Part shown: piece after piece, positions 1-64,000 of the stretch
Numbering within the stretch: the first letter of the stretch is position 1
How the letters are laid out: each line of letters starts with the position of its first letter
NCBI GenBank assembly: GCA_021818905.1
Contig: JAKASS010000001.1
Location: forward strand, 15,648 to 79,647
Direction: 5' to 3'
DNA length: 64,000 nucleotides
Source of the DNA: Nanobdellota archaeon
Lineage (GTDB): Archaea > Nanobdellota > Nanobdellia > Parvarchaeales > Parvarchaeaceae
Made by a program: the position numbers and the translations under genes
The notes under the pieces: model-generated
Databases searched by the model: none
The model's input: only the letters and a program-made list of their open reading frames with translations
Told to the model about the DNA's origin: nothing

Positions 1-2310
1 TGGAGTAGAGATCTTGAGAAAGAAATCCAAAAAAGACTCGATAATCTAGAACTATCAAATTTTGACGTAAAAATCGCGAAGCCATTTTTCGGAATTGACA
101 CGCCTCCGCCATATCCTTCTGGTAGACCATGGCATCTGGGGGCCGCCGCACAATATTCACAGATTGATGCAATAGCTAGATCGGAAAGAATGCTCGGCAA
201 AGGGGTGCTTTTTCCCATCGGTATGGATAGAAACGGCCTGCCTGTGGAAAGATATACCGAAAAAAAGTATGATATACGGATGCGAGAAACGGAAAGAGAA
301 AAATTTATAGAGCTCTGCCGGGGCGCACTAGACGATTTGCAAAGCGAGATGGTCGAGATTTTGAAGGCGATTGGATTCTCGGCAGATTTCAAAAATATGT
401 ATAGGACTGACTCTGATGAGTACCGGGCTTTGACGCAAGCAACTTTCATAAAACACTGGAAAGATGAAATGATATACCGCGGGAACCGTCCTACAAACTA
501 CTGCGTTGAATGCGGCACTACTATAGCCGATGCTGAGATAGAATACAAAGAACTCCCAACAAAACTGGCGTATTTTACCTTTCAAGTAAAGGGGTCAAAA
601 GACACGATAACTATAGCAAGCACCAGACCAGAACTTTTAGGCGCGTGCCGAGCGATTATAGCCAACCCGGAGGATACTAGATACAAAAGCTTGATAGGCA
701 AGCGTGCCATAGTCCCTATATACAAAACAGAAGTCGATATACTTGGACATAGTTCAGCTAAACCAGAATTTGGCAGCGGGGCGGTCATGGTATGCTCTTA
801 TGGCGACTATAACGATGTTCTTCTTTTCAAAGAGCTAGGTCTAGATGAAAAGATAATAATTAATGAAAACGGACGATTAACCGATGCCGCAGGTAAGCTT
901 GCGGGGCTTACTGTAAATTCTGGAAGAAAGGAGATACTAAGATTGCTCCAGGAAGATGGTTCTCTAGAAAAAGTTCAGGAGATCTCGCATAGGACACCTA
1001 CCTGTGACAGGAGCAAAAGCCCAGTTGAGATAATACCGATGGATGAATATTACATGAAGATAAAGGACCTTAAAGATAAGGTGGCGGAAATAATAGATGG
1101 ACTCAATTTTATACCGGAACAGCATAAACAAATATTGCTTAATTGGATGAAAGTGGCGGCGGACTGGCCGATATCTAGAAGGAGATTCTATGGGACCGAG
1201 ATACCTCTATGGTATTGCAAAAAATGTAACGAGGCATATGTGCCCCAGCCAGGTAGATATTATAGGCCTTGGAAAGAGAATCCGCCTAGCGAAACGGTCT
1301 GTAAAAAGTGTAAATCAACCGAATTTTATGGTGACACAAGAACATTTGACACCTGGATGGATTCGAGCGTGAGCTCACTTTTCGTAACGAAATATTTGAA
1401 CGACGCTAACTTTCATTCAAAAACTTATCCCCTTACAATCCGTGCGCAGGGGGTAGACATAGTTAGGACTTGGCTCTTCTACAGTATAGTAAGGTGCTTT
1501 GAATTGACAAAAACGCCCCCTTGGTCCAACGTTTGGATTGGTGGCATGGGATTAGATGAACATGGTGAAAAAATGAGCAAGAGCAAGGGAAACGGCGTAG
1601 ACCCCATGCTTATTATAGAACGCTACGGCTCGGACGCATTTAGATTTTGGGCGGCGTCAGAAGCGTCTCCCGGAAGCAACTTTCTTTTCTCAGAACAAAG
1701 AATAATGGGCGCCCAGAAATTCCTCACAAAATTATGGAACGTGGCTAAATTTATAAAAGAGTTTGGTGATTATGGCATGACTGAAAAACCGAAAAAACTT
1801 TTACCTGCAGACAAATGGATACTAGAAGAGTTATCTTCGGCGGTAAAAGACTCACTGAAAGGATATACCGCATTCAATTTTTTTGTCCCTAGCAACAGGC
1901 TGAGAGAATTTACATGGAATATTTTTGCCCCACATTATATAGAGATGGTAAAAGCTAGGGCGTACGGTAAAGACTTCTCAAAAGAAGAGAAACTTTCAGC
2001 CATATATGCTCTAAATCAAACTTTAAGGACTATACTACTCCTGCTTGCACCGATATGCCCTTTCATAACCGAGTCGATATGGACTAGCTTATACTCCGAA
2101 GAATCGATACACAAAATGAGATTTCCTTCTAGTATAACCGGTTTTGAAGAGATGGCAAAATATTCTAACATTATAATCGAATTCAATACGAAGGTTTGGA
2201 GGGAAAAACGATCGAGGGGGGTTTCTTTACGTGATTCGATATCATTGGACATACCTACTGATCTGGAGATATTTGAAAAAGATTTAAGAGCCATGCATAA
2301 TTTAAAATGA
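1..2310 (+). CDS. valS: valyl-tRNA synthetase (5' end lies outside the window)
   Basis: Frame 1 is open from base 1 (WSRDLEKE...IDTPPPYPSGRPWHLGAAA) and continuous with ORF 190..2310. Class Ia aaRS blocks: IDTPPPYPSG, editing-domain TRPELLGA and GSGAVMVCSYGD, DTWMDSS, QGVDIVRTWLFY, KMSKS. Confidence 0.85.
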   Translation, partial: WSRDLEKEIQKRLDNLELSNFDVKIAKPFFGIDTPPPYPSGRPWHLGAAAQYSQIDAIARSERMLGKGVLFPIGMDRNGLPVERYTEKKYDIRMRETEREKFIELCRGALDDLQSEMVEILKAIGFSADFKNMYRTDSDEYRALTQATFIKHWKDEMIYRGNRPTNYCVECGTTIADAEIEYKELPTKLAYFTFQVKGSKDTITIASTRPELLGACRAIIANPEDTRYKSLIGKRAIVPIYKTEVDILGHSSAKPEFGSGAVMVCSYGDYNDVLLFKELGLDEKIIINENGRLTDAAGKLAGLTVNSGRKEILRLLQEDGSLEKVQEISHRTPTCDRSKSPVEIIPMDEYYMKIKDLKDKVAEIIDGLNFIPEQHKQILLNWMKVAADWPISRRRFYGTEIPLWYCKKCNEAYVPQPGRYYRPWKENPPSETVCKKCKSTEFYGDTRTFDTWMDSSVSSLFVTKYLNDANFHSKTYPLTIRAQGVDIVRTWLFYSIVRCFELTKTPPWSNVWIGGMGLDEHGEKMSKSKGNGVDPMLIIERYGSDAFRFWAASEASPGSNFLFSEQRIMGAQKFLTKLWNVAKFIKEFGDYGMTEKPKKLLPADKWILEELSSAVKDSLKGYTAFNFFVPSNRLREFTWNIFAPHYIEMVKARAYGKDFSKEEKLSAIYALNQTLRTILLLLAPICPFITESIWTSLYSEESIHKMRFPSSITGFEEMAKYSNIIIEFNTKVWREKRSRGVSLRDSISLDIPTDLEIFEKDLRAMHNLK

Positions 2311-2335
2311 TTGCCTGTAACTTAGATAAAAACAT

Positions 2336-2542
2336 ATGGTAAAAATAATAGTAAAAAACATAAATTTCGGTGAGAAGCAGGTAGAGATAAAAACTGGGAA
2401 GGTGGAAGAGCTAATTAAAAAACTTAGGACGACTGATGACGCCGTTCTAATAGTCGATGAAAACGGGGATATATACACCAAAGATAAAAAACTTAAAGAC
2501 GGTTCCACTATAAACATGATAGAAGTATTTTCTGGCGGATAA
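2336..2542 (+). CDS. ubiquitin-like beta-grasp sulfur carrier (ThiS/MoaD/TtuB/SAMP-like) ending in Gly-Gly
   Basis: 68 aa, the sequence ends ...EVFSGG directly before the stop. Sits 1 nt upstream of a TtuA/Ncs6-type gene. Confidence 0.7.
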   Translation: MVKIIVKNINFGEKQVEIKTGKVEELIKKLRTTDDAVLIVDENGDIYTKDKKLKDGSTINMIEVFSGG

Positions 2543-2543
2543 A

Positions 2544-3467
2544 ATGAAATGTGAAGCTTGTAGACAGAACGCAATAATATCTAGTAGCAATGGAACTTTC
2601 TGCGTTGACCATTTCAAATCAAACTTTGAAAAAATTACCCTATCGACGATTAAAAAATATAAATTAATAAACGATGGAGAGACTATCGCAGTTGCCAATT
2701 CTGGCGGAAAGGATTCGTTATCTTTACTTTACATAATCGCGAAATACTTCAAAAAGAAAAACAGCATAATCTCTATAACTATAGACGAAGGAATCAAAGG
2801 CTATAGAGACAAAACTATAGAAACGATGAAGACATACTGCGATGCCTGGGGTGTGACGTATAAAATTTATTCTTACGGAGACTTTGCAGGAGCTACTATG
2901 GATGCCATAACAAAACTCAAACCCGGCATACCGTGCGGAACCTGCGGCGTTTTGCGAAGGCACATGCTTAATTTTTCCGCTGCAGAGAACAGAGCAGACA
3001 AGATGGCGACCGCACACAATATGGACGATGAGGCTGAAAATGTTATGATGAACCTATTCCAGAACGACTTTGAGAAGCTAATACGATTAGGCCCAATATC
3101 TGGGATCTCACAATACAAGGGTTTTGTACCGCGGATAAAGCCGTTTATGTTCATTAGCGAAAAAGAAACCATGCTTTTTTCTATGGTTAACGGAATAAAT
3201 GCCCTCCACACGCCGTGTCCATACGCTGGTTTAGGTTTTAGGGGCGTAATATCACGAAAGATAAAAGAGCTTGAATCTGAAATGCCCGGTTCGAAAAGAT
3301 ACATGCTTGACCTGATGATGGAGTTAAAAAGAGAGTATTCGGATAGCTATGTTGAAAACCCGCGTAGCCAGTTGGTTAATTGCGCTGCGTGCGGCGCGCC
3401 GGCTTCCGAAGAAATATGTGAAGCCTGCAACGTAAAAATGCAGATTAAACGATTAAAACCAAATTAA
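2544..3467 (+). CDS. TtuA/Ncs6(NcsA)-family tRNA 2-thiolation PP-loop ATPase
   Basis: N-terminal CxxC...CxxH finger, PP-loop SGGKDS, cluster-type cysteines CGTCGVLRR and HTPCPY, C-terminal CAACG...CEAC finger. Confidence 0.8.
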   Translation: MKCEACRQNAIISSSNGTFCVDHFKSNFEKITLSTIKKYKLINDGETIAVANSGGKDSLSLLYIIAKYFKKKNSIISITIDEGIKGYRDKTIETMKTYCDAWGVTYKIYSYGDFAGATMDAITKLKPGIPCGTCGVLRRHMLNFSAAENRADKMATAHNMDDEAENVMMNLFQNDFEKLIRLGPISGISQYKGFVPRIKPFMFISEKETMLFSMVNGINALHTPCPYAGLGFRGVISRKIKELESEMPGSKRYMLDLMMELKREYSDSYVENPRSQLVNCAACGAPASEEICEACNVKMQIKRLKPN

Positions 3468-3506
3468 ATAATAAATCTTTAAATATCAAAAAAAACAATA
3501 TTCTCT

Positions 3507-4769
3507 ATGCCAAATACTTCTCCAAAAATAGAGTTATCCCAGGATTACCAGACATATGTCAAAAACGTTGACGATTTTAATAATTCGCTAAGCCTTACGG
3601 TTTCTGACGTATACAAAAAACTCAATCTAATCGCACAAAGCATAAGTGGACTGGATAAAGCGCGAGAAAACAACGTAGATCCTGCCTATGTAAGCGGGTT
3701 AGAAGTTAAAGTAAACAAACTCGCTTCCGACCTAAATGCTGCAATATCAAGTTTCAATTCGGCTGTTGAAAAGCTTAACGATAATTATACGGATTCTTTT
3801 GACAGGCTTAACAAATTGAATTCTGTGACCGATAGCCTTTTACTTAATCTAAGTAAAGTATCTAACGACCTTAACAAAGCTGTGTCAAGTTTTAACTCTG
3901 TTTCGCAACAGGTCGTGGAAAATGCCGATAAAGATTCGGAGAATATAAATAGGGTAAACGAAACCGTTGCAAAATTTTCAGACATGTTAAAAGCAAACGT
4001 AAGCGATATAAACGCTACGAATAATGAATTGGCAGAAAAATTTAGCAAGCTTTCAGACACAGTCTATTCTGGCTTACCGGCTATAAACGGGCTGGTAGAT
4101 GACGTAACCCAGCTAAAAAAGCTCCATTCGACAATAAACACGCGATTTGAAAGCTTAACAAACGCTACAAACGGACTAGCAGTCGAGAGCAATGGTTTGA
4201 ATCTTAAGCTCGATACAATAAGCAAAGAATTCGAAAACATACAGCAGGGATTAATTGACGCTCAGAAGCATGTAATGGATTTCATAAATATAGCACGAAG
4301 CGCAACGTCTAATCTAAATTCTTACAACCCCGAATCCCTGAATGTAGAGATAAAGAAAAACGAAGACCAGATAGACAATTTAGAAAAGGAAATGAGTAAG
4401 ACTTTAGAGAATTATAATAATCTCGAAAAGAATGTATCCGCACTGTCAAATAAGATATCCGAACTTTCGGTCGTAAAAAACGCCTCAAAATTATTTGATA
4501 ATGTACAAACGACCGCAAAGGCCGTAGAAGACAGTGAAAATAAGATAAACGCCCAGTCCTCAAAGATGGAGATAATGTTCAACCAACTTAGCTCGTACAT
4601 GAATAAATTCGTCGATATAAACAACAGACTAAACGACATGATGAAAAAACTTGGCGATATCGAAACTGAAGTCGGGAGAGTAAAGACGAGTCTTGTTTTA
4701 TTTGCAACAAAAGAAGACATAATCGAGCTGCATAACAAAATAAATACGCTTTCTAACCAAAAACAATAA
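3507..4769 (+). CDS. Asn/Ser/Leu/Lys-rich coiled-coil protein, function unknown
   Basis: 420 aa, no TM segment, heptad-like composition, recurring blocks (LNAAISSFNSAVEKLN / LNKAVSSFNSVSQQV). Confidence 0.6.
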   Translation: MPNTSPKIELSQDYQTYVKNVDDFNNSLSLTVSDVYKKLNLIAQSISGLDKARENNVDPAYVSGLEVKVNKLASDLNAAISSFNSAVEKLNDNYTDSFDRLNKLNSVTDSLLLNLSKVSNDLNKAVSSFNSVSQQVVENADKDSENINRVNETVAKFSDMLKANVSDINATNNELAEKFSKLSDTVYSGLPAINGLVDDVTQLKKLHSTINTRFESLTNATNGLAVESNGLNLKLDTISKEFENIQQGLIDAQKHVMDFINIARSATSNLNSYNPESLNVEIKKNEDQIDNLEKEMSKTLENYNNLEKNVSALSNKISELSVVKNASKLFDNVQTTAKAVEDSENKINAQSSKMEIMFNQLSSYMNKFVDINNRLNDMMKKLGDIETEVGRVKTSLVLFATKEDIIELHNKINTLSNQKQ

Positions 4770-4776
4770 AAACGCA

Positions 4777-5253
4777 ATGGAAAATCAAGACGGAGAAAGT
4801 AAAATCAGAAAGAGATTGTATAGAGACAAGCCTCTTGCGGGTATAAGTCTAAATGAATTTGAGAAGCCCTCTTCCGATTACTTCACAAACCTAAGACGAT
4901 TCTGTATATCTATCGGCGTGATAAGCCCAGGCGAAAGTCGGGTTGCTATTGTACACATACTGGATATATTGCTAAAGCAAAAAAAATCTAAAAAAGACGG
5001 ACTAGACAGCTACGAAATAATAAAAGAACTATACAAGACTGACGTAAAGATAGTTTATGCAAATATACTGCGGGACCTTAGAAAACTTATTGCGGTTGGG
5101 ATAGTAGAAAGGCGGGACAACTGTTATAGGATAAAGGAAAACATGAAGTTAAGAGAACTCCTTGAGACTTTCATAAAGCCGTACATAATAGACAGGATAC
5201 TAAAAAGAGTGGAAGAGTACGCAGAAAGTATAGATAACAAGCTCGGTGATTAG
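4777..5253 (+). CDS. putative winged-helix DNA-binding protein
   Basis: 158 aa. Segment SYEIIKELYKTDVKIVYANILRDLRKLIAVGIVERRDNCYRI looks like a wHTH recognition helix plus wing. Confidence 0.45.
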   Translation: MENQDGESKIRKRLYRDKPLAGISLNEFEKPSSDYFTNLRRFCISIGVISPGESRVAIVHILDILLKQKKSKKDGLDSYEIIKELYKTDVKIVYANILRDLRKLIAVGIVERRDNCYRIKENMKLRELLETFIKPYIIDRILKRVEEYAESIDNKLGD

Positions 5254-5519
5254 AGTTCAGAAAGTAGTTTGTATATTTTCTTACCCTTAGACGTAAGTCT
5301 TATCATTTTCTTGTGCTTGCTGCCGTCAAAAGAAGTTATGCCAAGCCCGTTCATTACTTTTATCAACTTAACTATGTAAGCATAACTGCAATCTATTTTC
5401 TTCGACATCATCGCAGAATAAACTCGGCCTTCATTTGAGGAAATTGCCTGTAAAAGCATGAACGGCTTCTCGTGAAGAAATAATCTTCTTGCCAATTTTT
5501 TGGAATCTGATTCGGCCAT
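5250..5519 (-). CDS. small winged-helix (ArsR/MarR-like) regulator
   Basis: 89 aa. SAMMSKKIDCSYAYIVKLIKVMNGLGITS...IRLTSKGKKI fits HTH plus wing. Convergent 4-nt overlap with 4777..5253. Confidence 0.5.
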   Translation of the reverse strand: MAESDSKKLARRLFLHEKPFMLLQAISSNEGRVYSAMMSKKIDCSYAYIVKLIKVMNGLGITSFDGSKHKKMIRLTSKGKKIYKLLSEL

Positions 5520-5630
5520 ATCTATTCAGTAATTATGTGTGATATTTATACCTTTCTTAGATATTTTTCTATAAACGACTTAGAAAATTTATTATAAGAT
5601 TTAAATCTGAGCGTTAAAAATCGGTTAAAT

Positions 5631-6373
5631 TTACTTTCTTGCGTAGAATATCGCGTTTGTAGATTTAAGTTTTGGGACATCGTCTGTGCTTGTTTCGCGA
5701 TTTTTTATGTCTATCCAGAACAACCTATTAAATCCGGTCTTAATCGCCGAATCTTCTATACTTGTTCTATCCCAGAAGAATTTATAGTCATAACAAAGAA
5801 ATTTCCCATCCCTATCGAAAAACTCACAGCATAGCTTCGACCCGTTTTTAAGCGGGCTTCCATCTGCTAGAGAAACTCTATACAGGACTCCGCTTTCTCT
5901 TAATGGATTCAACGGATTACATACGACAGAAAAAAGTCTACCGTCCGTCTTTAGGTGATTATAAGCGACCCGGAGATAATCTTTTAATTCCGTACAGATG
6001 GGTGCGTAACTAAAAACGAACCCGGCTGTAACGACATCAAATTTTTGCTTAAGATCCAAGTCTTTTATGTCCGATTTAATAAAATCTATATTAAATCCGT
6101 TAGCCAAGCTCTTTGAACGCGCTATGTCTATCTGTTTTTGCGACATGTCGACGCCGATGACGCGTCCTGCCCCCAGGATTTAATTAGCTGGGCGAAGAAT
6201 CCAGCGCCACAACCCAAATCTAAAACAGATAGCCCACTAAGCTTTGGAAACGCCCCTATAAAAGATTCTTTTATCAAAACGTGTTTTCTAGGATTATATC
6301 CCTCGAACTTTTCGTAAGCGGCAGCTATTTTATCGTAATGCTTTTCTACATCGTATTCCTCATTTTCTACCAC
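5631..6373 (-). pseudogene. class I SAM-dependent methyltransferase split by a frameshift in a C5/G5 run
   Basis: ORF 6128..6373 carries motif I (VLDLGCGAGFF). The adjacent frame reads GAGRVIGVDMSQKQIDIAR and continues as ORF 5631..6146. The switch is at the ccccc run 6170..6174. Confidence 0.75.
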
Positions 6374-6396
6374 AAGATTTTTGCCTCATCAATAAA

Positions 6397-6486
6397 GGGC
6401 CCACTGGGATTTGAACCCAGGTCAGATGGTTACTCCATCTGATGCATTCGAAGCCATCTATCCTATCCGGACTAGACTATGGGCCC
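6397..6486 (-). tRNA. tRNA-Arg(UCG) with a 17-nt intron at position 37/38
   Basis: Reverse complement folds as GGGCCCA / GTCT..GGAT / GATGG-CUUCGA[intron]A-CCATC / CTGGG TTCAAAT CCCAG / TGGGCCC. Central helix CTTC/GGAG plus TAA bulge fits the 3' half of a BHB. Confidence 0.75.
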
Positions 6487-6530
6487 TTCAATATTTCTTA
6501 TGAAGTTTTAGATATTTATCTGTCTCTTAT

Positions 6531-7142
6531 TTAAATTTCTATTATCTTTCCTTTCGGACCTGCGTTTATTACTGTGGTGCCCCCCAGTTTGTCTTCTAAG
6601 CTGAATGTCTCGTGTATGTGGCCACAGATGCACTTCTCGGGTTTAAGCTTCTCAATCATTTCACGGACCGCTGTGCTGCCTACATTCATGTCCTTTCCTA
6701 TAACATCCAATTTGGTCTTATACGGAGGAACGTGTACGACCATTACCTTTTTCTTTGCGTCACTTATGTATCTAAATGAGTTTTGTATTCTCTTTTTTAT
6801 TTGATTCTCAGAAAGTTCATTTGGCCCTATGTTTGCAAGGCCACAACCAAAGAAGCCGACCCCGCCGACCTTGAATGCATAACTGTGCAAATCATAAAGT
6901 ATATCTGAATATCTCTTCTTAAGCATAAACATGTCCGCTTCACTATCGTGGTTGCCCGGTATTATAGCTACCTTTTTCTTTAGGTCAGAGAACGGCTTTA
7001 ACAATCCTTCTAATCCATTACCGAATATGGACAGGTCGCCCGCTAAAATAACGAGGTCTACCCTCTCTTTCTTTGCTTTTTTAGCTAAGCTCTCTGCAGC
7101 TTTCAGGTCACCGTGTATGTCCGATGCGGCTAATATCCTCAT
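6531..7142 (-). CDS. calcineurin-like metallophosphoesterase (YfcE/MJ0936-like)
   Basis: MRILAASDIHGD, GDL, GNHD, VHVPP, GHIH motifs in order. Confidence 0.8.
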   Translation of the reverse strand: MRILAASDIHGDLKAAESLAKKAKKERVDLVILAGDLSIFGNGLEGLLKPFSDLKKKVAIIPGNHDSEADMFMLKKRYSDILYDLHSYAFKVGGVGFFGCGLANIGPNELSENQIKKRIQNSFRYISDAKKKVMVVHVPPYKTKLDVIGKDMNVGSTAVREMIEKLKPEKCICGHIHETFSLEDKLGGTTVINAGPKGKIIEI

Positions 7143-7164
7143 AATAGGGTATTGAGTTATTTGT

Positions 7165-9294
7165 TTATATCAATTTCTTTTGCGCATCTTCTTCATGTAG
7201 GTAAGAGTAAACTTTTCCTGCGATTTTACTGCCAAGTATGTGGGACAGCTTGTCTATCGGTGTCGCCTTTAGTTCTGATATGCTTTTTATGCCAAGGGAG
7301 TATAATCTTCTTCCTCTCGCCCGTCCAATCTCCGGCACGGAAATCAAAGGCAGTAATTCTTCCTTGATGCCATACTTTATCCTTGTGGAGAGTTTTGCTA
7401 TCTCGTTTGATTTTCCACCTAAGGTTTTGCTTAATTCTTTAAGACTGTAGACTAGCCATCTTATACTTTCTATTGTTACGTAAAATTCCCCGGGGAGAAC
7501 TTTATAGTCTTCTTCTATATCACGTTCACTTTTCTCGTCTATCCATTCTGATATTATATGCGCCATTTTTATGGCAGATATAAAGCGATCGTATTCTACT
7601 AGGTTCTGGTCTGTTAGAAGACTCAGAGTATAACTTTCTTCCTCGTACCTCTCGAACTCTGACTGCGAAATCCTTATAAATCTGAATTCCTCTGTGCAGA
7701 AAAGAACGTGGAGGATAGAGAATGGGTCTATTCTGTCGCTTTCTTTCATCTTTTCTATGAATCGCATGAATACAAGGCCTGTGTAAGGGTCAAGGTATAA
7801 TTGATTTATTAATCTCCCTAGTCTGGTGGCTAATATCTTGCCCATTTCATCTATTATGAAATCGTGCTCTTCTAAAAACTCCATCGCCGCGTCTATTTTT
7901 TCTGTTAGGTCTATTCCAAGACTTGAAATGAAGAGCGTGTCAAAAAAGGCACTGAAATCGTCTTTTGACCGGCACAGTTCTAGGCAAGACAGTGCCAGCG
8001 TATATTTTCTTACGGCGATTTCACTATTGAACTTGGATATTATCGGCTCTACTTCTCCTTCTACGTATTTTTTCTGTATAAGGTCTAAGTCTCTCTCGTT
8101 TCTTGCTATTATTATCGCCGTTCCTTCTTTGTCATACTTAGGCCGACCTGCCCTCCCAAGCATCTGTTCTATTTCAAGAGCTGGAAGCGATTCTGAGCCA
8201 TATTCTCCGTACCTGTATACAGAGGAAATTATCACTGTGTTTGCCGGCAGATTAACTCCCATAGCTAAAGTGGGTGTTGCGACTATGAATTTTATAAGAC
8301 CGTTCCTAAAGCCATTTTCTATTAGTTTCCTCTGTTTGTTTACTAAGCCCGCATGGTGGAACGCAACGCCGCCTCTTACAAGGTCGCTTATTTGTTCGCA
8401 TTGGGATGTCGGTCTATCCAAAACATTTAAAATCTCATCGGCTAGTTTGTTTAGGGCTTTTTTGTCTTCTGGGACAAGTTTTGGCGCGAAGACGTTAGAT
8501 ATGAGTTTTGCATTGGACATTGTTGATTTTTTAGTCTGAGCAAAGATAAGGGCCTGCTTTTGCTTTTTAATCAGTTCCATCACTATATTCAGAAGCGGGT
8601 CTTCGACATTGTTCAGAGTTTCTTTCTTACCACCAAGTAGCTCGCCGTCAAAATAAACTTTTTTAACGAGCTTCACAGGTCTAAAATCGCTCTTTACCAG
8701 CTTGCACCCGAGCCACTCGGCGATATCCTCGGCGTTACTTATTGTAGCGCTAAGACCTATTATCTGCGCACTTGCAAATATTTTCTTATTTAGTGCGATT
8801 AAAAATTCTAGCGTAGGGCCGCGCCCTACATCCGTCAACAGGTGTATTTCGTCATAAACTATACAGCCTACATTTATCAGATAGTTACCAGAATTACGCA
8901 AAAGACTATCAAGTTTTTCTGTAGACACAAATAAAACATCATAAGCACCAATCGTAGAATCGCTTTCGCTATAATCCCCCATCGAAAGTGCGGATTTTAC
9001 TTCTGGATATTCTCTTGTAAAGTCCTCAAACTTTTCTGAGATCAATGCCCTCATCGGCGCAACATAAATGGCTCTTTTTCCCAAAGAAACTGCGTTAAGT
9101 ATAGCCATCTCACCTATCAAAGTCTTTCCAGACGCAGTCGGTGCTGACACTAAGATATTCTCTCCTTCGAATAGCCCCTTCTTTATCGCTTCCGCCTGCG
9201 GGGGGAGAAATTCGACTATCTTATCTTTTATCTTAGTGTATACCTGTTTAGGTATTTGGCTTTCCGTTTCCTGGATTTTCATCTTCTCCACCAC
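7165..9294 (-). CDS. hel308: Ski2-like DNA helicase Hel308
   Basis: 709 aa. Walker A APTASGKT, DEIH box, SAT, RAGR motif VI, C-terminal HhH-like PEIGRARGRRL. Confidence 0.85.
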   Translation of the reverse strand: MVEKMKIQETESQIPKQVYTKIKDKIVEFLPPQAEAIKKGLFEGENILVSAPTASGKTLIGEMAILNAVSLGKRAIYVAPMRALISEKFEDFTREYPEVKSALSMGDYSESDSTIGAYDVLFVSTEKLDSLLRNSGNYLINVGCIVYDEIHLLTDVGRGPTLEFLIALNKKIFASAQIIGLSATISNAEDIAEWLGCKLVKSDFRPVKLVKKVYFDGELLGGKKETLNNVEDPLLNIVMELIKKQKQALIFAQTKKSTMSNAKLISNVFAPKLVPEDKKALNKLADEILNVLDRPTSQCEQISDLVRGGVAFHHAGLVNKQRKLIENGFRNGLIKFIVATPTLAMGVNLPANTVIISSVYRYGEYGSESLPALEIEQMLGRAGRPKYDKEGTAIIIARNERDLDLIQKKYVEGEVEPIISKFNSEIAVRKYTLALSCLELCRSKDDFSAFFDTLFISSLGIDLTEKIDAAMEFLEEHDFIIDEMGKILATRLGRLINQLYLDPYTGLVFMRFIEKMKESDRIDPFSILHVLFCTEEFRFIRISQSEFERYEEESYTLSLLTDQNLVEYDRFISAIKMAHIISEWIDEKSERDIEEDYKVLPGEFYVTIESIRWLVYSLKELSKTLGGKSNEIAKLSTRIKYGIKEELLPLISVPEIGRARGRRLYSLGIKSISELKATPIDKLSHILGSKIAGKVYSYLHEEDAQKKLI

Positions 9295-9370
9295 TAGATT
9301 TAATGATTGTATCTCTTGTATTTAATCTGCTTAAAATAAATAGTGCTTAAATCTTATAAAAACATCATTA

Positions 9371-10522
9371 ATGCGTAGAGAAGTGATTATGAAAGTTCTT
9401 TTTCTTGGGTGGGAATTTCCACCACACTCTGTTGGAGGTCTGGGACGACATACTTATGAAGTAGTCAAAGAATTATCAAAAATAATGGATGTAAGTCTTA
9501 TACTTCCGTTCTCTGATTATCAGAATATACAAAAAGTAAAATTTAAGATAGCGCCTTTAAACGAGATGACTAGTATTTACAAAAATTTCAAGGCTGGCGG
9601 GTTCAGCGAACTATACGAAGATATTCAACACGAGATAGAATCTTACACAAAGAATGTTTTAAGAATAGTAAAAACTGAGAAGTTTGATATCATACAGGCA
9701 AACGATTGGATAACCGCACGAGCCGGAATAGCGGTTAAAAAAATGACTGGAAAGCCGCTTGTGATAACGATGCACAGTACCGAAAGTGACAGAACGATAG
9801 GACATCCTTGGCCGGCGATTGAACGCCAAGAAAAAAGTGCTGTTCAATCCGCAGATGCGATTGTGGCGGTCAGCGAAAGATTGAAAGGTGAATTAATAAA
9901 AAATTATGGCGTCAAGCCTGAGAAGATATCCGTTATATACAATGCGATAGATCGCGCAGAATTCAATTTACCAAGAACAAATGAAAGATCAAAAATCGTC
10001 CTATACACGGGAAGACTCTCGCCTCAGAAAGGCATAGACCATCTTATAAGGGCGTTTAAGACTGTAACGAAAAACGACAAGGACGCGCTTCTTTACATAG
10101 TAGGCGAAGGCCCAGAGCTAAAAAATCTCATAGAGCTCTCTATAGACCTTGGGCTCAGCGATAAAGTTATCTTTTTAGGAAGGGTATCGGATGAAGATAT
10201 AGATTATTTCTATTCTATAGCTAGAGTTTTTGTTATGCCCTCTGTTTCGGAACCTTTTGGCATAACGGCACTCGAAGCTATTGCCTCTGGAACGCCGGCG
10301 ATAGTTTCTATCCAATCCGGTGTTGCCGAACTCTTAAAGAACGTATTCAAGGTTGATTTTTGGGATTCTGACCAGATGGCAGATATGATACTCGGCTTGC
10401 TTACTTATAAAGGAATCAACGAAACTATGTCGGCTGAAGCCTATAAAGAACTGACAAATCTTACTTGGAAGGACACCGCTAACAAGTTTTTTAATCTTTA
10501 TAAAAAGCTCACAAAAAGTTAG
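9371..10522 (+). CDS. GT-B glycosyltransferase (GT4/GT5-like)
   Basis: MKVLFLGWEFPPHSVGGLG N-terminus (likely true start 9389). C-terminal EPFGITALEAIASGTPAI (E-x7-E type) block. Confidence 0.75.
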   Translation: MRREVIMKVLFLGWEFPPHSVGGLGRHTYEVVKELSKIMDVSLILPFSDYQNIQKVKFKIAPLNEMTSIYKNFKAGGFSELYEDIQHEIESYTKNVLRIVKTEKFDIIQANDWITARAGIAVKKMTGKPLVITMHSTESDRTIGHPWPAIERQEKSAVQSADAIVAVSERLKGELIKNYGVKPEKISVIYNAIDRAEFNLPRTNERSKIVLYTGRLSPQKGIDHLIRAFKTVTKNDKDALLYIVGEGPELKNLIELSIDLGLSDKVIFLGRVSDEDIDYFYSIARVFVMPSVSEPFGITALEAIASGTPAIVSIQSGVAELLKNVFKVDFWDSDQMADMILGLLTYKGINETMSAEAYKELTNLTWKDTANKFFNLYKKLTKS

Positions 10523-10578
10523 TTGAGCTTAATCTTGTCAATTAAAAGGTTAAATTGAATAAATAATTAGGTTTTTAC

Positions 10579-11841
10579 ATGGTAGTTGATTTGCCCTCGC
10601 TAATCTATTTGATGCTTGCCGTAGCCCTTGGCTCAATAGTAGGACTCGAAAACGAATATAGGATGCAGAGCGGTACCAAGATATATCTCGGATTGAGAAC
10701 CTGCATATTCATATCGCTTTTAGGCTACATCTTTGCACTTTTATACATAATAAGCGGAAGTTCCCCCGCGCTCCTAATAGCCGGCGCAGCTGTTATAACC
10801 ATAATTGCGACATCGATCTATTTAGCAAAAAGCAATCTGATAAGAAATCCCGGGGCCACCACTTTTATAGCGACTTTTATGGTATTCACGTCCGGGTTGC
10901 TGGTAGGTTTAGGCTACTATGAATATGCTATAGTACTTAGCGTTCTTGCAGCCGCGATAAGCTTCTATAAAAGAGAATTTCTAGAAGTTATTCTAAAAAT
11001 AAAAAGAAACGAACTCTTAGCTATTATAAACATATTGCTTGTAGCATTCGTTATACTTCCGCTTCTGCCGGACACATATATGGGACCTTACTCATTTTTT
11101 AATCCATTTGAATTTTGGCTTATAGTAGCGACGATGGGTACGGTATTCTTCCTTCAGTACATATTTTTAAGAGTTTCGAAATATGGTCTTCTACTTTCTT
11201 CCGTTATCGGAAGCGTTATAACCGGTACGGCAGTCGCTTTCAGTCTTGTAAAACTAGCTAATAAAATAAAAAATGGGACGAAAACTTTATTTTATAATAT
11301 AATGTTCTCTGCGAACACGCCGATGATATTAATACAGGCCTGTCTTTTTCTCTACCTAACTACTTTATCCAGTGCCATACTTTATTACGCTCTTCCGGCG
11401 ATAGCAATTTCATTGGCTGCGATGACGATTCTCTTCTACGCTGGAAGAAAAAATCTCAATGGTTTCGTAAAAACCAAGACCAGTCCATTCCCTCTAGTCT
11501 CAATATTGGAATTTGCAGCAATATTCTTTGTTATATTCACTGTATCTAGGATTGTCACTATCGTTGCTCCACAGTATTTGGCTTTGACCTTTTTTGCGTC
11601 TGCGCTTGCAAACGTCGCTGGTTCCGCCTTCTCACTTGGATTCGCTTTCATACACGGCACAATAAGCGCGCAATATGCTGGATTTTTACTTGGATTGATA
11701 ATAAGCGCAGGTTTATTGAGCAAAACGTTTGTTGGTCTAATCTCTCCTAGTAAAGACCTTAAAACCAGACTAATAACTTACTCATTGCTTATAGGAATAG
11801 CGACTTTCCTTGCAGCGGCAATACCTTACTATGGGATTTAA
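10579..11841 (+). CDS. MgtC/SapB-family membrane protein with DUF4010-like C-terminal extension
   Basis: About 11 hydrophobic segments. N-terminal GLENEYRMQSGTK..GLRT block is typical of MgtC. Confidence 0.6.
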   Translation: MVVDLPSLIYLMLAVALGSIVGLENEYRMQSGTKIYLGLRTCIFISLLGYIFALLYIISGSSPALLIAGAAVITIIATSIYLAKSNLIRNPGATTFIATFMVFTSGLLVGLGYYEYAIVLSVLAAAISFYKREFLEVILKIKRNELLAIINILLVAFVILPLLPDTYMGPYSFFNPFEFWLIVATMGTVFFLQYIFLRVSKYGLLLSSVIGSVITGTAVAFSLVKLANKIKNGTKTLFYNIMFSANTPMILIQACLFLYLTTLSSAILYYALPAIAISLAAMTILFYAGRKNLNGFVKTKTSPFPLVSILEFAAIFFVIFTVSRIVTIVAPQYLALTFFASALANVAGSAFSLGFAFIHGTISAQYAGFLLGLIISAGLLSKTFVGLISPSKDLKTRLITYSLLIGIATFLAAAIPYYGI

Positions 11842-13291
11842 ATTCGATTTTGACCCAGACCGTCTTTCAAAATTGAAATCCTTAAGACAAAATGGTTATG
11901 ATCCTTACGGCGGAAAATACGAAGTGACTCAAAGCACACTAAACATACGCGGTAATTTTGAAAAATTAGAAGGTTCAGAGGTCAAAGTAGCAGGCAGGAT
12001 AATGACTAAACGCGACCATGGTAAATTAAAATTCCTAGACTTGGCAGATGAAGTCGGCGACATACAGATATACGTAAACGAAAAAGACCTTAAAAAAAAA
12101 TCCGTAGGGCTGATGCAGTACCTTGATGCCGGCGATATAATCGGCGTAGCTGGGAAGGTGGTAAAGACAAAGACCGGTGAGATTTCGGTACAGGCTAAAG
12201 AGATCATGATGCTTTCAAAATCGCTTTTACCCCTGCCTTCGAGATGGTACGGCCTTGAGGACACGGAAAAACGCTATAGGAAAAGGTATCTGGATTTTAT
12301 AATGAATAAAGATTCTAGGGAGAAAATAAGGAAAGGGAGTTTAATGGTATCCGCGATAAGAGACGTCCTCGAAAAGAAGGATTTCTTGGAAGTCACAGTA
12401 CCGCTATTACACCCTATACCCGGCGGAACGAACGCAAAACCATTCGTTACACATTACAATGCGCTTGATAGGGACCTGTTCTTAAAAATAGCTTCAGAGC
12501 TTTACCTTAAAAGACTGATCGTCGGCGGTTTCGAAAAAGTATTTGACATAAGCAAAAATCTTAGAAACGAGGGTGTCGATACGCGGCATAGTCCCGAATT
12601 TACTATGCTTGAACTCTACCAAGCTTATGGAGATTTGAGTGATATGCTTCTAATAACTGAAGAACTGATAAAAACTGCGATATACAAAGTCAATGGTACG
12701 TATGTTGTAGAATATGGTGGCAACAAGATAGACTTTTCCAAATTCGCGATAAAGACAATGGAGGACTGCGTAAAAGAAGAGCTAAAAGAAGTTGACCTAA
12801 AAACTCTTATGGAAAGGGCTAAAAAAATCGACGGCAAAACGGCAAGTTACGGTGAAGCCATAAACATCCTATTCGAAGAGCACGTTCAAAGAAAACTTAT
12901 ACAGCCCACGTTTATAACTCGTCATCCAATCGAGGTGTCTCCCCTTGCAAAAACCATGGAAGATGATACTGGGTTCGTGTATAGATTCGAACTATACATC
13001 GGCGGAATGGAAATAGCAAATGCGTTTAGCGAACTCAATGACCCAATCGAACAGATAAACAGATTCAACGAAGAAGCAAAAAGAAAAGAGCGCGGGATAG
13101 ACGAAACCCAAGAATTCGACAGAGATTTCGTTGAAGCACTCGGCTATGGAATGCCGCCTACCGGGGGGGTAGGCATAGGAATCGACCGGCTTCAAATGCT
13201 AGGTACAAACGCAAAATCCATAAAGGAAGTCATTCCGTTCCCTCAGCTAAGAAATATGGGGGAAGAAAACGAAGATGACACCGATAAATGA
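11810..13291 (+). CDS. lysS: lysyl-tRNA synthetase, class II
   Basis: OB-fold N-domain (VKVAGRIMTKRDHGKLKFLDL), motif 2 YRFELYIGGMEIANAFSELNDP, motif 3 GMPPTGGVGIGIDRL. ATG at 11831 is an alternative start. Confidence 0.85.
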   Translation: MQRQYLTMGFKFDFDPDRLSKLKSLRQNGYDPYGGKYEVTQSTLNIRGNFEKLEGSEVKVAGRIMTKRDHGKLKFLDLADEVGDIQIYVNEKDLKKKSVGLMQYLDAGDIIGVAGKVVKTKTGEISVQAKEIMMLSKSLLPLPSRWYGLEDTEKRYRKRYLDFIMNKDSREKIRKGSLMVSAIRDVLEKKDFLEVTVPLLHPIPGGTNAKPFVTHYNALDRDLFLKIASELYLKRLIVGGFEKVFDISKNLRNEGVDTRHSPEFTMLELYQAYGDLSDMLLITEELIKTAIYKVNGTYVVEYGGNKIDFSKFAIKTMEDCVKEELKEVDLKTLMERAKKIDGKTASYGEAINILFEEHVQRKLIQPTFITRHPIEVSPLAKTMEDDTGFVYRFELYIGGMEIANAFSELNDPIEQINRFNEEAKRKERGIDETQEFDRDFVEALGYGMPPTGGVGIGIDRLQMLGTNAKSIKEVIPFPQLRNMGEENEDDTDK

Positions 13292-13391
13292 AAACTTCTA
13301 GCGCCACACTAAATGTCACGAATAATTAAATATAAAATAAAAATTAAAATCTAACTTGTTTATTTGCTTCTTTAGAACCTAGTTCTACGTT

Positions 13392-13532
13392 TTATTGCAT
13401 TCCTTTTTTCTTCATGTAGCAATCTCTGCAAAAAACTGGTCTGCCTTCTTGTGGTTGGAACGGAACTTCCGTTTCTTTACCGCATTCAGAGCAGGTAGCT
13501 TTGTACATTTTTCGCTCAAATCTTCCTGGCAT
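13392..13532 (-). CDS. 46-aa CxxC-x17-CxxC zinc-ribbon protein (below ORF-track cutoff)
   Basis: Hand translation: MPGRFERKMYKATCSECGKETEVPFQPQEGRPVFCRDCYMKKKGMQ*. The +strand ORF 13395..13577 is its antisense shadow. Confidence 0.6.
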   Translation of the reverse strand: MPGRFERKMYKATCSECGKETEVPFQPQEGRPVFCRDCYMKKKGMQ

Positions 13533-13667
13533 CTTTACCTCTTTTATAGAAAAACTATTAAGTTCTTAAAAACTTAAGCTATTTTCTATTTAATTATATT
13601 AAGGAGCAATCGTTTATAAAGGTTATTTTCACGCTTTTTATCTATTGCCTTTCATCCTGACCAGAAT

Positions 13668-14155
13668 TTAGAGTTTTACAATCCGATCATTTTTCTTTAT
13701 TGCGCCTTGCTGTATGACAGAAGCGTACCATCCTCTTCTGCTGCGAGTTGTTTTTAGGAAGCTCGTAGGAAAACAAAATGGCCACAATGGCAAAGACCAC
13801 AAATTTACGCGGGGTGCGCACGGTTTCGTTATATTGCGTCGCCAATTGCGTACCTTTGACCCGGCTCGATGGAATCATAATTTATTCCTACGCCGGTTAT
13901 GTTTTCGCCGAAGTCAGCTGGCTTTATGGGCCAACCCGCTTTATTTAGTCTTTTTATCATTTCGACAGGCCATATAAGTATGACTTGATCGAGTGCGTCC
14001 TTTTGCTTTTCGTGTCTATAAACATTGAAATCGCCTTTTAGCCCCAAGAAAGTTATTTCGGCCTTATCCACCTCATATTTTGATAGACCCCGCTCACCTG
14101 GAATTTCGCCCTTTTGGTTTATTTGATATACTTTTCCGCCAGTTTTTCCAATCAT
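13668..14155 (-). pseudogene. MOSC-domain protein interrupted by a frameshift
   Basis: N-part MIGKTGGKVYQINQ...RYAIGDAI stops at 13829..13831. A frame offset by 1 nt continues ITKPCAPRVNL...RRGWYASVIQQGAIKKNDRIVKL*, matching the MOSC C-terminal pattern. Confidence 0.6.
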
Positions 14156-14529
14156 AGAAAATCTCCATCGTCGTCTGGGCCAAAACAAAAATTAGCCCAT
14201 ATATTTTCTGCAAGGATCAGCGAATTCAATTCGGATTTTACCTTTTCGATGTAAGTTTGAGCCCTTTCCCTAAATAAATATGATTTAACGAGCACAGTGC
14301 TTGTATAGTTTTTGTATGGATCTTGAGGGCATCTGTTTATTTTAAGCACGGGAAGTACACCATTTCTTATAGACACTGTTCTTTCCAAAGGAAGTGCTTT
14401 ATCGTCAAATAGTGTGTAATTATCTTTAACTTTCGCTTTCAGCCCCAGCTCTCCTGCGACTGAAACTAGGATTGCTTCCAGCTCAGAATTTTTAACTGGT
14501 GTTTTGAGATTAAAACTAAACGATGGCAT
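14152..14529 (-). CDS. hypothetical protein
   Basis: 125-aa ORF. Its stop overlaps the MOSC start in an ATGA junction. No recognisable motif. Confidence 0.5.
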   Translation of the reverse strand: MPSFSFNLKTPVKNSELEAILVSVAGELGLKAKVKDNYTLFDDKALPLERTVSIRNGVLPVLKINRCPQDPYKNYTSTVLVKSYLFRERAQTYIEKVKSELNSLILAENIWANFCFGPDDDGDFL

Positions 14530-14584
14530 AAGATTAGTTTTCCCTCACGTTTAAATAATTTTTAATAACGGGACAATCCTCTTA

Positions 14585-15550
14585 GGCTCTGTAGAAATCC
14601 TCTAAAGTAAGCACCTCTTTAATTATTATAGTAAATAAACAAAAAAGAGGTGCTTATGAATAAAAATGGGAGTCCTTACTATAAAAGATTTGCGTCCATC
14701 GTATTGGGCATAGCGAGAAGGGCGTTGTCGCCCTTCTCAAGCAGATTCTCGAAGAAGACGTACACGCAGCCGCAGCTTGCCGCGTGCATCTGCCTGATGA
14801 AACACGAGAGAAAGCCTTATCGGGACGTCGTAGACGAGCTGGAAGAGCTCAAGGGGTTGTTTGACTTCGATAAAGTCCCTCATTATACGACACTGCAGAA
14901 ATTCTTCAAACGGATACCGCTGCGAGTATGGGATGCGATGCTGTCCTTCGCGTTTAGACTGTTCGGGATAAGAAGAATGGACGCCGCCATAGACTCCACT
15001 GGATACGAAGAGCGAAACGCTTCCTATCACTACCTGTGGAGAATAGGAGAAGAACTGCGTAGAAAGGTGTTTACCAAGCATTCCATCGTCGTAGACCCGA
15101 AGACGGAAGCGATAGCCGTTTCCTCCTCTAACCGAAGGTATGAAAGCGACAATAAGACCTTCAGACCGCTCATGAAGAAAGCCGCCGAGATAGTAAAGAT
15201 CGATAAGATACTGGCTGATAAAGGATACGATTCGGAGAGAAACCACAGGTTTTCGAGGGAGAGACTTCACGCAGAATCGATCATTCCTGCAAGGAATGAA
15301 GGCGTTCCGATATGGAAGACCAGGGGGAGATGGAGGAAGCTGATGAAAGCATCTTTTCCACTCGACGAGTACCATAAACGAAGCATCGTGGAGACTGTCA
15401 ACTCCGTGGAGAAGAGGAAGTTCGGCTCCACCCTAGGCAGCAAACTGCATTTGAACAAGCTGAAGGAGGTGAAGGTGATCGATGTGGTCTACGACGTCCG
15501 GCGATTCATACAGCTTGCTTATATTATTATCATAGGATTTCTACAGAGCC
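14585..15550 (+). mobile_element. 966-bp IS4/IS5-superfamily insertion sequence, intact ends
   Basis: Perfect 17-bp terminal inverted repeats GGCTCTGTAGAAATCCT (14585..14601 / 15534..15550). Flanked by the 9-bp direct repeat ATCCTCTTA (14576..14584 and 15551..15559). Confidence 0.9.
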
Positions 15551-15573
15551 ATCCTCTTATAAAACTTTATTAG
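14650..15573 (+). CDS. DDE transposase (IS4/IS5 superfamily)
   Basis: DSTG, ADKGYDSE and a Y-x2-R-x3-E-x6-K signature (YHKRSIVETVNSVEK). The ORF reads through the right TIR and stops in flanking DNA. Confidence 0.85.
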   Translation: MLMNKNGSPYYKRFASIVLGIARRALSPFSSRFSKKTYTQPQLAACICLMKHERKPYRDVVDELEELKGLFDFDKVPHYTTLQKFFKRIPLRVWDAMLSFAFRLFGIRRMDAAIDSTGYEERNASYHYLWRIGEELRRKVFTKHSIVVDPKTEAIAVSSSNRRYESDNKTFRPLMKKAAEIVKIDKILADKGYDSERNHRFSRERLHAESIIPARNEGVPIWKTRGRWRKLMKASFPLDEYHKRSIVETVNSVEKRKFGSTLGSKLHLNKLKEVKVIDVVYDVRRFIQLAYIIIIGFLQSHPLIKLY

Positions 15574-15579
15574 TTCTGG

Positions 15580-16401
15580 ATGCTTATACTTAAAATGAGT
15601 TGGAAATATCTTTCTGATTTAGAATTAGATTTGATACAAAAAGAGCATTCTAAGGGAGTTAGCGGTAAGAAAATTGGGGAAATTTTAAACAGAGATGCAT
15701 TGGTTATTAACAGATGTATAAAAAGAGGAGTAAGTCCAGGAAAGAGAAATACTATAGAAATAGATTTTAAACCAGAATTTAAAGAATTGCTGGAGGAATT
15801 TATTGGCGCTTTTGCGGGGGATGGGAATTTCTATCTTAAACCGAATGGAGGTTATAGAACTAGTTTATTTTTAAACGAGAAAGAAAGTGCATATGCAAAT
15901 TATCTTAAAAATGTTGTAAAAAACGTTTTTGGATTTTATCCAAGAATTTGGCATTATAAACGGGGTCATATGATATATTTAGTTATACAAAGAAAAAGGG
16001 TTTATCAAATTATTAGGTTGCTATTAAACTGGTCAATTAAAAATAAAACTTACACGATTGGACTAGTAAACGATTTGCAGAATTACGATAGCGCATTTTT
16101 GAAGGGTTTTATAAGGGGACTAATATCAACGGATGGAAGCGTGAGTTATAAAGGGAATAAAAAATTACGAGTAAAGGTAGAGTTTTCGAGCACGTCTAAA
16201 AGACTAATAAATCAATACGTATCCGCATTAAAACTCTTTGGAATACCCTCTAATATGTATTACAAAAATAATAATAGCCATAGTATTTGGTCTGTAGAGT
16301 TCTCGCGAAAGACGTCAGTTGAAAACTTTTATAATAACATCGGTCTTAACGAGAGTCTTCGCTCAGCTAAACTGAAAACAGTTGTTTTGTATAATAAATA
16401 A
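15580..16401 (+). CDS. free-standing double-motif LAGLIDADG homing-endonuclease-like protein with N-terminal HTH
   Basis: Two LAGLIDADG-type motifs (FIGAFAGDGNF and FLKGFIRGLISTDGSV). N-terminal ISGKKIGEILNRDALVINRCIKRG resembles an HTH. Confidence 0.75.
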   Translation: MLILKMSWKYLSDLELDLIQKEHSKGVSGKKIGEILNRDALVINRCIKRGVSPGKRNTIEIDFKPEFKELLEEFIGAFAGDGNFYLKPNGGYRTSLFLNEKESAYANYLKNVVKNVFGFYPRIWHYKRGHMIYLVIQRKRVYQIIRLLLNWSIKNKTYTIGLVNDLQNYDSAFLKGFIRGLISTDGSVSYKGNKKLRVKVEFSSTSKRLINQYVSALKLFGIPSNMYYKNNNSHSIWSVEFSRKTSVENFYNNIGLNESLRSAKLKTVVLYNK

Positions 16402-16497
16402 TGGCCCGGAAGGGGATCGAACCCTCGACCTCCGCTTGTCTTAGTTATTAGAGCAGGCTCATATAAGAGCGGCGCTCCGCCATTAAGCTACCGGGCC
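16402..16497 (-). tRNA. tRNA-Ile(UAU) with a 24-nt intron at 37/38
   Basis: Reverse complement: GGCCCGG TA GCTT-AATGGCG-GAGC G CCGCT CUUAUA[24 nt]A AGCGG AGGTC GAGGG TTCGATC CCCTT CCGGGCC A. U33 and A37 present. Central helix CTTA/TAAG with ACA bulge. Confidence 0.7.
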
Positions 16498-16603
16498 ATA
16501 AAACCTCGCTTCCCGAGGTATTATTTATTCTGTCTTTTTTAATTTAAATAGATGTCACGTTTATTTTGAATAAGTTAAATAATGAATTGACCTAAGCTAT
16601 ATT

Positions 16604-17653
16604 ATGCTACTAAAAATAAATCCTCTAAAACCAGAGTCAAAGCTGATAAAAATCGCCGCGGATGCGATAAAAAGCGGTGAGCTTGTAGCTTTTCCTACGG
16701 AAACTGTTTATGGCTTAGGCGCGGATGCATTAAACGAAGCGGCCTGTAGCAAAATATTCGCTGCCAAAGGTCGCCCGCAGGACAACCCTTTGATCGTGCA
16801 CGTAGATTCGATAAAGATGGCTGAAAGCATCGGCGAAATACCAAAAGAATATAGGCAGATTTTAAATGAAATCTGGCCTTCCCCAATAACGGTTATAATA
16901 AAAAAGAGACCTATCCTTCCAGACTCAGCGACCGCCAGTCTAGATACCGTGGCGGTAAGGATTCCTGCGCACCCCATAGCGCTGGCATTAATAAAAGAAG
17001 CTAACACTCCTATAGCCGCACCGAGTGCCAACCTGTCTGGGAAGCCCTCACCAACAGAAGCAAAAACGATAATAGAAGAACTTGGTGAGAAGGTTGCTGT
17101 TATAATAGACGGCGGACCAACGTTTTTTGGGCTAGAATCAACGGTAATAGACCTAGATAGCTTCACCATATTAAGACCCGGCCCTTTTACTCCGGAAGAG
17201 ATAGCAAAGAAATTCGGTAAAAACCCGAAGGTCTACGTTGCTCCTAAAAATGTCCAAAAACCCATAAGTCCTGGTTTGAAATATCGACATTATGCACCGG
17301 ATAAATCCCTGTTCCTTTTTTCTGGCAAGCCCACCGAGCTCGCAAAAATATCCAACGGCCTTGATAAGAATTTCTGTATAATTGGGTCTAATGAGCTTTG
17401 TGATTCTATTTACAATAAACGTGCGCTAAAAATACGACTTGGGGCGCGGGACAATTCATATGAAATAGCCAAGAATCTTTTCTCGGCCATAAGGTCGGTT
17501 GATAAATACGAAATAGAATTTGGAATTTGTGAAACGTTTTCAGACAACGGAATTGGACTAGCGATAATGAATCGCCTAGGAAAAGCTTGCGGCGGAAATG
17601 CATTTTCAAACATCGACCAACTAAAAAAGTTAATAAAAATTAACCACATCTAA
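16604..17653 (+). CDS. sua5: L-threonylcarbamoyladenylate synthase Sua5 (YrdC plus Sua5 domains)
   Basis: FPTETVYGLGADA, KGRPQDNPLIVHV, SANLSGKPSPT blocks, plus a C-terminal Sua5-type extension. Confidence 0.85.
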   Translation: MLLKINPLKPESKLIKIAADAIKSGELVAFPTETVYGLGADALNEAACSKIFAAKGRPQDNPLIVHVDSIKMAESIGEIPKEYRQILNEIWPSPITVIIKKRPILPDSATASLDTVAVRIPAHPIALALIKEANTPIAAPSANLSGKPSPTEAKTIIEELGEKVAVIIDGGPTFFGLESTVIDLDSFTILRPGPFTPEEIAKKFGKNPKVYVAPKNVQKPISPGLKYRHYAPDKSLFLFSGKPTELAKISNGLDKNFCIIGSNELCDSIYNKRALKIRLGARDNSYEIAKNLFSAIRSVDKYEIEFGICETFSDNGIGLAIMNRLGKACGGNAFSNIDQLKKLIKINHI

Positions 17654-18171
17654 TAATATTTTAGTTTATGGTTCCTTACTTTTGCGCATGACGTGTAGAC
17701 GTGCTTTTTTGGTTTCTCTGATCCGATTATGTGTAAAACTGATAGGCCTAGTGCCTTTAGATAGTCGGAGACCATTATTCTATGACATCTCCAATACAAA
17801 CTTTCACCGCACATTATAGCGACTGTGTCCTTTTTAGTTAAAGTCAAAAGCTCTTTTATTCCATTTTTAAAATTGTCTGTCATCATATAGTCTGCGTATC
17901 CTCGAAATGAGGAATTCTTCCAGCATTTATTCGGCGACTTGACACCTAAACCGTATCTTCTCCCACCTAGCTCTTTTATCCAAATATATTTAATCCCGGA
18001 TTTTGGCAGCTCTTTTTCTAAGTTTTCTTTGTCGAATTGCGGATTGGCGTTTGAACCGGGCAGACTTCTTATATCGGCAAGAAGAGTTATTCCATCGCTA
18101 TTAAGAAGTTTTAAAAAAGACTTGAGCGGAAGATTGGAATGTCCTATAGTATATATTTTTGTAGTTACCAT
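17650..18171 (-). CDS. DUF488-family protein
   Basis: IYTIGHSN...LADIRSLPGS...IMCGESLYWRCHR pattern. Confidence 0.7.
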   Translation of the reverse strand: MVTTKIYTIGHSNLPLKSFLKLLNSDGITLLADIRSLPGSNANPQFDKENLEKELPKSGIKYIWIKELGGRRYGLGVKSPNKCWKNSSFRGYADYMMTDNFKNGIKELLTLTKKDTVAIMCGESLYWRCHRIMVSDYLKALGLSVLHIIGSEKPKKHVYTSCAKVRNHKLKYY

Positions 18172-18172
18172 T

Positions 18173-19303
18173 CTACAAACTAAAATTGATTCCTTCGAAT
18201 GTCTTTTCTATCTTTTCGAGACGCCGACCGTCGTTATTCTCCAAGAGCATTGCTTCCACCTGCAGGAAGGTAACCTTTTCTCTTCTCTTATTGAAGTTCT
18301 CGTTAAATGTATTGACTTTTTCTATTAGCATCTTCTTCAGCTCTCCACTAAGCAACTTTCCTTTCTTATAATCGGTTCTTAAATCCTGTGCTTCGGCTTC
18401 ATTTAGGAAATATGACGACAGGTAAAGAAAGGGTATGTCCACATCTGGGTTGCCACCCAATTTTCTGTGCTCCTCGACGGTGTCTCTGCCGCCGCTGAAA
18501 GCTGAACTAACTTTTTTCTTTACGGTTTCTGGACTATCATTTAAGAATATCGCAACATCCGGTCTAGACTTTGACATCTTAAGTCCGTCCATCCCAGGCA
18601 TGAATCTAGCATGTAGTATTGATGGTTTGTTGTAACCTGCCCTAGAGGCTAAATCTCTAGCCAAACGCAAGTGCGAATCTTCGTCTGGTCCTATCGGCAC
18701 GAGGGTGTTTTTTATTCCGTATGCTATTTCTGGCAGTAGAACGTGTGAAGATTGAACAGATGGATAGAAGTGTAAGCCTAGATTGTCTTCATTCTTATAA
18801 CCATAAACCGCTTTTATCTCCGACATCGTGACATGCCTAGAAAGGTCCATCGCTACGTTGAATATTTCAGTAAAATAAAAATCAAAAACGACCTTTGTAA
18901 GCTTGGGCTTAAAACCGTAGGCTATTAGGTCCACGATTAAATTTATTCCGTTCTTTACCGCATCGTCTCTTGTTTTTACCTTCTTGGCTACATAGCTTTC
19001 GTCGTCGGATAAAGGTATGTAAACCTGTACTCCGTATTTTTTTTGGAAGAAAAGGTTCGTATCAAATACTATTTTGTGACCGAGTTGGAAAGTCGTCGCG
19101 GATGGGTTTAAACCGGAGACTATCGCCGAGTCTTCGCCATTCTGTAATTTTTTAAAGAAAACATCAAAATCCCTGTGCGAATAGAACAATCCCTTGTTAA
19201 AAGTGTAAAAATCCGGAAAACTTTTCAGTGAAGAAAAACGTTGAGCATTAAAACTAGTAACCAATTTCTCGTTATCTTCCAATATACCAGAGACGGTTTC
19301 CAT
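18173..19303 (-). CDS. trpS: tryptophanyl-tRNA synthetase (archaeal/eukaryotic type)
   Basis: IPLSDDESYV block, KMSKS, GGRDTVEEHRKLGGNPDVDIPFLYL block. The HIGH position reads QLGH. Confidence 0.8.
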   Translation of the reverse strand: METVSGILEDNEKLVTSFNAQRFSSLKSFPDFYTFNKGLFYSHRDFDVFFKKLQNGEDSAIVSGLNPSATTFQLGHKIVFDTNLFFQKKYGVQVYIPLSDDESYVAKKVKTRDDAVKNGINLIVDLIAYGFKPKLTKVVFDFYFTEIFNVAMDLSRHVTMSEIKAVYGYKNEDNLGLHFYPSVQSSHVLLPEIAYGIKNTLVPIGPDEDSHLRLARDLASRAGYNKPSILHARFMPGMDGLKMSKSRPDVAIFLNDSPETVKKKVSSAFSGGRDTVEEHRKLGGNPDVDIPFLYLSSYFLNEAEAQDLRTDYKKGKLLSGELKKMLIEKVNTFNENFNKRREKVTFLQVEAMLLENNDGRRLEKIEKTFEGINFSL

Positions 19304-19362
19304 CCATAGTTGATTATGAACTCTTATGTTTTAAATGTTTATAATCAAAGAATGCGCGACGC

Positions 19363-19545
19363 TTAATATTTTCTTACGCCGTTTATGTTCTTGCTCATCC
19401 AAGAATAAGCCCTAAGCTTTGCGGTCTTGCCGTAACCACAGTGAGAACAGTAATGTTTTCTTTTGAGGTAAGATTCCTTACCGCAACGCCTGCATTGAAC
19501 ATGTGGTTGCTTTCTGTTGTGCAACCCCATTGATGCTGTACTCAT
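19363..19545 (-). CDS. rpl37e: 50S ribosomal protein L37e
   Basis: 60 aa, CRRCGKESY...CSHCGYG zinc ribbon. Follows the Sm gene with a 4-nt overlap, as is typical in archaea. Confidence 0.9.
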   Translation of the reverse strand: MSTASMGLHNRKQPHVQCRRCGKESYLKRKHYCSHCGYGKTAKLRAYSWMSKNINGVRKY

Positions 19546-19772
19546 ATAGTCGGAGAGATAAGGATTATCGTGTCTCCTCTTATGAAGACATTACCCAATT
19601 TTCTCAGTGTTTCGCCGTCTTTTTTCTCTTCGGCGTTCTCGAGCGTTACGTTTATGTGAACATCAAATGCTACTAGTTTACCGGTTATCGCATGACCATT
19701 CTTAAGCTCTGTCAGGATCATCTTACCTTTCGCCGCGTTCAATAAATCCAATGGTCTGCTATTTTCTGACAT
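19542..19772 (-). CDS. Sm-like archaeal protein (SmAP/LSm)
   Basis: Sm1/Sm2 pattern: LKNGHAITGKLVAFDVHINVTLENA...VFIRGDTIILI. Confidence 0.9.
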   Translation of the reverse strand: MSENSRPLDLLNAAKGKMILTELKNGHAITGKLVAFDVHINVTLENAEEKKDGETLRKLGNVFIRGDTIILISPTI

Positions 19773-19775
19773 GTT

Positions 19776-21410
19776 TTACTCGTAACCGCCCGGTCCGCCA
19801 GGCATTTGAGGCGGCTGATTCGCCGATTTGCCTGCGGCGATTATATCATCTATCCTCAATATCATTATAGCGACTTCGCTGGCGCTTTTTATGGCTTGTT
19901 TCTTTGTCCTAAGAGGTTCTATCACTCCCTCCTTGTCCATGTCAGATACTGCAGGTTTGTATACGTCTGAGAGATTAACGCCCGCCCATACTCTGCCTTT
20001 TTGATGCGCTGCTCTTATGTCAACTAATATGTCTATGGGGTCGAGTCCTGCGTTCTCCGCTAAAGTCTTTACGACTATTTCTAGCGAGTCTGCAAACGAA
20101 TTTACAGCAAGCTGCTCTCTTCCTTCTAGCTTCTTGCCAAATTCTCTTAACTGTCTAGAAACTTCCATTTCGCACGAGCCGCCACCTGCGACTATCGCAC
20201 CGTTGTCCTCTATGACTGCACGAAGGTCTCCAAGACTATCTTCGATTGCTCTCTGGACTTCATCAATAACATGTTCTGTACCGCCCCTTATCAATATGGT
20301 CACCGCTTTAGGATTCTTGCATTCTTCTATGAATGCCAGAGTTTCGCCAGCCAGCTTTTCCACCCTGACTACGCCTGCGGATCCCAATGCATCGCCCTCT
20401 AATTCATCTAAAGAAGAAACTACCTTTGCGCCAGTCGCTTTTCCGATTTTCTTGATGTCATTTTCGGAAACTCTCCTGAAAGCAAGTATGCCAGACTTTG
20501 CCAAGAAATGTTGCGCTGTATCGTCTATGCCTTTCTGACAAACCAATACGTTCGCACCTGATTCCTTTACCTTTTTTACCATGTCTTTTAACATTTTTTC
20601 TTCTTCATCTAGAAATGCACCGAGTTGTTCCGGTTTTTCTATCCTTATCTGTGCGTCCACGTTCGTCTTCTCTATCTCCAAAGCCATATTTACTAGCGCT
20701 ATTTTCGCGTTTTTGACGACGTCCGGCATGTCTGGATGGACTTTTTCCTTGTCGATTATGACTCCCTTAACTAGTTTGGAGTCTGCAAGTCCACCGCCGA
20801 CTTTCTTTTCTATCTTTATATCGTCTAAGTCTACACTTTCATTTCTTCCAACCGCAGATTTTACATGCCTTATAGAATCGACAATAAGGTTTACCACGTG
20901 TTCATCACCCCCGGTGCTTTTTCCTATAGTCGCTGTCTTTACGACCTTTGCCAGGTCCTCTTTCTTATTTACATCGAGCTTTATGCTCATTTTGTCTAGA
21001 ATCGTCTGCGTTTCATTTGCAGCGATCTTATAACCTCTTGCGATAAGAGTAGGATGTATGCTTTGGTCTAGGAGCACTTCTGCGCTTTTAAGGAGCTCTC
21101 CTGCTATTATTACCGCAGTAGTTGTGCCATCACCTACCTCTTCTTCTTGGGTTTTTGCGACTTCGACTATCATCTTAGCTGCAGGATTTTCGACTTCCAT
21201 GTTCTTAAGCACAGTCACGCCGTCATTTGTAATTGTTATGTCCCCTATATTGTCTACAAGCATCTTGTCCATCCCTCTAGGACCAAGAGTGGATTTTACC
21301 GTGTTCGCTATCGCCTTTGCTGCGGCTATGTTATTTCTCTGCGCATCCTTGCCACTAGTGCGCGTGTAGCCCTCCGGTAAAATGAAAATTGGTTGTATTC
21401 CTTCTGCCAT
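19776..21410 (-). CDS. ths: thermosome subunit (group II chaperonin)
   Basis: 544 aa. [27 protein letters not shown] blocks and a C-terminal GGPGG tail. Confidence 0.95.
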
Positions 21411-21499
21411 ATAGTACCTCCAAAAACTGTTCTTTAAACTTCATCATTCGTTCGCTTTATACGATTATCTATAGAGCTTAGTTTAATATTTAAAGTTTT

Positions 21500-21726
21500 C
21501 TAAAGCGCCGGCGTTGTCGTTTAATCGTTTTTCTGTCGTTTAATCGCTTCTTCTATAGTTTTATTCGACAAAAACTCTAGCTCAATATTTAGCTCAAACA
21601 TCTCTTGAATAAGCACAACGATGTTGTTGTCGGAAATAAACAAGATCACATCTAGCCTTTAATTCTGTAGTTTTATTCCTTAATCTGTAGTTTAATAAGT
21701 AATCAAACTACAAAGCCTAAAGCGCC
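21500..21726. promoter_or_regulatory. repeat-rich part of the 405-bp thermosome / GalT-like divergent intergenic region
   Basis: TGTCGTTTAATCG x2 (21515, 21534). CTAAAGCGCC x2 (21500, 21717). CTGTAGTTT x2 (21665, 21685), the second pairing with AAACTACA (21705..21712). Confidence 0.3.
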
Positions 21727-21815
21727 CTCCAAACGCAATTACTGGCTTCGGTTTTTAGTCGGTAAGAAAGGTCTTTATTTGGGGGTTTCCTATAAAGAGA
21801 TATATTTGTTAACAC

Positions 21816-22814
21816 ATGCTTTGGATGGAAGATCAGAATCTTTTGGGGAGCGAGATAAGGCAAGACTACCGAAACGGATTTTATTCTATAATGACCCTCG
21901 GGCGTAGCAAGCGGCCTAAGGGGCTCGAAGAAGAGACTATAGAAACGATGGACATCTCTAACTGCCCTTTCGAGCGCGCGAACGATTCTATGACTACGGA
22001 CATAATGCGATATGGGGGCCCCTGGCAGATCAAAGTCATACAGAACAAATATCCCGAACTTTCCGGTAACACTCCATTTGGTGAAACTGTCGATAAAGAC
22101 GGCCTTCTAACGCACATTGGCGGCTATGGATATAATGAGGTTGTAATAGAAAGCCCGGTCCACACAGAAATTTTCGAAGCTTTTTCGCCGGAGAAGTTAA
22201 TAGATTGGCTAAATGTAATCATAGACAGAGAGGAAACGCTTTATGCTAGACCATACATAAAATATGTCCAAGTCTTCAAGAATTATGGCGTTATCGGCGG
22301 TGCCAGCCTTGGGCATCCACATACACAGATAATTGCTTGGCCTGTCCTAATAGGACTGATAAAAAAAGAACTAGATATCTCAAAAAGCTACCGCCAAACT
22401 AACGGAACCTGCTTATACGAAAAGATATATGACATCGAAAAAGGAAGGGTTCTTATCGATAATAATAGCTTTTTTGCTATAGCGCCTTTCGGTTCACGCA
22501 TAACCGCAGAATCTATGATTGTGCCAAAGAGGCATGTTAGCTATGCAGGTGAACTTTCAAGCGTTGAAAAGTATGATTTCATTTCCATACTAAAAACTGT
22601 TCTTCTAACGAACCGAAAACTCTACGGAAATCAGGCTTACAATTTCACAATACACGAAATAAAAGGCGACCCAGATTTTCACATGCACCTCGAAATATAT
22701 CCGCGTCTTTCTACGATGGCCGGCATAGAGCTTGGGGAGAATGTATTTGTAAATACGGTTATACCTGAAGAATACGCAGAAGAGTTTAGAAATTCTTTAA
22801 AAAACTCAGATTAA
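21816..22814 (+). CDS. GalT-family hexose-1-phosphate nucleotidyltransferase / NDP-sugar phosphorylase (HIT superfamily)
   Basis: IQNKYPEL, NEVVIESPVH, KNYG..GASLGHPHTQI (HxHxQ active site). Confidence 0.75.
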   Translation: MLWMEDQNLLGSEIRQDYRNGFYSIMTLGRSKRPKGLEEETIETMDISNCPFERANDSMTTDIMRYGGPWQIKVIQNKYPELSGNTPFGETVDKDGLLTHIGGYGYNEVVIESPVHTEIFEAFSPEKLIDWLNVIIDREETLYARPYIKYVQVFKNYGVIGGASLGHPHTQIIAWPVLIGLIKKELDISKSYRQTNGTCLYEKIYDIEKGRVLIDNNSFFAIAPFGSRITAESMIVPKRHVSYAGELSSVEKYDFISILKTVLLTNRKLYGNQAYNFTIHEIKGDPDFHMHLEIYPRLSTMAGIELGENVFVNTVIPEEYAEEFRNSLKNSD

Positions 22815-23726
22815 TTTTTTATCTGCTAAGAACTTTCTCGCATCTAGAGCTGCCATCGATCCCCAACCAGCGGCTACGACTGCCTGTTTGTACACTTTAT
22901 CTTGAACGTCTCCGGCAGCAAATACTCCATCTTTGCTGGTCCTAGTAAAATCATGTGTCGTAATATAACCGTGCCCATCTATCTCTAGCTGCCCTTTGAA
23001 AAGCTCGGTATTTGGAGAATGGCCTATCGCTACAAATAGTCCGCCGACCGGCATGGTCGTTTCTTTGGATGTAACAAGATTTTTTATCTTAACTCCGGAT
23101 ACGTGTTCCATTCCTAATACATCGACAACGATGCTGTCCCAGATTATTTTTATTTTAGGATTAGATAGAACGCGTTCCTGCATTATTTTGCTTGCCCCAA
23201 AGGTTTTCTTACGATGTATGATGGTAACGCTCTTCACAAGCCTTGAGAGATAGCTTGCATCTTCCATTGCGCTATCTCCTCCACCTACGACTACAACATC
23301 TTTGTTCTTGAAGAATACGCCATCGCAAACTGCGCATCCCGAGACTCCTTTGCCGATCAATCTTTTTTCGTTATATAGACCTAGCCAATTTGCATTCGCA
23401 CCAGACGCGATTATAATCGAATATGTCTCGTATTCCTTCCCGCCGGCGGTTACTTTATATGGGTAAGGGTGCAGGTCTACTTTAGTTGCATCTTCGTCTA
23501 ATATGCGGCATCCCAATCCATTCGCGTGCTTATATAAGTTATCCATAAGATCCGGACCGAGTATCGAAGGAAATCCAGGATAGTTTTCTACTGCAGAAGT
23601 AAGCATCAATTGCCCGCCTGGAAGCGAACCACGTATAAGAAGCGGAGCAAGGCCGTCTCTCACGGCGTATATCGCAGCTGTATATCCGGATGGGCCGGAA
23701 CCTATTATTATGACCTTTTCGACCAC
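22806..23726 (-). CDS. trxB: thioredoxin reductase
   Basis: GSGPSGYTAAIYA FAD motif, redox CAVCDG, GGGDSAMEDA NADPH motif, GDV FAD tail. Confidence 0.9.
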   Translation of the reverse strand: MVEKVIIIGSGPSGYTAAIYAVRDGLAPLLIRGSLPGGQLMLTSAVENYPGFPSILGPDLMDNLYKHANGLGCRILDEDATKVDLHPYPYKVTAGGKEYETYSIIIASGANANWLGLYNEKRLIGKGVSGCAVCDGVFFKNKDVVVVGGGDSAMEDASYLSRLVKSVTIIHRKKTFGASKIMQERVLSNPKIKIIWDSIVVDVLGMEHVSGVKIKNLVTSKETTMPVGGLFVAIGHSPNTELFKGQLEIDGHGYITTHDFTRTSKDGVFAAGDVQDKVYKQAVVAAGWGSMAALDARKFLADKKLI

Positions 23727-23808
23727 AGAGGTATATACTAATTCCCTAAATAAATGCTTTTATCCAAAATTTGGTTAAATTTTTATACGCGGATGTACTA
23801 CTCATTGG

Positions 23809-25584
23809 ATGGTCCAGAACTACTTTCTAGCGGAAGTCTCATTTGAGGCAGGAAACAAGGTTGGGGGGATCTGGACTGTACTGACTTCGAAATCTGCTTA
23901 TGTAAAAGAAGCTTTTGGCGATAATTATCTTGCGATAGGTTTTTACAATCCAAGCCAGGCCGCAGTTGAATTTCTGGAGTCTCCGCCGCCGCAATACATA
24001 AAAGATGCGATACGTGATTTCAAACTAGACGGCGTAAAGATTTACTTCGGCAAATGGGTCTCTGCAAATGACGCGAATATCGTTCTGATAGACGCAAAAG
24101 GGTTCGAAGAGATGCACGTTAACGAGATAAAAGGCGAATTCTGGAAGCTTTTCGCTATAGATTCTTTGGATTCGCCATCCGACTACAATGAGCCGCTTGC
24201 CTGGTCTTATGCCGCTGGTGCATTCATAGAAGCATTGAGTAAGCACATAAACATGAAAATGGTAGTCCAGGCACACGAGTGGCTTTCTGCCGGCGCAGTC
24301 CTTTATCTAAAATCGAAAAATGTCGCTGTGCCGTCCAATTTTACGATACACGCTACGGTACTTGGGCGAGCCTATTCTTATTCTGGCGGGGACATTTTTA
24401 CATTGATCAATGGCAATCTCGCGATCGACGGCTCTATGCCTTACAAATATAGAGTCGCAGCAAAACATCTTACGGAAAAAGCCGGGGTGACAAATGCAAC
24501 GGTATTTACGGTTGTCAGCGAGATCGTCAGAAAAGAGGCGGAAGTCATCCTTGGGAAAAAGGCTGATTTCGTCGTGCCTAACGGCATAGACCTGATAAAC
24601 CTGCCAGACGAAGATGAACTTGATGACCTGCGTCTAAACGCAAAGACGAAGTTTAACAGTTTTCTTAATTCTTATTTTCTTCCTTATTACGATTTCAATG
24701 GGAAGGATGTGCCTATATTCTTTACTGGCGGGCGATACGAATTTTATGACAAAGGCTTCGACTTATTCATAGACGCATTGGGGAAATTAGACAAGATGCT
24801 TGGCGACGACAATTATGTAATAGCCTTAATCGCTGTGCCGACGGGAACCATGGGAGTTAAGAACGAGATAGTGGCAAACTATCTGACTTATCTCAGCATA
24901 AAATCATCGCTTGATGAAGACCTTAAAAATTTTGACCAGCTTGTATCCTCAGACCCAAACGTCCTGGCTTCAAATCTTGACAAAGCTTATAGCAAGATAT
25001 TAAATGACGCCCGACGGCAGGTCTCGCAGTTGAGGCGGCCGAAACCGACTAATCCCCCCACCTGCCCACTGATCCTGTCTTACCCAGAGGACGGTGATCC
25101 CATAATAACCAAGTTAAAGCAAAACGGCTTAGAAAATGGAGTCAACAATAGAGTAAAAGTCATCTTCTACCCCAAATTCCTTACTGTCGGCGACGAACTA
25201 TTAAATTTAACGTATAATGAGGCGCTTACTTTATCCACGGCCAGTTTCTTCCTTTCAAAATATGAACCGTTCGGCTACACGCCTTTAGAAGCCGCAGCGC
25301 ACATGGCGATATCGTTTACGACCGACCATTCTGGGTTTTCTGGATATTGCATAAACCTTATGAAAGCGGAATTAAGGGGGGTATTTGTAGAAAAACTCAT
25401 AGGCCAAAGAAGGGAGGATGCTGTAGCTAAAATATCCGAAGACATGCTAAGACTCGTACTTACCGGCAAAGAAGACATATTCAGATACCGGATTGCCGCG
25501 AGGAAACTCGCCGAGAACTTTGGCTGGGAAAAATTCATGCCGGTATATCTTGCCGCATATGATTCGGCTCTTAAGAAATCGTGA
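23809..25584 (+). CDS. GT3-type (eukaryote-like) glycogen synthase
   Basis: N-terminal EVSFEAGNKVGGIWTVLTSKSAY matches the GT3 signature (E..NKVGGIYTV). 591 aa. C-terminal SKYEPFGYTPLEA block. Confidence 0.7.
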   Translation: MVQNYFLAEVSFEAGNKVGGIWTVLTSKSAYVKEAFGDNYLAIGFYNPSQAAVEFLESPPPQYIKDAIRDFKLDGVKIYFGKWVSANDANIVLIDAKGFEEMHVNEIKGEFWKLFAIDSLDSPSDYNEPLAWSYAAGAFIEALSKHINMKMVVQAHEWLSAGAVLYLKSKNVAVPSNFTIHATVLGRAYSYSGGDIFTLINGNLAIDGSMPYKYRVAAKHLTEKAGVTNATVFTVVSEIVRKEAEVILGKKADFVVPNGIDLINLPDEDELDDLRLNAKTKFNSFLNSYFLPYYDFNGKDVPIFFTGGRYEFYDKGFDLFIDALGKLDKMLGDDNYVIALIAVPTGTMGVKNEIVANYLTYLSIKSSLDEDLKNFDQLVSSDPNVLASNLDKAYSKILNDARRQVSQLRRPKPTNPPTCPLILSYPEDGDPIITKLKQNGLENGVNNRVKVIFYPKFLTVGDELLNLTYNEALTLSTASFFLSKYEPFGYTPLEAAAHMAISFTTDHSGFSGYCINLMKAELRGVFVEKLIGQRREDAVAKISEDMLRLVLTGKEDIFRYRIAARKLAENFGWEKFMPVYLAAYDSALKKS

Positions 25585-26731
25585 GTCCCCTATCAAGATT
25601 CGATAAGATGTTCATATAATTTATATACGCGGTGTAAGGAGAATTATAGGCGTTGAAATATTTGTGTATGTCCCCGTCCGCAAACCACTTAGTGCACATA
25701 TAATAAAAATTGTCCGAGGTCTGTAAAATCCTCCACTTCCTTATCGTATCCTCATTATTTGTGGATAGGATCCTTTCTCTCATGGAGGAAAGCTTCTCAA
25801 ACGCCGCATTTTGCATCTTATTGCCGAGCCAAGCTGAAACGTCCCTGTCCAAGTCGGCCCACGACATTATGTCTGGCACATCCAATACTCCGACCGGCTT
25901 TATGGAAGCTGTCTCACTGACCGTATTAAATCCTATCCCCTTTTTTATCAGTTCGTCCGGCAGGTGCCTAAGAAAATCAAATATGCCGGTTTCGCTCCAC
26001 TGGTGCTCCCCAAAAGTCTCATAATCCATAAAAAGATTCACTGTATCGCCTTCATTGTGAGATATCCAATCGGCATATTTTTCCGCGGTCAACGGCCATT
26101 CTTTCCAACCCCTAGAAGAAAACCTAAAAGCGATGTCGTCGCTAAGCCTATAATTTCGCAATAGGACCGATATATTATTAGATGGGGGGGAGTAAACATA
26201 ATTTGGCGACCTCCACCCTAATGACTTTTCCCAGCCTTCCGCGATTACGCCTTTGTAACCAAGCCTGCCAGCGATGGCGGCTATCTCATTTGAATACATG
26301 GCCTCGGTATTTCTAAATACCGCCGCTTTCTTGCCAAAATATCTTTTGATGGCTTCTGAATGTCTCTTTATCTGAGCTAAGAACTCTTCCTTATGTATCA
26401 GGAAAGCTAGAGAGTGATAATAAGTTTCATTAAGAAGTTCAACGTTCCCAGTATCTATAAGATTTTGAAAAGCGATTATAACATCCGGTCTAAACATCTC
26501 TGCCTGCTCTAAAAACGTCCCTGTAAGCGAAAAGCTCATCTTGAACTCGGGATATTCTTTCACGAGATCTGTAAGGACCTTAGTCGCTGGCATATAGCAC
26601 TTGTCGCTTACTTTATTGAAAATTTCCCTATTCTTTTCCGTGTCTATAAAGTCATCGCCCTTTTCGAACGAGAATATCCGTTTAAGCCTAAAAGGCTGGT
26701 GCACTTCAAAATAAAAAGTTATGTTCGGCAT
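25571..26731 (-). CDS. glycoside hydrolase family 57 (alpha-amylase-like)
   Basis: FYFEVHQPFRLK N-terminus, MDYETFGEHQW block typical of GH57. Confidence 0.75.
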   Translation of the reverse strand: MPNITFYFEVHQPFRLKRIFSFEKGDDFIDTEKNREIFNKVSDKCYMPATKVLTDLVKEYPEFKMSFSLTGTFLEQAEMFRPDVIIAFQNLIDTGNVELLNETYYHSLAFLIHKEEFLAQIKRHSEAIKRYFGKKAAVFRNTEAMYSNEIAAIAGRLGYKGVIAEGWEKSLGWRSPNYVYSPPSNNISVLLRNYRLSDDIAFRFSSRGWKEWPLTAEKYADWISHNEGDTVNLFMDYETFGEHQWSETGIFDFLRHLPDELIKKGIGFNTVSETASIKPVGVLDVPDIMSWADLDRDVSAWLGNKMQNAAFEKLSSMRERILSTNNEDTIRKWRILQTSDNFYYMCTKWFADGDIHKYFNAYNSPYTAYINYMNILSNLDRGLTIS

Positions 26732-26837
26732 ATCGTGTTTAAATCATCTTATACTATTTTAGTTTAGCATAATACGCTTTTATATTTAGATAACTACTGA
26801 CAAGCTTTTATAAAAACAAAATAGTATAGAGTTGTAT

Positions 26838-26910
26838 GCCCCGATAGTCTAGCGGCCAAGGACTTCGCCCTTTCAAGGCGGCGACCCGGGTTCGAATCCC
26901 GGCCGGGGTA
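26838..26910 (+). tRNA. tRNA-Glu(UUC)
   Basis: GCCCCGA TA GTCT..GGAC, anticodon arm TCGCC-CUUUCAA-GGCGG, CCGGG TTCGAAT CCCGG. The acceptor has a G1-U72 pair and an A7-C66 mismatch. Confidence 0.75.
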
Positions 26911-26922
26911 AATTTGAACTAT

Positions 26923-27633
26923 ATGAAAGAGAAAAACCTGCCTAAAAGATTAAGGGAGTATCTGGATGATGACGAAGACGTAGAGTCGTCCTACAAAAAC
27001 TACTACGCTACGAATAAAAGACTGATACAACTAGGGCGAGGAGGTTTTAGCGAGGTTGAATATCAGCATATAACTGCGATAAATTATGATAGTGCCCTGC
27101 TAAGGCCGTTGTTCGCGGCAGGAATCATTATACTTATAGCAGGAATAACCGATTTCCTACTCTACAAAGGCGAGGTATTGGGAATTTGTGGGGCAATTGT
27201 TATAGCGCTGGCTTTCACGATTAGGATTAAGCGTTACCGAGTGCGAACATCCGGCGACCAAAACTTTGACGTATATGGTCAAAACCGGGATAGCGCGGCG
27301 TTCCTTAGAGTGATAAGAGAACATTCCGCTCCACAAAAGCCTGTTGTGGTTGTACAGAAGAGATACTACAGCGGAGCCAAGGACGGATACCAGCAAAAAT
27401 TCAACGAACAAAAAGCTAAAAAAATAATGTTAAAATATCTGGCCGTCTCAAATGAGCACGTCATGAAGATGGATGAGATTGCATTCGTAAAAGACGAAGG
27501 CATTTGGCGTTTCTTTGTAGAACTTGGCGGTGTCTACAAACAGATAGACATAGACAATAACGGCGACATTGTCAAAGATGAAGAATTCGATACTATAGAG
27601 GAATATAGAAAGAAGCTTCAGTATCTTGGTTAA
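26923..27633 (+). CDS. membrane protein with bacterial-PH-like N-domain, function unknown
   Basis: YYATNKRLIQLGRGGFSEVEYQHITAINYD pattern followed by two hydrophobic segments. The track start 26914 is TTG; ATG at 26923 is preferred. Confidence 0.5.
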   Translation: MKEKNLPKRLREYLDDDEDVESSYKNYYATNKRLIQLGRGGFSEVEYQHITAINYDSALLRPLFAAGIIILIAGITDFLLYKGEVLGICGAIVIALAFTIRIKRYRVRTSGDQNFDVYGQNRDSAAFLRVIREHSAPQKPVVVVQKRYYSGAKDGYQQKFNEQKAKKIMLKYLAVSNEHVMKMDEIAFVKDEGIWRFFVELGGVYKQIDIDNNGDIVKDEEFDTIEEYRKKLQYLG

Positions 27634-27678
27634 AATTCGACGCAATAATATTACGGTCTTGCCTCTGATAAATATCAA

Positions 27679-27882
27679 TTAACTTAGCCCGTATTTTTTC
27701 TTTATCTTGTGCACCTTCGGAGCTATGACCATCATGCAGTATGGCTGGTGGGGGTGTTTTTTATAATAGCTCTGATGATGTTCCTCCGCCGGATAAAATA
27801 CCTCAAATTTTTCCACTTCCGTGACTATCGGCTTTTCAAAGCTAGTACGTAGCTGCTTGATGGTCTCACTTTTGCTTTCCAC
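27679..27882 (-). pseudogene. msrA: C-terminal remnant of methionine sulfoxide reductase A
   Basis: Only the tail VFYPAEEHHQSYYKKHPHQPYC is present. No GCFWG catalytic N-terminus anywhere nearby. Confidence 0.6.
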
Positions 27883-28252
27883 TTTTATTTCCCTTGCTAG
27901 GTATAAACTCCAAAGATATAGAATTTACGCAATGTCTTACGTTTTTCTTTGCGAACCCTTCGCCCTTAAAAACATGGCCTAGATGTGCACCGCGCCTAGC
28001 ACACTGTATTTCGACCGCCATAGCCCTCAAATCTGGAACTCTTTTCACTGCGCCTTTTATTTCATCGTCAAAGGCTGGCTAGCCGCACTTCGCATCGAAC
28101 TTATCTTCCGACCTATAAAGTGGCACGCCGCACCTCTTGCAGACGTATATGCCTGTCCCGAAATCGTTGTCATATTTGCCGGTAAACGGTGCCTCGGTCC
28201 CTCCAAAGACTATTACCCCCTCTTCTTCCTGCGTCAACTTTCTCTGTTTCAT
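27866..28252 (-). pseudogene. msrB: methionine sulfoxide reductase B with in-frame TAG at the conserved CGWP tryptophan
   Basis: Hand translation: MKQRKLTQEEEGVIVFGGTEAPFTGKY...CKRCGVPLYRSEDKFDAKCG*PAFDDE...CARRGAHLGHVF...RHCVNSISLEF. The TAG is at 28079..28081. Confidence 0.75.
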
Positions 28253-28304
28253 ACGTTGATTATAAATAAGAACTTAAAGCGATTTAATTAAGACCTAATT
28301 TTCT

Positions 28305-28508
28305 TTAAACCGAACGCACATCGTAAAGAGAAGTTTTCTTGCAGTCTGGGCATCTTAACAGCCTCTTCCTGCCCAAAAACTGCACGTCCGGCAAAAGTTT
28401 CTCGCCGTCTTTTGTCGTTATGTGGCTGCCTAGCTTGTTCATCCACGGGATGAATTTATAGGAGAAACTAGAACCGCATTTCGGGCATTTCAGTTTAAGC
28501 TCCGGCAT
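28305..28508 (-). CDS. small zinc-ribbon protein
   Basis: 67 aa with CPKCG...CPDCK. Confidence 0.5.
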   Translation of the reverse strand: MPELKLKCPKCGSSFSYKFIPWMNKLGSHITTKDGEKLLPDVQFLGRKRLLRCPDCKKTSLYDVRSV

Positions 28509-28594
28509 TTACTGATTAATAAGCTGAAGTATAAATAACATTTAAAAAAGAAAGCGCCTTCAAAATAAAACGAAGGCTAAAAATAAAATTAATT

Positions 28595-29068
28595 TTATGT
28601 GCTTGCTGTTCCTGTTACTGTACCCGGTGTCACGAAAGTACCACTAGTTGTGGTATATGTGACCGTGACGCTTGCACTGTAGCGAGCGCCGGCTGTAGCG
28701 CAGTCACCGTGAGTACCCCAGTTTAACGTCACTGAACCACCGCTTATGGCTACTCCAGTAGTTGGAGCGAGCGACGTCTCATTACCGTTGCTGTGCAGTC
28801 CAGTTATACCTGTCGAAGTCGTTACGTTCGCAAAATCAACTGTAACCGGCGCTCCGGCATCGTTACCTAGCTGGACTACTAATCCACTTGGGCCACAAGA
28901 TTGCGACAATGTTACGAATGGAGCAAACCCGGTCGCTGTCGGACCTACGCTGCTCGATGGGCTAAAGATTCCCAGCGAAAACAGGACAGCAGCTACGATT
29001 ACTATGATTAATATGGCCCAACCATATGTCATCATGTATTCCAAAGCCGACTGTGCTTTTGCTTTCAT
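28595..29068 (-). CDS. archaeal type IV pilin-like protein (class III signal peptide)
   Basis: MKAKA|QSALEYMMTYGWAILIIVIVAAVLF: Q at +1 and E at +5 after the G/A, then a hydrophobic helix. T/S/G-rich beta-type C-domain. Confidence 0.8.
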   Translation of the reverse strand: MKAKAQSALEYMMTYGWAILIIVIVAAVLFSLGIFSPSSSVGPTATGFAPFVTLSQSCGPSGLVVQLGNDAGAPVTVDFANVTTSTGITGLHSNGNETSLAPTTGVAISGGSVTLNWGTHGDCATAGARYSASVTVTYTTTSGTFVTPGTVTGTAST

Positions 29069-29142
29069 AAAGATACTACTGACTTAATATATTTAAACAC
29101 TGTGCCTAAAAAGAAGCCACTACGTCTTAGTTACTAAAAACT

Positions 29143-29835
29143 CTAAGTCTTAGAAAACGGGAGCGAAACGTGTATTGCGCTATTCAGGTTTTCCTGCGCA
29201 TAGAACTGGTAGGTCCCGGTAGGCAATGCTTCTATTTTTGAGAGACTGCTATAGTTAAAGCCTTTCCCGGATTCGTTATCGCTAAGAAGAGTCGCGATGC
29301 CATTTGCATATACAAGGTATAAGCTGACTTTCCCAGAAAATCCGCCGCCATATATCGTCAAAGGATAAGCACTGTTGTTCAGGATAAGGGGTTCTGAGTA
29401 ATCCCCATACAGGTACGCAAGTTCCAGCGTGCTATTTTCGTTTTGGTACGCTGCAAGGTTGGAAAGCCCGAAAGTCTCGTTTGCCGTTGCCCTGGTATCT
29501 GCGCCGCAAGATACCACGTTCGTATTGGCGACCAAGGCGGACACGGGCTTCCCATCGGTACCGACTAACTCTATCACGACTATGCCATTTGATACGCTTA
29601 TGTTGTAGGACGCCTGCTTTGTGTTGTTAAGCAGAGGGATATACTGTATCGAGGAAAAGCCATTGGAAGAAGAGACCGTATTTATGCCTAATGCTATCTG
29701 GTTGCATACGCTGCTCATAGTTACCGCGCTGGAGTTCGTGTTTAAGAAACTTGAGAAGAAAATCACAAGGAAAGCGACTATTATTAATATAAAACTAACG
29801 TCTATAACTAATTCTATCGAGAATTGTCCACGCAT
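29143..29835 (-). CDS. type IV pilin-like protein (class III signal peptide)
   Basis: MRG|QFSIELVIDVSFILIIVAFLVIFF, Q+1/E+5. Confidence 0.7.
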   Translation of the reverse strand: MRGQFSIELVIDVSFILIIVAFLVIFFSSFLNTNSSAVTMSSVCNQIALGINTVSSSNGFSSIQYIPLLNNTKQASYNISVSNGIVVIELVGTDGKPVSALVANTNVVSCGADTRATANETFGLSNLAAYQNENSTLELAYLYGDYSEPLILNNSAYPLTIYGGGFSGKVSLYLVYANGIATLLSDNESGKGFNYSSLSKIEALPTGTYQFYAQENLNSAIHVSLPFSKT

Positions 29836-29902
29836 AGAATATTCTAAAATAACATAGTATTAATATGAAGTGTAATCCGTATATGTTATTGATAATCCGT
29901 TT

Positions 29903-30691
29903 ATGGCGCCCAGCACTACAGAACCAAATCTTGAGGAGATATTATCCACCAACCTAGTCCAGGCTAACGGCGGCGCAGCTCTAAAACACAAGTTAATGCA
30001 GCTGTCGGTTTTCGCTTACCTTGAAAAGACCAAAGACGTTGAATGCGTGGAGATGGAGCTCCCCTTAAAATACGTCGGCCCGCAGACGCTATACAAGCTG
30101 ACCAGCAAGAAGAAACTAAACAAGAAAGCCAGGAAGAAACTGGAAAGACGACGCACCAGCAGCCAAGGGATTTCAAACTGGCCGGTGGACGTAGCGGTAG
30201 TCTACAGAGAAGGAAATAGAAAGATCTGCGAGCTGATAGAAGTCGAGACCATAAACATGGTAGAATTCTGGGAATGCCTGGAAAGCATTACTATGAAGAC
30301 CCAGAAAGTAGAAGAAATAAGCCGAAACAAGCAGCTAAACTGGATATTGCAGGGCGTCGATGAGATAAGATTCTCCCTTGCAATGAATGCAAGTGGACTT
30401 GATGACGCAACGACCCAATACCTTACGGGTGAATTCAAAAAGAGATTTGGAGGGATGCCAAACAACAGCGAAGTAAGGGCCCACAGTATATACCTCTTAA
30501 AAGAAAACATCTACGGATATTGCCCGAAGGACCTGAACTCGCTGATGCTTGACAACCTTACTCCTGGCTACAGCATGAGGGACGATTATAAAGTGCCACT
30601 GAAATCCATAGTGACCGACACGTACAAGAGGATAAGAAGCCTTAGCCTGCCAGAACTGGAAAAACTCTACAAAGTAAACCCGCTTGCTTAG
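29903..30691 (+). CDS. hypothetical protein
   Basis: 262 aa with a basic patch KKKLNKKARKKLERRR. The D..E..E pattern (VDVAVVY...ELIEVET) only weakly suggests a PD-(D/E)xK fold. Confidence 0.45.
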   Translation: MAPSTTEPNLEEILSTNLVQANGGAALKHKLMQLSVFAYLEKTKDVECVEMELPLKYVGPQTLYKLTSKKKLNKKARKKLERRRTSSQGISNWPVDVAVVYREGNRKICELIEVETINMVEFWECLESITMKTQKVEEISRNKQLNWILQGVDEIRFSLAMNASGLDDATTQYLTGEFKKRFGGMPNNSEVRAHSIYLLKENIYGYCPKDLNSLMLDNLTPGYSMRDDYKVPLKSIVTDTYKRIRSLSLPELEKLYKVNPLA

Positions 30692-30761
30692 ATTTTTGTC
30701 GGTTTATGGCGCGTTCTTAAAACTTTTTAATACTATAAAAACATCGGATTTATAGACATTT

Positions 30762-31712
30762 ATGCAACCAGTAAGAAAAACCCTCAACGGGGCCATAGAC
30801 AAAATAGTCGACTATTATCTAAAAAACTATAAGAAAATGGTCTTTATACCGATAGCCTTCATAATAGTTTTTGCCGCTTCTATAGGTTATTACTACCACA
30901 TGCATGGCGAGTTGGTAAATGAAGACATAACCCTCGCGGGGGGAATATCTCTTTCGATAAACACCAATATAAGCATATCGCCCAGTTTTCTTGCCAGTAA
31001 CCTTTCGACGGCTTTAAACACGCCGGTGTCCATCTCCGTCCTGCATTCACAATTTTCAAATGCGATAACCGGGTATACGCTAACCGCTGGAAGTAGCGTG
31101 AATGCTACCAGGCTAACAAACGCTGCCGCTACGGTATTTGGCATAAAATTGACCGCCGCAAATTCGAACGTAGACTATGTAAGCGCACAGATAGCACAGG
31201 GTTCACTATATGATTCGATAATACTTTTGGGAGTAGCCTTCGTACTTGTCGCTGTAGTATCACTTTTCTATTTCAGGAACCCCTCTCAGGCGTTCTCAAA
31301 TGTACTTAGCATAGTCTGCGACATAATAAACGTCGTGGGCGTGCTTGATCTTCTTGGTATAAGTTTCTCGACTGCGTCTATAGCCGGCATACTCATGATA
31401 ATGGGCTACTCCGCCGACAGGAATATAATACTGGCGACGAATATCCTGAAAAGAAGTGAAGCGAGCATGAAGTACAGGCTTGTTCACACTATAAAGACTT
31501 CGCTTACTATGGATGCTGCGGCGTTCATAACTTTTATGGTGCTTTTCTTTGGCACCACTAATGCAACTATACAGCAGATCGCGATAATACTTATCTTCGG
31601 GGTAATATTTGACGACTTTACTGTATGGATACTTAATGGTTCGATACAGCTTTCTGGTATCGGCTACAAAGAAGAGGAAGTTCCAAAACCTGAACAGACA
31701 AGGGCTGTATGA
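30762..31712 (+). CDS. secF: protein-export membrane protein SecF
   Basis: N-terminal TM, periplasmic-type loop, C-terminal 5-TM block with GYSADRNI. 4-nt overlap with secD. Confidence 0.75.
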   Translation: MQPVRKTLNGAIDKIVDYYLKNYKKMVFIPIAFIIVFAASIGYYYHMHGELVNEDITLAGGISLSINTNISISPSFLASNLSTALNTPVSISVLHSQFSNAITGYTLTAGSSVNATRLTNAAATVFGIKLTAANSNVDYVSAQIAQGSLYDSIILLGVAFVLVAVVSLFYFRNPSQAFSNVLSIVCDIINVVGVLDLLGISFSTASIAGILMIMGYSADRNIILATNILKRSEASMKYRLVHTIKTSLTMDAAAFITFMVLFFGTTNATIQQIAIILIFGVIFDDFTVWILNGSIQLSGIGYKEEEVPKPEQTRAV

Positions 31713-33295
31713 ACAAGGCTAAATCATTGTTGATGGACTGGAGAGTTATAATAATGCTTATCGCGATAGTGATAGCCGTTCTTGCGATACAGCCGAACAT
31801 ACTAAACGTAAGCGGCGCGCAGGTGATTTATTTATCTTCAAGCTCGTATCTAGGTAATTTAAGCGCTGTCGGCTCGACCACTTTTAGTTCCGGTTCGATA
31901 GTAACAGCGATAAACGGGATCCGCATCGGCAATGCACAGCAGTTTTACTCCGCATTAAATCTTGCAGCAAAAGTAAATTCTACTGTGACTATAGACTATG
32001 AAAATGAGGTGTTTCCTTATGTTTACACGAGCTCAAGCGTCATCGTGCCCGTAACTACGACCGCCCCGCTAAATTCTAGTCTAATAGAAGCAGAGGATGT
32101 GCCATCGACTAACCTTGTCTATGGTCTTGATATAATAGGTGGTACGGAAATAACAGTCGTGCCAAACATCACGCAATCAAGTACAAATACTACGTTGATA
32201 GATAACTTGCAGACAGTCCTGCAAACAAGACTTAATACTTTCGGATTGAGCGGCATTTCTGTGGGGGTCATCCAGACGCTTTCGCAAGGTTCTTACATAC
32301 TAGTTAGCATGCCAAATGTCGGGGAAAGCCAGGCTCTATCACTGATACAAAGCCAGGGGATATTCTATGCTACTGTCGGTAACTTTACGGTATTCAATAG
32401 TACGAATAAAAGTGAGGGTATACTCACGGTGTGCCTTACCTCAAGCTGCCCTTATGGTGGAGAAACTTTGCCTACCTTAAGCAGCGGTTCCTACCAGTTT
32501 AACTTCGGCATCCAACTTACCAAGCAGTCCGCAACAAATTTCGCAGAATCTACGAAGAACCTTTCTGTCAGCGGAACGTATCTTAGCAAACCAATAGTTC
32601 TTTACTTAAATGGAAGACAGATTTCTTCCCTGTCTATATCTTCCAATCTTAAAGGCCAGGCGGAACAGACTATAACGATAAGCGGTTCAGCTTCGACTTA
32701 CCAACAGGCGCTTACTCAGATGAAAACCTTACAATCCGTATTTGAAAGCGGGAGTTTACCTACTCCTATAAAAATAATATCTATCCAATCTGTATCATCG
32801 ACTACAGGCAGTCAGTTCATAAACGAGATATATATATTGCTCTTCGCGGCTTTTGTGGCTGTGGCCGTAGTCGTCTTCTTGCGGTATAAAGATTATAGGA
32901 TTGCTTCTTTGATACTGGGCACCAGCGTAGCCGAAATAGTAATTGTAATCGGGCTAGCTGCACTAATACACTGGACCCTAGACATACCAAGCATAGCCGG
33001 GATTATAGCCAGCATCGGCATATCCGTAGACGACCAGATAATAATAACGGACGAAATAATAAGGGGCGCATCACAAGCAGAGTTCACTGCGGTGAAGAAA
33101 AGAGTTAAGAGGGCGTTCTTCATAATATTTGTATCGTTCTTCTCGTTTGCCGCGATAATGTTCCCGTTGCTTTTCTCTACTGCGAGCCTTTTCACGGGAT
33201 TCGCTTTGACGACTATACTTGCTTCGCTTATAGGCCTTTTGATAACGAGACCGTCCTATGCACAAATGATCGGTAAAATAAAAGGCACGGCATAG
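31709..33295 (+). CDS. secD: protein-export membrane protein SecD
   Basis: 528 aa. N-terminal TM, large extracytoplasmic domain, C-terminal TM bundle with GISVDDQIIITDE. Confidence 0.75.
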   Translation: MNKAKSLLMDWRVIIMLIAIVIAVLAIQPNILNVSGAQVIYLSSSSYLGNLSAVGSTTFSSGSIVTAINGIRIGNAQQFYSALNLAAKVNSTVTIDYENEVFPYVYTSSSVIVPVTTTAPLNSSLIEAEDVPSTNLVYGLDIIGGTEITVVPNITQSSTNTTLIDNLQTVLQTRLNTFGLSGISVGVIQTLSQGSYILVSMPNVGESQALSLIQSQGIFYATVGNFTVFNSTNKSEGILTVCLTSSCPYGGETLPTLSSGSYQFNFGIQLTKQSATNFAESTKNLSVSGTYLSKPIVLYLNGRQISSLSISSNLKGQAEQTITISGSASTYQQALTQMKTLQSVFESGSLPTPIKIISIQSVSSTTGSQFINEIYILLFAAFVAVAVVVFLRYKDYRIASLILGTSVAEIVIVIGLAALIHWTLDIPSIAGIIASIGISVDDQIIITDEIIRGASQAEFTAVKKRVKRAFFIIFVSFFSFAAIMFPLLFSTASLFTGFALTTILASLIGLLITRPSYAQMIGKIKGTA

Positions 33296-33296
33296 T

Positions 33297-34091
33297 ATGA
33301 TTAATGAGTTTAGATTAGATCCAGAGTCCCTTTCGTTTACGCTTATAACGAACAAAGTCGAAGGGTGCAAAGCCTGCAAGGAAAAAGGAAAAGATATAGT
33401 GTCTATGCCTTTTAGGCGCGACCGTGTCAGAGTATATGAGATAAAAGACGACGTACAACCATCAAAGTACGAGTTAAGTGGCGAATTTTTCAAAAGCTCG
33501 CCTGCGGATGGATACGAGGAAGTTATAGCAGACAGCGAGCTGCACGAGAACAAATTCAAAACTTACACAGTAGAAGAAATAGAAGAATTCCTGATTTTAA
33601 TAAAAGACAGGCTAGATTCACTTGCTAGATATGATCTTGGAAAAAACGTTATAATAACCCGAGCACCTGAAGAGCACGGATATTTCGATCTGTTGATGCT
33701 CCCCGTCCCTAGAAAAGAGACAAAAGAATGCTTCGAGTGCGGATCCATAAAGAATGCTGACAATAGGGAGATCTACAATACCGAAAACTTTCTTGCTTAT
33801 GTGCCTTTTGCGCCGAGATTTGACTTTGAGATAGCCATAGCTCCAAAAAGACACATCGGTTTTAACCAGTGCGACCCTATGCTTTTATTTGACCTTGCCG
33901 GGATAATCAAAAAATTCTCTGGGCTAAGCGAAAAAGAAATAACTTGGGCTATACTGCAAAGCGGGCATGGACACTTTAAATTGAAACTTTTCGTGGGCAA
34001 AATAGATCCATATGAGATACTAGACGTAAAAAGAACGATTATTAATCCTGACCTCCTTGCTAAGGAAATACGCGATACAAAGAAGTTATGA
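33297..34091 (+). CDS. divergent GalT/HIT-like protein
   Basis: CKACKEKG Zn-like site, FLAYVPFAPRFDFEIAIAPKRH, GHGHFKLKL instead of HxHxQ. Starts 1 nt after the secD stop. Confidence 0.5.
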   Translation: MINEFRLDPESLSFTLITNKVEGCKACKEKGKDIVSMPFRRDRVRVYEIKDDVQPSKYELSGEFFKSSPADGYEEVIADSELHENKFKTYTVEEIEEFLILIKDRLDSLARYDLGKNVIITRAPEEHGYFDLLMLPVPRKETKECFECGSIKNADNREIYNTENFLAYVPFAPRFDFEIAIAPKRHIGFNQCDPMLLFDLAGIIKKFSGLSEKEITWAILQSGHGHFKLKLFVGKIDPYEILDVKRTIINPDLLAKEIRDTKKL

Positions 34092-35026
34092 AAAGCAACA
34101 CAACGATATTACTGGCGGCCGTTCTAGTATTTGCCGCCGCCTTTACGATTATACTTTATCTTTACCCTTCCATAAATACCGCTTTGGCACGAAATACAAA
34201 TCAGCCTACAACTCCGACAATCTCTGCTAACCAAACTGCACTGCTAGAGTTCCTTGGTAAGTATGGTTTCGACAGCAACACTTCGCTTTCCGCTTATTAC
34301 CAGGCGCCTGCGAATAACGAAATGATCATAAATTGCAATTATGGAGTTGAGCCTTTTTACTATAACGTACCCCCGCTCGTCGCTCTGGAAAACTTTACTG
34401 CGTATGAATTATATACGAATGTGAGCACAGAAGTTGGTGAATACACTCTTTGTGCTGTAGATCCTAACTTGCCGTACTGTTCTTCTATAGAGAGTTCCCT
34501 TTATAATTTTACAATGAGGTTTATGAATTATAGCGTTGCATATGGCATTTACAATTCGACTGCTTCTACTTTATATAAAGCATATAATTCAGTAGAATCC
34601 ATACCGGAAGAGTATGCTAATTCTAGTTTCTTCGCCCCATTGTACTATGACATATCTGTTTTGAAATCTACGGATGAAAGCAGCAAATCATCGATGATAA
34701 GTTCGCTGATAAAACTCGAGCAAATACCAGAAATAGTCTTAAATCTGCCCAACGGCACGGTCGAAACTGACCCACTTTATCTGCCAGTCCCGTTCCAATA
34801 CGAGATCTTTTATTACCCGTATAAAGTACCGTGCAATAGTTCTTTGACCATCTTCAATTTGGTATCCGATGTGAGCAACTTTGCCACGCAAACTTATTCC
34901 AATATATACTCTAGCATCGGTGCGGACGTCACAAATATCTGTATAAATGACAGCAGCAACTCGTGTACGCAGAGCGATATAAAGACCCTTAATGTATCAT
35001 TTTATGTACAACGTCAAGTCTCTTAA
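34088..35026 (+). CDS. signal-anchored, N-glycosylation-sequon-rich extracellular protein
   Basis: One N-terminal TM and at least 10 N-x-S/T sequons. ATGA overlap with the upstream gene. Confidence 0.55.
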   Translation: MKSNTTILLAAVLVFAAAFTIILYLYPSINTALARNTNQPTTPTISANQTALLEFLGKYGFDSNTSLSAYYQAPANNEMIINCNYGVEPFYYNVPPLVALENFTAYELYTNVSTEVGEYTLCAVDPNLPYCSSIESSLYNFTMRFMNYSVAYGIYNSTASTLYKAYNSVESIPEEYANSSFFAPLYYDISVLKSTDESSKSSMISSLIKLEQIPEIVLNLPNGTVETDPLYLPVPFQYEIFYYPYKVPCNSSLTIFNLVSDVSNFATQTYSNIYSSIGADVTNICINDSSNSCTQSDIKTLNVSFYVQRQVS

Positions 35027-35570
35027 AAAATACAAATATGTGTATATTGCGGTACTCGTAGGATTCGCTATCCTTAGTCTTGTACTTTTGCAAGAAATCA
35101 ATTCTTTAAATGCTTTTCAGTCGTGGAAGCCGACTTCTCCTCTGGTTTCTGGTGTAAGCCCATCGAATTCAACACTTTGCACTGCAAATAAATCAACTAT
35201 GATATTGTTCTATGGAAATAACGGACAAAGCAGCGTAAATGAACTAAATGCTTTCGTGAATGTGACCTCCAGGTTCGCTATCACTGGATCTGCAGTCAAT
35301 GGGACCTTCTATAGTCCATACTTCTGCGCTTACACTTTTAATCTGACGGCGTACAAAATTAATTCGAGCGACATTAGCGCACCAATCACTTCTATAGACG
35401 TATTTACCTCTTTAGATCCATCGGGAAATTATCCATTCGTTTTTATCGGCGGCTTATATGCAGAATACTATAAAATCGGAGGTTTTCCCGGTGGACAGCC
35501 TGAAGCTGAACAGCAATTGTTGCAGTACATCTGCATGTCGATAAACGACGTGGCCCCCGCCTGTCAGTGA
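34992..35570 (+). CDS. signal-anchored extracellular protein, function unknown
   Basis: N-terminal TM (YVYIAVLVGFAILSLVLL), several sequons. Any resemblance to a thioredoxin fold is weak and there is no CxxC. Confidence 0.45.
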   Translation: MYHFMYNVKSLKKYKYVYIAVLVGFAILSLVLLQEINSLNAFQSWKPTSPLVSGVSPSNSTLCTANKSTMILFYGNNGQSSVNELNAFVNVTSRFAITGSAVNGTFYSPYFCAYTFNLTAYKINSSDISAPITSIDVFTSLDPSGNYPFVFIGGLYAEYYKIGGFPGGQPEAEQQLLQYICMSINDVAPACQ

Positions 35571-35821
35571 ATATGGCAAAAAAGATAAACGATGAACTTC
35601 TTTCGGACATAATCAATACTTTGACCGACAGGAAAATGACGGGTTACCAAGTCTTTGGCGCACTTAAAGACACGCACCCGGGCATTTCAAAGCGCCTTAT
35701 ATACCACTATCTTTACCTGGCCTTAAAGAAAGGCGAGATTTCGGTGGACAAAGTGACTGAAGAAGGAAAATTCAGCTGGGGTAAATTTACCGAGAAGAAA
35801 TATTACACGAGAATGAAATAA
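35567..35821 (+). CDS. small winged-helix (PadR-like) protein
   Basis: 84 aa. MTGYQVFGALKDTHPGISKRLIYHYLYLALKKGEI. Confidence 0.5.
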   Translation: MNMAKKINDELLSDIINTLTDRKMTGYQVFGALKDTHPGISKRLIYHYLYLALKKGEISVDKVTEEGKFSWGKFTEKKYYTRMK

Positions 35822-35826
35822 ACCGA

Positions 35827-36351
35827 TTATATTATTCCTATCTTCTCTCCCATCTTTACGATTGAAAGCATGCCGCCGGGCCGTCTTTTCTCGATGTCTT
35901 TTATAAATTCCATAAGATATTCCTGTTTCTTCGTGATTTTCTTGGGCTTTGTTTTTTCACCCTTGGACGTAAGAAAAGCCGCAATTTCTTCATCAGATGC
36001 CGTGTAAAGCGGATTAAAAAACGTCTTTGACCCTATTTTTTGCTTTGGCTTATTACCGCTCAAAAAGTAATCCAATACCGATAAAGCAAAATCCTCAAGA
36101 GTAAAATTCATCAGCAGAAGGCTACTCTTATTGTCTTCTCTGAACACGAACTTCTCGATTTTGTAAGCGTCTGAATTGTCCGGAGATAGCCTGAATTTTC
36201 TTTGCTTGTAGTCCTTAGATATCAAAGCGCTCCTTATCCTCTTTGTCAGCATTCTTTCGAGGTGCTTTTTGCAGAGCGACTGCTTGAGGTATTCCGAATA
36301 AAATGAGGATTCTCTTCCACAGATGTGGCATTTTTTGATTTCTGGCTGCAT
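35827..36351 (-). CDS. TtuA/Ncs6-like protein lacking a functional PP-loop
   Basis: N-terminal CHICG...CKKH finger and a C-terminal NPLYTASDEEIAAF / EKRRPGGMLS resemblance to the family. SPDNSD sits where SGGKDS is expected. Only 174 aa. Confidence 0.4.
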   Translation of the reverse strand: MQPEIKKCHICGRESSFYSEYLKQSLCKKHLERMLTKRIRSALISKDYKQRKFRLSPDNSDAYKIEKFVFREDNKSSLLLMNFTLEDFALSVLDYFLSGNKPKQKIGSKTFFNPLYTASDEEIAAFLTSKGEKTKPKKITKKQEYLMEFIKDIEKRRPGGMLSIVKMGEKIGII

Positions 36352-36397
36352 TTAGTTTTCTACACCAGATATATATTTAAGCAAGATTTTAATTGCT

Positions 36398-37141
36398 TTG
36401 ATTATAGATAATATTATGCCAGCAAAAATAATAGCCGTTATGAGCCCTAAGGGGGGGGTCGGAAAGACGACCGTGGCCGTAAACCTTGCGGCAGCTTTAG
36501 CGAGCATCGGAAAGCGCGTCCTTATAGTAGACGCCAATCTTGATACTCCGCATGTGGCTATATACTATGGATTTATAGGCTACAAAAACTCGCTTGAGGA
36601 CGTATTAAATGGCAACATCCAGGTGGATGAAGCCGTCTACAAAACAGAAAACCAGAATCTTCACATCTTGCCTTCGAGGGTCTTCAAGAATAAAGGGGAT
36701 GGAAACGCACAGTACAAGATAATAAATCTCTTCCATCATCTCGGCAAAGTGGTAGACGATTATGATTTTTTAATCCTCGACTCAAAGCCGTCTTCTAACT
36801 TGGATTTCATAAAACTTATAAAAAATCCTTCTACGCTAATAGTTTCGATGCCGGAAATAGCTTCGATGATAGAAGCAAAAAAACTCAACGAAGAAAGCGT
36901 GGCTGCGGGAGTAAGGGTGCTCGGGATAGTCTTAAACCGGGTAAATAAAAAGATAAGTGGACACATGAACGACGCTGAAGTAAGCAGGATAGTCGAAGCT
37001 AAAAACATATGGAAGATACCGGAGGATGCAAACGTGTTTGACGCGCTTAGGAAAGGAATACCCATCGTATGGCAAAATCAAAAAAGCCCTGCATCAAGAT
37101 CATTTTTAGAACTTGCAAGAGACATAGCCAGCTGGGGATGA
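36398..37141 (+). CDS. minD: MinD/ParA-family P-loop ATPase
   Basis: Deviant Walker A SPKGGVGKTT, DANL, LDSKP switch regions. The likely start is ATG 36416 (MPAKIIAV). Confidence 0.85.
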   Translation: MIIDNIMPAKIIAVMSPKGGVGKTTVAVNLAAALASIGKRVLIVDANLDTPHVAIYYGFIGYKNSLEDVLNGNIQVDEAVYKTENQNLHILPSRVFKNKGDGNAQYKIINLFHHLGKVVDDYDFLILDSKPSSNLDFIKLIKNPSTLIVSMPEIASMIEAKKLNEESVAAGVRVLGIVLNRVNKKISGHMNDAEVSRIVEAKNIWKIPEDANVFDALRKGIPIVWQNQKSPASRSFLELARDIASWG

Positions 37142-37142
37142 C

Positions 37143-37313
37143 ATGGATAGCCATATAGTCAAATGCCCAAACTGTGGTAAGTACAGAAAGACCAGTTCGC
37201 TTAAGGCCGTAAAATGCTTTTCATGCGGAAAATCCGTAGACGTGAAAAAACACATGGTAAGCGAAAGCTCGTACTTAAGGGCTGTAAACAAAAGCGAAGT
37301 AGATTTTGAATGA
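37143..37313 (+). CDS. 56-aa zinc-ribbon protein (below ORF-track cutoff)
   Basis: Hand translation: MDSHIVKCPNCGKYRKTSSLKAVKCFSCGKSVDVKKHMVSESSYLRAVNKSEVDFE*. Starts 1 nt after the minD stop. Confidence 0.55.
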   Translation: MDSHIVKCPNCGKYRKTSSLKAVKCFSCGKSVDVKKHMVSESSYLRAVNKSEVDFE

Positions 37314-37385
37314 GCCTTGGTAGCTCAGTGGTAGAGTACCTGACTCGTAATCAGGGGGTCACGGGTCCAATCCCCGTCCAAGGCT
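37314..37385 (+). tRNA. tRNA-Thr(CGU)
   Basis: GCCTTGG TA GCTC AGTGGTA GAGT, CCTGA-CUCGUAA-TCAGG, ACGGG TCCAATC CCCGT, CCAAGGC T. Confidence 0.85.
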
Positions 37386-37417
37386 ATTGTTAAATATCCG
37401 TATCTCAAAAGTATTCT

Positions 37418-37918
37418 ATGGCTAAGGGACAAGGTACGCTCGAACTGCTACTCGGCTACAGCATAGCTTTCATAATAATCGCTGCGACTTTAGCTATACT
37501 CTTCATATTTTACCCGAATATCTTCGCTACCGCGTCGTCTAGCACTTATTCCGGATTCGCTGGCTTGGTAGTGGCGGGACAGGGGTATTGCAACTCTGGG
37601 TGCAATGCCACGGGATTCTATTATATAAGATTCCAGAATCTCCTAAGTGAAAATATAAACGTGACTAGGATAACCTTTTTAAGTCCTGGCATCGATCAGA
37701 ACTTTTCAGATTGTTACAGTTCGATAGAAAATAGGACGGTGATAAAGAATTCAGCCCTGCCTGACCTATACATACCAAACTTAGGCTATGCCGAATGTAA
37801 TTTTACCATGCTATTGTCGTCACCTTATTCTGCCTCGGTCGATATTTATTACGTTCCTTCGAACGATAGTTATTTAATAAGCGAACCGATAGAAATAGCG
37901 GGGTCTGTCAGCGGATAA
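37418..37918 (+). CDS. type IV pilin-like protein (class III signal peptide)
   Basis: MAKG|QGTLELLLGYSIAFIIIAATLAILF, Q+1/E+5. Confidence 0.7.
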   Translation: MAKGQGTLELLLGYSIAFIIIAATLAILFIFYPNIFATASSSTYSGFAGLVVAGQGYCNSGCNATGFYYIRFQNLLSENINVTRITFLSPGIDQNFSDCYSSIENRTVIKNSALPDLYIPNLGYAECNFTMLLSSPYSASVDIYYVPSNDSYLISEPIEIAGSVSG

Positions 37919-37975
37919 TCGCTCTTAATCAAGAATAATAAGATATTTATATCCTAAGATTTATACTTAAACTTT

Positions 37976-38383
37976 ATGGGGTCATTTAAGTACATAAGAG
38001 ACAACGAAAGGCTGATGTTCAAGGATAAAGCTGCAAAAAGAGCTTTGCTTCTTAACGCGGAAAAAGGTTCGATATTAGAAAGAGTCGAAAGACCTACCCG
38101 GCTTACAAGGGCGAAGATGCTCGGTTTCAAAGCTAAGGAAGGATACATAATAGTGCGGGCTAGAGTAGCTAAAGGAAGCTTTAGACGGCCCAGACCAGTT
38201 CATGCACGAAGACCTAGCAAGACTGGCTTATATTTCAACCTTGCTGTTAGCAAGCAAAAAATCGCAGAGAATAGAGCGCAAAAAACCTATAAAAACATGG
38301 ATGTTCTTGGTTCGTACTTTCTAGTTGAAAACGGCCAGTACAAGTGGTTTGAAGTAGTCATGCACGACTGGGCGATTAAATAA
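37976..38383 (+). CDS. rpl15e: 50S ribosomal protein L15e (short form)
   Basis: ERPTRLTRAKMLGFKAKEGYIIVRARV...RRPRP...NGQYKWFEVVM match L15e. Only 135 aa. Confidence 0.85.
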   Translation: MGSFKYIRDNERLMFKDKAAKRALLLNAEKGSILERVERPTRLTRAKMLGFKAKEGYIIVRARVAKGSFRRPRPVHARRPSKTGLYFNLAVSKQKIAENRAQKTYKNMDVLGSYFLVENGQYKWFEVVMHDWAIK

Positions 38384-38445
38384 GCTACATTTTACATTTC
38401 TCTGCTAAAATCAAAACTTAAATTATACGAGAATCAACTATACTC

Positions 38446-38955
38446 ATGACTGGAAACACCGAGGAATTCATATGGTACGAAGTGCTTTTCGCCCTCATAG
38501 TCGCTCTTGTAGTATTCTTCATATTTTACCAGAATTTCTCGGAAGTGTTCCCTATAGGCTGCAATAATAACAACTTAGTAGAAAACCAATTCTCTCAGGC
38601 ATTGTCCGGTACCCCAAATAGAGAGGAAGGCACGCCGCTTTTCAGATGCTACCTTACTAACGCGTGCTATGATCAGGCTACTGCAAATGTGACCTGCATA
38701 ACTAATTGGTGCGCATACGATTATTGCATAGACGGTAAGTGTTCAAGCGCTTTCCAAACCTGTGTACAAAGTCCTACGACGAGCGTGCTTCAAAACTGTA
38801 AAGTGCTTAATCCGTCAAATACCGCGGCCCTAGAAAACTGTGATCAAAGCACGATAATCGCTGACAATTCAACAGATATACAAAATTGTGACACGAGCAT
38901 ACCGACGTGTATAACCGGGGACGGCCCATCATGCTCCTCCTGTGTAGGCCAATAA
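38446..38955 (+). CDS. membrane-anchored Cys-rich extracellular protein
   Basis: N-terminal TM, then 17 Cys (by hand count) in about 130 aa (CYLTNACYDQATANVTCITNWCAYDYCIDGKC...). Confidence 0.6.
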   Translation: MTGNTEEFIWYEVLFALIVALVVFFIFYQNFSEVFPIGCNNNNLVENQFSQALSGTPNREEGTPLFRCYLTNACYDQATANVTCITNWCAYDYCIDGKCSSAFQTCVQSPTTSVLQNCKVLNPSNTAALENCDQSTIIADNSTDIQNCDTSIPTCITGDGPSCSSCVGQ

Positions 38956-38956
38956 T

Positions 38957-39115
38957 ATGGATAAGAAAGGAAGTGTAGAGTGGAGGATAATATGGATGAT
39001 TATAGTGATAGCCACCGCAATAGTCGCGATATTGATAGTATTGATTTTATATTACGCAAGTTCTAGCAGCGGTTCACCATTTACTTACTTTTCTGGATTG
39101 TTTGGTGGCCTTTAA
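38957..39115 (+). CDS. 52-aa KKG-helix mini-pilin-like protein (below ORF-track cutoff)
   Basis: MDKKG|SVEWRIIWMIIVIATAIVAILIVLILYYASSSSGSPFTYFSGLFGGL*. Starts 1 nt after the upstream stop. TAATG overlap with the next gene. Confidence 0.55.
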   Translation: MDKKGSVEWRIIWMIIVIATAIVAILIVLILYYASSSSGSPFTYFSGLFGGL

Positions 39116-40086
39116 TGGTAGAACAAGGCGTACTTCTTGTCCTTGTATCGCTGATTATAATAGTCATAGGCGGCGTCATACTTTTCGTCTTTAGTATCTC
39201 TTTTGCAACATCTATAGGCGCCACTGACTTCGGCGCTAAATGCTATTTCTCTTTCGTAGAATACAACGTCGTAGACTCGTTTTTGTATCCGGTCTCTTTT
39301 ATATCTTCCGCATTGGTAGGCAAGTCTCTAATAAGCGACCCGATCGCGGCTTCGCAGGTACAGGGAGCATGTACTCAAAATTCGAATGTAAATGCGCAGG
39401 ATACGTCCACTCTCGCCGAACAGATTTATACAAAAGCCGCTTCGTGTTTCAATCTTTTTCAGGGGTCTAATGCGGGTGAAGGAGCAGATATTATATATAG
39501 CGGATTAAACCAGTTGTTTGAATGTTACGCCGGTACGATACTTAACAGTGAGACTCCTGGCAGTGTTACGACTTACAATGAGCTTATAAATTATATAAAT
39601 CAAAACTACCCGAACAATGGAAATCCGCTGCAGATAGTATTCATAACCAATGGAACGGACGGCCTCGCAAATTATACGAACCCTAATGCGCCGGTAGCCA
39701 ATGGTTCTACTTATGTGATATATTATTTCGGTTATCCCAGTACTTTTTCCTTTAGCGCTTCCAAAATCACATTGAACGGGGTCTCCGGTACGGACTGCAC
39801 CCTTAACTTTAACACGCAGTGTGATTATGTCTCGCAGTTCAACGAGCCAGATATCGGTTCTGCGATATGCAATATCGATAATCCCACGGTATACAAGAAA
39901 CTAGGTTCCATAGACAATCCCGTGAGTTCGCTAAGCACGCCGAGCACGCTTTCATATGACCCAAAGGACAACGTTATAGGCGCATGTGAGGATTATGTAA
40001 TTGCTTTCTGTGGCAGATTACTTAATACCATGGTATTAAGCCAGAATAGGGTGTTTGTCTGTATAACAAACAGTGCGCTCGGTTGA
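39115..40086 (+). CDS. membrane-anchored Cys/Asn-rich extracellular protein (paralogue of 40122..41618)
   Basis: N-terminal TM. Shared blocks CFNLFQGSNAGEGADIIYSG and C-terminal NRVFVC. Confidence 0.6.
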   Translation: MVEQGVLLVLVSLIIIVIGGVILFVFSISFATSIGATDFGAKCYFSFVEYNVVDSFLYPVSFISSALVGKSLISDPIAASQVQGACTQNSNVNAQDTSTLAEQIYTKAASCFNLFQGSNAGEGADIIYSGLNQLFECYAGTILNSETPGSVTTYNELINYINQNYPNNGNPLQIVFITNGTDGLANYTNPNAPVANGSTYVIYYFGYPSTFSFSASKITLNGVSGTDCTLNFNTQCDYVSQFNEPDIGSAICNIDNPTVYKKLGSIDNPVSSLSTPSTLSYDPKDNVIGACEDYVIAFCGRLLNTMVLSQNRVFVCITNSALG

Positions 40087-40121
40087 ACCATTATTTATAT
40101 TAAAGACAGTTTAAAATCTAT

Positions 40122-41618
40122 ATGGCTGAGACCGGTGGCGAGAATATTGTATTCCTAATACTCTTCGTCATATTCATATTCGTTATAGTACTTGTTTTTG
40201 CCTATTTCCTTCTTTTTGGTTTCGGATTTACTAATGCGACTTCGTGTTACGGCAGCTCCCAAGTCACAAATTTCTTTTATAACGACCTTTGCATAACCAA
40301 GTTCTTCTGCATAGCTACGACGCTAAATGCAATTGGCATTGGGCCGCCATCGATCGGTTGCACGCCCGCTACACAAAGTTATACGTCTAGTTCTACTACA
40401 GGTCAACTTTTTGCGGGTATAACTGACGCGCTTGGAAATTGTTGGTACCAGTATGGGGCTAATTCCGGCTTAGACGTATTGTATAACGGGCCAGGACTTT
40501 GTAGCATTGTCGGAGTTTCGTTTAACAACCAAAAAAACCTTACTTTTTATAATCTTACGCAATATCTTAAAAGCGCTGCATTCTCAAAACAGATAAGCTG
40601 TCTAAATCATACGTCTGTGCAATCGTGCGCCGATCCTCTAACTTCCTTTAATCCTAATGGATTTAGCTGCGATACCGCCTCGCCGAGCGAGTGTGAGGCT
40701 TACTCAACCGATTATTTTTCATGTGAGAGCCAGCAGGGTTATATTCCTACGTACAGCGGATATGTCCTTCGAAACATATTTCTCAATGATTCCACAAAGT
40801 ACAATATAACAACGGCCACTACTGCTGCAAATAATCTTTCTTCGTATCTTTGCGATGTTTCGCAGGGCTGCTACTTTAATAAGGCTACGCTTAGCTGCAC
40901 TAATGATACTGGCCAGTCGAATGGCTGCAGTCAGGTTTTCACCAATTTCTGTGCGGAGACATCGTATGGCTATGACAATTGCACCGCCCAATACGATGCG
41001 AATACGGGCGATTACGAAGCGCCAGTAGGCTGCACCCTTGTAGAGCCTGTAAATAACGACTCGACCGTTAATGTCTCTTATTTTGATTACCTTGCGCCCG
41101 GTGTAAACCTTATATACAACTACAAAAATAAGACCAGCGGTAAAACTGAATCGGTCGGCCCATATTCAAATGTGAGTATAAACGACGCAGAATTATACCT
41201 AGTCTATCTTAATAGCTTTTCAAATAGTGCGCTTCCACCAAACACCATCTCAATGCCACCAGAATGCGTACCGCAGACTTGGCTTAACAATTATCCGACT
41301 TCAGGGATAGAATATCAATGTACCGAAGCATTAGCGGTTTTCGGTTCGGCTACGACTGGTCTGGCTTTATCTGGCGGCCCGAGCATAGTTACTTTGGGTG
41401 GTCTAGCGGCGACTGGATATCTTTATGGCGCATGCCAGAGGAATAACCTTTGCAACCAGTATATAGATACTACCGCTACAAATGCTGCCTGGACGGCGAT
41501 ATACACGACAAGCGGGTTACAGGGGTGTATGGACTCTCTTTATGCCGGCTTACAAGAACTAGGGGGAGCTAACTTTTTAGGGAGGAATCAGATTTACGTA
41601 TGCGCAGTCGCGGCTTAA
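40122..41618 (+). CDS. membrane-anchored Cys/Asn-rich extracellular protein (paralogue of 39115..40086)
   Basis: N-terminal TM, more than 30 Cys, many sequons. Blocks CWYQYGANSGLDVLYNG and C-terminal RNQIYVC. Confidence 0.6.
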   Translation: MAETGGENIVFLILFVIFIFVIVLVFAYFLLFGFGFTNATSCYGSSQVTNFFYNDLCITKFFCIATTLNAIGIGPPSIGCTPATQSYTSSSTTGQLFAGITDALGNCWYQYGANSGLDVLYNGPGLCSIVGVSFNNQKNLTFYNLTQYLKSAAFSKQISCLNHTSVQSCADPLTSFNPNGFSCDTASPSECEAYSTDYFSCESQQGYIPTYSGYVLRNIFLNDSTKYNITTATTAANNLSSYLCDVSQGCYFNKATLSCTNDTGQSNGCSQVFTNFCAETSYGYDNCTAQYDANTGDYEAPVGCTLVEPVNNDSTVNVSYFDYLAPGVNLIYNYKNKTSGKTESVGPYSNVSINDAELYLVYLNSFSNSALPPNTISMPPECVPQTWLNNYPTSGIEYQCTEALAVFGSATTGLALSGGPSIVTLGGLAATGYLYGACQRNNLCNQYIDTTATNAAWTAIYTTSGLQGCMDSLYAGLQELGGANFLGRNQIYVCAVAA

Positions 41619-42064
41619 ACAAAAAGGGCAGTACCTCAGTAGAGAAGGTAGTGGTAATAATAATACTAGTGGCCTTCGTAGTGATAGCTTTCGTAATCTT
41701 AAGCAACGTTTTCCATTTTTCACTTCTTAGCCTTGGCAAAAGCGTGCCAACGCTTACCAGCCAGCCAGCCGATTGCGGCTTGACTATAATCAATCAGTTT
41801 AACACCAGCCAATCATGCATATACACGCTATCCGTATCGGATGGCAGCCCAGGGCTTACTTATACCCTATATAACAACGTAAGCGGCAAAATACAAAGCT
41901 ACGTCGCGGGGGCGAGCACGATAGAATGGAATGCTACGCTGACGAGGGGGCCAACGCAAAGATATTACTTGTATGTTTGCAACACGAGCGGTTCAAATGT
42001 ATCCATAGATGGGTCATTTTATTCTGCGGGCGGATCTGCAGATGTCCTTCTCCCATGCGGATAA
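41600..42064 (+). CDS. prepilin-like protein of the NKKG class
   Basis: MRSRGLNKKG|STSVEKVVVIIILVAFVVIAFVIL (E at +5), beta-rich C-domain. 19-nt overlap with the upstream gene. Confidence 0.55.
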   Translation: MRSRGLNKKGSTSVEKVVVIIILVAFVVIAFVILSNVFHFSLLSLGKSVPTLTSQPADCGLTIINQFNTSQSCIYTLSVSDGSPGLTYTLYNNVSGKIQSYVAGASTIEWNATLTRGPTQRYYLYVCNTSGSNVSIDGSFYSAGGSADVLLPCG

Positions 42065-42065
42065 G

Positions 42066-43595
42066 CTAAACGAAAGGGTTTAGAGTGCCATCATTTTTAA
42101 GGGTCTTAGGATTCTCTTTTATATTTTTTATAAGCTTTTTCATCTTGCTTTCTTTTCTTTTAGAGACCCAGTAATACCCCTCGTCATTAGTCCCTTCAGT
42201 TATAAGTATGAATATTTTGCCCGCATTAAATCTTCCTACCCGCCCTCTTCTTTGTATAGATCTTATACCGCTTGGGATAGTTTCGTAAAAGACCGCTAGA
42301 TCCACACCCTTTATCGACATGCCTTCCTCGCTTACGCTTGTAGAGACAAGTACGTTGTAAACTCCTGCTTCAAAGTCTTTTATTATATTAACCTGCTCCT
42401 TCTGCGAAAGGCCGCCTTTGCCTTGCCCGATGAACTTAACCGGCCTTATGCCTTTGACACGGCTTACCGAATCGTAAATTACGTCTACTGTGTCCCTATA
42501 CTGCGTGAAGACTATCGCCTTCTGATCTGTGGAAAAACCTCCAGAAAATATCTTGTTTATCTCCTCAAGCTTTGGGTGCTCAAGCCCTTCATCCAGTAAC
42601 TTCTTTGATTTTTCGTACATCCATTTTATTTCAACGGTTTTTACTAGTTCTTTGTCGGTTTTTGACGTGCCTTCCTTGATCATCTTTTCAAGAAACCTGT
42701 TGAATGCTCCTACGCTTTGCGTAGAGATTAGATTGAGTGCATGGTATAATTTCAAAAGCTTTGAAGTGATTATTATGCCTCTTATGGTATAGAAATTTCG
42801 TTTCCCAGAAAACATGCGTGCCTGCAGGCTTTTCTGCAGCATGAGTATCGTCCTTCTGTTTATCCTGTTCGGTGACGCATCCTTGAGAAGGCCAACGTTC
42901 TGAAGGGCAGCGACTTGTTCCTGTATGAATATCTTGAGATAAGAGATTATTTCCAGTATTTCATTTGGCAATTTTAATCTTATCTCCTCGACTGTTTTAG
43001 TTTTTACGTAGGGGGCTACGTCTGGATCGTCTTCTCCTCTTATTTCTACGTTAGAAATCCCGAGATTCCTGCAGATTAGACTTATCTTTTCCTGCTCCGA
43101 AGCCGGAGAAGCCGTCAACCCCAGAATCAAGGGGTGGGCAGATTTTAGCATGTATTCTTTGGCTATTTTTACGTAAGCATAATTCCCGACTGTGTGGTGC
43201 GCTTCGTCTACTATAAGCAAGCTGAAATCCGAAAAATTTATTATGCCGCGCTCTATGTCGTTCTCTACCGTTTGTGGGGTTGAGAAAGTCAGCTGTGAAC
43301 TTTCGTATACATTTTGCCTGTCGCCTTTTTTGGTTTCTCCGCTCGTCATGCCGAGCGAAACATCCATAAGACCGGAGAAAGTCTTGTAATGCTGGTTTAC
43401 AAGTGGTTTCGTAGGCGCCAAAAATAACGTCTTTGAACCCTTATATTTGCTCAGTCTGTAATCCACTACAAGTACGCTTATTACCGTCTTTCCCAAACCT
43501 GTAGGAAGCACGACGAGAGTATTGGAATCCTTTGCGGTTTCGAAGATGTTTTTCTGGTACTCGCGCTCCTCTATTTTTCCTTTTCTGATAAACAT
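42066..43595 (-). CDS. hef: Hef/FANCM-like SF2 helicase (helicase domains only)
   Basis: REYQ, LPTGLGKT, VDEAHH, TASP, ETIPSGIRSIQRRGRVGR. No ERCC4 nuclease domain in the 509-aa product. Confidence 0.8.
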   Translation of the reverse strand: MFIRKGKIEEREYQKNIFETAKDSNTLVVLPTGLGKTVISVLVVDYRLSKYKGSKTLFLAPTKPLVNQHYKTFSGLMDVSLGMTSGETKKGDRQNVYESSQLTFSTPQTVENDIERGIINFSDFSLLIVDEAHHTVGNYAYVKIAKEYMLKSAHPLILGLTASPASEQEKISLICRNLGISNVEIRGEDDPDVAPYVKTKTVEEIRLKLPNEILEIISYLKIFIQEQVAALQNVGLLKDASPNRINRRTILMLQKSLQARMFSGKRNFYTIRGIIITSKLLKLYHALNLISTQSVGAFNRFLEKMIKEGTSKTDKELVKTVEIKWMYEKSKKLLDEGLEHPKLEEINKIFSGGFSTDQKAIVFTQYRDTVDVIYDSVSRVKGIRPVKFIGQGKGGLSQKEQVNIIKDFEAGVYNVLVSTSVSEEGMSIKGVDLAVFYETIPSGIRSIQRRGRVGRFNAGKIFILITEGTNDEGYYWVSKRKESKMKKLIKNIKENPKTLKNDGTLNPFV

Positions 43596-44164
43596 CAGAC
43601 ACCTATAGCTTTTCCGCTCTTTATAAGAATATCGGCCACATCTCTATCTATTTCTACAACGTTCGGAAACGAGAAAGGCCCGTAGGTCTTATTGTTCTTC
43701 CACACGAACCGAGGGACGTCGGCTATAATCTTTATGACGACCCTATTTGCATTGTCTTCGGATTCGACTTTTTGCATCTCTTTTGGAGCGACTTCTTTCA
43801 CTTCCCTTATGATTTTGCTTTTATGTCCATTGACAAGCTTCAGCATATTATCGAATAATATCAGTTCTTCCGACGTAAGGTTATTTCTTGCCTGATCTAT
43901 GTTGGTCCCTTGTATGGTCATATTCGCTATCTTTCCCATCCTTGCGGTTATTATCTGGTCTAAGGTGTTTATCGCGTTCTTTATCTGTGTAGATATTTCT
44001 TCAGCCCTCTTTAGGTCATCCATTTTTTTTGCTTCTTCCAAAGACTTTTTATTGATCGCTATGTATTCTTTCATCTCTTCTAGGGTCTCATTAGTCAATT
44101 TTGTAAGCGTCCTATCTTCTTGTTCCTGTCTCCTTATGCGAATGAACTCGCTGTAAGTTATCAT
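43595..44164 (-). CDS. GINS subunit (Gins51-like)
   Basis: Helical A-domain with ...ITARMGKI... and B-domain VIKIIADVPRFV..NKTYGPFSFPNVVEIDRDVADILIKSGKA. Confidence 0.65.
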   Translation of the reverse strand: MITYSEFIRIRRQEQEDRTLTKLTNETLEEMKEYIAINKKSLEEAKKMDDLKRAEEISTQIKNAINTLDQIITARMGKIANMTIQGTNIDQARNNLTSEELILFDNMLKLVNGHKSKIIREVKEVAPKEMQKVESEDNANRVVIKIIADVPRFVWKNNKTYGPFSFPNVVEIDRDVADILIKSGKAIGV

Positions 44165-44212
44165 ATCTAATTATTATCCTGTTCACTGAATATAAGTTTA
44201 TTCTGGTTTGTC

Positions 44213-44401
44213 TCAGCTCGTACTATTCAATCCGCCGGTGACCATATGCGCGAAGCCACCGAAAAAGTTCGATATATCCGTCACTATCGTACCCGGCCCC
44301 ACTAGAAGTATGTAAACCACTACTACCGTTATGCCTAACGCTATCGCTATGATATAATAAAGCGTGGCTTCAGTCACTCCCTTCTTATTAAGTCTCAGCA
44401 T
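44213..44401 (-). CDS. 62-aa NKKG-helix mini-pilin-like protein
   Basis: MLRLNKKG|VTEATLYYIIAIALGITVVVVYILLV... Confidence 0.55.
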   Translation of the reverse strand: MLRLNKKGVTEATLYYIIAIALGITVVVVYILLVGPGTIVTDISNFFGGFAHMVTGGLNSTS

Positions 44402-44405
44402 ATCG

Positions 44406-44549
44406 TTATCCGAACGGGTTTGGAATGGGCGGGAATAGTTTTGCCGCCCCTCCGAAGACTATAAGGTAGAATATCACTATGACTATCCCTATTACGATTA
44501 TTATTATAAGGAGAAGCACGTAATCTGTCACGCCTTTTTTATTAAGCAT
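44406..44549 (-). CDS. 47-aa NKKG-helix mini-pilin-like protein (below ORF-track cutoff)
   Basis: Hand translation: MLNKKG|VTDYVLLLIIIIVIGIVIVIFYLIVFGGAAKLFPPIPNPFG*. Confidence 0.5.
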   Translation of the reverse strand: MLNKKGVTDYVLLLIIIIVIGIVIVIFYLIVFGGAAKLFPPIPNPFG

Positions 44550-44712
44550 ATTTACCGCCGTTAATACTTGCAGCAGAGAAAAAAGAACTAAAAAGATTAG
44601 ATATCTTGTACGGAGAAAAGAATTCCAAGAATATTATTACAAGCAAAATCGCTATTATAAGAAGGATTATGTAAAGAAACGTGCTACCTTGTATAGATGC
44701 TTTCTTATCCAT
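44542..44712 (-). CDS. 56-aa KKA-helix mini-pilin-like protein
   Basis: Internal ATG of track ORF 44542..44772: MDKKA|SIQGSTFLYIILLIIAILLVIIFLEFF... The start overlaps the upstream stop (ATGGATAA). Confidence 0.5.
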   Translation of the reverse strand: MDKKASIQGSTFLYIILLIIAILLVIIFLEFFSPYKISNLFSSFFSAASINGGKYA

Positions 44713-44878
44713 TGCCAAAAAGCCAGCTGAAGGAAAGCGCTTTGAATATCGAGTTCCCCAGACTTGCACCACCGCTGCTGAAATAAAGAGCTATGACTAC
44801 TCCGACAAGAAGCACGATTATCGCTATTACTATAGCTATTATTTCTGTTATCGGCATCTCTCCCTTTTTGTTTACCAT
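44705..44878 (-). CDS. 57-aa NKKG-helix mini-pilin-like protein (below ORF-track cutoff)
   Basis: Hand translation: MVNKKG|EMPITEIIAIVIAIIVLLVGVVIALYFSSGGASLGNSIFKALSFSWLFGNG*. Starts 3 nt after the 571-aa ORF stop. Confidence 0.5.
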   Translation of the reverse strand: MVNKKGEMPITEIIAIVIAIIVLLVGVVIALYFSSGGASLGNSIFKALSFSWLFGNG

Positions 44879-44881
44879 GAT

Positions 44882-46597
44882 CTAAAATAAAGGATTGTCA
44901 AAATTCGAAAGCGGACTCAATAATCTTTTCCTTCTCTTGAATTCCTCATAAATCAAGGAAGCGTCTTGGTTTGCTCTGAAAAGGCCTACCGCTATCGCGT
45001 CTTTCGTTCCAAGCCCCTTATACCTCCTGTGGCTTACTTCTATTTCGTATAGATCTGGGTCAAACGCCCTTTTTTCGCCGGTGCCTACTGCAAGTGACAA
45101 TGATTTGTTTATGCCGACGAGATCGTCCTTGAAAGACTGGTATATGTCGAAAAGTGCATAGTTAGAAGCCGGCTTCGCCTTGACATCTTTCTTTTCCGCC
45201 TCGGCTATATATCTATCCAGATCTTTCTTTATCACGTTCAATGAAGATACCGAGACCTGGTCCAGACTCTGAAAAACCGTTTTGTTTACGTATGTTTCTA
45301 GTGCTTTTTTGAAAAGGTACCATTCATCCAGTGTAAAGCAGAAAGGCTTTAATTTTATCCCAAGTGTTCCTGTGTACTGCGTTCTGTCCTGAGGTACCCC
45401 CTTAGGGAAGAACTGCTTCTCTGTAAAACTGAACGAAGTTTCTACCGCTGCTACGACCTTTGGACCGTGCTTCTTTAAACTTGTATACAAAAACGACCTG
45501 TTGCCTTCCCTAGGCCCTTCTGTAAGCAGCTTACCCAAAGGCGTTACTACGGAAGGCAGTTCTGGTCCTTTTACACCAAATGCTCTTTTGTACTCTACCT
45601 CGTACTCACGCCTATACATCGGTTTTGCCGCCATTAATTCTACCGAAAATTCGGCTGTCTCCATTATGTCGGGTCTTTTAGATGCATTAAGGTAGTCATT
45701 AGCGTTTGTAATCCCCTTGAGATTTATCCTGTTAAGTATGCTCAAAGATTCGGCAGCCCAGTTTTTATACATCTCATACGCGGCGGCCTGGCTCTTCAGG
45801 TATTGGAGAAGCATGTCCCTTCTGTTGCTAAGGTCTCCCTTGCTTATCTTTTTCCATTCTTCGTATTCTAAAAATCTGTTCCTAAGTATGTTCTTGTACT
45901 GCTCATTCTTTTGCATGGACTCTATGTCCTTCAGGCTATTGATAGGATAGAATACCGCCACTAGGTCTATAAAGCCGGCACCACCCTGTCCTTGCGTCGG
46001 TGCCCTTGACAATGCACTTAGACTTGCGCCGCCTTTTCTTGCATCAACGTTATCGATAAAAATCCTTTTTAACGCGAGGTCGGCTGCGCGCTTCTTTTGA
46101 GGATCGCTCGATTCTGCCAGTTTATAAAAAGAGTAGTTTCTATCAAGCTCTTTGAGCTCGTAAGTTATCGAGATTATTGATTTTACGACGGTGTTAACGC
46201 TGCCCAAAAGCTGCATTGCTCTATCTTCCAGCGCCTTTCTCTTCTCAAAAGCCATAGTCATAAGGTTAGAAAGCGCGGCTGGATCGACTGATTCCGCGGT
46301 TTTTAATTTGTCATTATACCCAAGCGCCTTTAGCTCCTGATTTATCATTTTGTATTCGGATTGGAACTGGTATGCGCCTTCTACGTCTAGCGAAAGAAAA
46401 AATCCTTCTTGGTTCCCAAGCAGACCTATATCGGGCCGGTTTATCCTCTTAGCGTATCTTAACTCTGACAGCTCCCCTCGGTAGCGACTATTCAAGCCTG
46501 CCGCCCTCAGTTTTAGCTCTTCTATCCAGTTTTTTGCCTCTCTAGGGCTTGATGCGGCTATTATTTTCTGGTATCTCCCGATCTCAGCCAAGTTCAT
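44882..46597 (-). CDS. 571-aa soluble protein of unknown function
   Basis: Long uninterrupted ORF with no TM, no P-loop and no motif I recognise. First gene of a tightly coupled five-gene string. Confidence 0.6.
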   Translation of the reverse strand: MNLAEIGRYQKIIAASSPREAKNWIEELKLRAAGLNSRYRGELSELRYAKRINRPDIGLLGNQEGFFLSLDVEGAYQFQSEYKMINQELKALGYNDKLKTAESVDPAALSNLMTMAFEKRKALEDRAMQLLGSVNTVVKSIISITYELKELDRNYSFYKLAESSDPQKKRAADLALKRIFIDNVDARKGGASLSALSRAPTQGQGGAGFIDLVAVFYPINSLKDIESMQKNEQYKNILRNRFLEYEEWKKISKGDLSNRRDMLLQYLKSQAAAYEMYKNWAAESLSILNRINLKGITNANDYLNASKRPDIMETAEFSVELMAAKPMYRREYEVEYKRAFGVKGPELPSVVTPLGKLLTEGPREGNRSFLYTSLKKHGPKVVAAVETSFSFTEKQFFPKGVPQDRTQYTGTLGIKLKPFCFTLDEWYLFKKALETYVNKTVFQSLDQVSVSSLNVIKKDLDRYIAEAEKKDVKAKPASNYALFDIYQSFKDDLVGINKSLSLAVGTGEKRAFDPDLYEIEVSHRRYKGLGTKDAIAVGLFRANQDASLIYEEFKRRKRLLSPLSNFDNPLF

Positions 46598-46723
46598 ATT
46601 ATCTTATTTGATGAGAAGATATATATAAACTGCTAAAAAGCTGTTTATCTAAAATCGTTTTGAAATGTTTATAAGTGATTATAAATATAGATTTGAATAG
46701 ATTGATAATTTTGGAGGTAAACT

Positions 46724-47812
46724 ATGCATCAGACTGAAAACAATAATCCAATCGAAGCTGCGCTTAACAGACTTTTCTCGACTATAGACGCCCTATCCGC
46801 TAAAATCGACGAATTGAACGAGCGGGTGGATTACATGGGGTCATTCGTAGGTCTAGAAGTAGGCGAGGAAGGAAAAACCGAACACATAGAACCGCCAGGA
46901 CAGCTAGCTGGTTTGTCTTTTGACGTCCTTAATAAACTTCTTCCCGCAAAAGACGCCAACAGCGTAAGGTCCTACTTTTTAAGGGTTTTGAGCCTTTTTA
47001 GAAAATACATAAAAGCTATAATAGTATTCGGTAGTTCCAAGACAAAAACTGGCATGACCAGTACCTCGGATATAGACGTGGCATTCATAGTCGACGATAC
47101 CGACATCCAGAAATTTACATTGGAACAGCTTAAGGACAGACTTTTTACTAAAATGGCAGAGATTGCAAGGGATTTCTCCGATAAAATACACGCACAAGCA
47201 TATCCTCTATCCGAATTTTGGGCATCGATAATAAAACCGAATCCGGTCATTTTAACGCTTCTTAGAGACGGCGTCGCAGTGTATGACACTGGTTATTTCG
47301 TCCCGATACAGATGCTTTACAAGACGGGGAATATAATCCCGACAAAAGAATCGATAGACTCCAACATCGAAAACGCAGAGGGTCTAATAATGCTCGCGGA
47401 AAACGTGCTTACAAACAAACTTTCACTTGACCTTTACAACGCTATCGTAGCTGCTGGACAGGCTTTACTTATGGAGTACGGATACTTACCTCCGGTGCCA
47501 AAGGAAGTTGGAAAAGATCTTCTTGCGATTGCTGTAGAGAAAGAAAAAGTGCTTACAAGAGAGGATGTTGAAAGAGTGGAAGACGTTGTAAAATGGTTCA
47601 AGAAAATAGACCATGGTGAACTTAAGAGCGTAACCGGCGATGAATTCTCGAAAAAGCAAAAAGAGACAAAAGAAGTTGTCGACAAAGTTTTAGGCATAAT
47701 AGAACGGCTAAGGGAAAAGAAAGGGCTGCCAAAGCCGGCTGTAGACAAAGATTTATTAAGACCTACAGATACTAATGTTGATAATAAATACCTGAAGCCC
47801 ACACCACAATAA
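46724..47812 (+). CDS. minimal nucleotidyltransferase-domain protein with coiled-coil N-terminus and HEPN-like C-terminus
   Basis: VFGSSKTKTG...SDIDVAFIVDD (GS...DxD pol-beta-type NTase). All-helical C-terminal half. GGAGGT sits 7 nt upstream of the ATG. Confidence 0.6.
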   Translation: MHQTENNNPIEAALNRLFSTIDALSAKIDELNERVDYMGSFVGLEVGEEGKTEHIEPPGQLAGLSFDVLNKLLPAKDANSVRSYFLRVLSLFRKYIKAIIVFGSSKTKTGMTSTSDIDVAFIVDDTDIQKFTLEQLKDRLFTKMAEIARDFSDKIHAQAYPLSEFWASIIKPNPVILTLLRDGVAVYDTGYFVPIQMLYKTGNIIPTKESIDSNIENAEGLIMLAENVLTNKLSLDLYNAIVAAGQALLMEYGYLPPVPKEVGKDLLAIAVEKEKVLTREDVERVEDVVKWFKKIDHGELKSVTGDEFSKKQKETKEVVDKVLGIIERLREKKGLPKPAVDKDLLRPTDTNVDNKYLKPTPQ

Positions 47813-47815
47813 AAT

Positions 47816-48070
47816 ATGTCTATAAAAATAGTTTCTTTTAGGAGAGGTAGGAAGACGCAAAACCTGCACCAAGCAGTCCTGAGGCTAGACAACGTCAAAA
47901 ATAGAGAAGGGGCGAAAAGCTATATCGGCAAAAAAGTCGAGGTGACTTTCTCAAAGAATTCGATAAAAGGCGTCATAACGCGAGTCCACGGCGACAATGG
48001 CAGGGTGGTCGCAAGGTTTAGAAGGGGCTTGCCTGGGCAGGCGATAACAAAAGAAGTTAAATCACCCTAA
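47816..48070 (+). CDS. rpl35ae: 50S ribosomal protein L35Ae
   Basis: 84 aa. GKKVEV...GVITRVHGDNGRVVARFRRGLPGQAI. Confidence 0.85.
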   Translation: MSIKIVSFRRGRKTQNLHQAVLRLDNVKNREGAKSYIGKKVEVTFSKNSIKGVITRVHGDNGRVVARFRRGLPGQAITKEVKSP

Positions 48071-49104
48071 ATTTTTGTATTCCTCTGCTAATTTCTTGAA
48101 GTCCTGATCGTATCTAAAACCTTTTTCGTTAAGTACCGTTCTCGTACCAAAAGAATCAATCCTTTTCTCCCTCACCGCTAAATACGATGCAAGTTCTGTA
48201 GTGGTGTAATAGGATACGCTGTCCTTTTCCTGCTTAAGCATGCTAAGGTATTTTTTAATTTCTTCGTCCTTAGCCAGGACAAGCATCCTGCTTACAAGGC
48301 CCCTATCAAATAGTCTGTCGAGCCATAATGGCCCTATCTCAATGTTTTTTGATCCGCAGAACGAACATGTCTCAGAAAACTTCATGACCCTGTTAGGACA
48401 CTTAGAACACTGGTAAATGTAACCTATGCTTCTTGTCGTATTCGCCTTCGACACGTGAAGATAAATCCTAACGTAATGGCGCCTAACATCAAAGAACATC
48501 GGTTTAACTGACCTCTCGTAAAGGTTCGCTATCTCTTCTGCGCGTTTTATCAATATCCTTAAACCTATCTCATTGAAATAACTCGTCTTCAGCGACCTCG
48601 CGCCATATTTCAACAAACATGCTTTTTTCGCTTTGCCATAAAGCGCAGCCGTGTCTGTTGCAGTAAGCGCTAGAAGTCCGCCGCGCTTCACTTTTGGCAT
48701 CGCTTGCAGTGCATATCTTATAGGCGAACCAAATGGGTCTATGTCAACGTAGTCATATCCCTCTTGGGCAGAGTAAATGTCCGATGCATTTAATGAAGTA
48801 ACCGTTATCTTAGCTTTGATTTTACTCCTGTTCTTTAATACGTTTTTCTTTATTACCTTACTGGTGTTTAGGTCGTTTATTGCGAACGACTTAAAAGCCT
48901 TGGTTTCGGCAACTAGCCTCAAGCTCCGTATACCACTGCCCCCAAAAAGATCGATTCCTTTAAGATCGTGTGCGCCGAGCGCATTGAAAAGTAAAACGTT
49001 TAGGTCTCTATCAAAATTTCTGGATGGATTAAAAAAACCTCAGAGTCCCTAGTTTGTTTATTCTCAGCGTAAAAATTTATGGCCCCTTCCTGGAATAACT
49101 CCAT
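48062..49104 (-). pseudogene. trm1: tRNA (guanine26-N2)-dimethyltransferase Trm1 with a frameshift in a T7/A7 run
   Basis: MELFQEGAINFYAENKQTRDSEV runs into a stop. The frame shifted by one continues FFNPSRNFDRDLNV...DLFGGSGIRSLRLVAE into ORF 48062..48922 (DIDPFGSPIRY, C-terminal Cys cluster). The run is at 49031..49037. Confidence 0.75.
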
Positions 49105-49111
49105 GTAAAAT

Positions 49112-49603
49112 TCACTTATATGGTGCTGATAAACGTTTCAAAGACTCTTCTGTCGTTGGAATGCCGTATAACGCCCTTTCTTCGTCTGTAGTTGCTGGAT
49201 CAATTGGCGTGGCTAACTCAAACTTGCCATCTTTATTTCTGACAAACTGAGTGCCCAACTTTTGAGGCTTGCCATCGTGTACAAATATCCTATCATAAGA
49301 CGCCGCATAAAGCCATCTCACCATTTGTAAATCTTTGTCGCCGTTATCGAGTCTCGCAATGGCATACCTACAAAGTTCATTTGCTGCTATGACGTATTTG
49401 TTTTCTATGTCGTGATGTAGTAGGATTGCTACGTGAAATGCGTCTCGTGGATCTATTAACTCGTTGTCTGTGCACAGCTTCGGGGCTGTGTCTGATATTC
49501 TTTTGCACTCCTGACAGCCCCCTTGAGTCTTTGCCGCCCGGTCCTTCCAGTGGGTGTTGTAAGAGCTTAGAAATGTCTCTAACCTCGAGATCAGGCCCGT
49601 CAT
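49112..49603 (-). CDS. hypothetical protein
   Basis: 163 aa with no confident motif match. Confidence 0.45.
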   Translation of the reverse strand: MTGLISRLETFLSSYNTHWKDRAAKTQGGCQECKRISDTAPKLCTDNELIDPRDAFHVAILLHHDIENKYVIAANELCRYAIARLDNGDKDLQMVRWLYAASYDRIFVHDGKPQKLGTQFVRNKDGKFELATPIDPATTDEERALYGIPTTEESLKRLSAPYK

Positions 49604-49607
49604 GCGA

Positions 49608-50531
49608 CTATTCCTCTATCTTGAATCTCTCTCTTAAGTTTAGAGCCTGATAAAGTTCCTTGTAGCGGTTTCTTATTGTTACCTCTGTTATTCCCGCTGC
49701 CTTTGCTGCATCGCGCTGTGTCTTTTTCTCCTTGTTTATTAAAGTCGCAACATAAAGGACCGCGGCTGCGATCCCCATCGGGCCTTTACCGCTTGTAAGC
49801 CCCCTTTCCTCCGCTTCTTTTAATAGCTTTACGGAATCGGCTACGGTCTTATTCGACACCTTAAGTTCTGCTGCAAATTTGTAAATGTAATCGTTTGGGG
49901 ATGTAGGCAATATCTTTATCCCTAATTCTCTGCATAGAAGGCGATACGCCTTTCCTACTTCTTTTCTTTCTACGTTAAATGTTTCAGATATCTCGTCCAA
50001 TGTTATCGGTCGCTGGTATTTTCTAGCTGCCGCGTACAATGCACCTGCTATTACGCTCTCCATTGACCTGCCCCTTACAAGTCTTCGACTTATAGCTTCC
50101 CTATACATCTTTGCAGCTTCTTCTTGTATAACGTTAGAGACATGAAGCCTGTTGCTTGCGTGTCTTAATTCTGTAAGCGCAAATTTTAGGTTTCTTTCGA
50201 ATGCGGTAGAAATCCTTGGCTGCCATTTTCGGAGTTTATAGAAAGTGCGCCTGTTTGAATTTGAAAGTTTTATAGATTCACTGGCCTTCCCTATTACAGT
50301 ACTTGTACCTTTGTCGTATTTTGCGTAGCTCAGAGGAGAACCCATTCTTCCCTTGCCTTCGTCCCTCTCGTCTTCGAATGAACGCCATTCTCGGCCGTAG
50401 TCAATCATGTCGCTCTCTAGAACATAACCGCATTTCTGGCATACCGATTCGCCCGTAGATTTATCGTAAAATACAGAATTGCTGCCGCAAGACGGGCATT
50501 TCGCTGTTGATTTACTTGTAATTACCTTCAT
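49608..50531 (-). CDS. tfb: transcription initiation factor TFB
   Basis: N-terminal Zn ribbon CPSCGS...CQKCG, B-reader/linker, two cyclin-fold repeats. Confidence 0.9.
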   Translation of the reverse strand: MKVITSKSTAKCPSCGSNSVFYDKSTGESVCQKCGYVLESDMIDYGREWRSFEDERDEGKGRMGSPLSYAKYDKGTSTVIGKASESIKLSNSNRRTFYKLRKWQPRISTAFERNLKFALTELRHASNRLHVSNVIQEEAAKMYREAISRRLVRGRSMESVIAGALYAAARKYQRPITLDEISETFNVERKEVGKAYRLLCRELGIKILPTSPNDYIYKFAAELKVSNKTVADSVKLLKEAEERGLTSGKGPMGIAAAVLYVATLINKEKKTQRDAAKAAGITEVTIRNRYKELYQALNLRERFKIEE

Positions 50532-50581
50532 AGTAAGATTTATATAGGGTATATTGATTGAAATGAGTATATAAAGCTATC

Positions 50582-50590
50582 ATTTTTGTG
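50582..50590. repeat. ATTTTTGTG, copy 1 (left target-site duplication of IS 50591..51714)
   Basis: Exact 9-mer abutting the IS end. Confidence 0.8.
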
Positions 50591-51714
50591 TATTCGGTTG
50601 CATAACTCATTAATAGAATAGCCGTATCTACAAGGATATGGCTTCTAACAAGCTAAAAAAAGGATCTTTGTGGAGGAGATCCTTCAAACCAGGTGAAAAA
50701 CATGGAAAAGAAGGACTGCCTCCAACGAAGATCTGAGACGGTCATAGCTAAAATAGATTGCGTTTTGCATAAAGAACCGCAAAGACTTACCGTGATGAAT
50801 AAAGGAAAGGAAGGAAGACCATTCCTTTATTCGGACGACCTGATAATGGCGATAAGCTTCTTCAGGTTCTATTTCTGCCCAAAACTAAGGCAGACTGAAG
50901 CCCTGGTTCGGAGGATCTACGGCTACTCTCCCGACCATACCACTATAGACAGAAGGTTATCCACGATAAGACTCGAATGGACGGTCACTAAAAGCGAAAG
51001 GAAAGGCAGGCTCCTTGCTATAGACGCCACGGGGATATCGGTCTCCGATCGCGGAGGATACATGGACGCCAGATACGGTTCAAAGCCGAAGTTCCACAAG
51101 CTGCATGCGGTAGTAGATGTGGAGGACATGATAGTGGTAGCCTTCAGGCTGACTTCCGAACACGTGGCCGACAACAGGAAGTTTCTTCCCGCCATCAGGG
51201 AAGCCGCAAGAAGGGGCGATACCGTCTATGCCGACGGAGCTTATGATGCGAAGGAGAACTTCTCTTTTCTTGAGAAGAGAGGGATAAGGTCTGGGATAAA
51301 GATAAGACAGACCGCCTCTCCCACCGCCCCGGGCTGTCTTCCGAGGAAGAAGGCGGTGATGGAGCAGTTCTCCTTCCTGCCCCATTCCCACTTAGAAAAG
51401 ATACATCCGTTGGCGGAGAAAGGCGTTATGTTCTTCAATGAGACTGAAAGGATGAAATACTGGCAGCAGAAATGGAAGGACAAGGTAGGATACGGGAGAA
51501 GATGGCTCGTCGAATCCTTCTTCTCCGCCTTCAAACGGGTATACGGGAGCCACGCTTCTTCCCGCGTATGGAAGAAGGTGAAGAACGAGATGACCCTGAA
51601 GCTGCTGTTGTATAACGAATTGCTGGAGGCCTGACGCAGACGCGTCGACGGCGCAAAGAAAGGAGGATCGCTATGATGATTTATAAGGTCATCACTGAGT
51701 TATGCAACGGAATA
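50591..51714 (+). mobile_element. 1124-bp IS4/IS5-superfamily insertion sequence
   Basis: 19-bp TIRs TATTCGGTTGCATAACTCA / TGAGTTATGCAACGGAATA (1 mismatch), flanked by ATTTTTGTG on both sides. Confidence 0.85.
50693..51634 (+). CDS. DDE transposase (IS4/IS5 superfamily)
   Basis: IDATG, YADGAYDAKEN, YGRRWLVESFFSAFK (Y-x2-R-x3-E-x6-K). Confidence 0.85.
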   Translation: MKNMEKKDCLQRRSETVIAKIDCVLHKEPQRLTVMNKGKEGRPFLYSDDLIMAISFFRFYFCPKLRQTEALVRRIYGYSPDHTTIDRRLSTIRLEWTVTKSERKGRLLAIDATGISVSDRGGYMDARYGSKPKFHKLHAVVDVEDMIVVAFRLTSEHVADNRKFLPAIREAARRGDTVYADGAYDAKENFSFLEKRGIRSGIKIRQTASPTAPGCLPRKKAVMEQFSFLPHSHLEKIHPLAEKGVMFFNETERMKYWQQKWKDKVGYGRRWLVESFFSAFKRVYGSHASSRVWKKVKNEMTLKLLLYNELLEA

Positions 51715-51723
51715 ATTTTTGTG
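51715..51723. repeat. ATTTTTGTG, copy 2 (shared junction between the two tandem IS)
   Basis: Exact 9-mer between the right TIR of the first IS and the left TIR of the second. Confidence 0.8.
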
Positions 51724-52854
51724 AGGCTGTTGCATAATTCGATTGCAGAAAGCTCAGGATAAGCGATAAATCAGACAAATGCCTCCTGTTTTTTATTGAA
51801 GAAACAAAAAAGGAGGCATTTATGGATAAACAAGCATCGACGGGATTTAAAGACTTAGTACAGAGGAAACTTCAGTCCGTAGTGGACGAACTGAAGAAAG
51901 TAGTCGGAAACGGCGCCATAGGACTCTTAAAGACGGACAAGGGAAAGATAGGAAGGCCGTATAGATATTCTGAGACGGAGATCGTCAATGCAAGCGCTTT
52001 CAAGTCCCTCATGAGACAGGGATCCAGGCAGACGGCAGTCCTGATAAAGGGCCTGGCCGGAAGCTGCGCTTCTTATTCGCAGCTTTGCAGAAGGCTTGCT
52101 TCTGCAGGGATAAAATGGCTCATAAACGGGACTAAGAGAAAGGGAAGGTATCTAGCCATCGACGGCACCGGGATATCTACACACTACCGAGGGGACTACA
52201 GAAGCAGCAAATATGACATAAGACAGCCGTTCTACAAGTTCCATGCGCTGGAGGACGCGGAGACCGGGGAGCCGGTGAACTACAGGCTCACCTCCGATCG
52301 CATAGGCGACAACGGGAAGTTCCTTGCCATTGTCAGGGAAGCCGCAAGAAGGGGCGACATCGTCTACGCCGACGGAGCCTACGATGCGAAGGATAACTTC
52401 TCTTTCCTGGAAAAGAGAGGGATAAGGTCTGGGATAAAGATAAGACAGACCGCTTCTCCCACTGCTCCAGGCTGTCTTCCGAGGAAGAAAGCAGTGATGG
52501 AGCAGTTCAGCCTGCTTCCCCACGGTCATCTTGAGAGGAAGCATCCTCTGGCGGAGAAAGGAAGGATGTTCTTCAGCGAGACGGAAAGGATGAAGTACTG
52601 GCAGCAGAGATGGAAGGATAAGGTAGGATACGGGAGAAGGACTTCCGTGGAGAGGTCCTATTCTACCTTCAAGGCATTGTTCGGAGGATATGCCTCTTCT
52701 AGAAAATGGAAGAGCCTGAGAAAGGAGATGCTTATCAAGTGCCTGACGTACAATAAGCTTCTCGAGATAAGGTAAAGGACCGGATCGGCCACGGCAAAAA
52801 GCATAGGGCGATGGCATGATCTGTAAACGGATCGGGTAATTATGCAACAGCCTC
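51724..52854 (+). mobile_element. about 1.13-kb IS related to 50591..51714
   Basis: TIRs (G)AGGCTGTTGCATAATT / AATTATGCAACAGCCTC. Flanked by ATTTTTGTG (the left boundary is ambiguous by 1 nt). Confidence 0.8.
51822..52775 (+). CDS. DDE transposase, paralogue of 50693..51634
   Basis: IDGTG, YADGAYDAKDN, YGRRTSVERSYSTFK. The central ~60 aa are near-identical to the neighbouring copy while the N-terminal halves are diverged. Confidence 0.85.
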   Translation: MDKQASTGFKDLVQRKLQSVVDELKKVVGNGAIGLLKTDKGKIGRPYRYSETEIVNASAFKSLMRQGSRQTAVLIKGLAGSCASYSQLCRRLASAGIKWLINGTKRKGRYLAIDGTGISTHYRGDYRSSKYDIRQPFYKFHALEDAETGEPVNYRLTSDRIGDNGKFLAIVREAARRGDIVYADGAYDAKDNFSFLEKRGIRSGIKIRQTASPTAPGCLPRKKAVMEQFSLLPHGHLERKHPLAEKGRMFFSETERMKYWQQRWKDKVGYGRRTSVERSYSTFKALFGGYASSRKWKSLRKEMLIKCLTYNKLLEIR

Positions 52855-52863
52855 ATTTTTGTG
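52855..52863. repeat. ATTTTTGTG, copy 3
   Basis: Exact 9-mer immediately after the right TIR of the second IS. Confidence 0.8.
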
Positions 52864-52870
52864 AGCTGTT

Positions 52871-53812
52871 GGCACTGTTACCAAATACGGTTGGTGAATG
52901 TTAATTACATCGGCTGCCATCTTTATTTAAGGTAAAAAATGGAAAACCGATGTAATTATTGTAAAAGCAGCAGTGTGGATTTAAATGGCTTTAGAAAGAC
53001 AAAAAGGAGGGGAAGCATACAGCGATACCGCTGTATGTCCTGCGGTAAGACGTTCGTGGAAAATGTCGGTTTCAGGTGGAAACACCATGCGAAACGCACC
53101 ATGATCGGCAGTATTCACCTCCATCTGATAGGATCGTCGCTTAGGGACGCTGCAAAGTTCCTTTCCGTGTCCGTAAATTCCGTGTCCAGGTGGTTCCTGG
53201 AATACGGAAAGATGATCATAGGATACGTAAAGGACATGAAGCCTTTCAGGGCGGAAAGGCTTCACATGGACGAGATGTCCGTAAAGACGCGTGGGAAGTC
53301 CTTTTACGCATGGGCTTCCATCTGCAGGGAAAGCAGGTTTGCCACGGCTTTTCTCGCTTCCGATAGGACGAAGAAGAACGCCAGACTGCCGATGAAGGAG
53401 TCTCCACCCGCCATGAACATCACCACGGACGGAGCCTTCGGATACGGATCCGTAATAAAAGACTTAAAAGGCTTGTGGTATTACCACGACCACTATCACC
53501 GCTGCGCTTCCTTCGAGGACAAGAAGGACAATGATCCCATGGAAAGACGGGACGATCCCTATCGCGCCGATACTCGCGAGCTTCGCGGCTTCAAGAAGCT
53601 CGCCACTGGAGACTTGTTCGTAAGATTATGGACGTTCTACTATGACTTCATAAGGCCGCATTCTTCCCTCGGCAGGACCCCTGCCGAAGAAGCGGGACTT
53701 GTAAAGTATTACAAAGACGATGATTGGTTCGGACGGTGGGAACGATGGGTCGAGAGAGCTTCGCTCTCTTTTTATTTGGCTTATATATCAACCGTATTTA
53801 GTAACAGCGCCC
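52871..53812 (+). mobile_element. 942-bp IS6-like insertion sequence
   Basis: 23-bp TIRs GGCACTGTTACCAAATACGGTTG / reverse complement GGCGCTGTTACTAAATACGGTTG (2 mismatches). Confidence 0.75.
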
Positions 53813-53820
53813 TTATATAG
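52939..53820 (+). CDS. DDE transposase with N-terminal zinc finger (IS6-like)
   Basis: CNYCKS...CMSCG finger, MDEMSVKTRG, TTDGAFGY, NDPMER...YYDFIRPHSSLGRTPAE. The stop lies just outside the right TIR. Confidence 0.65.
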   Translation: MENRCNYCKSSSVDLNGFRKTKRRGSIQRYRCMSCGKTFVENVGFRWKHHAKRTMIGSIHLHLIGSSLRDAAKFLSVSVNSVSRWFLEYGKMIIGYVKDMKPFRAERLHMDEMSVKTRGKSFYAWASICRESRFATAFLASDRTKKNARLPMKESPPAMNITTDGAFGYGSVIKDLKGLWYYHDHYHRCASFEDKKDNDPMERRDDPYRADTRELRGFKKLATGDLFVRLWTFYYDFIRPHSSLGRTPAEEAGLVKYYKDDDWFGRWERWVERASLSFYLAYISTVFSNSALI

Positions 53821-53843
53821 GATAATGCTTCTAATAAAGTCTT

Positions 53844-56369
53844 ATGGCTGAGCACGAGACACTTCTGAAAAACGTAAGACCGATAAATTACCGATTGACG
53901 CTTGAGCCAGACATGTCTACTTTCAAGACACACGGAGAGGAAACTGTGGCTATGGAAGTAAATGAGCCCACCGATGCATTGACTCTAAACGCATCCAAAT
54001 TAGCGATAGAAGAGGCTTCTTTAGTTGTTGGTAAAAAGCGATTAGTCGCAGAAAAGATAGAGTTTAACAAGGAGGATGAAAGAGTGACATTCTTGTTTTC
54101 TGAACAGTTCAGTGGCCAAGTAAAACTAAATGTAAAATTTACAGCAGACAATAATGATAAACTATATGGCTTCTATAGAAGCACGTACAAAGAAGGCGAT
54201 CAAACTAAACACATACTTACAACACAGTTCGAGTCTGCGGATGCACGTTCGGCATTTCCATGCATAGATGAACCAGAAGCAAAGGCTACACTCGACGTTA
54301 CACTTAGAATTGATGAAGGACTTGATGCTATATCTAATATGCCAGAAAAGAACGTTAGGAGGTTGGACGGCATACTTAGTGGAAAGAAAGAAGTCACTTT
54401 TGAAAGGACTCCTAAGATGTCAACATATCTGCTTTATATGGGAGTCGGGAGGTTCAACCGCAGAATAGAGAACGACGAAACACCTGCGCTGGGATTAATA
54501 ACCACACCTGCAGCGCAATTTGACTCAAAGTTGCCACTCGAATACGCAAGGAAATTTTTGAAATTCTATGAACACTACTTTGAAATAAAATTTCCTCTTC
54601 CAAAAATAGACCTTATAGCCATCCCAGATTTTTCTGCGGGCGCGATGGAAAACTGGGGTGCAATAACGTTTAGGGAAACGTCACTGCTTAGCGATGAAAG
54701 CGCATCGCAGGCGGCACGTATGTACACCGCAGATGTCATAGCGCATGAACTTGCACATCAGTGGTTCGGAAATCTTGTCACAATGAAATGGTGGAATGAC
54801 CTATGGCTCAATGAGAGCTTCGCTACTATGATGAGAAGTAAAGCTGTTGACAGCGTATTTCCAAAATGGCAAGAAAGCTTAAAATATGTCCCAGACAACT
54901 TTGGCGAAGCCTTTGCTATCGATTCGCTTGCCAGCACACATCCAATAGAAGTCGAGATAAATAACGTCGCTGAATCAGAAGGCATCTTTGATGCCATAAG
55001 TTATCAAAAAGGCGGTAGCGTCCTTCATATGCTCGAAGACTATGTTGGCGCTGAAAACTTTAGACAAGGGCTAATAGACTATCTAAAAGCAAATGCCCAT
55101 TCCAATGCGACAAAATCCGATTTGTGGGATGCGCTGTCAAAGCACTCGAACGGGGCTGCAAAAGACATAAAACGAGTTGCACAGGCATGGATAGAAAAGC
55201 CAGGTCATCCAATAATTTACGTTGAAAGAAGACCTGATGGCAAATTACTTTTAAGACAGAAGCGCTTCATGTTTTCTGGAGCTGTCAGGGACGTTTGGCC
55301 TATACCAATACACTATAAGACAAACAAAAGTGAAGGGTTCATACTGTTGGACGAAGAAGAACGTTTAATTAATGAAGGAGGAGACTGGATAAAACTCAAC
55401 TATGGCCAACATGGCTTTTATCGAGTAAATTATGATGATGTGCTACTAGATGGCGTTGGAAAAGCTGTACTGGATGATAAGCTGTCCAGTTTGGATGCTT
55501 GGGGAGTAGAAAACGACCTGTTTGCATTTACTAGAGCGGGCAGTGTTTCTGTTAAGAAATATCTGGGGTTTATGGAGCGCTTTCTTATGTCCCAGGAATA
55601 CCCATTAGTAGAAAATACACTTGGACACGTTAGTAAATTAGAAATAAACAGTTATGGTATGGAAATTTCGCCCACTTTACTTGATATAAAGTCAAGATTA
55701 GCAAGACCATTAGTAGAGAAACTAGGGTGGAATAAGAAGGACGGAGAAACGACGCTCGATACACGTCTAAGAGGGGTAGCTATAAGCGCCCTTGGTGCAG
55801 TAGGGGACGCCGATACAGTAAACAAAGCCAGAGAATTGTTTCAAGTCTCTTGTAGCGGCCAGCAGATCGACAACGATCTATTGCTAGTAGTTTATGATGC
55901 TGTAGCGTGCAATGGCGATAGCGCTACATATAAACAGTTGGTCGAAAGATACAGAAACAGCGATACTGCCGATGAGACAAGGGCTTCTTTGTATGCACTA
56001 GGCTCGTTCAAGGACAAAAAGCTGCTTTTAGAAGCGTTGGACTTCGCCCACTCTTCTGAAGTAAGACCACAGGATTCATATGGAATGACCTCTTCGATTG
56101 CGGTGAATCCGGCTGGCGCGGGTTTGTTATGGGAATGGACGAAAAAGAACTGGAGCATGTTAAAAGAGAGATATAGTGGAAGCACACACCTTCTTGGCAG
56201 GTATATCGATAACTTATCTGCGGTTTATGACAGAAAACAAAAGGAGGATATAATCGCTTTTTTCAGCGATAAAAATAATATGCGTTTAGACTTAGAGCGG
56301 CCACTGAAGGAGACTTTAGAGTTTATAGATTTAAATATAAAATACAGAGAATTTAACGCATCGGCTTAA
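53844..56369 (+). CDS. M1-family zinc aminopeptidase (aminopeptidase N / tricorn-interacting-factor type)
   Basis: GAMENWG exopeptidase motif, HELAHQWFGN-x-WLNESFA zincin motif, 841 aa. Confidence 0.9.
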   Translation: MAEHETLLKNVRPINYRLTLEPDMSTFKTHGEETVAMEVNEPTDALTLNASKLAIEEASLVVGKKRLVAEKIEFNKEDERVTFLFSEQFSGQVKLNVKFTADNNDKLYGFYRSTYKEGDQTKHILTTQFESADARSAFPCIDEPEAKATLDVTLRIDEGLDAISNMPEKNVRRLDGILSGKKEVTFERTPKMSTYLLYMGVGRFNRRIENDETPALGLITTPAAQFDSKLPLEYARKFLKFYEHYFEIKFPLPKIDLIAIPDFSAGAMENWGAITFRETSLLSDESASQAARMYTADVIAHELAHQWFGNLVTMKWWNDLWLNESFATMMRSKAVDSVFPKWQESLKYVPDNFGEAFAIDSLASTHPIEVEINNVAESEGIFDAISYQKGGSVLHMLEDYVGAENFRQGLIDYLKANAHSNATKSDLWDALSKHSNGAAKDIKRVAQAWIEKPGHPIIYVERRPDGKLLLRQKRFMFSGAVRDVWPIPIHYKTNKSEGFILLDEEERLINEGGDWIKLNYGQHGFYRVNYDDVLLDGVGKAVLDDKLSSLDAWGVENDLFAFTRAGSVSVKKYLGFMERFLMSQEYPLVENTLGHVSKLEINSYGMEISPTLLDIKSRLARPLVEKLGWNKKDGETTLDTRLRGVAISALGAVGDADTVNKARELFQVSCSGQQIDNDLLLVVYDAVACNGDSATYKQLVERYRNSDTADETRASLYALGSFKDKKLLLEALDFAHSSEVRPQDSYGMTSSIAVNPAGAGLLWEWTKKNWSMLKERYSGSTHLLGRYIDNLSAVYDRKQKEDIIAFFSDKNNMRLDLERPLKETLEFIDLNIKYREFNASA

Positions 56370-56449
56370 TAAGATCCTAACCCAACTTTCTGGGTTGGCT
56401 CTCTTCATGTGGTAAGCTGGAGCCTTTATTATCAGTCTTTCGTCGAAAG

Positions 56450-57013
56450 TCATCCGTATCCTTTCCTGAGCGAGCCTCCAGCGGACATCTCGTCCTCGAA
56501 AAGCGCAATCGTGTCCTTATCCATCGATCTTAGCGTTTTAAGCGTCCTCTTGGCGAATGCGAGCTGTTTTCTTTTGTCGGCTTCCGCATACTCGTGCACT
56601 GCTTTGACGTAGTGTCCTCCCATATCCGATAACGTCCTGCGTATGGTCTCCCTTGAGACCTTGACTCCCTTCCCTTCGAAGTAAAGCTGCAGGCTTTTCG
56701 TGTCTCACATCGTGGCGTCGAGACCGTGCTTTGAGGGGTCGCTTTCCTCTACGAGCTTCTTTATCTCTTTCTCCTCCTTCTCTCCAAAGGAAGGCGGTCT
56801 GCCTTCCTTCGGCTTGTCCGACAGCGTCTTCTCGTGTTTCCACTGCAGCATCCAGTCATAGATCGTAGAGCGGTCGACTATGAATGCCTTAGAAGCCTCG
56901 CTTATCGATCTGCCGATGCTCAAGAAATGGAGCGCGAAGTACCTTATCTTTTCGTTCGGGTCCCTGCACTCCTTCGCCCTTCTCTTCAATAGTCCTTCGT
57001 CTTCTTCTAACAT
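56450..57013 (-). pseudogene. IS630/Tc1-mariner-like transposase remnant (HTH half only, with in-frame TGA)
   Basis: MLEEDEGLLKRRAKE...SISEASKAFIVDRSTIYDW...KEGRPPSF...GLDATM[TGA]DTKSLQLYFEGKGVKVSRETIRRTL...ALFEDEMS, then it ends. The catalytic domain is absent. Confidence 0.65.
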
Positions 57014-57145
57014 CTGGAAAACCCCTCTCCATCCAACTTCGACTTTCCTCCGCCCCCTTATGTTATTATTAAGAACGCTACTTCCCGAAATACTTTTCGG
57101 TTCCCTATTTTGGTGTCGGATCACTTATGTGGAGAGCTATAATAT

Positions 57146-57865
57146 CTATTCAAAAGCCGCTAAAGTATCCAGCGCTATGATTGCTACCACTTTCCCAAGT
57201 CGGTGCATTGTTTCAATGGATAAAAACGGCGCGTGATATTTAGGATTGTCTACTACTAGCAGGAGGGCTGCCGCTTTAAACCTTCGTATCCTGGCAAGCA
57301 TGAAAAGCGCGGCACATTCCATGTCTATCGCTGCGAAATTAACGCCTTTTAAAACCGGCAGCAACGCCATCTCCCTGTAAAAGGCGTCAACAGAAAACAC
57401 TGGCCCGCTAAGATGATTTATGCCCCGTTCATTTACGTTCTTCGTAATAAGATCTGCAAGTTGTCGGTCTGGTTTTTCCGGCTTGTCGGAATCACCGATA
57501 TAACCTCCTATGGTGCCCCCTTTTAGCGAATAAGCCGAATCCGGAATTACCAGATCGCCTCTTTTCTGCTCCGTAGTCAAGCCCCCACAAGTTCCGAACC
57601 TGATAAACGTTTCTCCTCCAAGTGCATGCAGTTCTTCAACTGCTATAGCTAAAGAAGGTGCGCCCATTCCATGAGAGGCAATAGTTACCGTTTTTCCCTT
57701 ATATTTTCCGCTGTAAATGCAATATCTGTAGGAATTTATTAATTTTGGGGAATCTAGCAATGTTGATATCTCTATTACCCGCTCTGGATCGCCGGTGATT
57801 AAAACGCATTTTGACACATCTCCTTTTTTCAGCTGGATGTGCACGGGTTTTATCATATCTTCCAT
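57146..57865 (-). CDS. PNP/UDP-family nucleoside phosphorylase
   Basis: ITGDPERV, SHGMGAPSLAIAVEEL, IRFGTCGG, DMECAALF. The likely start is MEDMIKP at 57865 rather than 57958. Confidence 0.8.
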   Translation of the reverse strand: MEDMIKPVHIQLKKGDVSKCVLITGDPERVIEISTLLDSPKLINSYRYCIYSGKYKGKTVTIASHGMGAPSLAIAVEELHALGGETFIRFGTCGGLTTEQKRGDLVIPDSAYSLKGGTIGGYIGDSDKPEKPDRQLADLITKNVNERGINHLSGPVFSVDAFYREMALLPVLKGVNFAAIDMECAALFMLARIRRFKAAALLLVVDNPKYHAPFLSIETMHRLGKVVAIIALDTLAAFE

Positions 57866-57934
57866 GTTTTTAGCAAAATGACGTATTTGTGTTATTACTT
57901 TAAGTCTTAAATCTTTACAATTAATAAGTATAAG

Positions 57935-58633
57935 ATGCACATGAATAAAAAGGCGCAATTTATTACTGAATATATAATTGTAATTGGTATCGCACTCAGC
58001 ATAATAGCTGTATTCCTGGTCTATGTACTAGTTTATTATTCTGGCTATTCAAATTCCTCTAACTCTAACCAGATATCGACTATAACAAATTCTATTGTAC
58101 AGGAAGCCAATTATGTATTCTCTGAAGGAGTTGGCTCAAAGACTTCTTTTACACTGGGTTTCCCCGATCTACAGGTAATAAACTCATTTTTCTGTGGAGA
58201 TTATATAAAAGTCACTTCCTCACAATATTCTTCGGTGAGCCGGGCAGACGAGGAGCTTGAAGGACTGCTGCCTCTGAAACAGGGAACTTACGTTATGTAT
58301 GCAAGGTACAACCAGACCGGTATAGTACAGATAGGACTAGATTCGGGTGTTTCTTACATAAATTATACTTATTCGTATGACTCGAGCAAAGACCTTTTAT
58401 TTTACAATCTTACCTTCTTCGATAGCCAGTATCTTATCTCTAGCGGCGTAGCCGGTATAGTCCCTTATAATATAACCGTCTTTTCTGTGAACGGCGTTTA
58501 TCTAAACAGCAGCACCTCATTGAGCGTGGACGATTTTGCATACGGGGAATTGACTCTAAAGCCGACACCGTCAGAAGCTATAATAGATATTTTTGTAAAT
58601 GGTGCCGTTGCGCCCTCCTGCTTTTATCCATAA
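57935..58633 (+). CDS. type IV pilin-like protein (class III signal peptide)
   Basis: MHMNKKA|QFITEYIIVIGIALSIIAVFLVYVLV, Q+1/E+5. Confidence 0.7.
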   Translation: MHMNKKAQFITEYIIVIGIALSIIAVFLVYVLVYYSGYSNSSNSNQISTITNSIVQEANYVFSEGVGSKTSFTLGFPDLQVINSFFCGDYIKVTSSQYSSVSRADEELEGLLPLKQGTYVMYARYNQTGIVQIGLDSGVSYINYTYSYDSSKDLLFYNLTFFDSQYLISSGVAGIVPYNITVFSVNGVYLNSSTSLSVDDFAYGELTLKPTPSEAIIDIFVNGAVAPSCFYP

Positions 58634-58671
58634 TTGAGTTATAAATACTCCTGCGTTTAAATCATAATAAT

Positions 58672-59814
58672 ATGGTGGAAAAACCGAGAATTGCCTTATT
58701 CGTGCCTTGGCTAAAAAGCAAGGGGGGCGTAGAAAGAGTGATTTTGAACCTATTGGAAGATAAAAAATATAACATTGACGTCTATACATTCTCATACCAA
58801 AAAGAAAAAACCTTCGAAGAGTTCCAAAATTTTAAGATATTCCAAATAGGAAACCCGGGCGGCGGGACTTTCATTACAAAGGGATTAAACCTATTTCGCA
58901 ATATAATCTCTACAAAAATAGATGGCTTGGATAAATACGATGTATTCATCATATCGACTGCTGGCATAGCAGAGTTTTCTGTCTTCAGGAATCATCATAA
59001 AAAAACCGTGGCTCTTACGCACACGCCTTTGAGGGCGGCCCATACCATGTATGACTATTACAAAGGCAGGTCGTATTCGTATCGTTTGGTTATGCCAGGA
59101 CTGGTGTGGATTTACAGGATACTAGAACGGCGCGCGTGGAGAAAAATAAAATACGCAATGGTCCTGAGCGACGAAGTGAAAAACAGACTTTTGGGTTATG
59201 GCCTCATAAAAACTGATAAAATAATAAAACTAGGGCCGTGCGCAGATTATTCCGGAATACATGCAAACACCGAATCAAAGAAGATTATATTCTACCCTAG
59301 TCGATTCATAAGCTATAAGAGACAAGACTTGGCTGTGGCCGCTTTCAGAGCCTCCGGTCTTTCGAAACTTGGCTTTAAACTTGTACTTGGGGGGTTCATT
59401 GAAGATCAAAGATATTTTGATAGACTCAAAGATACCGTAGGAAAAGATGAAAGTATAGTCCTAAAGACTAATTTATCCGAAGAAGAGCTAAAAAAACTTT
59501 ATAGAGATTGTTATGCTACTATCTTCCTTGCGATAAATGAAGATACTGGTCTTGTGCCGCTAGAGTCCCTAGCTTACGGGAAACCTGTAATCTCAGTAAA
59601 CGAAGGCGGACCAAAAGAATTTATCAAAAACGGTATAAATGGTCTACTAGTAGAGGCCGACCCGGAGAGCGTCGGCGAGGCTTTGGATAAGATTACTGAC
59701 AAGAAGTTATATTCAAGACTTAAGAAAGGTGCGCTAAATTCTCCTAGGTACGATGGCAAAGGCATGCTAAAGAATTTTGACGCCGGTATAAAAATTATAC
59801 TTAGTGCAAAATGA
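58672..59814 (+). CDS. GT4-family glycosyltransferase
   Basis: KSKGGVERV N-terminus, C-terminal EDTGLVPLESLAYGKPVI block. Confidence 0.75.
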   Translation: MVEKPRIALFVPWLKSKGGVERVILNLLEDKKYNIDVYTFSYQKEKTFEEFQNFKIFQIGNPGGGTFITKGLNLFRNIISTKIDGLDKYDVFIISTAGIAEFSVFRNHHKKTVALTHTPLRAAHTMYDYYKGRSYSYRLVMPGLVWIYRILERRAWRKIKYAMVLSDEVKNRLLGYGLIKTDKIIKLGPCADYSGIHANTESKKIIFYPSRFISYKRQDLAVAAFRASGLSKLGFKLVLGGFIEDQRYFDRLKDTVGKDESIVLKTNLSEEELKKLYRDCYATIFLAINEDTGLVPLESLAYGKPVISVNEGGPKEFIKNGINGLLVEADPESVGEALDKITDKKLYSRLKKGALNSPRYDGKGMLKNFDAGIKIILSAK

Positions 59815-59844
59815 CTTCAAGTAAAAAGCTTTAAATAGTATGAT

Positions 59845-60687
59845 ATGTTCATACTTTGTATGAAGAAAGTGCGAGTAACTATAACTTTAACGCCAAATAT
59901 TCTCAGCGAAGTCGATAAACTCGTAGACGGCACGGATATAACAAATCGTTCAAATGCAGTAGAGACCATCTTAAGAGATCGTTTTCGTCCGGCTGAAAAG
60001 CCTATGGCATTCATACTCGCGGGTGGGAAAGGCACTAGACTTAGACCATTGACTTATGAATTGCCCAAGGCGATGATTCCGATAAAAGGAAAGCCTATCC
60101 TAGAGCACATAATAAACAAGCTAAAGGAAGCAGAAGTAACCGATATAATCTTATCTATAGGATACTTGGGCAGTAAAATAAGGGATTACTTCGGAGACGG
60201 AAGCAAACTTGGAGTAAACATAAGATATGCAGAAGAAAGCAAAGCTCTGGGTACCGGGGGGGCTGTCAAGGCTGCGCAAACTTTGTTCAAAAGTGACTCT
60301 CTCGTTCTAAACGGGGATAACTTATTTGATTTTGATTTAACAAAAATGTACGAATTCCATAAAAAACGAAAGGCTCTTGCAACTATCGCGGTCACAACTC
60401 GGAAAGACATCTCACAATTCGGCGTCGTGGAGATGGATGGGGATAAAATAGTTAATTTTATAGAAAAACCGAAGACTGAGCAGCGTTCAAATTTAGTTAA
60501 CGCTGGCATATATCTTCTAAACCCCCTAGCCATCTCCCTGATACCGGACGGAGAATCAAACATTAGCTCGGAACTCCTTACAAAGCTCGCGCAGAGAGGA
60601 AAACTTTACGGCTTTATATATTCAGGGCAGTGGTTCCCCTGCGATAGCATGCCGCTTTACGAGGACGCCTTAAAGAACTGGAATTAA
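59845..60687 (+). CDS. sugar-1-phosphate nucleotidyltransferase with N-terminal ribbon-helix-helix domain
   Basis: RVTITLTPNILSEVDKLV...NRSNAVETILRDRF (CopG/RHH pattern), then AFILAGGKGTRLRPLTYELPKAMIP...GTGGA NTP-transferase core. The likely start is ATG 59860. Confidence 0.7.
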   Translation: MFILCMKKVRVTITLTPNILSEVDKLVDGTDITNRSNAVETILRDRFRPAEKPMAFILAGGKGTRLRPLTYELPKAMIPIKGKPILEHIINKLKEAEVTDIILSIGYLGSKIRDYFGDGSKLGVNIRYAEESKALGTGGAVKAAQTLFKSDSLVLNGDNLFDFDLTKMYEFHKKRKALATIAVTTRKDISQFGVVEMDGDKIVNFIEKPKTEQRSNLVNAGIYLLNPLAISLIPDGESNISSELLTKLAQRGKLYGFIYSGQWFPCDSMPLYEDALKNWN

Positions 60688-62399
60688 ATTCTCTTTATTT
60701 TCTGGATCTCTTTTAATATCTCCTGATAATCAGATGTGAATAGGTCCATAATGTCGTTGAACTTTATGATGTCTTGTATTTCCATATCCGAATAAAGGAC
60801 ATCCTCGTCTTTTAGATTTCTTTCGTATACCGCGTTGTCAACGCTTATCGCGACCTTGTCTCCTTTGACTGCCCGGTCTACTTTCTTCTTGTCTCCTTGT
60901 ATTTCGACTATCGACCCCAACCTTTCGCCATTTTTCTTAATCAACGGATAATTTGGCCTTATTTCCCCCCCTAAGACTTCGACGCCAAATACGCATGGAG
61001 AAGACCTCCTGAACATATTGCCTTTTATAAAAACTACTTTCGCGGGGAGTTTTAAATTTGCGGTGCGTGCTTCAAAGCGTCTCTTATTCACATCCTGTAT
61101 AAACACAGAGTATCTCTCAAAAAGGTCATATATCGAACTTGTGCTTATTATAGTAACTGCCTCTGATTTAGCTAGGATGTCTGTCTGCTTTTGTATCGAC
61201 ACATTAAAGCACAGTATTACGTTATTGTTCAATCTGGCGGTCATTATGTCGTTTTTTGATGGCTCGCCTATCTTTGTTTTCCCGATCTCTATGCCATTTG
61301 TCGCCCCTATCTTCTTTATGGCATCTATGCTTCCTATCGAATCTGCGCATACTACGACTCCTCTGGCTAAATCGTCGTTATAACCTATGTTTGATTTATT
61401 TATTTCCGAGATTATCTTTTCTTTCTCTTCTTGATTCTTGAAAACGGATACGGAGGTGCCTATCATCGCCAATGGATCTTGGACTACTAATCTTATCGGC
61501 GTAGCGGCGGATGCTGATTTTATGCTTTCGTACTTGCCGAAGTTTTCCCTGCTTTCTTCTAAAGGGATTAGCTTCATCATGCTTTTTATCTTGCTCTCTG
61601 CCGTGGAATCTTTTGTCTGCATTATTATCTTGTCTCCTACCTTTATTTCTCCAGAGTATACTATAGCATCATATACCGTGCCCATCCCTTTTACAACCTT
61701 CTCTTCGATTATGGCGGCTTGATTACCGGTAGCTTTTTCCAAGGCGATGTACCTCTGACTTAGACCTATTATCATGACTATCAAGTCCTTTATCCCGATG
61801 TTGTTCACCGAAGAAATCGGTATTACGGCTACTTCTTTTGTAAAATCTTTTATCCTATCGTATCTTTCTGCTTGAAAACCGTAATTAGAGACTTCAGAAA
61901 TCAAGTCGTATATCTTCTGGTCCAAGTTTTCGCTATAGGTCGTCCCCTCCTTTTCGAGGAAATCTATGAACGACAGGTCTTTGACCTGACGATATCCTTG
62001 TACCGTGTCTATCTTCGTTAAGGCGAGCAAAAACGGCGTCTTATAAGATTTCAGTATCTCTATCGATTCTATCGTCTGGTTTTGTATCCCTTCTGTGATA
62101 TCTATCGTTAGAATTGCTAAGTCGGCTATCGATGCGCCCCTTTCCCTCAAGGTAACAAAAGCCTCGTGACCGGGTGAATCGATGAATATTATGCTCGGAG
62201 TCTTTATCTCGACTTTGAATTTTTTAAGCAGGTCCGAAGCAATCTCGTTTATGCGTTCCGTTGGGACCTCTGTCGCGCCTATGTTTTGCGTCAACCCCCC
62301 CGTTTCCCGATAAGCAAAGAAAGTATCTCTTATCGAGTCCATGATACTGGTCTTACCAGCATCTACATGGCCAAGAAATGCGCAAATCGGGGATCTCAT
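60684..62399 (-). CDS. infB: translation initiation factor aIF5B (IF2 homologue)
   Basis: GHVDAGKTS, DSPGHEAF, TKID GTPase motifs, beta-barrel domains, 571 aa. Confidence 0.9.
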   Translation of the reverse strand: MRSPICAFLGHVDAGKTSIMDSIRDTFFAYRETGGLTQNIGATEVPTERINEIASDLLKKFKVEIKTPSIIFIDSPGHEAFVTLRERGASIADLAILTIDITEGIQNQTIESIEILKSYKTPFLLALTKIDTVQGYRQVKDLSFIDFLEKEGTTYSENLDQKIYDLISEVSNYGFQAERYDRIKDFTKEVAVIPISSVNNIGIKDLIVMIIGLSQRYIALEKATGNQAAIIEEKVVKGMGTVYDAIVYSGEIKVGDKIIMQTKDSTAESKIKSMMKLIPLEESRENFGKYESIKSASAATPIRLVVQDPLAMIGTSVSVFKNQEEKEKIISEINKSNIGYNDDLARGVVVCADSIGSIDAIKKIGATNGIEIGKTKIGEPSKNDIMTARLNNNVILCFNVSIQKQTDILAKSEAVTIISTSSIYDLFERYSVFIQDVNKRRFEARTANLKLPAKVVFIKGNMFRRSSPCVFGVEVLGGEIRPNYPLIKKNGERLGSIVEIQGDKKKVDRAVKGDKVAISVDNAVYERNLKDEDVLYSDMEIQDIIKFNDIMDLFTSDYQEILKEIQKIKRI

Positions 62400-62510
62400 A
62401 TAACCTTCTTACTATTTTATAGATTATGAATGATGCGCTTGTATTTTAAGCCTTTAAGTCCAAGAAAAGCGATATTAAAAGTATAAATAAAAAGTTGACA
62501 AAATATTTTA

Positions 62511-62982
62511 ATGCTAACAATCGGTGAAAACACGCCGGAGTTTTCTTGCAAAGCGTGTGCTCCATCCAGTAAACAAGAGATAAGTCTTTCCGATTAAAAA
62601 AGGCGAATGGCAGATTCTTTTATTTTATGTAACCAACCTTTCGCCGATTTGTCCAACGGAGATTACAGAGCTTAACAAAGAACATGGAAAATTCAGTTCC
62701 CAAGGCTTTGAATTGCTAGGTATAAGTGTGGATACACCTGAAGTCCACAAAAAATTATCCGACACCGGCCTTGGTGGCAAGCTAAGGTTTCCTTTGCTAT
62801 CCGATGTCGATGGAAAATTAGGAAAAGCTTACGGGGTATTCAACGAAGAAAAGAAGAACGACAGGCGAGCAACCGTGATAGTGGATTCGAATCTAAAAGT
62901 AAGACGCTTCTACATATCGGACAACAAAATCGGCAGAAGCATCGAGGAGCTTTATCGTATTGCAATGGCGCTTAAAAGTTGA
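62511..62982 (+). pseudogene. peroxiredoxin (AhpC/Prx family) with a frameshift in an A6 run
   Basis: MLTIGENTPEFSCKACAPSSKQEISLSD stops at 62595..62597. The +1 frame continues KKGEWQILLFYVTNLSPICPTEITEL...ELLGISVDT into ORF 62713..62982. One extra A would give SDLKKGEW. Confidence 0.75.
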
Positions 62983-63014
62983 GAAGCCTGCATGGTAAAC
63001 TGGGAACCTAAAAA

Positions 63015-63566
63015 TTAATCAAAAAATTCTTCTTCAAAAAGATGCGTTTCTATCGCTGCGCCTTCTTCATCCGAAGCGTGAACTAGGTTTCTAGTAGCCC
63101 TACGTTCTAGGTTCGCTTTTAGAATAGAATCTTCTCCAAAATCCCCCCTTATGGAGCCTTTTGTCGCCATAGATGGGTCTGTCTTGCCTATAAGCTCCCT
63201 TCCTTTAAGGATCGCATCTTCTCTTTCTAGTATCATTGCTATAACGTCTGAAGAACTCATGAACTTTCTGTTCCATTCTATTAGTTGCTCTCCTATTTTG
63301 TACGGGTCATTGGTGCCAAAAAGTTTCTCGATTTCCTGAGATTTACCAGCTGCGGTCATAGACTCTATTGTTTTTTTGCCCATTCCCGTCAGCTGGCTTT
63401 CCGTGCTTCGATATTGTTTTTCTACGAGTTCATGCGATAGGCGCCCCTTCTGCAATTTTACTATTGTAAACCCGGCCTCTTCAAATCTATTTAGAATTCT
63501 ACCCGCTAATTTTCTCTCGACGGCATCTGGTTTTATCATTACCAGTGTTCGCTGTTTTCCTGTCAT
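63015..63566 (-). CDS. ndk: nucleoside diphosphate kinase
   Basis: RTLVMIKPDAVER, GKTDP..A..GSIRGDFG, NLVHASD active-site His. Longer than typical (183 aa). Confidence 0.85.
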   Translation of the reverse strand: MTGKQRTLVMIKPDAVERKLAGRILNRFEEAGFTIVKLQKGRLSHELVEKQYRSTESQLTGMGKKTIESMTAAGKSQEIEKLFGTNDPYKIGEQLIEWNRKFMSSSDVIAMILEREDAILKGRELIGKTDPSMATKGSIRGDFGEDSILKANLERRATRNLVHASDEEGAAIETHLFEEEFFD

Positions 63567-64000
63567 TTATTTTCACCTTGAATAGGTCCCTGAGATACGG
63601 TGCCTGAGCCTTTTTGCGTTATAATCCTTTTTCCTTCCGGCAAAGTCAATGTTGCATAGTACATCGTGTGCGCGCTTTCGTTTCTTAAAAACTCCGAATC
63701 AAATTCTGTATATTCAGATATGCTCATTGCTGCAGAATAAGCCGCTCCTATTACGGCATCAACGTGACTGCCCCAGCCATGTAAATATCTCCTATCAAAA
63801 GTTGTCTTAAGCTGTACTAAAACGTCATCTAAGTCGGATGCAGAGAGATATTTATCATAGATATTAAAGCCAAAAAAGTGCAGTTGGTCGGATATCTCCT
63901 CGTAAAGATTGCGAACCGACCTATCCATCGCCGTCTTAGCTTTATACGGTCGTATTAACCTAGTTGATTCAAATACCGCTTTTATCACATTGGATTTAAG
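63563..64000 (-). CDS. hypothetical protein (N-terminus may lie outside the window)
   Basis: The frame stays open to the window edge. The track start is a GTG at 63988. No motif recognised. Confidence 0.4.
   Translation of the reverse strand, partial: LKSNVIKAVFESTRLIRPYKAKTAMDRSVRNLYEEISDQLHFFGFNIYDKYLSASDLDDVLVQLKTTFDRRYLHGWGSHVDAVIGAAYSAAMSISEYTEFDSEFLRNESAHTMYYATLTLPEGKRIITQKGSGTVSQGPIQGENK

Follow-up and report, generated by a model that had tools for sequence, protein, structure and literature searches.

In bacteria, the minor-pilin or tip complexes of type IV pili (FimU–PilVWX–PilY1) and of type II secretion systems (GspHIJK) are thought to prime assembly and to sit at the filament tip. 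In Sulfolobus, bindosome assembly involves the small pilin-like proteins BasABC, the ATPase BasE, the membrane protein BasF and class III sugar-binding proteins. Archaeal type IV pili, such as Methanococcus Epd, Sulfolobus Aap and Ups, and Haloferax PilA, have been catalogued (Makarova, Koonin & Albers 2016, PMC4858521), and the pilus loci of DPANN archaea contain unrecognizable 'dark-matter' pilins (Makarova et al. 2019, PMC6393860). Here we analyse a 64-kb stretch of DNA (the window) from a Parvarchaeales archaeon of the ARMAN-4/5 type, a small, host-dependent relative of ARMAN-4 and ARMAN-5. We consider it fairly probable that a block of five genes, together with one gene upstream and four genes downstream, encodes the subunit set of a type IV filament specific to the Parvarchaeales lineage, built from what look like hitherto undescribed protein families. 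The decisive evidence for this reading is the gene context in distant archaeal contigs.

The five genes lie on the plus strand. The first, c169 (38446–38955), encodes a protein of 169 residues that is anchored at its N terminus and has an ectodomain rich in Cys; the protein contains 14 Cys, 12 of them conserved, and not the 17 originally counted by hand. Next comes s52 (38957–39115), encoding a 52-residue pilin-like peptide with the N terminus MDKKG/SVEWR (a slash marks the predicted cleavage point or its counterpart), one TM helix and the conserved tail SPF.YF..LGG. The two largest proteins follow: m323 (39115–40086; 323 residues), with an N-terminal helix starting MVEQG/VLLV, ten invariant Cys and three conserved sequons, and b498 (40122–41618; 498 residues), with an N-terminal helix starting MAETGGE/N, 24 conserved Cys and six conserved sequon positions. 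The last, p154 (41600–42064), encodes a 154-residue prepilin-like protein with the motif NKKG/STSVE, which has E at +5. A single nucleotide separates c169 from s52, which overlaps m323 at TAATG; m323 and b498 are 35 nt apart, and b498 and p154 overlap by 19 nt. Each protein has one N-terminal hydrophobic segment, with no second above threshold. Upstream of the block, and separated from it by rpl15e, lies pil166 (37418–37918, plus strand), encoding a 166-residue prepilin-like protein that starts MAKG/QGTLE, with Q at +1 and E at +5. Coordinates, junctions and helix scan thus agree with the original prediction, which had also named this upstream gene and the KKG motifs of s52 and p154.

The leader motifs are conserved. 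In the pil166 family, [KR][GA] is followed by Q in 24 of 24 relatives, with E at +5 or at +2/+5. The s52 family carries [KR][GA] in 25 of 25 relatives, 22 of which have E at +3, and the p154 family carries it in 23 of 27, with E at +5 in 15. We take pil166 (Q+1/E+5) and p154 (E+5) to resemble EppA-type substrates. Four more pilin-like peptides are encoded on the minus strand at 44213–44878: k57 (44705–44878; 57 residues; MVNKKG/EMPITE, tail FSFSWLFG), k56 (44542–44712; 56 residues; MDKKA/SIQ, with the start set at an internal ATG), k47 (44406–44549; 47 residues; MLNKKG/VTDY) and k62 (44213–44401; 62 residues; LNKKG/VTEAT). The k56 peptide is related to k47 and k62 (hhalign 97%, a score dominated by the hydrophobic helix). 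The k47 family has [KR][GA] in 22 of 23 relatives and an acidic residue at +2 or +3. A leader is missing from k62 in 16 of 23 relatives, where the peptide starts straight at M-E-x-x-W-F-Y. Wherever the motif is borne, G or A always precedes the predicted cleavage point and K/R precedes that, and an acidic residue at +1 to +6 is usual after it, the k56 family being mostly without one. Canonical class III pilins elsewhere in the window read KA/QSALEY, RG/QFSIE and KA/QFITEY.

In the related loci L001 and L026, k57 comes directly after p154 and the k genes adjoin it. In L035, an intermediate lineage, the genes behind p154 are likewise small, with matching sizes and positions, and the k57 slot holds a gene of 60 residues. 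The two clusters of the window therefore form one split unit. Across lineages, p154 is present in Parvarchaeales and L035 and was not seen in L032–L034 or L038. Three nucleotides upstream of k57 lies u571 (44882–46597, minus strand), which encodes a 571-residue soluble protein conserved in 24 relatives; it has no match in Pfam or PDB and no homologue in the distant operons, and it lies on the strand opposite to the k genes in L001. Its membership in the filament system is uncertain.

In L034 and L038, the operon runs from a T2SSE ATPase to a polytopic membrane protein (682/688 residues), a c169 homologue, a short ORF, a gene of 282/323 residues in the m323 slot, a b498 homologue and then small genes. 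The ATPase matches PF00437 with 72 bits against a cut-off of 24.9 and has the Walker A sequence GTRGSGKT. The polytopic protein of L034 gives a weak T2SSF match (E = 3.5e-4, below the Pfam cut-off), as does its L033 relative (E = 0.0088); the L038 protein is 43% identical to that of L034, the Pfam scan having covered L034 and L033. The end of the same membrane protein precedes the cassette in L033 and L032. The c169 profile matches the gene right behind this TadC-like gene in L032, L033 and L034 (E = 1e-10 to 1e-13, in a small database), and the s52 slot holds an ORF of 34–47 residues. With the m323 profile, the gene in the corresponding slot is matched in L033 (E = 1.7e-9) and, weakly, in L032 (E = 0.012); L034 gives no match (E = 0.77). 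Behind the b498 homologue, the first small gene is matched by the k57 profile in L034 (E = 6e-7), L033 and L032, and the second by the k62 profile (L033, 1e-9; L032, 6e-8; L034, 6e-6). These operons strengthen the proposed link between pilins and the Cys-rich surface proteins. Moreover, the three large proteins themselves appear to be pilin-type subunits, since the b498 homologues in T2SSE/TadC-like operons start MKLNKKG/E, MKKKG/M or MKRKA/L and, in L038, the gene at the m323 position begins VKKG/VSLIV; we infer from position, size and C-terminal motif that the latter is an m323 homologue.

Neither the window nor the ±10-kb surroundings of any Parvarchaeales locus contain a gene for an ATPase, TadC or peptidase. 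For Parvarchaeales, the machinery link rests on the distant relatives and on a literature table, in which ARMAN-4, ARMAN-5 and the other acid-mine Parvarchaeales have a single FlaK peptidase, a single VirB11-type ATPase (arCOG01818) and one or more TadC proteins (Rao et al. 2023 Table S6, PMC10134863).

Cys contents of 8.3% and 4.8% in the block are extreme for the window (median 1.3%). Conserved Cys columns are even in number in the b498 (24), m323 (10) and c169 (12) families, which, together with conserved sequon positions, supports an extracellular location; these are disulfide-rich, probably N-glycosylated surface proteins that are anchored at their N termini and would act with pilin-like partners. 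The description of the proteins as full of sequons suits b498 (13), pil166 (6) and p154 (5), but not m323 and c169, whose three each do not exceed the expectation from shuffled composition; several of the sites are positionally conserved. Nor are m323 and b498 the clear paralogues first supposed. BLASTP gives E = 0.12, and profiles from close relatives give an hhalign probability of 4.7%; with the families widened by distant members, this rises to 86.5% (E = 4.5e-6) over 66 columns, the CWYQYG/CFNLFQG region. The two proteins have only this module of about 65 residues in common, detectable only with broadened profiles. The b498 family itself matched only 30 representative clusters among 1.84 billion proteins.

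As the original prediction had recognized none of the extracellular domains, so the block proteins found no match in Pfam, NCBIfam or PDB. For all ten proteins, searches against the pilin families of Pfam and NCBIfam came back empty, a weak negative, because the canonical pilins of the window also go unmatched. AlphaFold2 models were of low confidence (pLDDT 56–57), and Foldseek searches with them returned no pilin fold and no other fold match.

The order ParA, a 56-residue zinc-finger gene, pil166, L15e, c169, s52, m323, b498 and p154 is identical in all 27 species-level genomes found, including ARMAN-4 and ARMAN-5. The cassette is single-copy and core, and all ORFs, including those of 47–62 residues, are conserved in length, order and motif in 21–27 species (36–63% median identity). 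Median identity to the window is 52% for c169 and 47% for b498, compared with 54% for ParA and 59% for L15e. The cassette's rate of evolution is thus about as low as that of the housekeeping genes beside it, which suits conserved machinery better than an adhesin that changes quickly to recognize hosts.

A TATA-like box, TTAAATTATA (38418–38427, plus strand), lies 19–28 nt upstream of the c169 ATG, and a TTTAAAT/CTTAAAT motif stands at the matching distance in nearly all of 24 relatives; judged by the known position of archaeal TATA boxes, it is a candidate promoter for a leaderless transcript. Another, TTTATATT (40094–40101, plus strand), lies in the 35-nt spacer, 21–28 nt upstream of the b498 ATG, with a TTATTTAT-type motif at equal distance in most relatives, and suggests a second transcription unit. 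A conserved TATA-like box is also found upstream of pil166. Because the boxes before c169 and b498 are conserved, the block, whose junctions are as described for one coupled unit, likely comprises at least two transcription units with an internal promoter. This probable promoter, the four KKG genes at 44213–44878 and the apparent pilin-type nature of the large proteins were missed originally.

Instead of an extended pilus, the same genes could build a short assembly of the envelope, similar to a bindosome or a pseudopilus. The same type IV machinery would then set the large Cys-rich proteins, fastened by their N-terminal helices and a few small pilin-like peptides, in or across the ~30-nm ARMAN cell wall, for binding, uptake or secretion and not for long-range adhesion. 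Slow, housekeeping-like evolution and single-copy core status are as expected of such fixed machinery, and the combination of ATPase, platform, tiny pilin-like genes and larger class III proteins is like the Sulfolobus Bas system. Cryo-ET of ARMAN cells favours it too, showing inner and outer membranes, 5–8-nm periplasmic densities on the inner membrane and no S-layer; the finding that appendages are mostly host-derived, with no obvious ARMAN pili, counts against a filament (PMC4110969). We nevertheless hold an envelope assembly to be unlikely: the ectodomains resemble neither solute-binding proteins nor any binding fold known so far, and short and long filaments look alike at the sequence level.

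It is also conceivable, but quite improbable, that the large proteins have left the pilus system in Parvarchaeales and are now Sec- or YidC-inserted envelope glycoproteins of the wall or periplasm with uncleaved signal anchors, the KKG peptides being unrelated small membrane proteins. The Parvarchaeales c169, m323 and b498 proteins have acidic N termini (MDVEQF, MEQG and MAETAGE) with no K/R, which has been lost from the leaders of m323 and b498, and c169 has no G/A cleavage site even in distant relatives; the three may not be substrates of the prepilin peptidase. In addition, k62 is often leaderless, SecD/F genes lie ~5 kb upstream, and the cassette sits apart from ATPase and platform genes, among informational genes (L15e, GINS, helicase). 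However, the former-leader G is invariant in b498 (G6–E7) and kept in 12 of 14 m323 proteins, the large genes keep their strict linkage and translational coupling to s52 and p154, both with full class III motifs, the k genes in L001 and L026 and small genes of like size in L035 still stand behind p154, and peptidase, ATPase and TadC are retained in the genomes. Finally, the missing database families and low structure confidence would suit functionless lineage-specific orphans whose small ORFs and motifs are chance features of an AT-rich genome. We give this virtually no credence, as it is refuted by the conservation of ORF length, order and motif over 21–27 species, by conserved Cys and sequon columns and by the homologues in distant operons.

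In the type IV filament that we favour, the N-terminal hydrophobic helix would insert each protein with its N terminus inside and its C-terminal part outside. The genome's FlaK/PibD-type prepilin peptidase would trim the M-x-KK-G/A leaders of pil166, s52, p154, k57, k56, k47 and, in some species, k62 after G/A. A FlaI/VirB11-type ATPase and a TadC-like platform, encoded elsewhere in the Parvarchaeales genome and immediately upstream of the cassette in distant relatives, would pull the helices out of the membrane and assemble the filament core from them. The very short peptides (mature ~40–55 residues) would serve as Flp-like shaft or core subunits. The c169, m323 and b498 proteins are probably low-copy minor or tip subunits, most likely forming a priming or tip complex, their ectodomains locked by six, five and twelve putative disulfides, respectively, and bearing conserved N-glycosylation sequons. 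Most probably, these three would touch a partner cell or the envelope of the cell itself; the filament may serve host-cell contact or adhesion, as proposed originally.

Like archaeal type IV pili, the distant operons combine a VirB11/FlaI-family ATPase and a TadC-like platform with several proteins that have a short K/R–G/A leader and a hydrophobic helix, and a FlaK-type peptidase is reported in Parvarchaeales genomes. Unlike them, the ten proteins belong to no Pfam or NCBIfam pilin family, the large subunits stand out by their unusual wealth of Cys (as many as 24 conserved) and, in Parvarchaeales, by leaders that have lost every positive charge, and the pilin block has a fixed place between ribosomal and replication genes, detached from ATPase and platform. 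Bacterial Tad/Flp pili, with Flp and the TadE/TadF pseudopilins, resemble the system in the very short s52, k57, k56, k47 and k62 (leader, helix and a 15–20-residue tail; predicted mature 40–55 residues) and in the TadC-type platform. They differ in that the system described here lacks the G/XXXXEY signature, with acidic residues at +1, +2, +3 or +6 instead, gives no Pfam Flp match, and has not one major Flp but five distinct small paralogues, all of them conserved. The locus resembles the Sulfolobus Bas system in joining several tiny pilin-like proteins, and larger surface proteins that bear the same N-terminal signal, to an ATPase and a platform of the type IV kind; it differs in that its large proteins do not resemble solute-binding proteins and that, in the loci examined, it has no ABC transporter genes as neighbours. 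Compared with bacterial minor-pilin and tip complexes there is no sequence or detectable fold similarity, and a tip location here is purely conjectural, but the likeness lies in organization: a conserved, ordered set of several different, presumably low-copy pilin-like proteins, large ones included, is encoded together.

The cassette occupies 38446–42064 on the plus strand and comprises five ORFs of 169, 52, 323, 498 and 154 amino acids, which the ORF listing places exactly where the original prediction had put them and with the junctions it described: a 1-nt gap, a TAATG overlap, a 35-nt gap and a 19-nt overlap. A hydropathy scan detects one N-terminal hydrophobic segment in each protein and none other above threshold, in agreement with the single anchor proposed for each. 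Homology searches with the 498-, 323- and 154-aa proteins return only 14–18 clusters each, all from metagenome-assembled genomes of 'Candidatus Parvarchaeota' or 'Nanoarchaeota'. Scanning one genome per GTDB species, we found 27 loci, those of ARMAN-4 and ARMAN-5 included. The cassette is kept in these relatives: in a gene-order table built from ORF calls and BLAST, with each locus judged only as far as its contig extends, all loci have the order ParA, 56-aa zinc-finger protein, 166-aa prepilin, L15e, 169, 52, 323, 498 and 154. After the 154-aa gene, the opposite strand carries a helicase, GINS, four small genes and a 571-aa gene. The cassette genes are core and single-copy and evolve at ordinary rates; median identity to the window is 52% (169-aa), 63% (52-aa), 39% (323-aa), 47% (498-aa) and 37% (154-aa), and that of the neighbours ParA and L15e is 54% and 59%.

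Conserved TATA-like boxes precede the ATG codons of the 166-, 169- and 498-aa genes by 19–32 nt, those of the latter two genes being at 38418–38427 and 40094–40101. They suggest that transcripts are leaderless and that the 'operon' comprises two or more transcription units; coupled translation is plausible for 169-52-323 and for 498-154. The stop codons of the 154-aa gene (plus strand) and the convergent helicase gene (minus strand) are one base apart (42064–42066), leaving no room for terminators between the two transcripts. Elsewhere in the window, Rfam identifies two tRNA genes of 91–96 nt on the minus strand (6395–6487 and 16402–16497); ARAGORN detects only one of them, reported as tRNA-??? 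with a 4-base anticodon, and both probably contain archaeal introns.

The 169-aa protein contains 14 Cys, rather than the 17 counted by hand in the original prediction. At 8.3% Cys it has the highest content of the window ORFs (median 1.3%), followed by the 498-aa protein (24 Cys, 4.8%). The Cys columns that are at least 90% conserved (all 24 in the 498 family, 10 in the 323 family and 12 in the 169 family) are even in number, as expected for disulfides. The proposed richness in N-glycosylation sequons holds for the 498-aa (13), 154-aa (5) and upstream 166-aa (6) proteins, but not for the 323- and 169-aa proteins, which have only 3 each. Six sequon positions are at least 80% conserved in the 498 family, three in the 323 family and two in the 169 family; one of the last two is located at the end of the membrane helix, leaving only one in the ectodomain. 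The 498-aa protein also contains a Gly/Ala-rich, moderately hydrophobic stretch, ALAVFGSATTGLALSGGPSIVTLGGLAATGYLYGA (residues ~400–436; window 41320–41430), which is present across the family, poorly conserved in sequence and modelled with a pLDDT below 35. This segment could be flexible or could interact with the membrane.

The minus strand carries a compact run of small genes of 57, 56, 47 and 62 aa (k57, k56, k47 and k62) at 44213–44878. Each encodes an (M)xNKKG/A leader and a single hydrophobic helix, and each represents a conserved orthologous family of its own. In the Parvarchaeales lineage of loci L001 and L026, the four come immediately after the 154-aa gene and share its strand, and in a more distant, intermediate lineage (L035) small genes of 60, 49 and 57 aa are found in matching positions. 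The block of four KKG genes, GINS and Hef-like helicase (window 42066–44878) is inverted in most Parvarchaeales relative to L001/L026 (10022–12817) and L035 (11895–14610); here the KKG genes are confirmed by BLAST in L001/L026, and the order in L035 is judged by gene sizes and by the GINS and helicase domains. One breakpoint lies precisely between the 154-aa gene and the helicase, the other precisely between k57 and the 571-aa gene. The comparison with L001/L026 and L035 shows that an inversion of the block k57-k56-k47-k62-GINS-helicase produced the window-type arrangement, and thus that both window clusters are one split unit.

The 571-aa gene (u571; 44882–46597, minus strand) encodes a soluble protein that is conserved across 24 loci of Parvarchaeales. 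The gene stops 3 nt short of the first small KKG gene, and is therefore probably co-transcribed with the four small genes; in L001 it is on the opposite strand. Neither its own sequence nor its family profile matches the PDB, it has no Pfam match, and Pfam searches with 12 of its homologues gave noise only. As it is without a homologue in the distant ATPase-linked operons described below, we rejected it as a part of the ancestral system.

Class III signal peptides consist of a short N-terminal leader with K or R, ending in G or A and followed by ~20 hydrophobic residues. By this criterion, a leader is present in the 166-aa prepilin (24/24), the 52-aa protein (25/25), k57 (21/21), k47 (22/23), the 154-aa protein (23/27) and k56 (17/22), and in only 7/23 species for k62. 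The k62 gene (44213–44401, minus strand) has an LNKKG leader in the window and in six other species; in 16 of the 23 its ORF begins directly at M-E-x-x-W-F-Y, and no leader is possible upstream. Throughout the seven leader-bearing families, the predicted −1 residue is always G or A with K or R before it (where the K/R-G/A motif is present). There is usually an acidic residue among positions +1 to +6 after the predicted cleavage, the k56 family being mostly without one. In the 166-aa protein, position +1 is Q in 24/24 and position +5 is E.

The 169-, 323- and 498-aa proteins have no such leader in Parvarchaeales, where their N termini are acidic (MDVEQF, MEQG and MAETAGE, respectively). In these large proteins the positive charges are gone, and the former cleavage-site G is kept, as an invariant G6-E7 in the 498 family. 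Distant members of the 498 family have the N termini MKLNKKG↓E, MKKKG↓M or MKRKA↓L (arrows, predicted cleavage sites), and the gene in the 323 slot of the distant archaeal contig L038 begins VKKG↓V; leaders of this kind are of class III type. Three proteins of 240–280 aa (P0069, P0070 and P0072; L037, other metagenomes) begin ...KG↓E(L/I)TTQQIV and share the N-terminal domain of the 498 family, including its C-W-W-Q-F-G-E motif (hhalign 97.8%), and this domain thus also stands alone behind a class III leader. Three more window genes encode canonical archaeal pilins with textbook class III signal peptides: 28595–29068 (minus strand; MKAKA↓QSALEYMMTYGWAIL), 29143–29835 (minus strand; MRG↓QFSIELV) and 57935–58633 (plus strand; MHMNKKA↓QFITEYIIV), with the motifs KA↓QSALEY, RG↓QFSIE and KA↓QFITEY. 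They match no Pfam pilin family, and may include a major pilin served by the same machinery.

An exhaustive search of 1.84 billion representative proteins with the 498-family profile yields only 30 relatives, about a dozen of which are full-length distant homologues (E 1e-15 to 1e-37). Gene linkage to a T2SSE ATPase and a polytopic platform-like protein holds in two of the distant contigs, L034 and L038. In L034, a T2SSE ATPase of 743 aa (PF00437, 72 bits against a cut-off of 24.9; Walker A present) is followed by a 682-aa polytopic membrane protein, genes of 136, 44, 282 and 490 aa and a run of small genes, all on one strand and with overlapping ends. The 682-aa protein has a weak T2SSF match (E 3.5e-4), below cut-off. 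The layout recurs in L038, which comes from another sample: a 749-aa gene (T2SSE call from precomputed PF00437) and then genes of 688, 144, 47, 323 and 460 aa. The two contigs share 56% identity in the ATPases and 43% in the platform proteins. In two further distant contigs, L033 and L032, the end of the same membrane protein precedes the cassette; the portion in L033 also has a weak T2SSF match (E 0.0088), again below cut-off.

Several of the window families recur in these operons, with profile E values that refer to a small database. The 169 profile matches the gene directly after the platform gene (E 1e-10 to 1e-13), and the 323 profile picks out a gene in L033 (E 1.7e-9) and, with a weak score, in L032 (E 0.012); it does not recognise the 282-aa gene that fills this slot in L034 (E 0.77). 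Of the small genes behind the 498-type gene, the first is k57-like (E 6e-7) and the second is k62-like (E 1e-6 to 1e-9). Upstream of the ATPase, L034 (1674–3251) and L038 (537–2268) carry three consecutive genes of ~170–200 aa and a ~690-aa protein without family. In L034 the products of the ~170–200-aa genes look membrane-embedded, and one of them has a weak Yip1 match; these upstream genes may be further parts of the ancestral system.

No ATPase or platform gene is found near the cassette in the window or within ±10 kb of any Parvarchaeales locus. Among the large and membrane ORFs of the window, a search for a pilus ATPase, platform and peptidase returned only housekeeping genes, SecD/F and a transposase, and the 64-kb window yielded no prepilin peptidase. 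In a published table, one K07991 FlaK peptidase each is reported for ARMAN-4, ARMAN-5 and every other acid-mine member of the Parvarchaeales, and one VirB11/FlaI-type ATPase (arCOG01818) and at least one TadC each for ARMAN-4, ARMAN-5 and relatives (Rao et al. 2023, Table S6, PMC10134863). An ORF with a DDE transposase domain (14650–15573, plus strand; PF01609, E 1.5e-10) is the only mobile-element gene among the ORFs scanned, which were part of the window ORFs.

Neither the cassette proteins nor the small KKG ORFs have a significant match in Pfam or NCBIfam. The 169-, 323- and 154-aa proteins have none at E ≤ 1, the sole match of the 498-aa protein is DUF7248 (E 0.22, non-significant and irrelevant), and the 52-aa ORF gives three chance TM-helix matches only (E 0.06–0.24). 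PDB sequence searches with the 498 and 323 profiles returned nothing. Pilin folds have a long N-terminal α-helix packed on an antiparallel β-sheet. AlphaFold2 was run on two alignments, of 18 and 14 sequences. The model of the 323-aa protein has a 54-residue N-terminal helix followed by helices and a β-sheet (mean pLDDT 57), and that of the 498-aa protein has a pLDDT of 56; Foldseek searches of the PDB with these models gave a best E of 2.7, and no fold was assigned. The small peptides are too short for a head domain. No S-layer or solute-binding family match appears in the Pfam, NCBIfam, PDB sequence or Foldseek searches, so that the original prediction is not refuted on this point. For the 169-, 154- and 166-aa proteins, homology to the large families of the cassette was not accepted, as hhalign aligns the N-terminal helix only (3–54% probability).

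The 323- and 498-aa proteins had been described as clear paralogues. Full-length paralogy is rejected: the BLASTP E value of 0.12 is not significant, and hhalign with Parvarchaeales sequences only gives a probability of 4.7%, and at most 10.7% for subregions. With distant members added, kinship does emerge for a shared region (hhalign 86.5%, E 4.5e-6), although not for the full length. This region pairs residues 91–156 of the 498-aa protein with 95–168 of the 323-aa protein, and is the CWYQYG/CFNLFQG region spotted earlier. In L032 both proteins end alike (...CCEDKIIVC and ...CSDKILIC), with the motif C-x-D-K-I-(I/L)-(V/I)-C common to the 323- and 498-type genes. This indicates that the two proteins share a predicted module and a putative C-terminal strand motif.

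The best-supported reading is that the cassette, the 166-aa prepilin and the k genes encode a type IV filament subunit set, for which leader cleavage and polymerisation are predicted. It would combine small peptides of Flp size with two pilins of medium size and with three large minor subunits that are glycosylated and locked by disulfides. The product may be a long adhesive pilus, or it may be a short, envelope-spanning pseudopilus or bindosome-like assembly; it is also possible that the genes encode an envelope protein set that has drifted away from type IV machinery. ARMAN cells are described from cryo-ET as having an inner and an outer membrane with periplasmic densities, as lacking an S-layer and as being joined to Thermoplasmatales by pilus-like links (PMC4110969), a description under which each of these is possible. 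Work published on Micrarchaeota pili (PMC5498576) deals with another phylum, and was set aside as evidence.

The cassette proteins of such a type IV filament subunit set may have a role in host adhesion, as the original prediction had suggested. An improbable extension of this reading, which we put forward as speculation, is that a Parvarchaeales type IV filament, in which the 323-, 498- and 169-aa proteins, and in most species k62, are synthesised in 'mature' form, their N termini acidic and devoid of a positively charged leader to cleave, is tipped by a 23-disulfide glycoprotein complex, spans the unusual double-layered ARMAN envelope and forms the pilus- or synapse-like links to Thermoplasmatales hosts. 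If true, such a filament would represent a branch of pilin biogenesis that is independent of the peptidase, and would explain ARMAN–host contact at the molecular level.

ARMAN/Parvarchaeales are ultra-small and host-dependent, and their links to Thermoplasmatales have been imaged without any gene being tied to them. The genes described here form a compact candidate apparatus of ~10 genes, conserved throughout the order Parvarchaeales and tied by gene context to type IV filament machinery. They define four uncharacterised families (the 169-, 323-, 498- and 154-aa types) and a family of tiny pilin-like peptides, present a natural case of pilin-like proteins whose charged leader has been lost, and give metaproteomics, structural work and localisation by antibody or cryo-ET concrete targets.

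Flp/Fap pilins (PF04964) are recognised by a G↓XXXXEY processing motif and a Flp_Fap profile match. We rejected this assignment, as no small protein has a Pfam match and none has EY at +5/+6. Flp pilins and the small peptides are alike in size only, the first acidic residue here being at +1, +2, +3 or +6. That DPANN pilus loci contain unrecognisable pilins has already been remarked (Makarova et al. 2019, PMC6393860); the families here have no earlier description, are unusually rich in Cys and in part leaderless, and have a fixed place among informational genes.

Follow-up and report, generated by a model that had tools for sequence, protein, structure and literature searches.

A Parvarchaeales-specific family of very small genes with pilin-like features beside a gene of a DPANN-wide protein family

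In a DPANN archaeon placed among the ARMAN-4/5-like Parvarchaeota, a gene for a 571-aa protein (here BIG) is followed on the minus strand by four very small genes (S1 to S4), and the question raised by this array is whether the large protein and the small ones form one dedicated system or belong to separate modules. All positions refer to the window, that is, the whole 64,000-nucleotide stretch that was analysed. The five ORFs of the initial annotation were all present in the ORF listing at the following coordinates, and the N-termini and Gly-rich tails quoted there for S1-S4 were correct.

44882..46597, minus strand: BIG, ORF of 571 aa, basic (pI 9.3), cytoplasmic, without a TM segment
44705..44878, minus strand: S1, ORF of 57 aa
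44542..44712, minus strand: S2, ORF of 56 aa
44406..44549, minus strand: S3, ORF of 47 aa
44213..44401, minus strand: S4, ORF of 62 aa

In the window, BIG and S1 are separated by a 3-nt gap, S1/S2 and S2/S3 overlap by 8 nt each, and a 4-nt gap lies between S3 and S4. S2 starts at an internal ATG within a 76-aa GTG ORF, and this ATG start was supported by the ortholog alignment.

ORFs of this kind might be spurious, either chance ORFs in an AT-rich spacer or remnants of degraded genes. Two of the small ORFs are shorter than gene callers commonly accept, one starts at an ATG inside a longer ORF, and clear Shine-Dalgarno motifs were not seen upstream of S1-S4, where such motifs and promoter motifs are inseparable from the coding constraints of the upstream genes. 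The comparison with relatives contradicted this reading. The order of S1-S4 was identical in all 31 Parvarchaeum-type (Parvarchaeales) loci, and each position in these 31 loci forms a separate ortholog group with its own motifs. The pairwise dN/dS was 0.01-0.26 across the four genes (0.01-0.13 for S1, 0.01-0.26 for S2, 0.03-0.21 for S3 and 0.03-0.17 for S4) with dS ranging from ~0.5 to saturation, and amino-acid conservation persisted down to ~45% identity of the flanking BIG, where synonymous change was saturated. Furthermore, the S genes are predicted by gene callers in public assemblies. The spurious-ORF reading was thus refuted by ortholog alignment and dN/dS and is almost certainly wrong; as judged from these alignments, S1-S4 are real, conserved genes under strong purifying selection.

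The N-terminal signature of these genes had also been noted at positions 38957 (52 aa) and 41600 (154 aa), and both occurrences were recovered.

38957-39115, plus strand: s52, 52 aa, fifth member of the S family
41600..42064, plus strand: P154, pilin-like, leader ...NKKG/STSVE with E at +5 (slashes mark the end of the leader); orthologs KG/TSAVEY

When S1-S4 and s52 were compared pairwise by hhalign, the probabilities were 91-97%, including 97% and 96% for S2 with S3 and S4, respectively, and 92-96% for s52 with S1-S3; column-shuffled controls stayed at or below 7.5% and reversed ones scored lower in every case. The profile search with S1 retrieved 42 proteins, every one from Parvarchaeota or Rehaiarchaeum. 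By these profile comparisons, S1-S4 and s52 are one paralogous, Parvarchaeales-specific family. All members follow one plan, in which a basic leader of 3-8 residues runs up to K/R-G/A and gives way to a hydrophobic helix of ~27 residues, with an acidic residue near the helix start except in S2; beyond a Pro/Gly break lies a conserved tail of 12-25 residues that is specific to each paralog. The presumed mature length of S1-S4 is ~41-54 residues. S1 has the leader MVNKKG (orthologs KG/QMPITE), invariant P9 and E12 and the tail motif SFSWLFG. S2 has the leader MDKKA and the conserved break and tail motif FTPYK[IF], with an NxS sequon in the tail of some orthologs. S3 has the leader MLNKKG followed by VTDY and the tail motif L[IF]PxxP. 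In S4, the leader MLRLNKKG is followed by VTEA, the conserved motif VGPxxxxxDISxFFxG and a C-terminal NST sequon.

The initial annotation had likened the N-termini of S1-S4 to the archaeal class III (prepilin) signal, and this architecture, a basic leader up to [KR]-[GA] and then the long hydrophobic helix, was confirmed, with the S4 orthologs of the ARMAN-4/5, L009/L016 and L010/L011 lineages as the exception with respect to the leader. Pilin_N-positive pilins of Woese/Pacearchaeota (MNKKGIS...) begin with the same N-K-K-G leader. When aligned by hhalign with Pilin_N-type N-termini, S3 reached 94.8% with a score of 39.2 (reversed control 1.1% and 13.0; shuffled control 0.4% and 10 or less), and S1 and S4 reached 79% and 80%, respectively, with controls at or below 11%. 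Because the aligned region is short and hydrophobic, this backing is moderate, and the similarity seen at the sequence level falls short of proof of homology. When the window was searched with the pattern M-x(0-8)-[KR][GA] plus 18 uncharged, hydrophobic residues, 7 distinct ORFs matched, against 0 for each of 40 shuffled versions, so the recurrence of the signature exceeds chance; S4 was not caught, solely due to Thr/Tyr in its helix. Textbook class III pilins (KA/QSALEY, RG/QFSIEL, KG/QGTLE and KA/QFITEY) are encoded in the window as well, so that substrates for the processing pathway exist in this genome. The signature was further observed at 29835-29143, 29068-28595 and 57935-58633, which the initial annotation had not listed.

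The surroundings of the S genes comprise a cluster of surface-protein genes (the P-cluster) and two housekeeping genes.

37418..41618, plus strand: remainder of the P-cluster beside P154, acidic, N-terminally anchored surface proteins rich in Cys and NxS/T
37418-37918, plus strand: P166, KG/QGTLE
37976-38383: ribosomal L15e gene, embedded in the P-cluster
38446-38955, plus strand: P169, P-cluster
39115-40086, plus strand: P323, P-cluster
40122-41618, plus strand: P498, P-cluster
43595-42066, minus strand: Hef-type helicase gene (DEAD/ResIII/Helicase_C in orthologs)
44164-43595, minus strand: Gins51-like gene (Pfam Gins51_C/Sld5)

The P-cluster is conserved in 21-28 Parvarchaeales loci. The AF2 model of P154 consists of an N-terminal helix and an Ig-like sandwich, and its best PDB match, a weak one, was 8fk7, a Pyrobaculum type IV pilus (prob 0.99, E 2.3e-3, TM 0.27-0.29). 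S1-S4-GINS-Hef forms one co-directional, invertible block, of which the Gins51-like and Hef genes are housekeeping genes that functionally stand outside the surface module. In the window, only GINS-Hef separates S1-S4 from the P-cluster, and in L013, L031 and L084 (Ca. Rehaiarchaeum) S1-S4 are contiguous with P154, P498, P323 and s52, S1 lying directly downstream of P154 in one co-directional run. In a neighbour-joining tree of Hef rooted on Rehaiarchaeum, both block orientations occurred among the basal lineages, which indicates at least two inversions and sets neither orientation as ancestral.

A basic residue pair before a hydrophobic helix can also be read as a positive-inside signal-anchor. 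S1-S4 would then be resident single-pass membrane proteins, acting as micro-subunits or stabilisers of a complex or as anchors of surface proteins, with K-K-G uncleaved and no filament formed. The strongly conserved tails of the paralogs (SFSWLFG, FTPYK, LIPxxP, DISxFFxG) suggest specific protein contacts and are consistent with such a role. So are the exceptional S4 orthologs, which start with ME[AS][VI]W without an in-frame upstream start, have gained a compensating C-terminal Lys and have lost the NxS/T sequon; a membrane topology determined by charge fits these proteins better than obligatory prepilin processing. Many class III substrates, though not all, typically have a conserved acidic residue at mature position +5. 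Other pilin-like proteins of the window (28595, 29143, P166, P154 and 57941) have E there, and the ortholog alignment showed no acidic residue at this canonical position in S1-S4 or s52, which also favours the membrane-protein reading; S3, S4 and s52 carry an acidic residue at +3 and S1 at +6 (the invariant E12), and S2 has none.

Two further negative results can be counted on the same side. S1-S4, s52 and P154 gave 0 matches (E up to 1) to Pfam PF07790 Pilin_N and PF04021 Class_IIIsignal and to NCBIfam TIGR02537; the textbook pilins of the window fail as well, which makes this result weak and uninformative here, and the Woesearchaeota control L038 alone matched (Pilin_N 1.5e-5, TIGR02537 1.3e-3). 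No ORF in the 64 kb of the window was recognised as a gene for an assembly ATPase (VirB11/PilB-type), a platform protein (TadC/PilC) or a prepilin peptidase, nor were type IV assembly genes found in the ~7.5 kb beyond its low-coordinate end on the matching public contig. Their absence from the neighbourhood does not rule pilins out, since pilin genes often lie apart from them (PMC3875500), and Parvarchaeota MAGs are reported to contain an A24 peptidase, VirB11 and TadC (PMC7779479). Against the membrane-protein reading stand the leader shared with bona fide DPANN Pilin_N pilins, the similarity of S3 to these far above controls, the embedding of the S genes among pilin-like genes, and the uniform helix of ~27 residues, which exceeds the typical TM anchor of 20-22 residues and matches pilin alpha-1. 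We regard uncleaved, resident membrane proteins as possible but unlikely.

The large protein had been described as an orphan, which proved wrong. BIG has 54 close or remote homologs, 265 loci/species matches in GTDB genomes and at least 673 representative clusters, and the family ranges over Parvarchaeota, Woesearchaeota and Pacearchaeota. The statement that it contains neither a TM segment nor a P-loop was correct, as the hydropathy profile showed no segment above KD 1.6 and none of the P-loop families matched. Profile and Foldseek searches, which had been suggested for this protein, matched no known family in Pfam, NCBIfam, PHROGs, PDB or BFVD: there were 0 matches in Pfam and in PHROGs and one sub-threshold match in NCBIfam (15 bits against a cut-off of 253), the best single-sequence match among PDB sequences had E 1.1 and the profile search of PDB returned none. 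Its AF2 model (pLDDT 75) shows long three-helix coiled-coil segments and an alpha/beta domain, for which Foldseek gave a best E of 0.07 (TM 0.11) against PDB and of 9.7e-4, but with TM 0.15, against BFVD, with no fold match of TM > 0.2. Matches to TolC, STAT, EnvC and a phage "internal head protein" were dropped with TM below 0.2. BIG thus belongs to a DPANN-wide family with a predicted new fold, as far as the model can tell. Upstream of it lies a divergently oriented gene:

46724..47812, plus strand: nucleotidyltransferase, 362 aa, Pol-beta-type (Pfam Polbeta/NTP_transf_2)

This gene is present at 33 Parvarchaeales and 14 other loci, and no second neighbour of BIG is shared in this way between Parvarchaeales and Woese/Pacearchaeota; outside Parvarchaeales, BIG is accompanied by the nucleotidyltransferase and a TIM-barrel protein of ~600 aa. 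GINS and Hef downstream had prompted the view of BIG as a diverged protein of replication or repair, which was rejected, as that linkage is restricted to Parvarchaeales and S1-S4 intervene.

Whether BIG and S1-S4 act together was judged from how faithfully they are linked. In one dedicated system, the four peptides would make up a membrane complex or minimal filament, and BIG would serve it from the cytoplasm as a scaffold or as an assembly factor. BIG and S1 lie side by side in the same direction at 29 of the 31 S-bearing loci and also at L085 and L086; in L086, BIG-S1-S4 stay together with neither GINS-Hef nor the P-cluster close by. This adjacency, like the short spacer in the window, favours the dedicated system. 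So do two canonical pilins following the BIG homolog at the distant locus L004, two Pilin_N proteins upstream of the BIG homolog in L080, and the cytoplasmic coiled-coil accessory protein known in one haloarchaeal pilus type (PMC4858521). However, S genes were found downstream of BIG in none of 45 loci outside Parvarchaeales, hundreds of Woese/Pacearchaeota genomes having BIG and no S-like genes downstream of it, and canonical pilins are encoded no more than 6 kb from BIG at ~7 of these 45 loci, a frequency not clearly above a roughly estimated background. Within the group the linkage breaks as well: the S1-S4-GINS-Hef block is inverted away from the 3' end of BIG in L013 and L031, Rehaiarchaeum L084 has P154-S1-S4 without BIG, and Acidifodinimicrobium-type loci have BIG without S genes. 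Moreover, the partner of BIG across phyla is the nucleotidyltransferase. The dedicated pairing proposed in the initial annotation is thus lineage-restricted and breakable, a "large protein plus peptides" system is weakly supported, and a scaffold or assembly role of BIG for the peptides appears distinctly unlikely. A bolder form of the same idea, which we consider highly doubtful, is an unrecognised Parvarchaeales machine in which the four helix-only subunits would make up a minimal filament, embedded in the membrane or extracellular, or else a channel, with the new-fold coiled-coil BIG assembling or gating it from the cytoplasm; such a machine could relate to the pili-like connections between ARMAN and Thermoplasmatales hosts, and in one variant of it the membrane topology of S4 would be flipped in the ARMAN-4/5 clade. 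BIG is probably a neighbour of the S genes rather than their partner, and the BIG-S1 adjacency, found in one of the two block orientations, probably reflects co-transcription in a compact genome and not a shared machine.

These results together suggested, on balance and with some reserve, that S1-S4 and s52 are a Parvarchaeales-specific miniature type IV pilin-like family and that BIG is a separate module. Each S protein of such a pilin-like family would be inserted N-in/C-out, an A24-family prepilin peptidase would remove the leader after Gly, and the packed helices would form the core of either a thin type IV filament or a short pseudopilus. Four distinct paralogs in fixed order suggest a minor-pilin-like complex of defined stoichiometry, for priming or at the tip, not a homopolymeric major pilin, and the larger P proteins (P154, P166, P323, P498) may be the displayed or adhesive subunits. 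BIG would be a separate cytoplasmic coiled-coil protein, partnered with the nucleotidyltransferase and, outside Parvarchaeales, with the TIM-barrel protein.

Parvarchaeota (ARMAN) are uncultured, host-dependent, ultrasmall archaea whose contact with the host has been imaged as pili-like intercellular connections linking ARMAN cells and Thermoplasmatales. The analysis newly defines the S family, the conserved surface-protein cluster around it, and the DPANN-wide BIG family with a conserved neighbourhood. The five-member S family is among the smallest pilin-like genes seen in archaea. If its products are true filament subunits, the lower size limit of archaeal pilins extends toward the bacterial Flp type, which would bear on the archaeal origin proposed for Tad pili; if they are not, they are lineage-specific membrane micro-proteins.

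Bacterial Flp (Tad) pilins (PF04964) are similar to the S proteins in being helix-only, ~45-60 residues long and often encoded in tandem, and they are cleaved after Gly, as the S proteins would be. Close to the presumed mature N-terminus, S3 (D-Y) and s52 (E-W) have an acid-aromatic pair as Flp does, and P154 orthologs have the full G/xxxxEY. Flp leaders are longer than the S leaders and their E-Y is at +5/+6, whereas S1-S4 lack the motif G/xxxxEY; there was no PF04964 match and no tad-like locus in the window. Four-gene minor (pseudo)pilin sets, such as GspH-I-J-K and FimU-PilV-W-X, prime type IV filaments, and ComGD-G is a minor pilin set of the same type (PMC8727766). Like S1-S4, these sets consist of four pilin-like paralogs in fixed tandem order, each with its own ortholog group, beside larger pilin-like proteins, but the globular domains of known minor pilins, 100 to >300 residues long, are essentially lacking in S1-S4. 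For BIG, the sole analogy found is arCOG07564, the accessory protein of the haloarchaeal pilus type (PMC4858521), as both are intracellular coiled-coil proteins encoded beside pilin genes; unlike arCOG07564, BIG mostly occurs without pilin genes and with the nucleotidyltransferase and TIM-barrel protein. No literature description of the S, P or BIG families was found.

Helix-only pilin-like peptides are not without precedent, since short pilins of Flp-like size are known in Methanococcus maripaludis (PMC3875500). The mature major pilin of that archaeon, MMP1685/EpdE, has 62 residues and the minor pilins MMP0528, MMP0903 and MMP1283 have 54-63, sizes typical of Flp pilins, with precursors of 67-76 aa (PMC3875500). 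Like S1-S4, they have a class III signal ending in Gly, are very small, occur as several paralogs per genome, and are encoded away from the ATPase and platform genes (PMC3875500). They differ in carrying Q at +1 and E at +5 (DUF361), where S1-S4 have the acid at +3/+6 or none, and in being proven EppA substrates and pilus components, whereas S1-S4 are pilin-like by prediction; S1-S4 are also smaller, and one paralog, S4, is leaderless in many lineages. Thus, the kind of pilin that S1-S4 resemble is already known, and they stand at the small end of its size range.

The five minus-strand ORFs that form the array were found in the ORF listing of the window at exactly the coordinates assigned to them in the initial annotation:

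46597-44882, minus strand: BIG, 571 aa
44878-44705, minus strand: S1, 57 aa
44712-44542, minus strand: S2, 56 aa, internal ATG of a 76-aa GTG ORF
44549-44406, minus strand: S3, 47 aa
44401-44213, minus strand: S4, 62 aa

From BIG to S4, the first junction is a gap of 3 nt, the next two are overlaps of 8 nt each and the last is a gap of 4 nt. Hydropathy analysis gave one very hydrophobic N-proximal segment in each of S1, S2, S3 and S4. When the window was scanned by regular expression for a short leader with [KR][GA] at its end and an uncharged hydrophobic stretch after it, 7 distinct ORFs were obtained, against none in 40 shuffles. Homologs assign the window to a Parvarchaeota archaeon (DPANN) related to ARMAN-4/5.

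The conservation of the small ORFs was monitored in 79 loci encoding BIG relatives and in several others found by exact-protein look-up. The order S1-S4 was kept in 31 of 31 Parvarchaeum-type loci, where the genes at each S position make up a separate ortholog group with conserved motifs peculiar to it. In the ortholog alignments these were KG-[QE]-MPITE ... SFSWL[FY]G for S1, FTPYK[IF] for S2, FYL..FSP...L[IF]P..P for S3 and YYIIAI.LGI...VGP.....DIS.FF.G for S4, and the internal ATG start of S2 was backed by all the orthologs. The pairwise Nei-Gojobori dN/dS of S1-S4 was 0.01-0.26, with synonymous sites ranging from 0.5 substitutions to saturation. A profile of S1 searched against 5.8 billion proteins returned 42 matches, all annotated as "hypothetical" and all from Parvarchaeota except one from Ca. 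Rehaiarchaeum. As judged from these comparisons, the four small ORFs are genes.

A fifth member of the family is s52, a 52-aa gene at 38957. S1-S4 and s52 resemble one another when their profiles are compared (hhalign probability 91-97%), while column-shuffled controls gave at most 7.5% and reversed controls were lower in every case. The common plan is a leader of 3-8 residues, a hydrophobic helix of ~27 residues, a Pro/Gly break and a tail of 12-25 residues; in Ca. Rehaiarchaeum the leaders are merely MKG or MRG. The N-K-K-G leader matches that of Pilin_N-positive pilins in Woesearchaeota/Pacearchaeota loci (MNKKGISAVV..., NKRGVSGVIV...), and the S3 profile aligned with the N-termini of these pilins at 94.8% probability (reversed control, 1.1%). 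S1-S4 and s52 are five paralogous small proteins under purifying selection with a prepilin-like N-terminus.

Other genes of the window encode textbook class III substrates (the slash marks the predicted cleavage position):

29068-28595, minus strand: 157 aa, MKAKA/QSALEYMMTYGWAILII
29835-29143, minus strand: 230 aa, MRG/QFSIEL
37418, plus strand: P166, KG/QGTLE
57935-58633, plus strand: 232 aa, MHMNKKA/QFITEY

The 157-aa and 230-aa genes lie side by side (28595-29835, minus strand), and members of the 232-aa protein's family (cluster c17) also lie close to TFB in many loci of Parvarchaeales. Neither the 157-aa nor the 230-aa protein matched the Pfam or NCBIfam pilin models, and these models are therefore insensitive in this lineage. 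S1-S4 also failed to match the curated pilin models, which is uninformative because textbook pilins of the same genome were missed too.

P166 belongs to the P-cluster (P166, P169, s52, P323, P498 and P154; 37418-42064, plus strand) of six N-terminally anchored proteins with as many as 24 Cys and 13 NxS/T sequons, the large ones having a pI of ~4.1. A ribosomal protein L15e gene (37976-38383) sits inside this cluster, and directly upstream of the cluster comes a gene for a MinD/ParA-type ATPase (36398-37141). P154 (41600) has E at +5 (KG/TSAVEY in orthologs), and its AF2 model consists of an N-terminal helix and an Ig-like sandwich. The best PDB match of this model, over its full length, was the type IV pilus subunit of Pyrobaculum calidifontis (8fk7; prob 0.99, E 2.3e-3), with a TM of only ~0.28. 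The S genes are embedded among genes for surface proteins that are pilin-like and N-terminally anchored, acidic, and rich in Cys and sequons. The mini-pilin-like reading of the small proteins was borne out by their N-terminus, profile similarity and neighbours, but their acidic residue is at +3, at +6 or absent, and never at +5 in the ortholog alignment. The 64-kb window encodes neither an assembly ATPase nor a platform protein nor an A24 peptidase; A24, VirB11 and TadC have been reported from Parvarchaeota MAGs (PMC7779479).

S4 was compared between the window (44213-44401) and L002, L009-L011 and L015-L037. It is without the NKKG leader in the ARMAN-4/5, L009/L016 and L010/L011 lineages, and this loss coincides perfectly with the appearance of a Lys among the six C-terminal residues (..FKNAY or ..FGKAY). 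The same lineages have lost the C-terminal NxS/T sequon. The pattern looks like charge-determined topology and suggests that membrane topology or processing may have been altered.

BIG is a basic protein (pI 9.3) in which no segment is hydrophobic (the highest Kyte-Doolittle mean over 19 residues is 1.17). The initial annotation called it an orphan, a label that does not hold, as a relative is encoded in 265 GTDB species genomes and a BIG profile searched against 1.84 billion representatives hit 673 clusters at E <=1e-3. About 40 full-length relatives from Parvarchaeota share 44-82% identity with it, and further ones of ~460-525 aa share 20-29%; the genomes with titles are of Parvarchaeota, Woesearchaeota, Pacearchaeota and "Nanoarchaeota". 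BIG had no match in Pfam, NCBIfam, PHROGs or PDB sequences. In its AF2 model (pLDDT 75, pTM 0.63), residues 111-161, 166-191 and 232-290 form long helices and residues 316-421 a beta-rich domain, and a fold search of PDB and BFVD with this model gave nothing with TM >0.2.

All the ORFs of the compared loci were clustered to define recurrent neighbours. Outside Parvarchaeales, those of BIG are:

21 loci: divergent ~129-aa protein that starts with an MGIFGFRKK-type sequence and has a coiled coil at its C-terminus
acidic disordered protein of ~200 aa
23 loci: AP_endonuc_2 (Pfam) TIM-barrel protein of ~600 aa
nucleotidyltransferase of ~280 aa

In Woesearchaeota and Pacearchaeota (L003, L039, L042, L051, L055, L063, L074, L075, L077, L081 and L082) these genes form a conserved cluster of ~129-aa protein, BIG homolog, acidic protein, TIM-barrel protein and nucleotidyltransferase, a predicted DPANN module. 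The nucleotidyltransferase is the sole BIG neighbour common to Parvarchaeales (33 loci) and the others (14 loci); in the window its gene (46724-47812) is divergent from BIG. Provisionally, BIG may act in the cytoplasm as a coiled-coil scaffold, together with the nucleotidyltransferase and the TIM-barrel protein.

Elsewhere in the window, a 420-aa protein (3507-4769, plus strand) whose only Pfam matches are low-level ones of coiled-coil type (ATG17-like, syntaxin-like, BLOC1) is another predicted coiled-coil protein. The gene of the tRNA methyltransferase Trm1 (48062-49104, minus strand; PF02005 in relatives) appears to be in two pieces: the N-terminal part of relatives' Trm1 is matched by a 34-aa ORF (49104-49000), and the main ORF (48922-48062) has 286 aa against 340-395 aa elsewhere. 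A frameshift, a pseudogene or an error of assembly could account for this. Between TFB and Trm1 there is a 163-aa ORF (49112-49603), which is not so in most relatives. Three DDE transposase genes are clustered at 50693-51634, 51822-52775 and 52939-53820, and around 50-54 kb the GC content increases to 0.46-0.50. Another DDE transposase gene lies beside a LAGLIDADG homing-endonuclease-like gene (14650-16401).

The initial annotation had taken BIG and the small peptides as one paired system, and S1 does adjoin BIG in most Parvarchaeales loci. In L086, from one Parvarchaeota lineage, BIG-S1-S4 is retained though the Gins51-like and Hef-type helicase genes (GINS-Hef; 44164-42066, minus strand, in the window) are absent; there (8041-9661) the genes after S4 are instead a Roadblock/LC7 (MglB-like) gene and one for a 402-aa small GTPase of the Arf/Ras family. 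On the other side, none of the 45 non-Parvarchaeales loci has an S-like gene after BIG, and Acidifodinimicrobium-type loci lack S genes, BIG having Hef and other N-terminally anchored proteins beside it. In Parvarchaeales, S1-S4-GINS-Hef acts as a block with BIG on one flank and pilin-like P154 on the other. This block is inverted in L013 and L031, giving the run P498-P154-S1-S2-S3-S4-GINS-Hef with BIG convergent on Hef. The Ca. Rehaiarchaeum locus (L084) carries the co-directional run s52-P323-P498-P154-S1-S2-S3-S4-GINS-Hef with short or overlapping junctions, and BIG is absent from it. Both orientations occur among basal lineages of the Hef tree, which singled out neither as ancestral. On balance, the S genes go with the pilin-like P-cluster in sequence features and in neighbourhood, and BIG's partners are a different, cross-phylum set. 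A machine made of BIG and the S proteins is a possible, minority reading. The observation itself was confirmed, and its original interpretation was supported in part: the mini-pilin-like reading stands, and the claims of an orphan, of a lack of precedent and of a paired system are not upheld.

In the proposed mechanism, the S proteins would be inserted N-in and their leaders would be cleaved after Gly by an A24 peptidase. The 27-residue helices would pack together as the core of a short pseudopilus or of a thin filament of type IV, with the larger P proteins as displayed subunits. Because the four S paralogs are fixed and distinct, a stoichiometric minor-pilin-like complex is suggested rather than a homopolymer. 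Helix-only pilin-like peptides, which had been thought to be without precedent, do have forerunners. In Methanococcus maripaludis the mature major pilin MMP1685 has 62 residues and the minor pilins have 54-63, sizes that the authors called typical of Flp pilins (PMC3875500). The S proteins differ from these in being smaller, in their displaced acidic residue, in having one leaderless paralog and in being predicted from genes; for these reasons they are filed as a variant and not as proven pilin members, with the short M. maripaludis pilins and the bacterial Flp pilins as their closest precedents.
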